Positions 1 through 37,308 of a stretch of 37,308 nucleotides of DNA are shown in pieces. Within the stretch, counting starts at the first letter, position 1, and every line of letters starts with the position of its first letter. The notes beneath the pieces were generated by a model. That model made no database searches. It was not told the origin of the DNA and saw only the letters and a program-made list of their open reading frames with translations. Origin of the DNA: Bacillota bacterium (GTDB lineage Bacteria; Bacillota; Clostridia; Acetivibrionales; DTU013); assembly GCA_023415815.1 (NCBI GenBank), contig JAEZJL010000160.1, forward strand, positions 1 through 37,308. Reading direction: 5' to 3'. Both the position numbers and the translations under genes were made by a program.

Positions 1-146
1 TTTTTATCGTCTGCCGTCTTCCCTGCATTGAGAATCATTTCGATAAGCTCATCCTTTTCCTTTTTGGTAAAGCCTTTCAGACCCATCATCTTGGCTATAT
101 AGCGCAAATCCTCCAACGATTTACTTCCAAGATTTACTCCTTCCAT
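1..146 (-). CDS. rho: Transcription termination factor Rho, N-terminal fragment; the gene continues past the window start
   Basis: Reverse-strand ATG at 146-144 opens MEGVNLGSKSLEDLRYIAKMMGLKGFTKKEKDELIEMILNAGKTADDK. This fits the Rho_N (SAP-like) pattern L..L..IAK..G......KK.ELI..IL. It is absent from the ORF track only because the window edge truncates it. Other proteins carry the same domain, so the call is tentative. Confidence 0.4.
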   Translation of the reverse strand, partial: MEGVNLGSKSLEDLRYIAKMMGLKGFTKKEKDELIEMILNAGKTADDK

Positions 147-417
147 AATCCACCTACCTTACAAAATATGTTTTAATATTGCCAGTTTTATGAAATTTCA
201 AACATGAGTGTATTCAGAGTTTCAAAGTTTGGTTCAGAGATATACCGGCTTGTCGGGACAAGCGTAACAGAACATATTCTATAAAAAACATATGAAACTT
301 CCTAAGTTAAGTTAAGGAAAACAATAACAAAGAATGATTCGTGAACACTACGTGTAAATTATAGCATTTGACCTTATGATTGTCAATATTCCGGCCGCGG
401 GGGATTTCATGAAAGGC

Positions 418-1095
418 CTATTTGCCCGATTTATTGCCTGTCTGCTTTTCCATCAGGCCTTTGCGGTCCTTAACAAAATAACCGGGTCCTCCGGAAATTA
501 TAATATGCCGCATCTTCAGCAATTCCTTCAGGTCTTTGTTGGTTGCCGCGTAAATCATCTCGCACGCATTGCATTCCATGCACTTGAGCAGAATCCTGTC
601 CGAAAGCAGGACCATCTCTATCTGTACGCTGCCGCATTCGCAGCAAAGATCCTCCTGCTCAGCTATGTCGTGTATCCTGTTCAGCGCGTCGAACATAACC
701 TGGGTGTTTTTAAAATAGCTTTCGTAGCCGAACATATCAATCAGTTCATCGAATTCTTCCTCCAGACTGTCAACCTTTTTGCGCACTTCCTCATCCTTGC
801 CGAAGAAGCACAGCTGCATACCGGTTTCCGGGCAGTTGAACGTGTTCAGCTTCTTCAGCATGATATCCTTTTTCGCCAGCATGTATATATGATCGCTGCC
901 GCAGCCGATACACGGCGTCTTAACCAGATATCCGCTTTCGCCCTCCTGTGTGATGGTTATGGCTGATTTCCTGCACCGGCAGCAAAAGGTGCTTTCCTTT
1001 TTATATAAAAATGTAAATAGCGAAATATTGAAAAATTCAAAGCTCCCGCATGATGCACATTTATACGCGATAGTAACGCTTGTATCTATCAGCAT
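418..1095 (-). CDS. Cysteine-rich hypothetical protein with multiple CxxC pairs (zinc-ribbon-like)
   Basis: ORF 418..1104. The preferred start is ATG at 1095, six nt after GAGGTGG. Six CxxC motifs are present (CASC, CCRC, CIGC, CCEC, CMEC, CNAC). The opposite-strand ORF 376..966 has no comparable features. Confidence 0.6.
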   Translation of the reverse strand: MLIDTSVTIAYKCASCGSFEFFNISLFTFLYKKESTFCCRCRKSAITITQEGESGYLVKTPCIGCGSDHIYMLAKKDIMLKKLNTFNCPETGMQLCFFGKDEEVRKKVDSLEEEFDELIDMFGYESYFKNTQVMFDALNRIHDIAEQEDLCCECGSVQIEMVLLSDRILLKCMECNACEMIYAATNKDLKELLKMRHIIISGGPGYFVKDRKGLMEKQTGNKSGK

Positions 1096-1188
1096 TTTTC
1101 CCACCTCACATAATATTATTCGCCATAGGACAAAAAAAATCCTGCTTTCCCCGTATTCTGCCCGAAAGTAGGGAAAAATAAATCCGAG

Positions 1189-1713
1189 GTGTTATATATC
1201 GTGAATTTGAAACAGGAAATGAGGGAAATGTTCGAAAAGCATCCTGCCATGGAGTTTAACGAAAGGAACTCCAGATTTGAGGACGGGCTGCTCGAAAAAA
1301 TAATCAACCTGACCTTCGCCGGCCTTTGCACGTTCAGCAGCAGGCGCTGGCAGATCGTTGCCGTAAGGACCCCGCTTATGCTGCAGAAGCTCTACAGACT
1401 GCTGGACGATAGGAGAATTCTGGAGTCGTCGGTGGCTCTGCTGGTGACACACCCCATCCCCGGCCCGGATTCCGGTAGTTTTGAGGCCGACATAGGGCTG
1501 CTTTCGCTTTCTCTCGCTCATTCGGCCAAATATTACTGCATCGGTTCCTTCAGCACAAGGAATTTCAGCAGCGATGCACTTATAAGGGAATTTGCGCTGG
1601 AGCCGCTCTGCCCCGTTTACGCGGTCGCAGGCCTGGGGACCTATCAGGAAGCCTCCGTTCCGCTAGCCGCGCACGCGAGATATGTGTATTCAGACATAGT
1701 AAAAGAACTGTAA
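1189..1713 (+). CDS. Nitroreductase-family-like protein (divergent)
   Basis: The N-terminus resembles the nitroreductase fold pattern (RxSxRxF, LxxIIxxxxxxxxxxxxxxWxxVAV), and the size of ~170 aa fits. The start is uncertain: GTG 1189, GTG 1201 (11 nt after GAGG) or ATG 1219. Confidence 0.5.
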   Translation: MLYIVNLKQEMREMFEKHPAMEFNERNSRFEDGLLEKIINLTFAGLCTFSSRRWQIVAVRTPLMLQKLYRLLDDRRILESSVALLVTHPIPGPDSGSFEADIGLLSLSLAHSAKYYCIGSFSTRNFSSDALIREFALEPLCPVYAVAGLGTYQEASVPLAAHARYVYSDIVKEL

Positions 1714-1721
1714 GTAAACTG

Positions 1722-1730
1722 TGGTATAAT
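1722..1730 (+). promoter_or_regulatory. Candidate extended -10 box TGGTATAAT, 5 nt upstream of the minisatellite head
   Basis: Exact TGnTATAAT match. The same box in the same position relative to GGGGACACACC recurs at 31687-31695. No convincing -35 hexamer. Confidence 0.3.
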
Positions 1731-1735
1731 GGAGA

Positions 1736-2170
1736 GGGGACACACCTCTCCCGCCGACGGACTGAGCGTCGAGGTATGTCCCCTTTTGACGCTAAAGCTG
1801 GACTTGGATACACGGCTTTACGGGCTGGGTGCCGGAGTATGTCCCTTTTGGACGCTGAAGCTGGACTTGGATGCCCGGCTTTACGGGCTGGGTGCCGGAG
1901 TATGGGATCTTTTTTGACGAAAAACCTGGACTTGGATACACGGTTTTAGGGGCTAAGTGCCGGGGTATGGCCCCTTTTAACGCTGAAACTGGACTTGGAC
2001 CCGGCTTTAAGGACTAGGCCCCGGAGTATGGGACCTTTTTTGACGTAGAAACTGGACTTGGATACACGGCTTTAGGAGCTAAGTGCCAGGGTATGTCCCC
2101 TTTTAACGCTGAAGCTGGGCTGGGATACACGGCTTTTACGGGCTGAGCGCGGGAGTATGGCTTTTCAGGG
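1736..2170 (+). repeat. Minisatellite array 1: a ~38-nt unique head segment followed by ~6.5 direct units of 61-65 bp
   Basis: The unit start GTAT falls at 1774, 1837, 1900, 1965, 2026, 2091 and 2155, giving periods of 63, 63, 65, 61, 65 and 64. The consensus is GTATGTCCCCTTTTGACGCTGAAGCTGGACTTGGATACACGGCTTTACGGGCTGGGTGCCGGA. The whole unit is conserved, with no unique spacers. Confidence 0.9.
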
Positions 2171-2239
2171 GGTGGAAGGCAGCGGGGAGCTGTCTTTAGG
2201 TGGAGGGAAAGTGATTCCAAAAATAATGAGGTGTGTAAC

Positions 2240-3922
2240 ATGACGGATGCGTTTTTTTATACAATACTGGCTATCCTGGCGGCGGCGGTCATAGTCACGA
2301 TGGCATTGGTCAATAAGAGACGGGCGGTAGGCAAGCTGAGGCGGACTATAGAGGAACGCTGGGGCAGGCCTCCCGCGGCGGACTACAGCAGCGGGTCTAT
2401 GCAGGCTATATCAGGCTATTTTTACAGCTATTCCGAAAAGCGCCCCGAAAAATTTCTGATAGATGACATCACCTGGAACGACCTTGACATGGACAACGTC
2501 TTCAAGCGTATAAATAACACCTGCTCAACGGTAGGGGAGGAATATTTGTACAAGCTCCTGAGGGAGCCTGTTTTCGAGGAAGCGGAGCTGAAGGAGCGGG
2601 AAAGGCTCATCGAGCATTTCCGGAATAATCCGGCACAGAGACAGAAGCTTCAGCTTTACCTTGCGAGGCTGGGCAAGAGAAGGTTTTCAGGGATTTCCGA
2701 TTATTTTTTCAATGATAAAAAGGATGTCTCTATGCGGAGCCTCAGGTACATACTCCAGCTTGCGGCGCTGCTTGCCTCGCCGCTGGTCATGATCGCGGAT
2801 ATATCGACGGGCCTACTGCTGCTCATAGTGATGTTCATCGCAAATATGACGACTTACTATAAAGCCAAAAACGATCGAGAGGTTTACATGGAATCCCTGA
2901 GCTATGTCGTAAACCTCATCAATTACTCCAAAAAAATAGCGCATGACAGCATACAGGGGATCGAAGAGTACACGGCCGAGCTCAAAAAAACCTCGGATAA
3001 AATCAAAAGCTTCGGTATAAAATCCTTCTACCAGCTTTTTTACCAGACCGGCGATATATTCCTCGAGCCCATCAAGGTCCTTTTCTTCATTGAACTGATA
3101 GCTTTCGAGAGCCTGTTGAAAAAGATTTTCAAGTACAGGGAGGAAATACGGCAGCTTTACGAGATCGTAGGCAAGCTTGACAGCATGATCTCAGCCGCCT
3201 CATACAGGGAGAGCCTGGACTATTATGCGGTCCCCTCCTTCACGGAAAGCAAGCCGGCGGCGCTGTCCTTCAAGGATGCCTATCATCCTCTCATTAAAAA
3301 TCCGGTCGCGAATTCCATTGAGACCTCAACCTCGGTATTGATCACAGGCTCGAACGCCTCCGGAAAATCCACCTTCCTGAAAACTGCCGCCATCAATGCG
3401 ATCCTTGCTCAGACGATCAATACCTGCCTCGCCAGGGAGTACCGTTCAAGCCGCTTTATGATATACACCTCCATGGCTCTGAAGGATAATCTTTCAAATA
3501 ACGAAAGCTATTACATCGCTGAAATTAAGTCGCTGAAAAGGCTGTTTGACAATATGAATGACGAGATCCCCGTCCTCTGTATGATAGACGAGGTACTGCG
3601 CGGCACCAATACCATTGAGAGGATAGCCGCTTCCTCGGAGGTGCTGCGGCGGCTCGCGGGCGGCAATTGCCTCTGCGTCGCGGCCACTCACGATATCGAG
3701 CTGGTTTCCATACTGAAAAACTTCTACGGCAATTATCACTTCCAGGAAAGCTTCCGCGACAATGACATCATTTTCGATTACAAAATATATCCCGGGAAAT
3801 CCACCACACGCAACGCCATTAAGCTGCTGCGCCTGATAGGCTATTCGGAAACCGTAGTGGCTTCGGCCGAGGAAAGGGCCGAAGGCTTCGCCTCGGAGGG
3901 CAAGTGGAGGGAGATACAATAA
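2240..3922 (+). CDS. MutS-related ATPase (domain V only) with N-terminal and internal transmembrane segments
   Basis: ORF 2231..3922. ATG 2240 lies 7 nt after GAGGTG. Motifs: Walker A GSNASGKST, MutS-type Walker B MIDEVLRGT and VAATHD. Hydrophobic segments: FFYTILAILAAAVIVTMALV and LAALLASPLVMIADISTGLLLLIVMFIANM. No mismatch-binding domain I is evident. Confidence 0.8.
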   Translation: MTDAFFYTILAILAAAVIVTMALVNKRRAVGKLRRTIEERWGRPPAADYSSGSMQAISGYFYSYSEKRPEKFLIDDITWNDLDMDNVFKRINNTCSTVGEEYLYKLLREPVFEEAELKERERLIEHFRNNPAQRQKLQLYLARLGKRRFSGISDYFFNDKKDVSMRSLRYILQLAALLASPLVMIADISTGLLLLIVMFIANMTTYYKAKNDREVYMESLSYVVNLINYSKKIAHDSIQGIEEYTAELKKTSDKIKSFGIKSFYQLFYQTGDIFLEPIKVLFFIELIAFESLLKKIFKYREEIRQLYEIVGKLDSMISAASYRESLDYYAVPSFTESKPAALSFKDAYHPLIKNPVANSIETSTSVLITGSNASGKSTFLKTAAINAILAQTINTCLAREYRSSRFMIYTSMALKDNLSNNESYYIAEIKSLKRLFDNMNDEIPVLCMIDEVLRGTNTIERIAASSEVLRRLAGGNCLCVAATHDIELVSILKNFYGNYHFQESFRDNDIIFDYKIYPGKSTTRNAIKLLRLIGYSETVVASAEERAEGFASEGKWREIQ

Positions 3923-3929
3923 AATTATC

Positions 3930-3964
3930 CTTAAGGGGAAACCAGCCCTTGTTTTCCCCTTAAG
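3930..3964 (+). terminator. 12-bp stem-loop 8 nt after the MutS-like stop; possible terminator but no U-tract
   Basis: CTTAAGGGGAAA-ccagcccttgt-TTTCCCCTTAAG. An identical hairpin follows the murA stop at 20076-20110. Confidence 0.35.
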
Positions 3965-4066
3965 AATCCCCATCCTTCCCCGTATTACATTCCCACGGCT
4001 TCCAGGGTCAGGGCCTTGGTTCAGCCGGGCCGCAACAAACGCGCCGTCCATGGCGCGATAGTTGCT

Positions 4067-4089
4067 AAAACCGGCATCGTGCCGGTTTT
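4067..4089 (+). terminator. Rho-independent terminator-like hairpin
   Basis: AAAACCGGCA-tcg-TGCCGGTTTT: a GC core stem with a T-run. It is mirrored at 19950-19972. Confidence 0.5.
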
Positions 4090-4111
4090 CCCCGGCTCTT
4101 GTGTTTGCCCT

Positions 4112-4298
4112 GGCCGGGGAAGCCGTAAAGTCATGTAATAAAGGGGCATTTTTAGCGGGTAAGGCTTCGTAGACTGCTTCGGAGGCGTTTATTAGTTTTT
4201 TGTGTTGTCGCGGCCGGATAAGCCGTAAATCATGCAATAGATGGGGCAGTTTAGCGGGCAGGGCTTTAAAGGAGACTTCATAGCCTGCTTCGAAGCCG
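4112..4298 (+). repeat. Two tandem ~76-87 bp units inside arm A
   Basis: GGCCGGGGAAGCCGTAAAGTCATGTAATAAAGGGGCATTTTTAGCGGG... (4112-4187) is repeated as GGCCGGATAAGCCGTAAATCATGCAATAGATGGGGCAGTTTAGCGGG... (4212-4298). Both units are also present in arm B. Confidence 0.75.
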
Positions 4299-4307
4299 CT
4301 TATAAGT

Positions 4308-4537
4308 GTTTGAAAAAGCTTCGTGATGTACTCGGTGGGAAAAACCGACGACGCGGTGAAATGGACACGATGTCCATTTCAGGGACAAACTGAGCCATGG
4401 ACGGCGAATTTGTCCCGACCGCCAAAGGAGGTTTTTCCCACCGCTAAGCGCACAGAAGCTTTTTCATTGCGCCCTGACAGCCCCCGCGGCGTCTGAGCGG
4501 CGCGTTTTCCGCCGCTTTTCCGCGGTGAAAAGCGGCA
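4308..4537 (+). repeat. Palindromic ~230-bp element, copy E1 (MITE-like or structured-RNA-like)
   Basis: The outer arms GAAAAAGCTTC (4312-4322) and GAAGCTTTTTC (4455-4465) pair. So do the inner arms CGGTGGGAAAAACC (4333-4346) and GGTTTTTCCCACCG (4430-4443). Internal hairpins lie at 4358-4380 and 4382-4416. A 3' hairpin CCGCTTTTC-cgcggt-GAAAAGCGG follows. Confidence 0.85.
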
Positions 4538-4604
4538 TTATAAGTAAAGTAAAGCGGCCTTTTTCAGACCGCTTTGTTAATATGAAGTAATTGCCTTATT
4601 TCAA

Positions 4605-4718
4605 TTAAAGCCCTCTGGCTTCAAGCTTCAGAATCTCCACTTTGCCGGTCTTTTCCAAGGAGAGGTCCGCATCGCTCCCTCCGAAATAGTCGTATGCGGC
4701 TGTCTTCTGTAGATGGGT
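4605..4718 (-). pseudogene. Relic of the 3' end of an unidentified gene (about 38 codons plus stop and terminator-like hairpin)
   Basis: The minus strand reads ...THLQKTAAYDYFGGSDADLSLEKTGKVEILKLEARGL*, followed by the hairpin GCGGTC-tgaaaaa-GGCCGC and TTTACTTTACTT. Upstream, the frame runs into element copy E2. A shorter version (TGKAEILKLEARRL*) sits in arm B. Confidence 0.3.
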
Positions 4719-4954
4719 AAGTATTTGAAAAAGCTTCGTGATGCACTCGGCGGGAAAAACCGACCACGCGGTGAAATGGACACGGTTCCATTTCAGGGAC
4801 AAACTGAGCCATGGACGGCGAATTTGTCCCGACCGCCAGAGGAGGTTTTTCCCACTGCTAAGTGCATAGAAGCTTTTTCATTGCGCCCTGACAGCCTCCG
4901 CAGCGTCTAAGCGGCGCGCTTCCCACCGCTTTTCCGCGGTGAAAAGCGGCTTAT
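4717..4954 (+). repeat. Palindromic ~230-bp element, copy E2
   Basis: It aligns along its full length with E1 with scattered substitutions. It ends 3 nt from the stop codon of the PepSY/SLH gene. Confidence 0.85.
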
Positions 4955-4957
4955 ATT

Positions 4958-7132
4958 CTATACCTGCAAATAATTGTATATCATCACTGCCGCACCGGCC
5001 CTTGTGAGCTTAGTTTTCGGGCCGAAGCTCCCGTCGCTTCCGGCAGTTATCTTCAAGCCCGCCGCCAGGGCGACGTAGCCTGTCAGCGCCGGAGATATTT
5101 CACTCTTGTCCTTGAAGTTTATAATGTATATATCCTTCAAATCTGCGGCCTTGTCGAGCTTCATGGCCCTAATGATGAATTTGACGGCGTCCTCATTTGT
5201 AACAGCCGCATCAGGGGCCTTCTCGCCATTCTTCACCACGCCCTCGCGGGTCAGATAGGCATACAGCTGGTCGATATCCTGCGCTGCGCTCTTCTGGGTG
5301 ATTACAGGCCCATAATAACTCATGGTCTTTGAAAGCAGCGTGAGGAAATCCTTCTGATTAATCTCAGTTCCGGGTTTGAATTCCGCCCCGTCAAGGTTGA
5401 CCCCGTTTTCCGCAAGCACCGATATCTGCTTCTCCGCAGGGTCTCCCTTTATGTCGGTATATAAAACGGTTTTCTGCTCCGTATAAGGGTTACCGTTGTA
5501 ATCCACCACTCCTCCGGTGAAGGCGTCAAGGAACAGAGGTATTCCCATCTTGAGCACGTATGCAAGCTCAACCTCAGCCCTGGTCTGCGCCGGCTGCGGG
5601 AGTATCTTAGCGTCCGCCGCCTGGGCAGGCGGCTTCACCTTATATTCAAGGGTGAGTCCGATACCTGAAAAAAGTTTGGCATAGGCGGTATCTGCCGGAA
5701 TAACCTTGTCTATTGCCGGAAAATCGGTGTTGATCCAGTTAAGGTTGAAGCTTGTTACAATACCGTTGACAGCGTCATAATTTATATACATTCCGTTGTC
5801 CGGAAAGGTTATCCCGTTAACGATCCTGTCGTAGGTAAAGTTGTAATTCTGGGGCTTGGCGGTCCCGCTGTATACAATGTTGTTTCCGGCCAGCTCGTTG
5901 TATTTTACCTGTTTGAAATATTCAGGATAGGATTTCGACAGAAATTCTTCAACCGCAGCTTTTGATGCCGCAAGGTCGTACTTGGCCTTGGCGTCCTGCA
6001 CATACGGAACGCTCCTGTAGAAGGTTGTTATTTCGCCGGTATTTGCATTTATGGTTGCGCTTATGAAGGAATTGTTACCGGGGTTTTCCTTGTCCTCCTT
6101 GTTGAAATTCAGACTCCAGATGTATTGGCTCCCGTCGGGGTAGTTCTGGTTGAGGTTGGAATACGTGAGCTTGAAATCGTCCGTGAGTCCGAGGAATTTA
6201 GCGGCGCGGGCCGTCTTCTCGGCTTCCTCTACGGTTTTCAGCTTTGCGGCCTCCTCAACGGCCTTAAGCTCATCCGGATTAAGGACGACATTCGCCGGTT
6301 CCGCCTTCGCTGATTCAGCGAAAGCAACGTTCATTCCCATACCCTTATCATAAAGGCCTCCGTAATATACGGCACCCACCTGTATCCTCTTGCCGGTAAA
6401 CGCATTTAAGGCATAGGAGGAGTTTTCGTAAACCGGAGTATACACCAGATAGGTTTTTAGCTTATTGTCAATATAGCTGTACTTGTAGATAAGCTTGAGC
6501 CCCAGCTCTGTTTTATATGCTTCCTCCGCCTGCGCGAGGGTTTTAATGCCGGACGAGGCGGGGAATGCCGCCACATCCGTCCATTGGCGGTTGTAGTTCA
6601 GCAGCTTGCCGGTCTCGCGGTTTATGCTCAGGTAAACCGTGTCGTTGTAAAACGGTATTCCGTTCACGACCCTGTAATAACTGAGGTAATAGCTGGTATC
6701 CTGGAGGTTGCCCTGGGTGTTCTCCTGATACTTCAGCTGCGAGGGGAGCCCGGGGTCAAGCTTCTTTATGAATTCGTCGGCTTTGGCCTTTGCCTCCTGC
6801 CTGCTTATTGCGGGAAGCTTTCTGGCAATCGCGTAATCGTCCGGCGAATAGGTATCATAGCCTAAAATCATACCGGTGTCGTCTATCCTCACGTTTACGC
6901 TTTTTGCATTTACGGTATCCTTGCTGTTCCAGTTGAGATAGAATATCTTCCTCGTACCCTCGGTACTGATGCTGGAAGTAAATTTATAGTCGGCAGGGAT
7001 ATCAAACTTTGTCTTGGCAGTCTTTATCGCGTTTTCAAGGGCTTTGTCCATATCCGCGGCAAAAGCCTGCAGCGGTATGGCCAGAGTAAAAATCACGGCC
7101 ATTGTAGTGATCGTTGCAAGAATTCTTTTCAA
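4958..7132 (-). CDS. Secreted PepSY-like-repeat protein with C-terminal S-layer-homology (SLH) repeats
   Basis: ORF 4958..7201. The best start is TTG 7132, six nt after GAGGTGG, giving the signal peptide (M)KRILATITTMAVIFTLAIPLQAFA. The C-terminus has SLH-like segments (YTDIKGDPAEKQISVLAENGV..., FKDKSEISPALTGYVALAAGLKI...FGPKTKLTRAGAAVMIYN). Confidence 0.75.
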   Translation of the reverse strand: MKRILATITTMAVIFTLAIPLQAFAADMDKALENAIKTAKTKFDIPADYKFTSSISTEGTRKIFYLNWNSKDTVNAKSVNVRIDDTGMILGYDTYSPDDYAIARKLPAISRQEAKAKADEFIKKLDPGLPSQLKYQENTQGNLQDTSYYLSYYRVVNGIPFYNDTVYLSINRETGKLLNYNRQWTDVAAFPASSGIKTLAQAEEAYKTELGLKLIYKYSYIDNKLKTYLVYTPVYENSSYALNAFTGKRIQVGAVYYGGLYDKGMGMNVAFAESAKAEPANVVLNPDELKAVEEAAKLKTVEEAEKTARAAKFLGLTDDFKLTYSNLNQNYPDGSQYIWSLNFNKEDKENPGNNSFISATINANTGEITTFYRSVPYVQDAKAKYDLAASKAAVEEFLSKSYPEYFKQVKYNELAGNNIVYSGTAKPQNYNFTYDRIVNGITFPDNGMYINYDAVNGIVTSFNLNWINTDFPAIDKVIPADTAYAKLFSGIGLTLEYKVKPPAQAADAKILPQPAQTRAEVELAYVLKMGIPLFLDAFTGGVVDYNGNPYTEQKTVLYTDIKGDPAEKQISVLAENGVNLDGAEFKPGTEINQKDFLTLLSKTMSYYGPVITQKSAAQDIDQLYAYLTREGVVKNGEKAPDAAVTNEDAVKFIIRAMKLDKAADLKDIYIINFKDKSEISPALTGYVALAAGLKITAGSDGSFGPKTKLTRAGAAVMIYNYLQV

Positions 7133-7209
7133 ATCAATCCACCTCTTTGCTAATATTGTATTTAGCCGGCAATACATATTAGACTGAACTTTCTTCAACA
7201 AGTTCCATG

Positions 7210-8025
7210 CTATTCTATTTTCATGCGCCCCATTATTTCGGCGTCCGGCGTCAGGCCGAACCTTTCGGCGATCTCCTCGAGCTGCCAGGCTTCAAGCCTG
7301 TTTCTGATCGGGCCTGCCGCTGCGGACTTGATATATATCTCCGCTGCCTTTTCCATGGTATCTATCAGGCCGAGCACTTCGTCGGGATTTCTCCCCCAGC
7401 CCAGGGCTCCGTGAAACTGCCACACCACGGCGCTGCGCTTCTTAAAAGCGTTTGCGGTGGCGTCCGCCAGCTCGTTCGAACCGGCAGCCATCCAGGGCAG
7501 CAGCTCTATGCCCTCGGGAAATACGCATATGCACTCCGTGTGCATCTCCCACAAAAGCCTTGTAAGGCTGTAGGTGTCAAGCTCAAGCGCATAGGTCAAA
7601 GCAATCAGGTTTGCCGGGTGGGTATGGATGATAGTGCTTTTGGTATCCGGTACGGCAGCCTTTTTTATCGCATGCACCTCCAGGTGGGAGGGAAGCTCGC
7701 AGGAGGGGCTGCCTCCGTCAGAAAAGCCCCATACCGTCCTGTACCTTTCTCCGGCGCCGTCGATTTCTATAACTCCGAGGTTCCTTTCGGGCTCCTCCGC
7801 AATATTCTTGAGATACTTCCCCGTACCGCTTATCAAAATAAACTCGCCGCCCAGGCCTCCGACCTCTTTCGGGAGCGCAGTCCAGGACTGCCCTTCCCCT
7901 TTGTGCACGAGCTTTTCCCTGTCCTCAGCCGTCAGCCGCATGCTGATATTGCCCGCATTCCTTTCGGCCCAGCCCTTTCTCCACAATTCTCCGCTTACCT
8001 TGCATACCTCTTTTAAAAATTCCAT
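7210..8025 (-). CDS. rhaD: Rhamnulose-1-phosphate aldolase (class II aldolase/adducin family)
   Basis: Collinear with E. coli RhaD as I recall it. Shared segments: KGWAERNAGNIS, ISGTGKYLKNI, ELPSHL, HTHPANLIALTY, ECICVFPEGIELLPWM, GLIDTMEKAAEI. Length 271 aa versus 274. Confidence 0.85.
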   Translation of the reverse strand: MEFLKEVCKVSGELWRKGWAERNAGNISMRLTAEDREKLVHKGEGQSWTALPKEVGGLGGEFILISGTGKYLKNIAEEPERNLGVIEIDGAGERYRTVWGFSDGGSPSCELPSHLEVHAIKKAAVPDTKSTIIHTHPANLIALTYALELDTYSLTRLLWEMHTECICVFPEGIELLPWMAAGSNELADATANAFKKRSAVVWQFHGALGWGRNPDEVLGLIDTMEKAAEIYIKSAAAGPIRNRLEAWQLEEIAERFGLTPDAEIMGRMKIE

Positions 8026-8293
8026 AGTCAGCTTCCTCTCGGCTTATAATGACGTTAAAGCTACAGTTACATCTTACTAATATGCCTATACGGTGTCAAC
8101 CCGGGCAGGAGCCGAAACCCGGCGCTGCGCTGTCGAAGCCGTTCCCCGGCGCTGAAATGCGCATCAGGGAGAATACGGCCGCCTGCCGGCTGTTTCCGCC
8201 GCTGCAGCCTCGGTCCCGCCAGGGCCTCCGTACTTGTATACTCCGGGCCGGCCTGCTATAATTAGTGCATTCTGACTGATAGGAGCCGCGACA

Positions 8294-8959
8294 GTGATAA
8301 CATTTGAAATACAGGATAAAAGCATCGAGCTTGCGGAATACAGCGATGACGCTGCACTGAACGAACTTGTCGACGCGCTTGAGGGCTTCCGCCTCCGGAA
8401 CGGTCTTAAGACAAGAAACTGCCAGGGCTGCGGCAAATGCTGCAAGGACAATATTCCGGTGCTCGGCCTCGATTTGCCGGTAATTCCCGGAGGCCTCGCC
8501 TCCACTGGGGAAGGTGAGCCCGGAAGCTGCATCGTGCTGCCCGAAAAACCTGATCTTGAGGCCAGACGGAAGGCGCTGACCGAGCTTCGGAGGACGAACG
8601 GACTGACGGAGCTGGAAGCCGCCCTCATCTATGAGTACAACAATTCCGAGCCGCTTATCCTCGCACGCCAGCAAGGCGGGGCCTGCCTTTTCCTCAAAAA
8701 CAGACTGTGCTCCGTGTACGGCAGAAGGCCTTACAGCTGCGGGCTCTATCTGTGCAACATGGGCGAGAAGCTTTCATATATACAGGAGATGATCATACGT
8801 CAGGGCACCTGGCACGCTTACCACCTCCTTGGATGGGTTTCCGCGGAAGAGATAAGCCATAACCCGTTTCTCAAGGCATCATCTTATGATGAGCTTCTTG
8901 TGAAAGATTTTGACTTCGGCCTTGAAAACGCGCTTGAACAGCTGTTCTTTTATTTTTAA
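8294..8959 (+). CDS. YkgJ-family (UPF0153) cysteine-cluster protein
   Basis: CQGCGKCC (the CxxCxxCC signature) and a later GACLFL...CSVYGRRPYSCGLY block. GTG start. Confidence 0.7.
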   Translation: MITFEIQDKSIELAEYSDDAALNELVDALEGFRLRNGLKTRNCQGCGKCCKDNIPVLGLDLPVIPGGLASTGEGEPGSCIVLPEKPDLEARRKALTELRRTNGLTELEAALIYEYNNSEPLILARQQGGACLFLKNRLCSVYGRRPYSCGLYLCNMGEKLSYIQEMIIRQGTWHAYHLLGWVSAEEISHNPFLKASSYDELLVKDFDFGLENALEQLFFYF

Positions 8960-9030
8960 TCCCATTGTCCCTTTTACATCACGGAGCAATAATATAAAAT
9001 AATAGCAATAATAAAGATGGAGATTCAGGC

Positions 9031-10068
9031 ATGACCGTTCCGGCACTTACAATCGAACAGGTTACAAAGCGTTTTCACGAGCTCGATGCCGTGTGCGATA
9101 TCAGCCTGTCTGTCAATCCCTGTGAAATAGTGGCGCTCAAGGGTCAGGTAGGCGCCGGTAAAACCACGCTGATAAAGCTTGCCTCCGGTCTGCTCCAGCC
9201 TACCTCGGGGAGCATTAGCGTCCAGGGCAGGCAGCTCATCCCCGGCAGCCCCGCAAACGCTTCCCTGCTCGGAGCCGCATTCCGTGAAGAGGGCGTATAC
9301 GCAAGACTTACCGTCCGGGAATATCTCACCTTTTTCCAGAAGCTTTACAGCTTGCCGGCCGAAAGGGTGGACGAGGTCATAAGGCTGGCAGGTCTGCTGG
9401 ACCGGCAGGACCAGGCGCTGAAGAAATTTACGGAGAATCTCGTCTCCCGGCTGCGGACTGCCAGGGCGTTGCTGCACCGTCCGCCCGTTCTGCTGTTTGA
9501 CGAGCCCACCTTCGGGCTTGACCTTGAAACCACCGAAATTGTCCGGAAAATGATACTGAAGGCCGCCTCGGAAGGCGCGGCAGTGCTGCTTGCGACCTCC
9601 TCCTACGAAGAGGCCGCCTCGATAGCCCACAGGACAGGTATTTTGAACAGGGGCAGGCTGGAGGCCTGGGAAAAAGCCGAAGAAATAAATCAGCCTGCGG
9701 CAAGTGCTTCCCTGTCCCCGGGCAATCATATTAAATTTGAAAAAATCCCGGCAAGGCTCAACGACAGGATCATCTTGTTTAATCCTCTCGAGCTGATATA
9801 TATCGAAAGCCGGGAAGGTCAGTCCGTCCTCCATACTGTGAACGAGAGCTTTCCATGTCCGCTCACCCTGTCCGAGCTCGAAGAAAGATTAAAGCCGCTG
9901 GGCTTTTTCCGTTCCCACCGCTCTTACATCGTCAACCTCCAGCGTGTAAGGGAGGTCATCCCCTGGACGAGGAACAGCTACAGCCTAGTCCTTGACGACA
10001 CACAGAAAACGACGATTCCATTGAGTAAAAACTGCATCAAGGAGCTCGAGGGTTTAATCGGGGTGTAA
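9031..10068 (+). CDS. Fusion of a degenerate ABC ATPase domain with a C-terminal LytTR DNA-binding domain
   Basis: Walker A GQVGAGKTT and Walker B LLFDEPTFGLD are intact. The signature reads FTENL instead of LSGGQ, and the H-loop reads TSSYEE instead of TSH. The C-terminal ~100 aa carries LELIYIES...FFRSHRSYIVNLQRV...IPLSKN, typical of LytTR. Confidence 0.85.
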   Translation: MTVPALTIEQVTKRFHELDAVCDISLSVNPCEIVALKGQVGAGKTTLIKLASGLLQPTSGSISVQGRQLIPGSPANASLLGAAFREEGVYARLTVREYLTFFQKLYSLPAERVDEVIRLAGLLDRQDQALKKFTENLVSRLRTARALLHRPPVLLFDEPTFGLDLETTEIVRKMILKAASEGAAVLLATSSYEEAASIAHRTGILNRGRLEAWEKAEEINQPAASASLSPGNHIKFEKIPARLNDRIILFNPLELIYIESREGQSVLHTVNESFPCPLTLSELEERLKPLGFFRSHRSYIVNLQRVREVIPWTRNSYSLVLDDTQKTTIPLSKNCIKELEGLIGV

Positions 10069-10244
10069 GCAGGAGGGTTAAAGCGGCCAAACACACGCCT
10101 TTTGAGTAAAGGCTGCACGTTTTTGACACTTCATTCAGGTCCTTATTTGCTCCTTTCACCTGTTCAGCCGAGCCTTTAAACCCTTTTTTATGGAATCAAC
10201 CGCGGATTTGTGTCACAATGATACCGGAAGGAGGCTTAAAACGA

Positions 10245-10640
10245 ATGAGAACAAAAAATAGTTTAATGGCGCTGCTGCTTATCGCAGCCGGACTGATCCT
10301 ATTTATCTCGTCCATCGCGTCTCTACCGGCGGACGACATGGCGACCGTCCCGGACGGATACGCCGGCATCTGCAGCGCCGATATGTCGGAAGCCCGCAGC
10401 AATGCCGTTATATACGGCTTTGAGCTGGATGCGGAGAAGCAGACAAGCTTCTATATCTGGACAAATATGTCCGCGGAAAAGAATGTGAGGCTTACAGGCC
10501 CGGGAAACATGACGGTTGATCTTCTGAACGGTGAAAGCACTATCAATCAGTCGGACATCCGGCTGGAACCCGGAAAATATGAAATAACCGTCACAAATCC
10601 GGCCGGCAAGGGCGATCTATTTATATATTCAAAAAGTTAA
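10245..10640 (+). CDS. Small membrane-anchored protein with a beta-rich extracytoplasmic domain
   Basis: ORF 10218..10640. ATG 10245 follows GGAAGGAGG. The N-terminus MRTKNSLMALLLIAAGLILFISSIASL looks like a TM or signal anchor. No recognisable family. Confidence 0.55.
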   Translation: MRTKNSLMALLLIAAGLILFISSIASLPADDMATVPDGYAGICSADMSEARSNAVIYGFELDAEKQTSFYIWTNMSAEKNVRLTGPGNMTVDLLNGESTINQSDIRLEPGKYEITVTNPAGKGDLFIYSKS

Positions 10641-10684
10641 CTCTGCCGGGAGTAAGGTCAGGCTGAATAAATGGAGGCTGGAAA

Positions 10685-11533
10685 ATGATTGAGGTAAAAA
10701 ATCTTAAAAAGCAATACGGCCCCAAAACGGCTGTAAAGGATATATCCTTCAAGGTTGACGAGGGGGAAATTTTCGGTTTTCTGGGCCCTAACGGAGCCGG
10801 CAAGACCACCACGGTAAAGATTCTTACCGGCCAAATGCTGCCAAGCTACGGCGAGGCCAGCGTTCTTGGACTTGACGTTACAAAGTGCGGCGATAAGCTG
10901 CACGGCAGAATCGGCGTGGTCCCGGAAAACGCCAATCTGTATGAGCGGCTGACAGTGAGGGAAAACCTGGAGTTTTTCTGCAGGCTCTATGCCTGCGAAA
11001 CCGATATCATCGGCTATTATCTGGAGCAGGTCAAGCTGTCCGGCGAGAAGGACACCCAGGTAAAAAAGCTTTCAAAGGGAATGAAGCAGAGGGTGCTGCT
11101 CGTAAGGGCGCTGCTGCACAAGCCCAGCGTGCTCTTTCTCGACGAACCCACTTCCGGGCTCGACCCTTCGTCGGCCGCCGACATACATGACCTTCTCAGC
11201 GGTCTGAATGCCGAAGGAATGACTATCCTGCTCACCTCGCACAACATGGAGGAGGTCGACAAGCTCTGCGGCCGGGTAGCCTTCATGGACGGCGGCGTCA
11301 TCGTGGACAGCGGCAAGACAAGAGAACTTAAAATGAAATACGCCGACAACAGAATAAAGCTCCTTCTTAAAAACGGTGACGTCCTTGAAGAGAAACAGCT
11401 CGGGCTGTCCGGAGAGGATACGGCCGCCTGCGTTGCGCAATGGATCAGGGAGGGCAGGGTTATAACGATTCATTCCTGCGAGCCGACACTTGGGGAAATA
11501 TTTATGAAGCTTACGGGGAGGAAAATAGCATGA
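10685..11533 (+). CDS. ABC transporter ATP-binding protein (canonical; ABC-2/CcmA-like)
   Basis: GPNGAGKTT, LSKGMKQRV, LFLDEPTSGLD and TSHNMEE are all intact. Confidence 0.9.
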   Translation: MIEVKNLKKQYGPKTAVKDISFKVDEGEIFGFLGPNGAGKTTTVKILTGQMLPSYGEASVLGLDVTKCGDKLHGRIGVVPENANLYERLTVRENLEFFCRLYACETDIIGYYLEQVKLSGEKDTQVKKLSKGMKQRVLLVRALLHKPSVLFLDEPTSGLDPSSAADIHDLLSGLNAEGMTILLTSHNMEEVDKLCGRVAFMDGGVIVDSGKTRELKMKYADNRIKLLLKNGDVLEEKQLGLSGEDTAACVAQWIREGRVITIHSCEPTLGEIFMKLTGRKIA

Positions 11534-12246
11534 ACGGAAGTGTTAAAAGAATCGGTGCAATATTGCTCAAAGAGCTCCAGGAGTTCAAATCAAATGGAAA
11601 TGTGCTCGTCTTGTATCTGCTGCCGCTCATCATCTACGGCATTTTCAAGGGCCTGATTGCAGAAATACCGGGTTCCTGGACGATCTCCCTCAGCCTTGTC
11701 ATGCTGGTCGGAGAAGTATGCCTTTACGTTCCCGCCATGCTGATCGCGGAGGAAAAGGAGAAGAAGACGCTCAATGTCCTGATGTTATCGCCTGCAAGAC
11801 CATTTGAGGTGTTTGCAGGCAAAGGACTTATAACCTTTATCACAGCTATGCTGTCCGGCTTGCTGATCTCGCTTCTGGGCGGCGCCGGGCTCCGGGACAT
11901 GGCGGTGATACTGGTGGCAACGGCTCTCGCAGCGATTGCATGTACGCTTTTGGGTATAATCATCGGCCTTCTGGCACAGAACCAGATGGCAACGGGCATG
12001 CTCGGTCTTCCGATTATGCTCCCCTTTATAATGCTGCCCTATCTGTCGATTATAGGAAACGAGACGATAATAAAAATATCAAGAATCATCCCGACCTACC
12101 ACTATTTTAAAATGCTCAGCCTCGGATTGGGCCAGCAGAAGGTCCTGTCCGACATGCTCCCCTATGTCGGGGCGCTCGCCGGCAGCGTCCTGGTATCGCT
12201 TGGACTGCTGCTTTTGATATACAGGAAAAAAGGCCTTGAGGCCTGA
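11530..12246 (+). CDS. ABC-2 type permease
   Basis: The ATG at 11530 overlaps the upstream stop as ATGA. The protein has about six hydrophobic spans and an ABC-2-like N-terminus, KRIGAILLKELQEF. Confidence 0.8.
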   Translation: MNGSVKRIGAILLKELQEFKSNGNVLVLYLLPLIIYGIFKGLIAEIPGSWTISLSLVMLVGEVCLYVPAMLIAEEKEKKTLNVLMLSPARPFEVFAGKGLITFITAMLSGLLISLLGGAGLRDMAVILVATALAAIACTLLGIIIGLLAQNQMATGMLGLPIMLPFIMLPYLSIIGNETIIKISRIIPTYHYFKMLSLGLGQQKVLSDMLPYVGALAGSVLVSLGLLLLIYRKKGLEA

Positions 12247-12252
12247 CGGCAT

Positions 12253-13422
12253 TTACCGGGCTATAACGGCAAGGCACCCGGCAAGGGGGCGTTCCTGGCC
12301 TTTGAAGGAGGGCCTGTTTACAATTTTGTCGTCCACGATCATCTCGGTCGAAGCTCCGCCGTCAAGCATTGCGGCATTTACCGCGCCCAGCCCCAGCAGG
12401 TATTCCGCAAGCTCCCTGCCCGTCAGCCCCGCGCTGTAGCCGGGCTGCCTGCCGTCTACCGTGAGAAGCAGCACGATTCCATTCTGTGTTATTCCCACCG
12501 CGGTCCGGGGATCGCGGTTTGTCATTACGCCCACCCACTCGTCCTTTTCCTTTGCAACCACGCTTCCGTCCTTCACCAGCCAGTTCCCGCATTCATACGC
12601 CTGCAGATCGGCGGGCAGCCCGGGCTCGTGTATAATCCCGGCGGTGTCGCCTCTTTTTATCGGGAGGCCGTCAGGATAGGAAGCTTCCACATTCATAAAA
12701 GTGATAAGCATACCGTGGTCTGGAATTTCGACTTCATCCTTATATATTCCTATATCGGCTACAAGGCCGTTTTTTACCGTTACGGTCAGGTTTTCCGAAT
12801 GTATCCGGTTGGTCCCGCCGTAGTACGGCGTGTAAACGGCTCCCTCGCCGCTCTTGATCGGTGAATTGAATTTGTCTATTTTCAGCCTGCCGCTTCCATA
12901 GTCCAGCCAGAGGCTGCTTTTGACCTCTCCTAGCGACGCTTTGCCGCCGCTCACCGTAAATACGGGGTACTTTCCCGTGGAGCCCGCTACCAGGCTGCCG
13001 TCTATGGCAACCATGCCGGAAGGGAGCCCGTATTCGGTGAAAAATCCGCCGTTTACGGCAGCATATGCCGATTTCCGTGAGGCCATGACGCTCAGGTTTT
13101 CAAAGCCGTAAATCAGGTCATGGGAAAGCACTGGAAGTATTTTCACACCCGGCTTCGATACATCCACCCTGAGAAGGTTTATTTCCTGCTTATTTCCCCC
13201 TATGGTCTCCGTCAAATGCTCGTATGTGACGCCGGAGTCTTCCTCGGCGGCAGCCTCCGGAGCAGTCGAGGGGGCGGGAGGGATTGCGCTTTTCTGCTTT
13301 TCAGACGAAAAATGTCCTGCATATAGAAATATGAAGGACATAATAATTGCCGCCGCAGCGATGCATAACAGGGTTATTCTTTTAGTCGTCAACCGGCCGG
13401 CTCCCTTCAACCGTTTTTTCAC
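12253..13422 (-). CDS. Membrane-anchored phosphodiester glycosidase family protein (NAGPA/DUF2233)
   Basis: YAAVNGGFF, DPRTAVGIT..., TVDGRQPGYSAGLTGRELAEYLLGLGAVNAAMLDGGAST. N-terminal TM ITLLCIAAAAIIMSFIFLY. The start is GTG 13422 or TTG 13392 (after GAAGGGAG). Either start overlaps the upstream gene end. Confidence 0.8.
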   Translation of the reverse strand: MKKRLKGAGRLTTKRITLLCIAAAAIIMSFIFLYAGHFSSEKQKSAIPPAPSTAPEAAAEEDSGVTYEHLTETIGGNKQEINLLRVDVSKPGVKILPVLSHDLIYGFENLSVMASRKSAYAAVNGGFFTEYGLPSGMVAIDGSLVAGSTGKYPVFTVSGGKASLGEVKSSLWLDYGSGRLKIDKFNSPIKSGEGAVYTPYYGGTNRIHSENLTVTVKNGLVADIGIYKDEVEIPDHGMLITFMNVEASYPDGLPIKRGDTAGIIHEPGLPADLQAYECGNWLVKDGSVVAKEKDEWVGVMTNRDPRTAVGITQNGIVLLLTVDGRQPGYSAGLTGRELAEYLLGLGAVNAAMLDGGASTEMIVDDKIVNRPSFKGQERPLAGCLAVIAR

Positions 13423-13795
13423 CGCCGGGCTCCGGAGCTGTCTTACCGCGCTTGCCGAGCTGCTTGTACAGCGATTCGGCCAGTCCGAAGGTACCGGTCT
13501 TCGAGGCCTGCTCCATCAGGCTATCGTCAAGCATGGATTCGAAAATATCCCTTCCGGCGTCCTGCTGCACGAGGTCTGACTTCACAATCGTCGCCTTCAT
13601 CTGCTTGTACATCGTATCCAGCATAATGGCTTCAAACTGCTGGCAGGCCGCTTTCAGCTCCTTATCGTCGCTGCTTTCCACAGCCGCCTGCAGGCGCTTT
13701 TCAAAGCTGTCGTCCGACGCTTTGTCCGCGGCCTGCGAGGCTGCGCCGGTTGTGAGACTGTTTGAGGCATAGCCTGTAATTTTTCCTATATCCAT
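13382..13795 (-). CDS. flgJ: Flagellar rod-binding protein (FlgJ N-terminal domain type, no hydrolase domain)
   Basis: QQFEAIMLDTMYKQM...IFESMLDDSLMEQASKTGTFGLAESLYKQL matches the rod-binding domain pattern. It lies directly downstream of flgG. Confidence 0.75.
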   Translation of the reverse strand: MDIGKITGYASNSLTTGAASQAADKASDDSFEKRLQAAVESSDDKELKAACQQFEAIMLDTMYKQMKATIVKSDLVQQDAGRDIFESMLDDSLMEQASKTGTFGLAESLYKQLGKRGKTAPEPGGEKTVEGSRPVDD

Positions 13796-13833
13796 ATTCG
13801 GCCCCGATCAATTAAATCACTGGATTTATTTTA

Positions 13834-14634
13834 TTACCTTCTGAGGTTGTTTGCAATACCAAGCATTTCATCCGAGGACTGGATGGCCTTTGAATTCAGC
13901 TCATATGCCCTCTGGGCGGCTATCATCTTGACCATTTCCTCAACCGTCTGGACATTGGAGGATTCAAGAAAGCCCTGGTTTATAAGGCTCAATGTGCCGA
14001 GCTCTCCATCGGGTATGGGTTCCCCCGTCGCCTCATTCCTTGCGTAAAGATTTCTGCCCTCGCTTTCGAGCCCATTTCTGTTTTCAAACTTGACAAGGCC
14101 CAGCTTCTGTCCCATCGGCTGCGTCACGCCGTCTTCGTCTACGTAGCTCAGCTCGCCTTCCTGGGAGACCTTTAAATCCGAAAGGTTGACGGTGATCAAA
14201 ATGGTGTTTTCCGTATCGTCAAGCACGGGAAAGCCGTCCGCGGTGGTAAGCATCTTTCCCTCGTCGGTTATGCTGATCTTGAAGCTGCCGTCCCTTGTAT
14301 AGTTTACATCCCCCTTGGGCCCCTGTATCATGAAAAAGCCTTCGCCATCTATCGAAAAGTCAAGAGGATTGTCGGTCTGCTCGGGATTTCCGGTCTCAAA
14401 GTTCTTAACCGTCGCAACATAGGTCGTACCGTGCCCCACCTGCAGATTGACAGGCTTTCCCTGTCCGTCGAGGACGCGCGCCCTGTCCAGCGTCTCATAC
14501 AGCAGGTCCTTGAACTCCACGCGCTCCTTTTTATAGGCGGTGGTATTTACATTTGACAGATTGTTGGCTATTACATCCACATTGAACTGCTGGGCTTCCA
14601 TTCCGGATGCCGCAGTCCACAGCGCCCTCATCAT
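13834..14634 (-). CDS. flgG: Flagellar basal-body rod protein FlgG
   Basis: N-terminus MMRALWTAASGMEAQQFNVDVIANNLSNVNTTAYKK and C-terminus GFLESSNVQTVEEMVKMIAAQRAYELNSK. Confidence 0.9.
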   Translation of the reverse strand: MMRALWTAASGMEAQQFNVDVIANNLSNVNTTAYKKERVEFKDLLYETLDRARVLDGQGKPVNLQVGHGTTYVATVKNFETGNPEQTDNPLDFSIDGEGFFMIQGPKGDVNYTRDGSFKISITDEGKMLTTADGFPVLDDTENTILITVNLSDLKVSQEGELSYVDEDGVTQPMGQKLGLVKFENRNGLESEGRNLYARNEATGEPIPDGELGTLSLINQGFLESSNVQTVEEMVKMIAAQRAYELNSKAIQSSDEMLGIANNLRR

Positions 14635-14653
14635 ACTTTAACCCTCCCGGTCC

Positions 14654-15433
14654 TTATCTGAGTGATCCTACTTCATTCACCGCTTTTTCCAGCGTGCTGT
14701 CCTGCGCCTGCAAAACCTTCTGGTTTGCCTCGTAGGAGCGCATCACGGTTATCATGTCCACCATTTCTCTCACTATATTTACATTCGACTGCTCGAGGAA
14801 GCCCTGCTGCACCGTCCCGCCGAAGTCCTCCTCCTCGGTCTGGTCTGTCCGCTCAAGCAGATTGTCGCCGTACTTACGCAGAGTCTTCGTATCCGTAAAT
14901 TGCTTTATAAGGAGCTTGTCCACCGCCTGGCCGCCCTGCACAATGCTGCCGTCCTCCTCTACCGAGAAATCGCCGTCGTCCAGCACTATGGGGCCGTTCT
15001 CACCCTCCACCGCATATCCGTCCTTCGTCAGCAGCTTATTTCCAGGGCCGATGATAAATGAGCCGTCCCTTGTGTAATATTCTTTTTCATTGCCTTCGGC
15101 ATCGGGAACCAGAACAGAAAAAAATGCCGTATCGGAATCCCTTATGGCCATATCCAGCCTGCTCCCAGTGTTTGTCAGCTGGCCCTGGCTGAAATAGGTG
15201 TAAACCTCTCCCACATCGTTTCCAAGCCGCATGCCTCCTATGACCCCGGAAGGATTCGTGACGCTCATGGTGTCGTTTATCCTTTTGGTCAGGAGCTCCG
15301 GAAAGCTTTCAAAAACCATCGTGTCCTTTTTGAAGCCGGTGGTGTTGACATTGGCAAGGTTGTTTGATATTATATCCATTTTCTTTTGAATCGCCAGCAT
15401 ACTCCAGCCGGAGGTGTACAAGCCGCGTATCAT
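14654..15433 (-). CDS. flgF: Flagellar basal-body rod protein, FlgF/FlhO-like
   Basis: ORF 14654..15490. ATG 15433 follows AGGAG. N-terminus MIRGLYTSGWSMLAIQKKMDIISNNLANVNTTGFKK and C-terminus GFLEQSNVNIVREMVDMITVMRSYEANQK. Confidence 0.8.
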   Translation of the reverse strand: MIRGLYTSGWSMLAIQKKMDIISNNLANVNTTGFKKDTMVFESFPELLTKRINDTMSVTNPSGVIGGMRLGNDVGEVYTYFSQGQLTNTGSRLDMAIRDSDTAFFSVLVPDAEGNEKEYYTRDGSFIIGPGNKLLTKDGYAVEGENGPIVLDDGDFSVEEDGSIVQGGQAVDKLLIKQFTDTKTLRKYGDNLLERTDQTEEEDFGGTVQQGFLEQSNVNIVREMVDMITVMRSYEANQKVLQAQDSTLEKAVNEVGSLR

Positions 15434-15494
15434 ATTTCGCTCCTGAAAAAAGGATTTTTCACTGATATTTATATCGGCTTTTGAATACAAAGCC

Positions 15495-15543
15495 TTAACA
15501 AAAATAAACCGGACAGGATTTGAAGTACTGCTTCCCTGTCCGG
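15495..15543 (-). terminator. Rho-independent terminator after mreB
   Basis: On the minus strand: CCGGACAGG, a 17-nt loop, CCTGTCCGG, then TTTATTTTTGTT. It begins 28 nt after the mreB stop. Confidence 0.6.
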
Positions 15544-15571
15544 CTATTTATGTACTATAAAGATTGCGCTT

Positions 15572-16606
15572 TTATTTGGTGTTTCTGCCCTTGCTCTCGG
15601 CTATAGCGCCCTTTTCAATGGCCTCAATGCTGTTGAGAGCTTCTCCGGTGCCCAGTGCCACGCATGAAATGGCGTCGTCTGCAATGATCACGTTTATACC
15701 TGTCTTCTCCTGCAGCAGCTTGTCGAAGCCGTATATAAGGCTGCCTCCCCCGGTCAGGACGATTCCCCTGTCGCTTATGTCCGCGGCAAGCTCCGGCGGA
15801 GTCCTCTCCAGTACCGCATGCACCGCTTCTATAACGCTCGATATTGGCTCCTCAAGCGCGTCCATTATCTCCGTGGACGTCACAGAGATGGTCTTCGGAA
15901 GCCCTGAAATGAGGTTTCTGCCCCTTACGTCCATGGAAACCTCCTGGACTCTCGGGAAAACTGTGCCAATATTTATTTTAAGCTCTTCAGCCGTACGCTC
16001 GCCTATCATTATATTGTGCTTTTTACGCATATACCTTACTATGGCTTCATCGAACTTGTCCCCCGCGACCTTTATGGAAGACGATACGACGGTGCCGCCC
16101 AGAGATATGACCGCTATGTCTGTAGTACCGCCGCCTATGTCGACGACCATACTGCCGCAGGCCTTGGATATATCAATGCCGGCTCCTATGGCGGCCGCTA
16201 TCGGCTCCTCGATAAGATAGGTCTTCCTTGCCCCCGCCTGCATGGCGGCGTCTATGACCGCACGCCGTTCGACCTCGGTCACGCCGCTGGGGACACAAAC
16301 CATGATCCTCGGCTTGAAAAGCCTGAAAACCTTGCTTCCGCATACTTTATTGATAAAATATTTCAGCATTCTCTCCGTTATGTCATAGTCCGATATGACG
16401 CCCTCGCGCAGCGGCCTGATTGCGACTATGTTGCCTGGCGTCCTGCCGAGCATACGGCGCGCTTCTTCTCCTACCGCGAGAAGCTTGTTGGTATTTTTAT
16501 CTATAGCCACAACCGACGGCTCCCTCAGCACGATGCCCTTTCCCTTGATATAAACCAGAACGGTGGCAGTGCCGAGGTCTATCCCGATATCCTGTCCAAA
16601 ACCCAA
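15572..16606 (-). CDS. mreB: Rod-shape-determining actin homologue MreB/Mbl
   Basis: (M)GFGQDIGIDLGTATVLVY..., DIGGGTTDIAV, LTGGGSL. TTG start after AAGGGGTG. Its position after spoIIID matches mbl in Bacillus. Confidence 0.93.
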   Translation of the reverse strand: MGFGQDIGIDLGTATVLVYIKGKGIVLREPSVVAIDKNTNKLLAVGEEARRMLGRTPGNIVAIRPLREGVISDYDITERMLKYFINKVCGSKVFRLFKPRIMVCVPSGVTEVERRAVIDAAMQAGARKTYLIEEPIAAAIGAGIDISKACGSMVVDIGGGTTDIAVISLGGTVVSSSIKVAGDKFDEAIVRYMRKKHNIMIGERTAEELKINIGTVFPRVQEVSMDVRGRNLISGLPKTISVTSTEIMDALEEPISSVIEAVHAVLERTPPELAADISDRGIVLTGGGSLIYGFDKLLQEKTGINVIIADDAISCVALGTGEALNSIEAIEKGAIAESKGRNTK

Positions 16607-16716
16607 GAAATCACACCCCTTTATACAAGCTTTTTAAGCCCAGTAATGCTTTGAAATTTATTCAAGACAATATTTATCCCGTTAAGCATTGAAAATAAAC
16701 CCAACTTCACAAAATA

Positions 16717-16744
16717 ATATTATCATATAATTATAATATTGCAA
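16717..16744 (-). promoter_or_regulatory. Candidate sigma-A-type promoter for mreB
   Basis: The minus strand reads TTGCAA, a 16-nt spacer, then TAATAT. The region is AT-rich and offers alternative hexamers, so the call is weak. Confidence 0.25.
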
Positions 16745-16760
16745 GAATTTTGTACAGCGC

Positions 16761-16789
16761 AAAAACAGGAGCGTATAAATACGCTCCTG
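16761..16789 (-). terminator. Rho-independent terminator after spoIIID
   Basis: CAGGAGCGTA-taaa-TACGCTCCTG (10-bp perfect stem), followed on the minus strand by TTTTT. Confidence 0.7.
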
Positions 16790-16820
16790 CTCCCTGCGCG
16801 TGTATCGTATTTATTTAAAA

Positions 16821-17084
16821 TCAGACAGCCTTTGCATTGCCTCCCTGATATTTTGCCTTGGTAGCCTCGCCGCCCCTTATATGTCTCTCCGCCTTGTTTT
16901 CCTCTAGTACGCCTCTTACATTATTTGCAAGCTCGGGCCTGACCCGGTTCAGTCTTTCGGTAACATCCTTGTGTACCGTGCTTTTGCTTATACCGAATTT
17001 TTTGGCAGCCGCCCTCACGGTAGTTTTCTTTTCGATTATAAAGTTCGCAAGCTCTACCGCCCTCTCTTCAATATATCCTTTCAA
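16821..17084 (-). CDS. spoIIID: Sporulation transcriptional regulator SpoIIID
   Basis: (M)KGYIEERAVELANFIIEKKTTVRAAAKKFGISKSTVHKDVTERL...RHIRGGEATKAKY is near-collinear with B. subtilis SpoIIID. TTG start. Confidence 0.95.
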   Translation of the reverse strand: MKGYIEERAVELANFIIEKKTTVRAAAKKFGISKSTVHKDVTERLNRVRPELANNVRGVLEENKAERHIRGGEATKAKYQGGNAKAV

Positions 17085-17235
17085 CTATGTACCCCCCTCT
17101 TCAAGTCATACTATGGAGAAATATTAAAACCGGCGTATCTACAAGCTTTGTCCGGGGTTTGTTAACCTGTCACTACAGTATATATATGCCCTGCCGGGTG
17201 CCGTTATTCCAGACGGACGAAAAAACTCGGGACAG

Positions 17236-17274
17236 TAAAAAAACAGGGAACGGATTTTTTCACCCATTCCCTGT
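17236..17274 (-). terminator. Rho-independent terminator after the M23 peptidase gene
   Basis: On the minus strand: ACAGGGAA, a 16-nt loop, TTCCCTGT, then TTTTTTTAC. Confidence 0.6.
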
Positions 17275-17292
17275 TTTCTATCAAATTATGCC

Positions 17293-18162
17293 TCAGTTCT
17301 TCTCTGCCGTATTTTTCGGAAGATACGAGGCCGGATCAACGTTTACATTGTCCTTAAGTACCTCAAAATGCAGGTGCGGCTGTTCCGCGGATTCAAAGGA
17401 GGCCGTATTGCCGACGCTTCCTATGATATCACCCTGCTTGATTTTCTGGTTTACCGTGACCATGTCCTCGGACGCAAGATTTGAATAAACCGATTTCAGG
17501 CCGTTGCTGTGGTCGATGACTACGACTATGCCGAAGCGCGGGTCATTTTTAATATCGGTCACCACTCCGTCGGCAGCCGCCTTTACGGGCGTCCCTCTGT
17601 CCGCGGCCAGATCAATTCCCTCGTGTGTGCGCCATTCCTCCAGGGTTTTGGAATAGACCAGCTTGTCCTTGGCATATTCAAAGGTGACCTCTCCCGAAAC
17701 AGGCATTGCTAAACTTTGCTGTTTTGCGGCAGTAGTGCCTTTAGCTGTGCTTGACGTCTTGGGTGCGGTCGTCTTGGCGGGCGGGGCGGGTGCTTTAGGC
17801 GCGGCATCCTTGGGCTCGCTGCCCTTCTGAGGCGCCTTGACATCATTGGTCTTGGCCGGTGCCGTCGCCGTATCGCTCACCGCTTTTTCCTGGTTGTTTT
17901 CCGAGGCTGCTGTCCCTATCTGCTCCTGGGCATTCAGGCTGCCTCCCGCATTTACTTCAGAATTTGTCGCATTATCGTCCGGTATAATATTCTGTGCATC
18001 ATAATCGGGCTTATCCGAGGTAGCGTTGCGCGACGTTACATATACGGCAGTTCCCGCCACCACAGCTATACACAATAACAGGACAATATAGAATCCTTTC
18101 TTGTCCAGAAATTCCCTGATGCCTCTTTTAGCTCCCTTTTCTTCTGGAAACAGCTTTTTCAT
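17293..18162 (-). CDS. spoIIQ: Membrane-anchored M23/LytM peptidase in the SpoIIQ position
   Basis: ORF 17293..18201. ATG 18162 follows GGAGGTGG. It has a TM (FYIVLLLCIAVVAGTAVYV), a low-complexity Ala/Pro/Lys/Thr linker and a LytM domain with HEGIDL and HLHFEV. It lies immediately upstream of spoIIID, as in Bacillus and Clostridium. Confidence 0.7.
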   Translation of the reverse strand: MKKLFPEEKGAKRGIREFLDKKGFYIVLLLCIAVVAGTAVYVTSRNATSDKPDYDAQNIIPDDNATNSEVNAGGSLNAQEQIGTAASENNQEKAVSDTATAPAKTNDVKAPQKGSEPKDAAPKAPAPPAKTTAPKTSSTAKGTTAAKQQSLAMPVSGEVTFEYAKDKLVYSKTLEEWRTHEGIDLAADRGTPVKAAADGVVTDIKNDPRFGIVVVIDHSNGLKSVYSNLASEDMVTVNQKIKQGDIIGSVGNTASFESAEQPHLHFEVLKDNVNVDPASYLPKNTAEKN

Positions 18163-18229
18163 ATTCACAAATTCCACCTCCGTATAGTATTGTTTCCGCA
18201 TATGGGAGCAATATACATACGAGGTGAAA

Positions 18230-19240
18230 TTATTTCGTTAAAGCCAGCTTATCAACGCTTGTAAGCTCTATACCGGTGTAATAGTGCTTCAGGATCTCGT
18301 CGTAGGTGCCGCCTTTTTTCGCCAGTGCATCGGCCCCCCACTGGCTCATCCCGACGCCGTGCCCGTAGCCCAGCGTAGTGATTTTCAACGCGTCGCCGCC
18401 CGATTTCTCAATTGAGAAATTTGCCGAACGCAGCCCCAGCAGGGTTCGGAATTCGGTCCCCTTCAGATTAATATTCCAGATTTTCAGGGTTTTAACCCTT
18501 CCGCCCGTAGTATGGTCAAGTATTTTTATGCTTGCTGCAGCGTCCTTGCCGGGTTTTGCATCCGGGTAAGCCGCTTTGAGCTTCTCTGCCAGGTCGGCCG
18601 TCTTGATCGTCACAACCGCCTTGTAATCCTTGTTGTATTTATCGTCGCTGCTGTCGACGCTTCTCAGGTATGGTACGCTTACTCCGTTCCAGACCTCCTC
18701 GGAATTTTCGGTTTTGCCTCCGCTGTTTGAGTGAAAAAGAGTATTGGCAATTTTCCCGTCATAGGTGGCTATGATGCCCCTTGTCTCGGCGACAGCCCTC
18801 TCTATCCTGCTCCAGTTCCTGGCTCCAAATAAAATGCCCCAGCCCTTCATGGCCGCGGACTTGCTGGTCCACGCCTGGCAATGCGACGGGTCCGTGCATA
18901 GCCCCTTGGGGTCGTGGACGCCCTCCTTTGATTTATAGGCGCCGGTAAGACGGCCGTATGCAAAGCTTCTTGCGGCCACCGCCTGGGCCTTCAGCGCTTC
19001 GATATCGAATTGCGCCGGCATTTCGGCTGCAAGGACGCCTTTCAGATATTCCTCGAGGTCCATTACGGTTTCGGTGTTATTTTCCATATCGTAAACGGTT
19101 ATCGGTATGCTCTCCGTCTTCTGCTTCTCCGGCATTTCCGGCGCTTTTTCGGGACTTCGGCCGCAGCCTTTGACTATGAGCATGGGCAGTATAATGACGG
19201 CAATAAGCATTATTCCGGCATAATAGATAAGCTTTTTCAT
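18230..19240 (-). CDS. spoIID: Stage II sporulation protein D (lytic transglycosylase)
   Basis: ORF 18230..19315. ATG 19240 follows GGGGGTAGAGG. Motifs: LKGVLAAEMP, AQAVAARSFAY, FHSNSGGKTENSEEVW, GHGVGMSQWGA. It sits next to murA, as in Bacillus. Confidence 0.9.
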   Translation of the reverse strand: MKKLIYYAGIMLIAVIILPMLIVKGCGRSPEKAPEMPEKQKTESIPITVYDMENNTETVMDLEEYLKGVLAAEMPAQFDIEALKAQAVAARSFAYGRLTGAYKSKEGVHDPKGLCTDPSHCQAWTSKSAAMKGWGILFGARNWSRIERAVAETRGIIATYDGKIANTLFHSNSGGKTENSEEVWNGVSVPYLRSVDSSDDKYNKDYKAVVTIKTADLAEKLKAAYPDAKPGKDAAASIKILDHTTGGRVKTLKIWNINLKGTEFRTLLGLRSANFSIEKSGGDALKITTLGYGHGVGMSQWGADALAKKGGTYDEILKHYYTGIELTSVDKLALTK

Positions 19241-19300
19241 TTCGGCCTCTACCCCCATACATTTATATTCGGACAAAATAAAAGTATGCTGGCAGGGGAA

Positions 19301-19401
19301 TATGCCGCTTTTCACCGCGGAAAATCGGCGGAAAACGCGCCGCTCAGATGCCGCGGGGGCTGTCAGGGCGCAATGAAAAGCTTCTATGCACTTAGCGGTG
19401 G
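19301..19401 (-). repeat. Palindromic element, 5'-truncated copy E4
   Basis: It retains only the right arm ACCGCTAAGTGCATAGAAGC... and the 3' hairpin. The junction falls at a TTTTCC microhomology. Confidence 0.8.
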
Positions 19402-19407
19402 AAAAAG

Positions 19408-19452
19408 ACCGGCAAAGCGGAAATTCTGAAGCTTGAAGCGAGGAGGCTATAA
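19408..19452 (+). pseudogene. Shorter copy of the gene-3'-end relic
   Basis: It reads TGKAEILKLEARRL*, matching the relic at 4605-4650 on the opposite strand. Confidence 0.25.
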
Positions 19453-19514
19453 TTGAAGTAAGCCTGTTAATTCATGTTTACAGAGCGGTCTAAAATAGCA
19501 ACTTTAATTTACTT

Positions 19515-19748
19515 ATATGCCGCTTTTCACCGCGGAAAATCGGCGGAAAACGCGCCGCTCAGATGCCGCGGGGCTGTCAGGGCGCAATGAAAAAGCTTCT
19601 ATGCACTTAGCGGTGGGAAAAACCTCCTTTGGCGGTCGGGACAAATTCGCCGTCCATGGCTCAGTTTGTCCCTGAAATGGACATCGTGTCCATTTCCCCG
19701 CGTCGTCGGTTTTTCCCACCGAGTGCATCACGAAGCTTTTTCAAACAC
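19515..19748 (-). repeat. Palindromic ~230-bp element, copy E3
   Basis: Its reverse complement aligns along its full length with E1, including both arm pairs and the internal hairpins. Confidence 0.85.
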
Positions 19749-19949
19749 TTATAAGCGGCTTCGAAGCAGCCTCCGAAGTGCTACCTGCTAAAAAATGCTC
19801 CAATTATTGCATAACTTACGGCATTCCCGTCCACGATAACACAAAAACTAATAAACGCCTCTGAAGCCTCCTGCAAAGCCCTGCCCACTAAATGCCCCAT
19901 TTATTACATGACTTACGGCTTCCCGGCCAGGGCAATACAAGAGCCGGGG

Positions 19950-19972
19950 AAAACCGGCACGATGCCGGTTTT
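19950..19972 (-). terminator. Rho-independent terminator-like hairpin (mirror of 4067-4089)
   Basis: The minus strand reads AAAACCGGCA-tcg-TGCCGGTTTT. It lies about 145 nt downstream of the murA stop. Confidence 0.5.
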
Positions 19973-20075
19973 AGCAACTATCGCGCCACGGACGGCGCGT
20001 TTGTTGCGACCCGGCTGATATCAGGGACCTGGCCCTGGAAGCCGTAGGAATGTAATACGGGGAAGGAAGGGGATT

Positions 20076-20110
20076 CTTAAGGGGAAAACAAGGGCTGGTT
20101 TCCCCTTAAG
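20076..20110 (-). terminator. 12-bp stem-loop directly after the murA stop (mirror of 3930-3964)
   Basis: Same sequence as the hairpin after the MutS-like gene. No U-tract. Confidence 0.35.
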
Positions 20111-20115
20111 TTAAT

Positions 20116-21375
20116 TTAATCATCTAACTTTTTTATATTGGCGCCCAGAGAGGCGAGCTTTTCGTGTATGTTCATGTAGCCTCTTTCGATGTGCTCTATG
20201 TCGGTTATTTCCGTGGTGCCTTCGGCTGCGAGGCCGGCCACTACCAGAGCGGCGCCCGCCCTGAGGTCGGTCGCCTTGACTTGGGCGCCGGTCAGCCTTT
20301 CGCAGCCTTCGATAATTGCGCTGCGTCCCTCCACCTTGATGTTTGCACCCATCCTTTTCAATTCGCTTACGTGCATAAAACGGTTTTCAAAGATGGTTTC
20401 TATGACCATGCTTGTACCGCAGGCCTTGCTCATCAGCGAAGTCATCTGGGACTGCATGTCGGTTGGAAAGCCCGGATAGGGGTGCGTCTTGATGTCGACC
20501 GCCTTAAACTCGCCGCCTTTTACATGTATGGAGGTCAGCTCTTCCGATATCTCGATGCCGGCTTCCTTCAGCTTTGCGCTGACCGGCTTCAGATGGTCGG
20601 GCACAACGTTTTCGATCCGCACGTCGCCCCCGGTTATCGCGGCAGCAACCATGAAGGTCCCGGCCTCTATCCTGTCGGGGATGATGGCATGGCTTGCGGC
20701 ATTCAGGCTCTTTACGCCGTTTATCTTTATGTTGTCCGTTCCTGCGCCCTTGATGTCGGCGCCCATGGTTGTGAGATATGTAGCGAGATCGACGACCTCC
20801 GGCTCAATCGCCGCATTTTCTATGATGGTCTGCCCCTGAGCCAGGGCGGCCGCCATCATTATATTCTCCGTAGCCCCGACGCTCGGAAAATCCAGATATA
20901 TTTTGGCTCCAGAAAGCCTGCCGCGAGTCCTCGCCTCGATATAGCCATGGCCCTGCGTAATGACGGCGCCCATTGCGGTAAAGCCCTTGAGATGCAGGTC
21001 TACCGGCCTTGAGCCGATAGCGCAGCCCCCGGGAAGGGATATTCTTGTAGAGCCGGTTTTTGCAAGCAGCGGCCCCATAACAAGAAAGGATGCGCGGAGC
21101 TTGTTTACCAGTTCATAAGGGGCAGTGACGTTTGTCAGGTCGCCGCAGCTTATGTCCAGCCTCGTTTTGTCTTCGGAGAGCTCTACTTTCGCGCCGAGCG
21201 AGCTTACAAGCTCACACATTATTCTTACATCGTTAAGATACGGTATCTCGTCTATCACGCTTTTGCCGTCAGCCAGCAGAGACGCCGCTATGACCGGCAG
21301 CACGGAATTCTTTGCTCCGCTTATTCTTACCTTTCCCTTTAACGGCATGCCCTGGGATATTATGAACCTGGACAA
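20116..21375 (-). CDS. murA: UDP-N-acetylglucosamine 1-carboxyvinyltransferase
   Basis: GKVRISGAKNSVLPVIAASLL, the active-site region LPGGCAIGSRPVDLH, and a length of 419 aa. TTG start after GGGGAG. Confidence 0.95.
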   Translation of the reverse strand: MSRFIISQGMPLKGKVRISGAKNSVLPVIAASLLADGKSVIDEIPYLNDVRIMCELVSSLGAKVELSEDKTRLDISCGDLTNVTAPYELVNKLRASFLVMGPLLAKTGSTRISLPGGCAIGSRPVDLHLKGFTAMGAVITQGHGYIEARTRGRLSGAKIYLDFPSVGATENIMMAAALAQGQTIIENAAIEPEVVDLATYLTTMGADIKGAGTDNIKINGVKSLNAASHAIIPDRIEAGTFMVAAAITGGDVRIENVVPDHLKPVSAKLKEAGIEISEELTSIHVKGGEFKAVDIKTHPYPGFPTDMQSQMTSLMSKACGTSMVIETIFENRFMHVSELKRMGANIKVEGRSAIIEGCERLTGAQVKATDLRAGAALVVAGLAAEGTTEITDIEHIERGYMNIHEKLASLGANIKKLDD

Positions 21376-21427
21376 TTTTCATTCTCCCCTTTTCCTGTCT
21401 TTTCCCGTTGACAGCGCTTCTTATGCA

Positions 21428-22180
21428 TCAGTACTCCGTAGTAATCACAGGAGTTGCCAGCCACAGGTATGTCTTGTCTTCGTATGAATTGTACCTTATG
21501 GCAAGATTGAGATTTACCTTGCTGCCATTGTCGTCGACAGCCTCCTTTATGGCGCCGGAAAAGGCGGATACGCTTATGAGGCTGCCCTCCCTTATCCCCT
21601 CTACCTTTTTGGCGTCAGCCTTTGCAAAAATTCGGACGCACGCCTCATTCAGGGCGCTGTTTTCTTTTTTCCCTTCAAAGCTCCCTGTGATGCAGGAATT
21701 GAACTTCGGCCTTATGCCGTGTTTGTTGAGCGCCTTCTCCAGCACGACTCTGTCTCCGGCAAGATCCGGAGTGCGAGAGGTGTCCACCAGGCTTATTGCC
21801 ACGTAGCTCTCTCCGGAATCCCCGCTGTCTTTACCTTCAACTATATTAAAATGTATTCTCCTGCCGCCGCCGAGACTGCAGTCCAGTTCCTTACCGGCCG
21901 TACTGGGGCTGCCCGCGGAATCAATATCCGGATTAACCTCCGCTGCTCCGAGGTCCTTCAATACGTCTTTTATCATCGCTTTGCTGAAATCCTCTCCTGA
22001 CTTGCCCCATCCCCCGATTTTGCCGCGAAGATATAATTCGGAACTGACCGTCGCGGCTCCCGAGCTTTTAAACGCATCATAGAGGATTTTTTCGGGGGGA
22101 TTTGAAACTGCCTGCATTTTTATTATAAAAATAGAAATAATAAGAACAAAAAGTGTGATAATTATAGATACCTTTTTCAT
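21428..22180 (-). CDS. YwmB-like protein (DUF1779 type) with an N-terminal signal or anchor
   Basis: The call rests mainly on size (250 aa), the N-terminal hydrophobic segment and its position directly upstream of murA. B. subtilis ywmB-murAA-spoIID has the same order. Confidence 0.45.
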   Translation of the reverse strand: MKKVSIIITLFVLIISIFIIKMQAVSNPPEKILYDAFKSSGAATVSSELYLRGKIGGWGKSGEDFSKAMIKDVLKDLGAAEVNPDIDSAGSPSTAGKELDCSLGGGRRIHFNIVEGKDSGDSGESYVAISLVDTSRTPDLAGDRVVLEKALNKHGIRPKFNSCITGSFEGKKENSALNEACVRIFAKADAKKVEGIREGSLISVSAFSGAIKEAVDDNGSKVNLNLAIRYNSYEDKTYLWLATPVITTEY

Positions 22181-22293
22181 ATATATCCCCCCTTGTTTAC
22201 ATCATATCTGAATTATTGCCTCTTTGGATGGGGTATATACATGAGAAAATTTGACCCTGCTTCACTAAAATTCAATTACATTTCGTATACTTT

Positions 22294-22625
22294 CGCTTCA
22301 GCGTCAAAAGCCACATCCCATGATGGGCAGCCCGTTTTGGTGAAGGATGTGTGTCCAAGCAATATCAGCGGCAAAAGAGGGTATGCCTCTCGGGGCTCGA
22401 CCGCCAGGCCGGGTATTAAGTCCGGCTTTAGCGTCAAAAAAGAGACATGCCTCGTCGCTCAGCCGTTAAGCCGGGTATTCAAGTCCGGCTTCAGCGTCAA
22501 AAGAGGGCATACCTCTCGCGCTCGACCGCTAAGCCGGGTATTCAAGTCCAGCTTTAGCGTCAAAAGGGGACATACCTCGACGTACAGCCCGTCGACGGGA
22601 GAGGTGTGTCCCCGTCCCCTCTCCC
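22294..22625 (-). repeat. Minisatellite array 2: head plus ~5 units, reverse orientation
   Basis: The reverse complement reads GGGAGAGGGGACGGGGACACACCTCTCCCGTCGACGGGCTGTACGTCGAG, then GTATGTCCCCTTTTGACGCTAAAGCTGGACTTGAATACCCGGCTT... Unit marks on the plus strand are at 22571, 22508, 22446, 22382 and ~22313. Units decay with distance from the head. Confidence 0.9.
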
Positions 22626-22630
22626 TATTT

Positions 22631-25600
22631 TCACAGCTCCCCTGTCATTTTCAATACCTTTTCCAGAAGGACCATCGTTTCGGCGCGCGTCACAGGGTCC
22701 TTGGGACCCAGAGTATCGGTAAACCTGCTTATGATCATGCCGTTCTCTACCGCAAATCTGAGCTTTGGCAGCAGCGCGGAGCTCGCCTGCCCGATGTCCT
22801 TATAGATATCCGTACTGTCTCCGGTGGCCTTGGCCGTGTCGGAGGTCTTGATTTCATACAGCCTGACCGCCATGGCTATCAGCTTTTCCCGCGTATATTC
22901 GGCGCCCGGCTTCTGGGAATCGGCATAGGATATCAGCCCGGCTTTTACGGCCTTGGTCATATAATCGTTATCATAGCTGTAATCCAGCATGTCGAGCATG
23001 AATTTGGCTGCGTCGCTGCCGGTGATGTATTTGTCCGGCTCGAATTTCCTGCCGGTTACTGCCTTCAGCTTGTGCGCCGACGCGACATTTGCGATGGAGC
23101 CCCTTGCCCAGCTTCCCTGGATATCGCTGAAATATTCCGAACCGGGCTCTCCGACTGCCATGCGCCCAGGCATCAGCGTTTCGAAGCTTAGTAGGCCTTT
23201 TCCCGTATCGGGATCATAAGTCCCTGTCGTCTCTTCTTTTCCCCAGGTTGTTGAATCCGCCGGCAGTACATATCCTGAGGTAATCCCCTCCTTGTACCAT
23301 TCGGCCGGCGTATAACCGTACAGTACCTTGAGCGGTCTGTTCAGCTCCCTGAAGGGCTTCAATCTGCCTTCGTACGTCCCTATTTCAAGCCCGGTCACGG
23401 GCGTCTTGAAATTCAGGTTTGTCGTATCGCTCCCCGACGTGGTTGCATTGAGTACAATTGAGGTTTCTATGTTCAGGTCCTCCAGGGCCGACCTACCGGA
23501 CTGCTTGCTGTCCCAGAGCAGGCCCGGCCTGTACACAAGGGTGTTTCTATCCGACTGGACGATTAGGTTTTCACCCAGCTGCGACAGGGCTTTGAATACC
23601 TTCCCCGCAATCATGAGGGAAATCCTGTCCGTCCCAGTGGGAGGAGACGTTAGGTTGATCATATAGTCCAGGTGGTTGTCGGTCTGGACATGCTCAACGA
23701 ACCTGTCGGCATTGACGCCTATGATACTGATCCTCCATATGCGGTTCACCGACGTAGGTTCCTTTATGATGTAATCGCCGCTGATGACATTTTCGATGTC
23801 CTCATCGGAATCATAGTCGTCATTGCTCCTTTCGGTCCTCACCACAACGCTCTGCGTGGGCTCCGACCTGAGCTTTTTTACAGGGTCATACGCGTACAGA
23901 CGCGCAAAATACCTGAAGTTTGAACGCAGGTTATCCGCCTTGTATTCGGAAGCTCCGGTTATGGTGTATTCCGTCGCATCCTTGTAGTCTAGGTCCTTTC
24001 CTATCTGGAGTATATATTGCATTCCGGTTTCCGGCAACCATTCATAGGTGATGCTGTTCTTGGTAATGGCGTCCTCCGTCCCCTTGACGCCGAATCCCTT
24101 CGGAGTAGCGGGCGGAATATCCGGCTTTGTCTTTACCGGCAAAGAATCGCTCCATTCTGACAGCGCGGTTTGACCGGAATCGTTCGAAGCCTCGGCCTGT
24201 ATCCAGAAGTAGTACAGCGTATTCTTAGTGAGTCCCGTGACCCTGTAATAAGGGGAAAGCAGAAGCTGCTCAGGGGTTACTTTGACGCTTGCGCCCGCGG
24301 AATTGATATTGTCAACCGTCCCGTATTTTATGTAGTAGTTGTACTGCGGGTTCACATTCCAGCCCAGATCCACATAGACGTCAGCGGCCTCATTATAATT
24401 GAAAACGGGTACTATGGGCTTTTCAAGCGTTTCGCCAAGGTCGGGCACGGTTGTGATTATTATCGGGTCCGAAGGGCCGGATACAAGACTGACGCTCCTT
24501 CTTGCCGCCCTTACCCATACGATATAGGTAGTGTTCGGTTCAAGCTCGCTTATGGTTATATTTATATTATGCTTCTGCCCGTCGGGAATAGCACCCTCCC
24601 TATTCACGTCCTCGGCGGGATCGTTGGGAGTGACAGGCGCCCCGGTGATCTTGTTCGTGGGAAGCTGTCCGATATTGTTATAGTTAATATCGGAGGTATA
24701 TTTTACGCAGCCCACGTCAATTGTGACACCGCCGTCATAAACGACCTGCCTGTATTCAAGAGGATTGGCCGCATGGTTTTCTATCGCGGTAACCAGATCC
24801 TTTCCCAACTGTGCCGGCGTCCTGTATACCCATGCGCCTTTGCCGCCTTCCAATATCATATATTGCTCATACCATTTGTCCTGAAGCTTTATCACGGCGG
24901 TATTCTCCGTGACGGCGTCAAGTCCCGCAGGGGTCTTCGCAAGCTCAAGCGGGGGCCTTCCAGGGACTACCGGCTGGTCTATCGGGCCGCTGGTCGGGGT
25001 TATGATGACCTTCATAGCCGGAAGGGACTGCAATGTAATCTCCTGCAGAACATTGTCGACAAATTCGACATAAGACTTTTTTGCAACTATTCTGAAATAG
25101 TAGGTTGAGTTAGGTACAAGGTTTGTAAGGGGATATTTATAGCCCAGAAGCATCGTTCCGCTCATTACGAAATTGCTTTCGGTCATTTTTACTGACGAAG
25201 CGATGAGGGTGCCTGCCGGAGGGTCGCTGATCATGTTAGGGTCGCTTATGAGCCAAATGTCGTACAAAACCTCCGTGTCAACCTCTCCGTTGCCCTTTTT
25301 GGGAGCCCTCCAGAGGATGGTCGCCCTGTCGGGCTTCAACCCTTCCTTATAGCTGATAATCGTGTTTCCGGCATTGGTAAACTCGTTTACAAGCTCCGGG
25401 ACGCCCGGAGTTGAAGGTATCTCGGAATCCCTGATATATATCCTCTGCGACTGTATCCTTATCCCGGGATACACGTCCTGTCCGTTCCTGGTAACCTGAG
25501 CCCTGATGATATAATAACTGGATAAATCCTCGGGCAGCACCGTAAGGAAAAATACGGTGTCGTCCACAGTGGCCATGTATTCCTCGATACCGTCCCCGTT

Positions 25601-26545
25601 GCTCTTGAATATCTGGTAGGATATATCGATGTCGGAATCCTCCATTCCGGATACGACACGGCTCCATTCCAGCTTCCAGATGGCGCCGAAATCGGTAACG
25701 GACATTTTGGTGGTCTTGGCGAGTATGAAGCTGCTGACGATCACCGTTGGGCTCTCGGGGGATTTTTTTAGCGCATCGTCGTTTATGTCCGGCACAATTT
25801 TTATATAGTACACCCTGCCCGGATCCCTGACCCTGTGTATGTACTCCAGTTTTCCTGCAGCCTCGTTTACGGTTACGGGGCCGTCCTGGCTTATCTGCTC
25901 CTGGCCTATGTATATCGGCGGCGTATTTGCAAAGGACTTATTTTCCGATACATACAGCTTGTAATCTATACGCCGCCCTGAATTCCAGACGTCGTCCCAT
26001 GAGATTTTTATCTGATTCGGCCCGTAGGGATAAGCTTCTATGGCAATATCGGTCAGAAATCTTACGGTATTTGAAGGCGCCGATTCCGGGCTGGTAAAAG
26101 TGCTGTTATCTATGGTGTACGTGTAATAAGCCCTGGAGTAAGCGGTATAAACCGTACCGGAGGTAAGCTGTACCAGTCTGCGCGTATTAAAGGTACCCTC
26201 GGCTGTATTCGCAGGTATGTTTCCATCTTTTAAAAACACGGGCCTATAAGGCTTATAAGCCTTGTTGGACTCCTGCAGATAATAGTTCAGGTAAATGCCC
26301 ACATTGCCGGATGGGCTTGGGTCCGGCTTGTCCTGAGCGTCGCTTTTCAGATCCACATAATACCCCTCTGAACCTCTGTTTCCGATAGGCGGCTGTATGT
26401 CGGGAGCCGTATTGTACAGGGCTTCCACCCTCAGATTTTTAGGTGGCGGCTGAATGGGATTCGCGGCATATACAGGGCCGTACCATCCGAGCTGGAATAT
26501 CGTTATCATTATGAGACTAAAGCAAAGGATTCTTTTGAGCTTCAT
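22631..26545 (-). CDS. Giant secreted protein with multiple FN3-like modules and C-terminal SLH repeats
   Basis: ORF 22631..26560. ATG 26545 lies 6 nt after GAGGGGG, giving the signal peptide MKLKRILCFSLIMITIFQLGWYGPVYA. FN3-like segments include NQIKISWDDVW...YKLYV and ITYEWLP...YFARLYAYD. The C-terminus has YFSDIQGSWARGSIANV... and ...GPKDPVTRAETMVLLEKV. Confidence 0.85.
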   Translation of the reverse strand: MKLKRILCFSLIMITIFQLGWYGPVYAANPIQPPPKNLRVEALYNTAPDIQPPIGNRGSEGYYVDLKSDAQDKPDPSPSGNVGIYLNYYLQESNKAYKPYRPVFLKDGNIPANTAEGTFNTRRLVQLTSGTVYTAYSRAYYTYTIDNSTFTSPESAPSNTVRFLTDIAIEAYPYGPNQIKISWDDVWNSGRRIDYKLYVSENKSFANTPPIYIGQEQISQDGPVTVNEAAGKLEYIHRVRDPGRVYYIKIVPDINDDALKKSPESPTVIVSSFILAKTTKMSVTDFGAIWKLEWSRVVSGMEDSDIDISYQIFKSNGDGIEEYMATVDDTVFFLTVLPEDLSSYYIIRAQVTRNGQDVYPGIRIQSQRIYIRDSEIPSTPGVPELVNEFTNAGNTIISYKEGLKPDRATILWRAPKKGNGEVDTEVLYDIWLISDPNMISDPPAGTLIASSVKMTESNFVMSGTMLLGYKYPLTNLVPNSTYYFRIVAKKSYVEFVDNVLQEITLQSLPAMKVIITPTSGPIDQPVVPGRPPLELAKTPAGLDAVTENTAVIKLQDKWYEQYMILEGGKGAWVYRTPAQLGKDLVTAIENHAANPLEYRQVVYDGGVTIDVGCVKYTSDINYNNIGQLPTNKITGAPVTPNDPAEDVNREGAIPDGQKHNINITISELEPNTTYIVWVRAARRSVSLVSGPSDPIIITTVPDLGETLEKPIVPVFNYNEAADVYVDLGWNVNPQYNYYIKYGTVDNINSAGASVKVTPEQLLLSPYYRVTGLTKNTLYYFWIQAEASNDSGQTALSEWSDSLPVKTKPDIPPATPKGFGVKGTEDAITKNSITYEWLPETGMQYILQIGKDLDYKDATEYTITGASEYKADNLRSNFRYFARLYAYDPVKKLRSEPTQSVVVRTERSNDDYDSDEDIENVISGDYIIKEPTSVNRIWRISIIGVNADRFVEHVQTDNHLDYMINLTSPPTGTDRISLMIAGKVFKALSQLGENLIVQSDRNTLVYRPGLLWDSKQSGRSALEDLNIETSIVLNATTSGSDTTNLNFKTPVTGLEIGTYEGRLKPFRELNRPLKVLYGYTPAEWYKEGITSGYVLPADSTTWGKEETTGTYDPDTGKGLLSFETLMPGRMAVGEPGSEYFSDIQGSWARGSIANVASAHKLKAVTGRKFEPDKYITGSDAAKFMLDMLDYSYDNDYMTKAVKAGLISYADSQKPGAEYTREKLIAMAVRLYEIKTSDTAKATGDSTDIYKDIGQASSALLPKLRFAVENGMIISRFTDTLGPKDPVTRAETMVLLEKVLKMTGEL

Positions 26546-26599
26546 ACATATCCCCCTCATTCGCAGCGTATATATCGTAGCATCCTCTTACTGCGCTTC

Positions 26600-29500
26600 T
26601 CACATATCTCCCGTCGTTTCCAGGAGCCTGACAAAGGCCACCGTGACCTCGGCCCTTGTCATACTGCCCTCCGGAGTGAAATTCCCGCTGCTGTCGGTAC
26701 TCATAATGCCCATATCGACAATCATCATTACAGGATTGTAGTAAGCGTCTTCTATGTCCGTATCATCGTTTATATAAATATTGCCGCCGGGTCTCAAACT
26801 GTCCGCGCTGACGCCTTTTTTGGAAGAAAAGAGCTTCAGCAGCACGGCCGCCGTTTCCTCCCGTTTGACATTTTTCATCGCGCCGTTTGGATTTATGATA
26901 CCGTCGAGCCCCAGCCTGACGGTCTTTTGCTTCAGGTCGAGCCCTGAATTCGCCGCCGACCTGCCGGTCACCTTCTCGTAAATCAGTATAACCTCCCTGC
27001 AGGTAACCTTGTTATCAGGCATAAAGGAGGTGCTCATACCTGAAAACACATCGCTCAGATCGTATTTTGAAGTGAGCCTGCCGATGTAATCCTTTGCCCA
27101 GTAGCCGTCCGGCACGCCCTTCATGCCGCCCTGCATGAGCAGCACCACATATTTGCCGGTCTTTATTACATTTATTGTGACGCTGCCTGGCTCTTGCGTA
27201 TTATTAGTAATTTTTTGCCATGAAGGTGTCCCGTCGTACAGCGCATAGGGAAGCTTCGTTCCCTGTACGTCGTTACAGTTCAGGCTTGCGGAAACCGGAG
27301 CGGCAAATTCGACGATGTTCTGTGTTGCGCTTGCCAGCCTGATTGATTCTATCGTATCGTCGATATAATCCGAGAGCTCGCTTTCAATCATCTTTACAAG
27401 CCTTTCGGTATATTCTTCCATTACCTTTGACGAGCCCGAGCCGCTTCCAATGTATGCGTTCTTAAGTATGTTCAGCTTCTCACCCACAAGGCCCTTATCT
27501 TCATCGTACAGCTTTTCATAAAACAGCTTTTTCAATTCGCTGTCGGTCCTGGACGAGCCTATTGCCTGCACTTCCAGGTCATTTACGCTTGAAATGCGCT
27601 CTCCCGACGTCGGGAAATTTGTGGGCTGTGCGTCGGTACGGGCCACGATCAGCCTCAAATAAAGATCCTTCACGCCCGTTTTTGCCAGAAGCTCCTTTAT
27701 CTGCTCGTTCTCCGACGCGTCAAGCGTGTCCGGCCTTAAAAGGAATTCCGCTCCGGGAGTCTTTATCAGAAGGCTCTTGCCCGAAGAATTCATCGCCCTC
27801 ACAACGCTGACAGGCACGTATACCTCGTCCTTGTCCATATTGATGTTGATGGCGTTCATATCAATAGTAAACGTGTCCTCGGACGTGTTTTGAAGAGCAT
27901 TCACCACCCTGTCGCCCTTCAGAAGGATCCTGTCGGCCGTACCGTTGTCTATGGCTATTCTCCAATAGTAACCCTGCTCAAGCTGCTTGATCCTGTCGAG
28001 GAAGATGGCTTCCTCTTTCTCTCCGTCATCGATATCGTCATAGTCGTCCTGGTTGAATTCCGTCCTTGAATTGACCGGCCCTATGTACTTGGAGTATGAA
28101 ACGATCGCGATATCCGCCGGATCCACCTTCACCGCGCGCACTTTTACATAGTATTTCACATTCGAGCGGAGCGGCTGATGGGTGGTCAGACCTCCCGGGA
28201 GCACTACCTCGGCCCCCTTTATCCTTGCATGGAAATAAATATTATCGGCGCCTACCGTCAGCGGAGTCTCCTCCGTGTAGTAGGGCAAAAGCTTTCCGTC
28301 CTTGTCGGAATAGTATTCAAGGTCGTTTCCGGATAAAATCGTATAGTCCGAAGAGCCCTCGGCCATGATTGCTATCTCATATCTTGAAAAATCATCCACG
28401 GGCGCGCCCGTCCATTTTACCTCAAGCTCATGGTAGCCATCCCTGGTCTGAAGACCGCTTTTTTCATACACGAGCGTGCCGCTGCTGCCCGCGCCTTTGA
28501 ACACCCTGACGTCGTAGGAGGAATTGAGCTTCAGGTTCAGAAGCCTGCCGTAGTATGTCATGCCGTCGGGATCCTTGATTATGGTGGTCTGTGACCTTGT
28601 CACCTGCTTGTACTCAGTATCGTTGGAGTTTTTTGCATATACGGTATAGTCTTCAGCCGTCATGCCCGGCGTGCCGTCCGTCCAGAAAAAGCCGAGTTCG
28701 GCGGAACTAACAGCCTCAAGCCTTTCAGGGGCCTGTATGAGATGGGTAGTTACAGGTATCGAAACCCACACGCTTTCCGCCCCCGCAGTGTAGCCCGCCG
28801 GGGTGCGGGTCACCCTGACGGCCTTTAGGCTGAAGTAATAAAGCTTGTTTGGAAACATTCTCCTGTCAACGGTATAGGTGCAGATTTTTGTGGCGCTGTC
28901 ATAGGTAAATTTGCCCGGGTCGGTCTGCCTGCCTGAGCCAGGCGCGGGGTCGAGATACACAAGGCCATTGTCAATGCCGTCGCTGGGCAGGTCGTATGCC
29001 TGCAGGAAGCTTGCATATTCAGGGTCGCTCGCATGGGCGTCAAGCAGATCGGCAGGGCTGACTTTCCTGCTTGTCCGTATCAGTTGATATGCGACGTCAT
29101 TCTCCTGCCGCCGCCAGGTAAAGGTAACACTGCTCCCCGAAATCATAGGATTGCCGTCCTTGTCCGAGGCTATCGAAAAATCGGTCGGAGCCAGCGGCTT
29201 GCGCGTGCTGTCGTCCGGCGGGTTTATATCCAGTACTATGGTTGTTACGGGAAGTATGGCTGTGTCCAGGGACTCCTTCATAGTACTGGAATTGTCGGAT
29301 TTTTTCGTTATCACAAGCCTTGTCTTTGCTTTGAAATAATAAGTCGTATTTGGCTTAAGGCTGCTGCCGAAAAGATTAATGGCCGAGGCTGTCGTGAATT
29401 TAATAACCCTGGCTTTAATCGATGTGCTGGCAGGGTCGTCCGCACCCGTGAATATGATATCCCCGTGCAGATTCTCAGTGCTGCCGACCAGTACAAAGGG

Positions 29501-31582
29501 CGTGTCCGTCCTTGAATTCATGTATATGTCATAGTATATGTTATAGTTATACAGCGATGTATTATAAGTGCTTGTATAAGCGTTCCAGTCAAGGTTCATT
29601 ACCTTGTCGAACTGCAAATCCACGTAGTTGACCGGCGGAGTGACGGAGGTATCCTTTCCGTTGGCCGCAAGCCCAAAGCTCATAGGCAGTGGAACATCCA
29701 GCTCCTCTCCGTTCAGGGTAGTGAAGCTTACAACGATGGATTTATCCGACATCTTTTCCGTCAGGGTCGTCCCGGCATCCGCCGCCGTCGTGGTATACAT
29801 CTGCAGATAATAGACCGTATTGGGTAGGAGGAAGGAAGGATAATTCTCAGGATTGGGAATATCCCCGGAGACGCCGCCGGCCTTTTCCCACCTGAACAGG
29901 TCAAAGGCGTCCAGGGTGTAGTACATCCGGTTTCCGACCACCGTGATTTTTGCATTGTCCGCGTTTATATATTTCACAAGCCTGAATTTGGGCGGATAGT
30001 TGCCCCAATGCATGCCGTTGACATAAAGAGCGGTGTCTGCGGCAATATCGGTCTGGCTCGTGCTCAACAGAAAATGAAAAGACAGACTCGAGCCGGTTGT
30101 ACTCCAGTTTAAAGGCTTCTCCCAGGATATTGTTACATCGCTGGATCTTATATTTATGGGAGTTCCCCCCGAAGGCGGAGCTTTCTGCTCCGTATGGAGC
30201 ATCCTGTTCGTTATCGCTATTCCCATGGGAAGCGGCGGCCTGCTGGTATCCACTACCAGCTTATACGGCATTTTCAGCGATTCAAGCCTGTCATTGGCGC
30301 CATCGGATTTTACCACAACCCTGTAAAACACCTCATTGTTAGGGTTGACGCCCGGTATGACGGTGACGGCGTAATCGCTGCCGCTGAAGTTAGAATCGAC
30401 CATGGTAGCCTTTACGGGCCAATCGCCCGGCAGGGATGAGCTGTTCGCCGCCTGCACCTCATAGTATAGCCTTGGCAGGTCGAGGCTTCCCTGATTTATT
30501 TTATATATCTTTACATAAATGTTGTTTGCGTTGTCCTTGGTGAGCTGGAACCTGATCGGAGTATACGTGTAGGGAACCGCTCCCGACAGCAAGCTGCCGT
30601 TATAATCTGATAGGTTTCCGACAGTAACCGCGTCCACATCCCCTCCGGAGGGATCATTATAATCGGGCATGATATTCATATAATAAACAGTACCCGGCAG
30701 CAGCTCATCGTCCGGCAGGGCGTTTTCGTTGCCGGGCAGGCGGGGGGGCACCATTGAACCTACATCGCTTCTGCCCCATAATTCAAAGCTCACATAATCG
30801 CTCGCATCGGGTAATGATACGGCAGCCGGGCTGGTGATGCTCTCGGATACGTTTGCGGTATATCCGCCGCCGTTGCTTTTAACAATAATCGATGACTTAT
30901 CGGAACCTGAGTTAAGCTTTTCCTCAACAGTCGAAATATTAATCTTGAAATCGAGCTTTGAAATTTGCTTTCCGTTGTTATAGATGCCTTTAATCGCGTC
31001 CTCCATCTGCTTCAGCATATCGGGATCATTTGCCAGAATAAATTTCCCCGTGGTGGTAGAATCATCGAACCATATTCGCGGTATCTTCCATTTGAGCTTG
31101 AGCTTGGGATTCTTTCCGGATTCCCTGCCCCCTCCCGGTATTTCATCATAGGGCTGCGCGGGAGCTTCGGAATAGAAGCTGATCTTCGGCAGGTAATACA
31201 GCAAACCCTCACCGATCCTGTTGCCGGTGGGATCGCCGTTTACGTCAAGAATATCGCTGTCATACAGGGCCACTCTGAGATCATAAATATAATCAGGCTT
31301 CAAACCGGTTATCGACGCCGTGTTCGTAGTCTGCTTGAGGACGATTTTCTGCATCGTACCCAAATTCGTGTTGTCGGGCGCATGATAGGTAATAACCGCA
31401 GCCTTGATCCCGGTAAGCTGCCCGACCTCCCAGTGAAAGTCAAGCTTGCCGTTGCTGTAGCTGTTCACAACGATTTTTACCGGCTCGGCCGCCGCGAACG
31501 ACGGCGTGAAGTCGCTGAAAAAGACTCCATATGTGAGTACTGCCGCAAGTATTGCCGCAACAGTTCTTCTTATTTTTTTCAT
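26600..31582 (-). CDS. Giant secreted protein (1660 aa) with multiple FN3-like modules and C-terminal SLH repeats
   Basis: Signal peptide MKKIRRTVAAILAAVLTYGVFFSDFTPSFAAA. FN3-like blocks include LDFHWEV...YDLRVALY, VTFTWRRQENDVAYQLIR and LGFFWTDG...YDVRVF. The C-terminus has VPDGYWAKDYIGRLTSKYDL...FMPDNKVTCREVILIYEKV and FTPEGSMTRAEVTVAFVRLLE. There are 54 bp between its stop and the start of the next gene. Confidence 0.85.
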   Translation of the reverse strand: MKKIRRTVAAILAAVLTYGVFFSDFTPSFAAAEPVKIVVNSYSNGKLDFHWEVGQLTGIKAAVITYHAPDNTNLGTMQKIVLKQTTNTASITGLKPDYIYDLRVALYDSDILDVNGDPTGNRIGEGLLYYLPKISFYSEAPAQPYDEIPGGGRESGKNPKLKLKWKIPRIWFDDSTTTGKFILANDPDMLKQMEDAIKGIYNNGKQISKLDFKINISTVEEKLNSGSDKSSIIVKSNGGGYTANVSESITSPAAVSLPDASDYVSFELWGRSDVGSMVPPRLPGNENALPDDELLPGTVYYMNIMPDYNDPSGGDVDAVTVGNLSDYNGSLLSGAVPYTYTPIRFQLTKDNANNIYVKIYKINQGSLDLPRLYYEVQAANSSSLPGDWPVKATMVDSNFSGSDYAVTVIPGVNPNNEVFYRVVVKSDGANDRLESLKMPYKLVVDTSRPPLPMGIAITNRMLHTEQKAPPSGGTPINIRSSDVTISWEKPLNWSTTGSSLSFHFLLSTSQTDIAADTALYVNGMHWGNYPPKFRLVKYINADNAKITVVGNRMYYTLDAFDLFRWEKAGGVSGDIPNPENYPSFLLPNTVYYLQMYTTTAADAGTTLTEKMSDKSIVVSFTTLNGEELDVPLPMSFGLAANGKDTSVTPPVNYVDLQFDKVMNLDWNAYTSTYNTSLYNYNIYYDIYMNSRTDTPFVLVGSTENLHGDIIFTGADDPASTSIKARVIKFTTASAINLFGSSLKPNTTYYFKAKTRLVITKKSDNSSTMKESLDTAILPVTTIVLDINPPDDSTRKPLAPTDFSIASDKDGNPMISGSSVTFTWRRQENDVAYQLIRTSRKVSPADLLDAHASDPEYASFLQAYDLPSDGIDNGLVYLDPAPGSGRQTDPGKFTYDSATKICTYTVDRRMFPNKLYYFSLKAVRVTRTPAGYTAGAESVWVSIPVTTHLIQAPERLEAVSSAELGFFWTDGTPGMTAEDYTVYAKNSNDTEYKQVTRSQTTIIKDPDGMTYYGRLLNLKLNSSYDVRVFKGAGSSGTLVYEKSGLQTRDGYHELEVKWTGAPVDDFSRYEIAIMAEGSSDYTILSGNDLEYYSDKDGKLLPYYTEETPLTVGADNIYFHARIKGAEVVLPGGLTTHQPLRSNVKYYVKVRAVKVDPADIAIVSYSKYIGPVNSRTEFNQDDYDDIDDGEKEEAIFLDRIKQLEQGYYWRIAIDNGTADRILLKGDRVVNALQNTSEDTFTIDMNAININMDKDEVYVPVSVVRAMNSSGKSLLIKTPGAEFLLRPDTLDASENEQIKELLAKTGVKDLYLRLIVARTDAQPTNFPTSGERISSVNDLEVQAIGSSRTDSELKKLFYEKLYDEDKGLVGEKLNILKNAYIGSGSGSSKVMEEYTERLVKMIESELSDYIDDTIESIRLASATQNIVEFAAPVSASLNCNDVQGTKLPYALYDGTPSWQKITNNTQEPGSVTINVIKTGKYVVLLMQGGMKGVPDGYWAKDYIGRLTSKYDLSDVFSGMSTSFMPDNKVTCREVILIYEKVTGRSAANSGLDLKQKTVRLGLDGIINPNGAMKNVKREETAAVLLKLFSSKKGVSADSLRPGGNIYINDDTDIEDAYYNPVMMIVDMGIMSTDSSGNFTPEGSMTRAEVTVAFVRLLETTGDM

Positions 31583-31686
31583 CGGTATACCCCCATGTTA
31601 TATGAAACATATGATTTTATAGAAACTGCCGTATCGGCATATTTCAGTTATTATATCGGCAAAAAATGGGCTGCGTTTAACTCTTA

Positions 31687-31695
31687 TGTTATAAT
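31687..31695 (+). promoter_or_regulatory. Candidate extended -10 box TGTTATAAT, 4 nt upstream of the minisatellite head
   Basis: Exact TGnTATAAT match, in the same position relative to GGGGACACACC as at 1722-1730. Confidence 0.3.
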
Positions 31696-31699
31696 GTAA

Positions 31700-31980
31700 G
31701 GGGACACACCTCTCCCGTCGGCGGACTGTGCGTCGAGGTATGTCCCCTTTCGACGCTGAAGCTGGACTTGATACCCGGCCTTGACGGGCCGAACGTTGGG
31801 ATATGTTCCTTTTGACGCTGAAGCTGGACTTGAATACCCGGCTTTAGAGGCTGGGCGTCGGGATATGTCCCCTTTTGACGTTAAAGCTGGACTTGATACC
31901 CGGCTTTAGAGGCTGGGCGTCGGGGTATGTCCCCTTTTGACGCTGAAGCTGGACTTGAATATCCGGCTTAGGCGGACTAT
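31700..31980 (+). repeat. Minisatellite array 3: head plus ~4.5 units of 62-63 bp
   Basis: The head is GGGGACACACCTCTCCCGTCGGCGGACTGTGCGTCGAG. Units are marked by TATG at 31739, 31802, 31864 and 31926. The array runs into the GAAGGAGG ribosome-binding site of the response regulator. Confidence 0.9.
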
Positions 31981-31995
31981 GTGAAGGAGGTTTGG

Positions 31996-32709
31996 ATGAA
32001 ACAGAAGATTCTTGTTGTGGATGACGAGGCGGCGATTTGCGATTTGCTTAAGATAGGCCTGGAGGCCGAGGGCTATGATGTTGCGGCGGCAAACGACGGG
32101 AGGGAGGCGCTGCTGAAGCTGGCGTCCTGGAAGCCGGACCTTCTGATCTTGGACCTTATGCTGCCCGGTTTGAATGGCTTCGACATATGTAAAAGGGTCA
32201 CTGCCGAAAATCCGATACCTATCATCATGCTGACCGCAAAAGCCGATTTAATAGACAAGGTGCTCGGTCTTGAGCTGGGAGCGGACGATTACGTCACAAA
32301 GCCGTTCCACATGCGCGAGCTGGCGGCCAGGGTCAAGGCATTGCTGAGGAGAGTCGGGGCGGAAGCCAGGACAGCTGTGCCCGGCAAACTGAAAAACGGA
32401 AGGCTCGAGCTCATTCCCGAAACCCGCAGAGTCATGCTTGACGGCGCCGAGCTTGAGCTGTCCGTCAAGGAATACGATCTGCTTTTCTTCTTTATCAATA
32501 ATATAGACCGGGTTTTTACCAGGGAGGCTCTGCTCGAAAGAGTCTGGGGCTATGATTTCACAGGCGATACGAGGACCGTCGACGTCCACATCCAGAGGCT
32601 GCGAAGCAAGCTGAAGGGCGGCGCGTACGACGGTTCATGCATACATACCGTTTTTGGCGTGGGCTACAGGATGATGAAACTTGAAGAAAGCGAGGGACCT
32701 GCTTCATGA
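31996..32709 (+). CDS. OmpR-family response regulator
   Basis: ATG 31996 lies 5 nt after GAAGGAGG. Motifs: ILVVDDE, LLILDLMLPGLNG, PIIMLTAK, GADDYVTKPF and the winged-helix region TRTVDVHIQRLRSKL. Confidence 0.9.
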   Translation: MKQKILVVDDEAAICDLLKIGLEAEGYDVAAANDGREALLKLASWKPDLLILDLMLPGLNGFDICKRVTAENPIPIIMLTAKADLIDKVLGLELGADDYVTKPFHMRELAARVKALLRRVGAEARTAVPGKLKNGRLELIPETRRVMLDGAELELSVKEYDLLFFFINNIDRVFTREALLERVWGYDFTGDTRTVDVHIQRLRSKLKGGAYDGSCIHTVFGVGYRMMKLEESEGPAS

Positions 32710-33506
32710 TGATTTCAAACGCGTTCAGACTGCTAAAGAGGAATCCGGTGCTGATATTTCTTTTCCTGCTTTATATGCTGATACTGGACACCGCGGCGTT
32801 TTTTCTGATGCCGCACCGGATGGACCAGACGGATACATTGGCCCTTCTTATTACGACCGCCGCGCTGATGCTTTTTTCACTTATTTCCGGCGTTACCGGC
32901 CTCGTATTCTTTTCCGGGTACGGACATATGCTGGCGGAAGCCGTTACTAAGGGTACTACATCGCTCAGGAGCTTCCCGGCGGGCATCGCCAGATTTTTTT
33001 CCAGGCTTTTTCTGGCCTTCCTATTGTTGATTGCCATTGCTATCGGCTTTTCCATCGTCATTGTAACAGCTTTGATCCCGGTTTCTTTACTGATGACGAT
33101 GGGCGGGCTGGCCGGGGCGTCCGCCGCAGGCATTGTCACCACCTCCGTAGTGAGCGGTTTGGTGATTTTAAGCATCCCTTTCATAATGCCATGGATCCCC
33201 GCCCTTTTTATAGACGGGGCCGGAGTCATTGACAGCCTGAAGGCCGGACTGAGGGCGGGGGCCAGGAATTACGGCGCGCTGCTGCTTTGGACGGTCATTC
33301 TTTACGCTCCGTCACTGATTTATACGCTGTTCAACCTGTCCTCCATGAATCAGGGTGAGCTCTTCACACCCGGGTATTTTGCGGTGACCCTCCTGACCTC
33401 CGTTTTATCACTGATTTTTACTCCTGCGCTCTTCGAGCTTTACAATAAAAAAAGGCGGCCTGCGCCTCTGCCCGATCCGGGCGATCCAGGGGCAGGACGC
33501 CCATGA
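32706..33506 (+). CDS. Polytopic membrane protein of unknown function, embedded in the two-component operon
   Basis: It has six or more hydrophobic spans and ATGA overlaps with both neighbours. No family is recognised with confidence. Confidence 0.65.
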   Translation: MMISNAFRLLKRNPVLIFLFLLYMLILDTAAFFLMPHRMDQTDTLALLITTAALMLFSLISGVTGLVFFSGYGHMLAEAVTKGTTSLRSFPAGIARFFSRLFLAFLLLIAIAIGFSIVIVTALIPVSLLMTMGGLAGASAAGIVTTSVVSGLVILSIPFIMPWIPALFIDGAGVIDSLKAGLRAGARNYGALLLWTVILYAPSLIYTLFNLSSMNQGELFTPGYFAVTLLTSVLSLIFTPALFELYNKKRRPAPLPDPGDPGAGRP

Positions 33507-35236
33507 AGCTCGGTCTGAGGCATAAGATCATATTTACAAACCTGACCGTGCTGATATTGACCTTTTCTGTGATTTCCGTCGTGGTGCTCGGCGGTATCGG
33601 CGCTCTCAACACCGGCATGCTTATAAACAATCTCATTCACCAGGCCGATATTTCCGTTATATCCATAAGGCAGGGCCTTTTTACCGGGGGCTCCTCCGGC
33701 AGCTGGACAGACGAGTTCAAGACCCGGGCCGCGGACTTTTCTCTCAGGCTGGCTGGCGAGACGGGCATGCGCGTGCTCATATTCTCGCATGAAAAAGAGC
33801 TCCTGTCGGATTCTGCGAACGAACCGGCGGATACCATAACTTATGCAGAGCTTGACGAAGTCCTGAACGGAAACAGAACCTATGTAATCAGACAATTCCC
33901 CGAGGGAAGAAAGCTGTTCTTTTCTTTTCCCGTCGTCCAGGACGGAAACGCCATAGGCGAAGTCATGTTTGTATATCCCATGTCCGAAATCGACGAGGGG
34001 ACGCGCAATATCAGCCTTCTCCTTCTTTCGTCCTTTGCGGCGGGCCTGCTGATCATCCTGGCGGTGGGCGCATATCTTTCCTTCAGGATAACCAGGCCCG
34101 TACTGAAGCTCAAGGAAGCGGCCAGAGAGCTGGCTGCGGGAAACTATGAAGCCGTCATTCCCGTCGCCTCTTCGGATGAGGTAGGCGAGCTTGCCGGAGC
34201 CTTCAACGATATGTCGAAAAAAATCGGAAGTACCGTTGAGGCCATACGGGAGGAAAAGGAGAAGCTGAATTCAGTCCTCGAAAGCATGGGAGAGGGAGTG
34301 ATCGCACTTGACGGCGTGGATCGCACAATCGCGATAAATAAAGCTGCCGAGGCAGTCCTTGACGATGAAGTCGGCCGGGAGCTCGGCAAGATAACCGCAA
34401 GAGTGAGGGAAAGCCGCTCAAAGGTGATAGAGGAAATCGGCGGCAGTGAGAAGTATTTGCTGGTGTGCGCCACTCCGATGGCCCTGGGTACAGGCTCCGT
34501 GGGTATAGTCATGATATTGAACGACATAACGGAGCTCCGCAGGCTTCAGGAAAAGCAGCGCCTCTTTATGACAAATATCTCCCACGAGCTCAAGACGCCG
34601 CTTACTACAATCATCGGGTACACGGGCCTGCTTGAGGAAAACGGCGCGGATTCCGGTGTCTTCAGCACTTCGGTCCATCACCTGAGGGACGCCAGCGACC
34701 GCCTTCTCCGCATGATAAACGACCTTATCGACCTCTCCAGCCTCAGCAGATCGGAATTTGGTATCGAACCCAGAAGCGTCGACATATCGGCCCTTGTAAG
34801 GGACATAACCGCCCAGATGAGTCTTAAGGCCCGGAAATACAATATTGCCATCCACACGGACATCCCCTCGCTTCCGGAGATCATAGCCGATCCTATCCGC
34901 ATCAAGCAGGTGGTTGTCAATATACTGGACAACTCCATAAAATATTCCCCAAACGGGGAGGTCAGGGTTTCCCTACGGCAGGAGGAGGGCGCAGTCTGTC
35001 TGGAAATCGCGGACACAGGCTGCGGTATCCCGCCCGAGGTGCTGGACAGGATTTTCGAGCCCTTCTTCCGCGTGGATAAGGCCCGCTCCAGAAACCTCGG
35101 GGGGAACGGCCTTGGACTTTCGATCGTGAAGGAAATCGTGGAGAAGCACGGCGGAAAAATAGAAATTGAGAGCGCGGAAGGCGAGGGCACCGCCGTACGG
35201 ATAAGGCTTTACCCGCAGGGAGGCAGGCTATGCTGA
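33503..35236 (+). CDS. Sensor histidine kinase (two TM segments, extracytoplasmic loop, HAMP, HisKA, HATPase_c)
   Basis: H-box ISHELKTPLT, N-box NILDNSIKYS, G1 DTGCGIP, G2 GGNGLGLSIVK, and HAMP with PVLKLKEAARELAAGNYE. Confidence 0.9.
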   Translation: MKLGLRHKIIFTNLTVLILTFSVISVVVLGGIGALNTGMLINNLIHQADISVISIRQGLFTGGSSGSWTDEFKTRAADFSLRLAGETGMRVLIFSHEKELLSDSANEPADTITYAELDEVLNGNRTYVIRQFPEGRKLFFSFPVVQDGNAIGEVMFVYPMSEIDEGTRNISLLLLSSFAAGLLIILAVGAYLSFRITRPVLKLKEAARELAAGNYEAVIPVASSDEVGELAGAFNDMSKKIGSTVEAIREEKEKLNSVLESMGEGVIALDGVDRTIAINKAAEAVLDDEVGRELGKITARVRESRSKVIEEIGGSEKYLLVCATPMALGTGSVGIVMILNDITELRRLQEKQRLFMTNISHELKTPLTTIIGYTGLLEENGADSGVFSTSVHHLRDASDRLLRMINDLIDLSSLSRSEFGIEPRSVDISALVRDITAQMSLKARKYNIAIHTDIPSLPEIIADPIRIKQVVVNILDNSIKYSPNGEVRVSLRQEEGAVCLEIADTGCGIPPEVLDRIFEPFFRVDKARSRNLGGNGLGLSIVKEIVEKHGGKIEIESAEGEGTAVRIRLYPQGGRLC

Positions 35237-36450
35237 TAAAGAAGGCGCTGCCGCTTTTTATTCTGCTTATCCTGCTGGTATCCGGCTGCGGCCGGTCCGG
35301 TGAAGAGATAAACATACTGGAAGGCCCCGGCTCAGCCAACAGCAGCAGGCTGATAGGCTTCAGCAGGCTTTGCTCCGGTACGGCGGAAGCCTTCGTAAAC
35401 GGAGCGTCAATGCTCGTCAGTGAAGAGACCGGTGACGGCTGGAATTTGTTCAACGCCGATCTTGTCTCGGGCAACACGACCCGGCTATTGAGCCTGCCTT
35501 CGGAAAGCAGTCACGCCGTCGAGCTTTCCGCCAACGGGAAAATGCTCCTGTGCGGCAGCACCCTGTACGATCTGCAGGACGGCAGCCAAAAAAGCCTTCC
35601 CGGAGCCGTCTATGCCGGAAGGTCCATGCCGGACGAGGCGTCTGCGCTTACCCCGTTTTCATTTGCGGGCGGCAATGAGCTGCTTTTTACGGAGCCCTAT
35701 TTCTATATCAGAAAGTATAGCCTTCCGGGGCAAAAAACCACTACCAGGCTTACAGCGATTGCTTTGATAAAGCTTGAAGATAAAAGCAGCCCGGCTCCCT
35801 TCAACGGTTTTTCAGGACTTATAATGCCGCAGCTGGACTATATAAAAGCTCCCCGGCTTCTGCCGGGCGACCTGAAATATGTGTTTATAGGCATAAGGCC
35901 CGATTCCAAAGAAACGCCGCTTTACGTGCTGGACCTTTTTGAGAAGAAATTCACGCTTCTCGATGAAAATGTCAGGAGCTTTACTCTGGCTCCCGACGGC
36001 AGGTCCCTGGCTTATATCGCGGTAAATGAAGGGCAGGACGACAGGCTGATGGCCTCCGACACCTCAGGCAGCTTCAGGAAGGAGCTTCTGAGTCTCGAAT
36101 ACCTCTCCGGAATCGAATGGTCGCCCAAGGGCGGCTGGATCGCCTGGTCGGGAGGCAGGGAAAACAGGTGCGACGCGGGAATAATCAAAGCGGACGGGAC
36201 CTCCAGCGAGCAGCTGACAAATGCGATGTATACAGGCCCTCGCCTGGCATGGTCGGCGGCAGGCGATAAGCTTGCCTTCACATCCCGGGCTGCCGGAAAA
36301 AGTCCTGAAACCTATGTCGCAACACTGGCCGGCACAGATCAGCCGGAGTCCTACGGATATAAATATTCCGATCCCGCGAGAGAGGTCATGTCGGCCCAGC
36401 TTATGAACCTGCTCAGAAAGGAAACCGCTTTTGCCCTTAAATCAAAATGA
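35230..36450 (+). CDS. Lipoprotein with TolB-like (PD40/WD40-like) beta-propeller repeats
   Basis: Lipobox LLVSGC. Repeated motifs: LAPDGRSLAYIA, WSPKGGWIAWSG, WSAAGDKLAFTS. The start overlaps the HK stop. Confidence 0.7.
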   Translation: MLIKKALPLFILLILLVSGCGRSGEEINILEGPGSANSSRLIGFSRLCSGTAEAFVNGASMLVSEETGDGWNLFNADLVSGNTTRLLSLPSESSHAVELSANGKMLLCGSTLYDLQDGSQKSLPGAVYAGRSMPDEASALTPFSFAGGNELLFTEPYFYIRKYSLPGQKTTTRLTAIALIKLEDKSSPAPFNGFSGLIMPQLDYIKAPRLLPGDLKYVFIGIRPDSKETPLYVLDLFEKKFTLLDENVRSFTLAPDGRSLAYIAVNEGQDDRLMASDTSGSFRKELLSLEYLSGIEWSPKGGWIAWSGGRENRCDAGIIKADGTSSEQLTNAMYTGPRLAWSAAGDKLAFTSRAAGKSPETYVATLAGTDQPESYGYKYSDPAREVMSAQLMNLLRKETAFALKSK

Positions 36451-36638
36451 GCTGGATATTGTATAGCGTAAAAAAAGATCCAGATCAATAAGTTAAGCAT
36501 TTATATTGCATTGCGGCTTTTTTGCAAAATTCAATTACTCCTATCCAAAAGCATTTTATTATTCGCTATAATATAAACCCCAGCTCCGTCCGATATATAG
36601 CATTATTACAAATTTATGCCGTATATGGGAGTTTCTTA

Positions 36639-37160
36639 ATGATCATAAGCTATATTGAGCTGGCATTGCTGATATCCGCCGCACTCGTCAGCGACTTCCG
36701 CACTTACAGGATAGACAACCGGATTATTGCGGTATTCGTGGCAGCAGGACTTGTAACAGGCCTGGCGCTGGAAGGTCCGGACGGACTGCTCTCCTCCTTC
36801 CTGGGCATGGCGCTGCCGCTGCCGCTCCTTTTCTGGCTTTATCCCGCAAGAATGCTGGGAGCCGGAGATATAAAGCTTTACTGTGCCGCGGGAGCGGTGA
36901 CGGGAATCGGCTTCATACCATGGTGCATTGCGTGGTCCTTCCTTGCCGGAGGCCTGACGGCGCTTGCCCTGATGCTGGCGAGGCGGAATTTCCGGCAGAG
37001 GTTCCGCTATCTGGGCGGTTACCTTAAGGCGTGCTTCCTTTCAGGCTCGATCCTGGAATATTCGGAGCTCTCGGACAAAAGCGACGGCGCGAAATTCCAC
37101 TTCTCCCTGGCAATAGCGCTCGGGTCCGCGGTGCAGGTGACGCTGGCGCTGTTTTTATAG
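36639..37160 (+). CDS. A24-family prepilin-peptidase-like membrane protein (CpaA type)
   Basis: ORF 36522..37160. ATG 36639 follows GGGAG. It has two Asp motifs (SDFRTYRIDN and GAGDIKL) and multiple TM spans. Confidence 0.65.
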   Translation: MIISYIELALLISAALVSDFRTYRIDNRIIAVFVAAGLVTGLALEGPDGLLSSFLGMALPLPLLFWLYPARMLGAGDIKLYCAAGAVTGIGFIPWCIAWSFLAGGLTALALMLARRNFRQRFRYLGGYLKACFLSGSILEYSELSDKSDGAKFHFSLAIALGSAVQVTLALFL

Positions 37161-37308
37161 CTTTTTGTTTACGATAATCTGATTTCTTCCGTTTTTGAAG
37201 GATTTCCTTACATCAAAGCCCTTCATGATAAGCGTGTCGTATATCTCGTCGGTCTGATGGAAGTAGTTGTTGCCGATATCAAGCACCAGGGTTTCCCCGG
37301 GCTTGAGC
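37155..37308 (-). CDS. 3' end of an unidentified gene entering from beyond the window end
   Basis: The minus-strand open frame reads ...LKPGETLVLDIGNNYFHQTDEIYDTLIMKGFDVRKSFKNGRNQIIVNKKL*. It is convergent with the peptidase gene and overlaps its end by 6 nt. It is too short for the ORF track. Confidence 0.3.
   Translation of the reverse strand, partial: LKPGETLVLDIGNNYFHQTDEIYDTLIMKGFDVRKSFKNGRNQIIVNKKL

Follow-up and report, generated by a model that had tools for sequence, protein, structure and literature searches.

The closest analogues of the repeat described here are probably, judging by build, the pneumococcal BOX/SPRITE elements and the mycobacterial MIRUs. MIRU-VNTR loci of Mycobacterium are reportedly dispersed intergenic tandem repeats of 40-100 bp within operons, oriented as their flanking genes and polymorphic in copy number between strains, and they are said to contain short ORFs overlapping the stop and start codons of those genes. 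BOX modules and BIMEs alter the expression of co-transcribed genes, BOX either up or down, and SPRITE is a pneumococcal repeat that resembles a Rho-independent terminator; SPRITE and BIME/REP are thought, once transcribed with their neighbours, to work as terminators or attenuators (PMC3049150). In invertons the inverted repeats are short (10-40 nt) and are recognised by an invertase, whose gene often lies close by (PMC11892184).

We analysed a 37,308-nt stretch of clostridial DNA (the window) with three arrays, each opening with a head hairpin of 48 nt and its short U-tract, after which come 3-6 tandem units of 61-65 nt. Their build recalls BOX (boxA-boxB(n)-boxC, Streptococcus pneumoniae) as a small intergenic repeat with a fixed 5' module and variable tandem modules (~45-63 nt), a strain-variable copy number and stem-loops predicted on transcription. 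We indeed found three dispersed copies with a shared head and 3-6 units, and the number of units differs in the orthologs of relatives L013 and L015. However, the arrays appear to have no sequence similarity to BOX, the likeness being one of build, and homology to boxA, boxB or boxC is unlikely given the host lineage and GC content. Unlike BOX, the arrays have no conserved 3' module (boxC) or terminal inverted repeats, are known in three copies that are all co-oriented with the downstream gene, two of them exactly at a native transcription start, and belong to an uncultured clostridial lineage. The array head, like single elements in relative L026, shares with SPRITE and BIME/REP a GC-rich hairpin followed by a U-run at several loci, but the U-tract of the arrays, just 4 nt long, does not pass a simple terminator scan, and the arrays lie ahead of genes with tandem units attached rather than being enriched between convergent genes. 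With MIRUs they have in common intergenic tandem units, co-orientation with genes and a strain-variable number; they differ in that no ORF runs through them, the period, 61-65 nt, does not stay a multiple of three and they have a distinct head module. With intergenic units of 61-65 nt whose copy number varies between strains, the arrays resemble a MIRU-type VNTR in this respect. We consider it probable that arrays 1-3 are copies of one lineage-specific interspersed repeat that lie in gene leaders and may act there as cis modulators.

Three homologous arrays in the window

Array 1 is on the plus strand at 1736-2178. Its head hairpin (1736..1783, 48 nt; found by head match, predicted fold -25.1 kcal/mol, z -2.65) is followed by UUUUGACG and by six tandem units of 57-63 nt (1784..2162; Tandem Repeats Finder and nhmmer), with nhmmer unit matches at 1784-1845, 1847-1904, 1912-1974, 1975-2031, 2038-2100 and 2101-2162. 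The degenerate tail reaches the RBS of a gene for a MutS-related protein (2240..3922, plus strand; MutS_III and MutS_V by Pfam), whose product from the ATG start, 560 aa, is already on record; GTG-start versions of this protein and of the response regulator (RR) described below gave no match in record look-ups.

Array 2 (22294-22613, minus sense) has its head hairpin at 22566..22613 (head match; -24.9 kcal/mol, z -2.33), beginning 17 nt past the stop codon (22631-22633) of giant2. Three tandem units at 22388..22565 (Tandem Repeats Finder, nhmmer) are matched by the unit profile over 52-61 nt, at 22505-22565, 22442-22502 and 22388-22439, with a spacing of 63 nt. The tail (22294..22387, minus strand) comprises a degenerate fourth unit and a second, diverged head-like hairpin (GCCCAUCAUGGGAUGUGGC and UUUUGACGCUGAAGC). 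Array 3 (31700-31980, plus sense) starts with a head hairpin at 31700..31747 (head match; -25.3 kcal/mol, z -1.58), followed by UUUCGACG and by three full units and one partial unit of 61-62 nt (31748..31977; Tandem Repeats Finder, nhmmer and unit listing). Between the inward-facing heads of arrays 2 and 3 lie, on the minus strand, the genes of giant surface proteins 2 (22631..26560) and 1 (26600..31582), both with FN3 and SLH domains by Pfam. By alignment, the upstream (promoter) region of giant1 (31583..31686, minus strand; GTTAAACGCAGCCCATTTTTTGCCGATATAAT...) is also present in array-less relatives.

The sequence-only reading had reported that plus-strand 22589-22613 and the reverse complement of 31700-31724 agree at 24 of 25 positions, and this was borne out. 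The 25-mer head has three matches at up to two mismatches in the window, against 0.00 expected from 100 shuffles, and Tandem Repeats Finder gave a period of 63 at 22389-22579 and of 62 at 31726-31969. Complementarity of 86% extends over 88 nt of the inverted arms, 22526-22613 and 31700-31787; in full (320 and 281 nt), arrays 2 and 3 show 80.5% identity in a global alignment, and their longest exact common run is 24 nt. Array 1 resembles array 2 even more closely (91% over 88 nt, with an exact run of 40 nt), so arrays 2 and 3 are not a special pair. The head, a hairpin GGGGACA...UGUCCCC followed by UUUU/UUUC-GACGCURAAGC, and the first unit are common to all three; the tails have no sequence in common, and we saw no terminal inverted repeat. 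The known copies of the repeat in the source DNA are these three, all within the one 37-kb window. In every case (3/3 in the window) the sense of the array is that of its downstream gene, namely the MutS-related gene for array 1, ywmB-murA for array 2 and a WalRK-like operon for array 3.

A coding role of the units was rejected, since the one 63-nt unit (21 codons) that is open has neighbours of 61-65 nt that break the frame. None of the arrays is crossed by a sense-strand ORF of 100 aa or more, and unit length is not constant modulo 3. A long ORF at 22193-23191 (plus strand) and a 62-aa gene call over array 1 in L056 were read as artefacts.

Gene order and orientation around the giant gene pair

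The inverted arrays 2 and 3 had been proposed to permit a large invertible switch or to record a past insertion or inversion. Recombination between them, RecA-dependent or enzyme-mediated, would flip 22.6-31.7 kb, swap the promoter and head that face ywmB-murA or the two-component operon and redirect read-through of the giant operon. The inverted geometry is real, promoters and heads do lie inside the block, and phase variation typically acts on surface-protein genes (PMC11892184). A much better pair of inverted repeats (TwoAYGGAY) flanks another part of the window, 4.9-19.3 kb. The likeness to an inverton consists in inverted repeats around a segment with promoters and surface-protein genes. 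However, the arms are degenerate tandem arrays of ~300 nt (281-320 nt) instead of short inverted repeats of 10-40 nt, no invertase lies in the window and one orientation is seen, and an inverton is not supported. The earlier statement that no recombinase gene is present agrees with our Pfam search, which found no recombinase, integrase or transposase among 30 ORFs (29 unique) out of 60 that reach 100 aa, chosen so that the long non-overlapping ORFs of the 37-kb window were covered; an enzyme encoded elsewhere is conceivable. The arms, 80% identical, share at most 24 nt exactly, which is marginal, at about the lower limit for RecA-dependent homologous exchange. Array 1 moreover pairs with array 2 in inverted fashion equally well or better, and a flip would change little because both heads are nearly identical.

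Gene order was then compared among relatives (designated by L numbers) whose giant1 DNA identity ranges from 100% down to about 65-70%. Wherever the contig of a lineage extends to both sides, the order ywmB←giant2←giant1 / RR→ runs in one orientation. L052 and L053-55 have this order without arrays, and L017, L021, L024 and L026 have giant1-giant2-ywmB-murA without arrays, L026 with single elements. The giant pair and ywmB keep the same relative orientation in all six array-less or single-element lineages (L017, L021, L024, L026, L052 and L053). The two-component operon is absent in four lineages, in which the orientation of the giant pair and ywmB is unchanged, and both lineages that retain it (L052 and L053) keep its orientation to the giant pair. 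The array-bearing assemblies spanning both arrays (the window, L013 and L015) likewise agree, 3/3, with the proviso that short-read assemblies display only the majority orientation.

Head variants are also side-specific, TGTACG on the ywmB side and TGTGCG on the RR side in both the window and L015, which in addition have the ywmB-side unit type in common. In favour of a switch, L026 has inverted single elements flanking the giant pair, and the contigs of L014 and L016 end inside arrays, which mixed orientations, or any multi-copy repeat, could explain. With one orientation in three spanning array-bearing assemblies and six other lineages and no sign of flips, the switch or past inversion is not supported, and we regard an invertible block as highly improbable.

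Judging from these relatives, the gene order is far older than the arrays. Arrays 2 and 3 are mutually inverted because ywmB and the two-component operon diverge on either side of the giant pair. The idea of a past insertion stands, though as an insertion of the arrays and not of the giant genes. A composite transposon was rejected, since array-less relatives carry the giant pair at this very site, oriented alike, and no transposase was found among the ORFs scanned in the window.

Promoters and probable leader position

The extended -10 box TGTTATAAT (31687..31695, plus strand) lies 4 nt upstream of the array 3 head and fires away from the giant genes. It had been counted as part of the bracketed block; it would drive array 3 and the response-regulator operon, not the giant genes. 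The box is identical in array-less L053, and the distant L052 has TGCTATAAT at its position, which marks it as the ancestral promoter of the WalRK-like operon. L053 reads CTCTTATGTTATAATGTAAGGGGAC, GGTGAAAATAC and GGAGGCTTGGATG in succession, which places array 3 after the promoter/start region and ahead of the RBS. This RBS, GAAGGAGG, is at 31983-31990 and serves the OmpR-type response regulator (31996..32709, plus strand; Pfam and gene calls; 237 aa from ATG 31996), the first gene of the operon RR-DUF7847-HK(WalK-like)-PD40, in which the WalK-like label of the HK comes from the names that sources give its homologs. A Peptidase_A24 gene is next downstream.

Upstream of array 1, the extended -10 box TGGTATAAT (1722..1730, plus strand) is the native promoter of the MutS-related gene, and the array-less L057 ortholog keeps GTAAAATGTATTATAATGTAATAGAGGG in its place, with TATAAT retained. 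At two of the three array sites (arrays 1 and 3), the -10 box is, as read from these comparisons, the ancestral promoter of its own gene. Array 2 is different in position. It lies upstream of the ancestral proximal region of ywmB (22181..22275, minus strand), which is kept in all relatives and may hold the real ywmB promoter, so array 2 may be an intergenic spacer and not a 5' UTR. A consensus scan predicted a promoter-like site, TTGAAA-16-TGtGAAAAT (22627..22654, minus strand; 9/12 with TG), that overlaps the 3' end of the giant2 coding sequence. A sigma-70 promoter within each unit (TTGACG-17-TACCCG) was rejected, its -10 being poor and not called by the scan. What stands is the alternative offered by the sequence-only reading, in which each array serves as leader to the gene that follows it and the symmetry is a coincidence; it fits both the co-orientation and the native promoters.

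Each copy lies directly downstream of a -10 box, a predicted one for array 2, and points at its downstream gene. We suggest that the array was inserted past the transcription start region but ahead of the ribosome-binding site. From the position of the promoters, the array would be transcribed as a long 5' leader, and its most likely effect would be to modulate the downstream operon in cis. Transcription might pause or end early in part at the stacked hairpin/U-tract modules, and the hairpin at the 5' end could alter mRNA stability, with unit number as a tuning knob; the modules of array 2 might buffer read-through out of the giant operon. A role in attenuation or mRNA stability is thus what the model of the leader would imply.

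A bolder version of this explanation, which we regard as quite unlikely, is a new class of repeat that targets promoter-proximal sites. By conversion or some other route, it would place copies of itself at the very 5' ends of transcripts, downstream of TATAAT-N4-6-GGGGAC-type starts, and act as a multi-module attenuator dependent on copy number, giving heritable strain-level tuning of essential envelope operons (walRK-like and ywmB-murA).

Predicted RNA structure, distribution and turnover

Each unit is predicted to form a ~10-bp hairpin (CURAAGCYGG / CCGGCUUUAG), a mini-hairpin and a run of UUUU. In five of six arrays, folding is more stable for the sense than for the antisense strand (MFE comparison); the proposed helices are 79% paired in sense and 72% in antisense, and the main hairpin 84% and 72%. 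Head hairpins fold at about -25 kcal/mol, with z of -1.6 to -2.7, and their U-tract is just UUUU or UUUC; a terminator scan that requires at least 5 T in 8 called no head or unit. Covariation was not significant across 23 units and 18 pairs in helices defined by hand (score 0.198 against 0.193 for shuffles, with 160/500 shuffles as high). Paired cells made up 79.3% against 77.9% in shuffles (17/500 as high), and other covariation measures equalled the shuffles. RNAalifold on the MAFFT-aligned units gave no consensus structure. Rfam 15 had no match to the arrays at the gathering threshold and, at E <= 10, a single chance-level match (E = 1.4).

These data bear on the possibility that the arrays are a dedicated cis-regulatory RNA, tandem and attenuator- or riboswitch-like, whose units bind an RNA-binding protein or ligand and co-regulate three operons. 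A common leader before three operons, two of them envelope-related (ywmB-murA and WalRK-like), and stable predicted hairpins are in its favour. However, orthologous operons of close relatives are entirely without arrays, unit type and number are not conserved, and neither covariation nor an Rfam match was found, which makes such an RNA very unlikely. Resemblances to CsrA, WalR and Spo0A sites, noted by eye, were dropped as inconsistent from unit to unit.

We find it scarcely plausible that the units are DNA-level operators, 63-bp repeats (six helical turns) of a site for, for example, the adjacent OmpR-type regulator. The period is near 63 bp, each unit has an imperfect palindrome AGCYGG-N10-CCGGCT and one array adjoins the response-regulator gene, but the arrays are downstream of promoters, the period ranges from 61 to 65, and the arrays are missing at the orthologous loci of relatives. 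Changes in the palindrome arms mostly keep G-U pairs, which fits an RNA and does not fit a DNA site.

The arrays are absent from most relatives, and the unit profile matches only the window and L013-L016. Across giant1, giant2, ywmB and murA (about 10.9 kb aligned), L013 and the window are 100% identical, but the L013 array 3 has five units against four in the window with identical flanks, a difference for which repeat collapse in assembly is a caveat. L015 (giant1 87% identical) has four and six units; the interior units of its array 3 are of a different type, and the head and first unit are nearly unchanged. L026 has one single hairpin element on each side of the giant pair, GGGGAC-stem-GUCCCC followed by UUUUGACGCUAAAGC, with an inner stem that is different yet still complementary. 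In GTDB representative genomes, a two-anchor unit pattern found 12 loci, none with an array by regex and unit profile; four of these are Clostridia/Bacillota MAG loci, likewise without an array, and three of them are the argC C-terminus (...IDEKTGL). Searched with the unit core, JGI metagenome contigs gave 24 single matches and no arrays, and viral contigs scanned with the head gave one match that diverges right after the 17-mer. Unit number and type most likely change fast, by slippage, unequal crossing-over or conversion, and as read from these sequences the arrays are best regarded as a young, lineage-specific, strain-variable interspersed hairpin repeat.

Patchy presence among close relatives and very rapid turnover of unit number and type would also be expected of neutral or selfish minisatellites, spread by ectopic conversion or in a MITE-like way and grown by slippage, that have no role in expression and lie near promoters merely because insertions are tolerated there. 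The non-significant covariation and the functionally unrelated downstream genes agree with this. However, two of three insertions are only a few nucleotides away from a native transcription start, all three point the same way as the downstream gene, the hairpin and U-tract are kept through compensatory change between the window and L026, folding favours the sense strand, and a transcribed structured leader of 300-450 nt would be unlikely to be neutral for expression. We therefore consider neutrality unlikely and favour leader copies of one repeat that may modulate their operons in cis.

The repeat family was previously unannotated, and neither Rfam nor the GTDB representative genomes nor the JGI metagenomes gave a match to it, a modest but real addition. 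The locus also carries a caution, since inverted arrays around surface-protein genes can mimic a phase-variation switch and are here probably just two co-oriented leader insertions on divergent operons. The useful points are that two of the three copies are at the transcription start sites of unrelated operons and that unit number varies between otherwise identical assemblies. As VNTR markers, the arrays would also lend themselves to typing strains in metagenomes. Should read-through depend on unit number, they would offer a simple natural system for tunable attenuation and for the gain of structure in a 5' UTR.

Three co-oriented copies of a composite repeat

The sequence-only reading had considered arrays 2 and 3 to be the inverted arms of a possible large invertible switch around the giant surface-protein (FN3/SLH) genes giant1 (26600-31582, minus strand) and giant2 (22631-26560, minus). 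The inverted arrays are indeed present: 24 of 25 positions agree between plus-strand 22589-22613 and the reverse complement of 31700-31724. With up to two mismatches allowed, this 25-nt head occurs three times in the window and never in 100 shuffles. Tandem Repeats Finder identified a period of 63 in array 2 (22389-22579) and of 62 in array 3 (31726-31969), and a repeat finder reported inverted arms at 22526-22613 and 31700-31787 (86% complementarity, 88 nt). Over their full length, arrays 2 (320 nt) and 3 (281 nt) are 80.5% identical, their longest exact common run being 24 nt. A third copy of the element, array 1 (1736-2178, plus strand, six units), has more in common with array 2 than does array 3, matching it at 91% across 88 nt and in one exact run of 40 nt. 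The invariant GGGGACACACCTCTCCCG opens all three arrays, and the first unit is almost identical in all of them.

Each array is co-oriented with the gene next downstream (3 of 3; genes assigned by Pfam, WalK named from homologs). Array 1 precedes a gene for a MutS-related protein (2240-3922, plus), array 2 precedes ywmB/SpoIIT (ywmB 21428-22180, minus) and then murA, and array 3 precedes an OmpR-type response regulator gene (RR; 31996-32709, plus), followed by DUF7847, WalK-like histidine kinase (HK), PD40 and Peptidase_A24 genes. Arrays 2 and 3 are thus mutually inverted only because the giant pair is flanked by their downstream genes in divergent orientation. The third copy and the consistent co-orientation support the other possibility raised at the outset, that the arrays are leaders of their own downstream genes and the symmetry is incidental.

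On the plus strand, a TGTTATAAT box (31687-31695) precedes the array-3 head by 4 nt. The array-less relative L053 (HK protein identity 88%, giant1 DNA 76%) has CTCTTATGTTATAATGTAAGGGGAC-GGTGAAAATAC-GGAGGCTTGGATG, and the distant L052 (HK 60%) retains TGCTATAAT, equally far from the RR start, which identifies the box as the two-component operon's ancestral promoter. Array 3 was inserted between the start region of this promoter and the ribosome-binding site (RBS). Upstream of the MutS-related ortholog, array-less L057 (protein identity 85%) carries GTAAAATGTATTATAATGTAATAGAGGGCGG... as far as the RBS, and the window carries GTAAACTGTGGTATAATGGAGAGGGGAC and then array 1, which was likewise inserted between a native promoter start region and the RBS. 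Array 2 starts 17 nt past the giant2 stop codon, and a predicted promoter-like TTGAAA-16-TGtGAAAAT overlaps the 3' end of the giant2 coding sequence. All relatives, including those with YwmB identity as low as 61-62%, conserve the ~95-nt segment just upstream of the ywmB start (22181-22275, minus; AGTGAAGCAGGGTCAAATTTTCTCATGTATATACCCCATCCAAAGAGGCAATAATTC...), which probably represents the promoter or leader native to ywmB. Since array 2 lies upstream of this segment, it may be intergenic spacer rather than a true 5' UTR. On the other side of the giant pair, the giant1 upstream region (31583-31686; TTAA..GCCC.TTTTTTGCCGATATAAT) is conserved down to the 69% relatives and includes the short palindrome TGCCGTATCGGCA (31627-31639); this region, which lies back to back with the RR promoter, probably serves as promoter or operator of the giant operon.

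Orientation and gene content around the giant pair

We ordered the relatives by giant1 DNA identity to the window: L013 (100%), L014 and L015 (87%), L053 (76%), L026 and L024 (72%), L017 and L021 (69%), and the more distant L052. The arrangement ywmB<-giant2<-giant1 / RR-> was found in every contig reaching both sides (window, L013, L015 and L052), and giant2<-giant1 / RR-> in L053-55. A flipped giant pair was seen in none of the relatives' assemblies compared, which show the majority orientation only. No recombinase gene was found in the window, as the sequence-only reading had stated, nor was any integrase or transposase gene. With one orientation in all assemblies compared and no recombinase in the window, the invertible switch is not supported. 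A past inversion fares no better: head variants occupy orthologous places in the window and L015 (TGTACG on the ywmB side, TGTGCG on the RR side) and the two share the ywmB-side unit type, which argues against a net inversion since their divergence. The contigs of L014 and L016 end inside arrays, as would be expected from any multi-copy repeat.

RR-DUF7847-HK-PD40 (31700-36450) separates giant1 from Peptidase_A24 (36522-37160) in the window, L053 and L052 (in L052 without the DUF7847 gene). It is missing in four intermediate lineages (L017, L021, L024 and L026), where giant1-giant2-ywmB-murA-spoIID is retained and Peptidase_A24 or another gene abuts giant1. Because Peptidase_A24 comes next after the operon in the window, L052 and L053, this looks like lineage-specific loss of the WalRK-like operon from the site, and the difference is one of insertion/deletion, not inversion.

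Elsewhere in the window, ~1-kb inverted repeats (3930-4955 / 19300-20110) are 94-98% complementary (e.g. 210 nt at 97%) and bracket a 14.3-kb block that extends from an SLH/DUF4901 gene as far as spoIID. As candidates for homologous inversion, these repeats are far superior to the arrays. They contain TwoAYGGAY RNAs (RF01731) at 3982-4140 (minus) and 4310-4467 (plus), and at 19587-19744 (minus) and 19901-20058 (plus). The assembly of sample ERZ28598223 breaks at these repeats: scaffold_594 appears to equal window 1-19954, and scaffold_213 begins near 20026. TwoAYGGAY copies 3' of murA are conserved, two in L014 (11911-12385; giant1 87%) and one in L026 (12122-12279; 72%), with none at the gathering threshold in L017 and L021; at this locus the motif resembles a repeated element in its behaviour. 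Direct duplications within these regions (4303-4536 vs 4718-4950, 164 nt and 67 nt at 94%; 19300-19358 vs 19515-19573, a 59-nt segment at 100%) indicate local tandem amplification of TwoAYGGAY elements too.

Predicted structure and turnover of the arrays

The head is predicted to form a 48-nt hairpin, GGGGACA.ACCUC...GAGGU.UGUCCCC (-25 kcal/mol, z -1.6 to -2.7), followed by UUUU or UUUC and GACGCURAAGC. The predicted fold of each unit comprises a ~10 bp hairpin, CURAAGCYGG-loop-CCGGCUUUAG, a short closing helix and, ahead of UUUU, the mini-hairpin GGGG-UAUGU-CCCC. In five of six arrays folding is better for the sense than for the antisense strand (e.g. -0.44 vs -0.35 kcal/mol per nt), and the proposed helices are 79% paired on the sense strand versus 72% on the antisense (main hairpin, 84% vs 72%). 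Covariation in these helices was not significant, the terminator scan called no array U-run, the runs being too short, and no Rfam family matched the arrays. The variable period, 61 to 65 nt, indicates that the units are not coding. A long ORF (22193-23191, plus) crosses array 2 and a called 62-aa gene in L056 (1729-1917, plus) crosses array 1; both are probably artefacts of repeat sequence.

A 23-unit profile search found units in the window and L013-L016 only, and the giant2-ywmB gap is 111-215 bp in array-less relatives versus 450 bp in the window. In L026 the giant pair is flanked on both sides by a single element made of a hairpin and UUUUGACGCUAAAGC, with heads inward (~650-716, minus; 9862-9914, plus); TAGGGAGAGGGGACAGTTCTGCAAGGAACCTATCCGAGAACCGTCCCCTTTTGACGCTAAAGC points to Peptidase_A24 and GGGACAGTTCT...AGAACTGTCCCATTTCGTCGCTAAAGC to ywmB. 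Both retain the U-run and, on the outside of the stem, the GGGGAC/GUCCCC pairs. The inner stem has changed yet remains complementary (GUUCU/AGAAC; -19 kcal/mol, z ~-2.6), which is the best evidence, from predicted folds, that the hairpin itself is preserved. Neither element was found in L024, as distant as L026 (giant1 72%); the inverted geometry thus either predates array expansion or arose twice. Within the array 2 tail (22294-22387, minus) is another head-like copy, diverged in sequence (GGACACACATCC...GCCCATCATGGGATGTGGCTTTTGACGCTGAAGC), whose position is that of the L026 element beside ywmB; the newer array may therefore overlie an older solo element.

In L013, whose giant1, giant2, ywmB and murA are 100% identical to those of the window (~10.9 kb aligned), array 3 (L013 141-459) has five units versus four in the window (31748-31977), reflecting either true VNTR polymorphism or assembly collapse. 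L015 has four units in array 2 and six in array 3, the interior units of the latter being of another type (...GATGAACCTGGGTGCCGAGGTATCTCTACG) and its head and first unit almost unchanged. Given this patchy presence and unit variation, the arrays are young: they come and go between close lineages, and each is homogenised internally. A purely neutral minisatellite is a serious alternative to a leader role.

Relation to known repeats and possible role

The arrays have the character of a composite repeat, small and interspersed, whose tandem module is variable. Mycobacterial MIRU-VNTR loci are similar in size and polymorphism. In pneumococcal BOX elements, boxB modules in varying number separate boxA from boxC; the elements differ in copy number between strains, form stem-loops and affect co-transcribed genes (PMC3049150). 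The arrays resemble them in having a variable tandem module whose unit number differs between strains, and the head resembles the terminator-like SPRITE repeat and BIME attenuators (PMC3049150). The arrays depart from these described kinds in several respects: they have neither a conserved 3' module nor a terminal inverted repeat, every copy is co-oriented with its downstream gene, and in two of three cases the insertion site is a native transcription start. As a repeat family the element is new and unannotated; its general kind is known.

Position relative to conserved promoters, orientation, hairpin potential and copy-number variation are observed features of the arrays. Most likely, they are transcribed as leaders of the downstream genes; the 5'-terminal hairpin and the hairpin/U4 modules would then modulate read-through or mRNA stability, and unit number would serve as a tuning parameter.

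Follow-up and report, generated by a model that had tools for sequence, protein, structure and literature searches.

We consider it fairly probable that the tandem array lying upstream of an OmpR-type response-regulator gene in the DNA analysed here (a stretch of 37,308 nucleotides, hereafter the window) is one copy of an interspersed structured repeat, restricted to its lineage and having collateral effects on mRNA. Judged from its sequence, it is probably a BOX/SPRITE-like element that acts as a 5' hairpin and a weak terminator, with a variable number of units. It is not a set of binding sites for the neighbouring response regulator. The window belongs to an uncultured, spore-forming, flagellated Firmicute and encodes SpoIIT, SpoIID, YpeB-like, SLH surface and flagellar rod proteins. 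The nearest named relatives of its proteins are those of Clostridiales MAGs, Ruminiclostridium and Pseudobacteroides, at ~49% identity.

Organization of the arrays and of the repeat module

The repeat is dispersed, with three arrays in the 37 kb of the window (Table 1) and two elements within 10 kb of the relative L018. At the regulator locus (array 3), a sequence-only reading had described a -10-like box, a 4-nt gap, a head and tandem units that run into GAAGGAGG-N5-ATG, and each of these parts is present. The 4 nt that separate TGTTATAAT from the head are GTAA, and the head opens with GGGGACACACCTCTCCCGTCGGCGG at 31700 (also given as GGGGACAC...). In this head GGGGACACACCUC is paired with GAGGUAUGUCCCC, and the inner stem within them is CGGCG/CGUCG. 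The borders of the units were set by splitting the array at the conserved linker, head plus linker occupying 31700-31763, and U-tracts recur along the array at 31748-31751, 31808-31811, 31871-31874 and 31933-31936. Tandem Repeats Finder reports the array as 31726-31969 (period 62, 3.9 copies, 84% matches). The claim that the array ends exactly at the ribosome-binding site of the regulator was borne out, the partial unit ending at 31982 and GAAGGAGG beginning at 31983. The GGCGGAC of this truncated last unit is a direct repeat of the GGGGAC found at the left edge of the array. The gene that starts at ATG 31996 encodes an OmpR-type regulator with Response_reg and Trans_reg_C domains, and a gap of 413 bp separates it from the divergent surface-protein gene.

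Table 1. Features of the three repeat arrays of the window
Feature	Position	Strand	Remarks
Predicted extended -10 promoter TGTTATAAT of the response-regulator operon	31687-31695	+	From sequence; identical in the array-less sister species L023
Head hairpin, array 3	31700-31747	+	Predicted fold -23.7 kcal/mol, stem next to the U-tract; 93.8 bits with the covariance model
U-tract and conserved linker UUUCGACGCUGAAGCU, array 3	31748-31763	+	Best-conserved segment of the repeat family
Three tandem units, array 3	31764-31825 (62 bp), 31826-31888 (63 bp), 31889-31950 (62 bp)	+	
Truncated last unit, array 3, ending ...GGCGGACTATGT	31951-31982	+	
Shine-Dalgarno GAAGGAGG (31983-31990), spacer TTTGG (5 nt) and ATG (31996)	31983-31998	+	OmpR-type response regulator
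Array 1: TGGTATAAT (1722-1730), head (1736-1783), five units of 63-65 bp (1800-2116) and degenerate seventh module	1722-2165	+	
Array 2: duplicated GGGGAC, head (22613-22566) and four further modules	22294-22619	-	

Array 1 is located upstream of a MutS-like gene (ATG 2240), and its TATAAT (1725-1730) is followed after 5 nt by the head at 1736. The spacing between box and head, said to be the same at loci 1722 and 31687, is thus similar but not identical, being 5 nt at the first and 4 nt at the second. Array 2 shares the head but has no TATAAT box, carrying only TGTGAAAAT 7 nt ahead of the duplicated GGGGAC, and it starts ~12-18 nt past the stop codon of a 1309-aa SLH gene. The head 18-mer GGGGACACACCTCTCCCG opens each array, with three exact occurrences in the window for 0.00 expected, and 12 copies of the unit core GACGCTGAAGCTGGACTTG are present when up to 3 mismatches are allowed, for 0.01 expected. 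Arrays of the locus 3 unit are also listed by Tandem Repeats Finder at 1774-2160 (+) and 22389-22579 (-).

All three arrays of the window are co-oriented with the next gene downstream, i.e., the MutS-like gene at 2240, SpoIIT at 22180 (-) and the regulator at 31996. Array 2 is more plausibly a 3' element belonging to the SLH gene, since it starts just past the SLH stop codon and SpoIIT has a promoter-like sequence of its own. This sequence of the SpoIIT (DUF1779) gene is sigma-F-like, reads GTATA-N15-GGCAATAAT and lies downstream of array 2 (window ~22215-22260, minus strand); it is also conserved in L026 (~150-190, minus strand).

Across the family, the head is a 48-nt GC-rich hairpin (5' arm GGGGACACACCUC, 3' arm GAGGUAUGUCCCC, inner stem CGRCG/CGUCG) that is followed by U3-4 and then by GACGCURAAGCU, the conserved linker being UUUUGACGCURAAGC (~16 nt). 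The units measure 62-68 bp and read GGACUUGR ... 3' arm ... UUUUGACGCURAAGCU; from their sequence they look like degenerate copies of the 3' half of the head plus the linker, in which a good 5' arm has been lost. The best-conserved stretch of the family is the junction UUUUGACGCURAAGCY-GGACUUGG. A small helix is proposed in the linker, one position of which is U-A, U-G or C-G depending on the head. Unit identity is 0.79-0.83 inside arrays versus 0.60-0.74 across arrays, and this greater likeness of the units inside arrays points to local amplification.

The predicted folds of the heads, whose stems end right at the U-run, range from -21 to -25 kcal/mol, and those of the internal units from -3 to -14 kcal/mol, the unit hairpins of array 3 being weak (-4 to -6 kcal/mol). 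Folding of the whole array was significant for locus 3 (z = -3.9) and not for locus 1 (z = -0.5). The outer stem of the heads shows compensatory changes across lineages. The heads of L018 read GGGGACAGTTCT...AGAACTGTCCCC and the L028 variant GGGGACGGTTCT...AGAACCGTCCCC; compared with the heads of the window, both members of pairs 7, 9 and 10 in the outer stem are changed, and at position 8 a G-C pair replaces the C.A mismatch. In the alignment of seven heads, 93.9% of the cells pair; shifting the 3' partners by 1-3 columns lowers this figure to 43-53%. For the comparison of individual pairs, the stems were tabulated without the MAFFT alignment, which put the divergent heads out of register. 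The covariation is real but shallow, since only three sequence types stand behind the seven-head comparison. Sequence comparison indicates that the structure of the head is under selection. Between species in which the flanking protein has 72% identity, that of the head reaches ~94%, and the linker is nearly invariant; both facts speak against plain selfish DNA and for sequence-specific recognition, and they keep the alternative of a dedicated leader (see below) alive.

The number of units is variable, from a head with one unit to a head with at least six across the elements. Contigs L015 and L016 come from the same or a near-identical strain, and L015 is 99.99% identical to the window over 9.9 kb. 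In these short-read assemblies, where a collapse of repeats could underlie differences in copy number, array 3 of L015 has one additional unit (63 bp) carrying its own SNP, and L020 exceeds L019 by at least two units, their encoded MutS-like proteins being identical. Unit number might be used as a strain marker for these uncultured Clostridia.

The resident regulator promoter and the element in related species

Syntenic loci from eight related species were retrieved through homologues of the MutS-like protein and of the histidine kinase. In the sister species whose kinase is 88% identical (L023, L024 and L025), the region upstream of the regulator is identical through ...CTCTTATGTTATAATGTAAGGGGAC (TATAATGTAAGGGGAC), and it then continues with GGTGAAAATACGGAGGCTTGGATG straight to the ribosome-binding site, without array. 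The sequences indicate that the TGTTATAAT box is the regulator's own promoter and lies outside the repeat. The proposal that box and head form one functional module stands only for the head, which is real and not a chance sequence; the box is separable and corresponds to a resident promoter.

Since the sister promoter is identical and the array is absent from it, array 3 can be described as an indel of ~270 bp located where transcription is predicted to begin. The motifs bordering it are GGGGAC (left) and GGCGGAC (right), and the empty site of L023 keeps GGGGAC. Sequence alone would fit either an insertion in the window lineage or a deletion between the GGAC repeats in the sister species. Both the array and GGGGAC are missing from L026, the species with the 60% identical kinase. 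The leader of the sister regulator (L023 8477-8503) begins with GGGGACGGTGAAAATACGGAGG, whose first 9 nt are those of the 5' arm in the L028 variant (GGGGACGGT); they could have been left behind by an element since lost, in which case the site would not be a naive target.

These comparisons modify the interpretation of the divergent region. The array had been supposed to fill most of the control region shared with the surface-protein gene; it is found instead past the -10 box, in what is presumably transcribed as the leader, and the ~100 bp that lead from the box to the start codon of the surface-protein gene are conserved with the sister species without any repeat. The array is not specific for the regulator, as no array is found at the regulator locus of the relatives with kinases 88% and 60% identical. 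A link with the adjacent response regulator is also unlikely because the array occurs both before the MutS-like gene and after the SLH gene.

At the MutS-like locus, the element is present in L029 (79% identical to the window; the contig breaks inside the element), L018 (77%), L019 and L020 (72%) and L021 and L022 (71%), and it is absent from the sister L017 (85%), from L028 (62%) and from L027 (58%). The presence of the element is therefore patchy among relatives, and it has been kept at this locus in five species, a retention that a selected function fits as well as neutral persistence does. The MutS-like leader of L017 (1887-1973) lacks the element but contains reiterated CTGTTCT motifs, like the 3' arm of the large L018b hairpin, and from their sequence these motifs may be a decayed remnant of the element.

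A third gene, encoding a CxxCxxCC protein, carries the element in a relative. In L018, a head, a linker, a large hairpin and a second linker are found directly after TGCTATAATT, and in the window the same promoter TGCTATAATT is followed by an unrelated short leader without element. Thus, the head lies 4-6 nt past a -10 box at three independent loci (MutS-like, regulator and, in a relative, CxxCxxCC).

A covariance model built from the seven heads was used to score candidate heads elsewhere. The scan of 185,579 species genomes with the head 18-mer yielded 13 matches, about the level expected by chance, two of which are real heads according to the model; these are solitary heads in two other Bacillota MAGs. 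One of them (L008, Bacillota MAG Ch29) is located at 3546-3607 on the minus strand, scores 59.6 bits and contains the exact 18-mer. It is antisense to, and in frame within, an ORF (1686-5072, +) of 1128 aa encoding a PHP-domain/UvrD-like helicase, where the 48 nt of the head amount to 16 extra codons (...KGTFLDAHSADGRGVSPD...); from the sequence, it may be a repeat insertion tolerated in a coding gene. The other (L012, MAG OH_SBB_121; 39.5 bits) lies 7 nt past the stop codon of a carboxyltransferase gene. In L028 (2900-3075, minus strand), downstream of a DUF4901/SLH gene, three tandem 5' arms GGGGACGGTTCTCCTGTTAA are followed by two tandem 3' arms AGAACCGTCCCCTTGTTAA, an arrangement whose sequence shows it to be another version of this hairpin, with amplification of the arms themselves.

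Relationship with known repeat families

The arrays had no match in Rfam 15 at gathering score, and the region 31550-32050 searched at E <=10 gave only a chance match of 12.9 bits. Full-text searches of the literature returned no description of these sequences or of similar clostridial repeats. The unit-core scan of JGI metagenomes returned a single match, due to chance, inside a eukaryotic GAPDH gene, and nothing similar appeared in viral contigs (two pattern scans) or in plasmids (distant BLAST).

The closest architecture is that of the BOX elements of Streptococcus pneumoniae, which are organized as boxA-(boxB)n-boxC, with a strain-variable number of boxB and a predicted RNA fold, and which have been reported to raise or lower the expression of neighbouring genes (PMC3049150). 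Like BOX, the clostridial repeat is a dispersed intergenic composite, with a unique 5' module followed by a variable tandem internal module, a predicted RNA fold and a location near gene starts, and in both of them spurious ORFs arise in long arrays. However, the clostridial repeat has no boxC-like conserved 3' module that pairs with the 5' module, its tails being different at every locus, and its units are degenerate copies of the head, whereas the internal module of BOX is unrelated to its 5' module. It also lacks terminal inverted repeats matching an IS, and its heads lie 4-6 nt past a -10 box at the three loci mentioned above. The hosts are uncultured Clostridia, an unrelated lineage in which homology with BOX would be unexpected, so the comparison concerns architecture and not sequence.

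In the pneumococcal SPRITE, a dispersed element resembling a Rho-independent terminator, a long duplex precedes a U-rich tract (PMC3049150). The head is likewise a dispersed long GC-rich duplex with a uridine-rich tract that is often found just past stop codons (array 1, array 2 and L012), but its U-tract has just 3-4 U and a tandem array is attached to it. In addition, array 3 and L018b are located in divergent promoter regions, where there is no upstream gene to terminate. The absence of a conserved 3' module and of IS-like terminal repeats indicates a new family of the BOX/SPRITE general kind rather than a BOX homologue.

Other families resemble the element less. REPs are transcribed extragenic palindromes of ~35 nt, clustered in alternating orientation and tied to RAYT transposases, that stabilise mRNA or attenuate transcription. 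The REP/BIME sequences of enterobacteria share with the clostridial repeat the patchy distribution of extragenic palindromes between relatives, but all the clostridial modules are direct repeats and no RAYT is encoded in the available DNA; the window contains no transposase-like gene. As regards MITEs, the sole inverted repeat of the element is the head stem and there is no clear target duplication, array 3 being flanked by GGGGAC/GGCGGAC, which a duplication would fit as well as a deletion between GGAC repeats. The aprE leader and ermC provide the 5'-terminal stabiliser hairpins of Bacillus mRNAs, which are placed at, or a few nt from, the 5' end of the transcript. The head is expected at the same 5' position from its spacing to the -10 box; those hairpins are, however, single and locus-specific, without dispersal or tandem units. 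Finally, Rickettsia palindromic elements are in-frame insertions in ORFs, which recalls the head found in frame in the helicase-like ORF of L008, although this is one case only and there is no sequence kinship.

Possible effects on expression and alternative readings

Sequence and general knowledge of Firmicute transcription and RNA decay allow a mechanism to be proposed for the interspersed repeat. From an extended -10 of the type TGnTATAAT, transcription would start ~7 nt downstream, within GGGG, placing the head at the extreme 5' end of the mRNA. The element would be transcribed as part of the 5' leader of the operon, and since it stands directly after the resident promoter, the regulator leader would grow from ~30 nt to ~296 nt. 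At this position the head hairpin would shield the mRNA from decay by 5'-end-dependent RNases, and the head (-24 kcal/mol), with its U3-4, would halt some fraction of the polymerases. The units would lengthen the leader and add weak hairpin-U modules, and their number would shift by unequal recombination or slippage between the 62-63 bp repeats, a change that would produce heritable quantitative variation in expression.

The proposed termination would be weak. An intrinsic terminator is defined by a GC-rich stem and at least 5 U in 8 positions; the head has such a stem, but its tail UUU(U/C)GACG falls short of that number of U. No head or unit module was listed by the terminator pattern scan, the U-tract of the head having just 3-4 U. 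Regarding translation, the unpaired probability of the Shine-Dalgarno calculated in silico was 0.15-0.44 with the arrays versus 0.43-0.44 without them, with no clear or consistent effect, and a sequestration of the Shine-Dalgarno by CCCCUUUU was rejected on this ground.

The alternative that best survives, although we regard it as rather unlikely, is a dedicated cis-regulatory RNA leader, in which a trans-acting protein or RNA would recognise the linker UUUUGACGCURAAGC or the head loops and would control termination, stability or translation for a set of genes, the extra units being extra binding sites and UUUUGACGCUGAAGCUGGAC a candidate target. The primary sequence of linker and head is indeed conserved far past structural need; the arrays are co-oriented with the downstream gene in the three cases of the window and lie 4-6 nt past a -10 box at three loci, and the element has been kept at the MutS-like locus in five species. 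However, the downstream genes are unrelated in function (a MutS-like protein, a two-component system and a CxxCxxCC protein), the regulator locus of close relatives has no element, further copies are found 3' of genes and antisense within an ORF, and no candidate factor is encoded nearby.

A bolder idea, to which we concede little probability, is that of a mobile, domesticated 5'-leader cassette that would go specifically to the points where transcription begins, whether through the single-stranded DNA exposed in open promoter complexes or, say, through the swapping of entire leaders; the invariant UUUUGACGCURAAGC would be recognised by a factor of its own, and unit number would work as a heritable expression rheostat for genes with nothing else in common. 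If the start-site placement or the trans-acting reader were true, the element would constitute a natural portable leader, tunable by copy number.

The array could also be imagined as a serial attenuator, each unit being a partial intrinsic terminator, so that read-through would drop steeply with unit number, perhaps relieved by a processive antiterminator. A hairpin with U4-6 does recur every 62-63 nt and the strong head hairpin has U's directly after it; nevertheless, this is improbable, because only the head has a stem of terminator grade, the internal hairpins are mostly of -3 to -6 kcal/mol with 4 U, and none of the modules passes the terminator pattern scan.

Very improbable, in turn, is an array of tandem small-RNA genes (RNAs of ~63 nt with hairpin and U-tail), or a sponge titrating an RNA-binding protein. 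Every module ends with a hairpin and a U-run, as the 3' ends of small RNAs do, and the units contain GGA motifs (CUGGAC, UUGGAU). But the GGA motifs are not conserved in the units of L019/L021 (GGUA, GGCA), the internal hairpins are weak, and the array of locus 3 passes straight into a ribosome-binding site. A promoter inside each unit was likewise rejected, as the sequence 17 nt past TTGACG reads TACACG or TACCCG and no credible -10 element exists. Sigma-54 sites, a CsrA sponge and PyrR or RAT antiterminator sites were discarded too, their motifs being misfits or unconserved across species.

As for DNA operators through which the adjacent OmpR-type regulator would control itself and the divergent surface-protein gene, the location directly upstream of the regulator gene and inside the 413-bp divergent gap is in their favour, but we give them next to no credit since the array belongs to the leader, past the -10 box, its units recur at two further loci that are neither linked nor related, the orthologous operons (kinases 88% and 60% identical) have no array, and the covariation of the stem indicates a folded single strand and not a duplex site.

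With the interspersed repeat as the preferred reading, the intergenic minisatellites of this lineage would have to be annotated as a repeat family and not as regulator-specific control sites, and spurious ORFs have already been called in them. The 63-bp units can be read as open frames of 21-aa repeats at 1729-1917 (+), 1776-1949 (+) and 31781-31909 (+), and in L016 the gene caller annotated a 62-aa ORF within the array. By their sequence, these open frames are artefacts of the repeat period, unconserved between arrays. A coding repeat (63 bp being 21 codons) was rejected, since the 62-bp units of locus 3 break the frame and the GGAG lies only 1 nt before the in-unit AUG. Six-frame translations of the arrays, compared with the protein database in search of spurious ORFs called in related arrays, gave no matches.

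The window contains other repeated sequences. Four matches to the Rfam family TwoAYGGAY (50-71 bits) form two divergent pairs, at 3982-4140 (-) and 4310-4467 (+) and at 19587-19744 (-) and 19901-20058 (+), and an unscored 94% copy is found at 4718-4950. The matches sit in repeated blocks of ~240 bp that fill a 1-kb spacer, this spacer being 63-72 bp in L018 and L019. Across 125 kb of seven related loci there was no TwoAYGGAY match. The 3' end of L029 carries the beginning of a block resembling the TwoAYGGAY-bearing repeat, and from their sequence the TwoAYGGAY blocks look like a second lineage-specific interspersed element.
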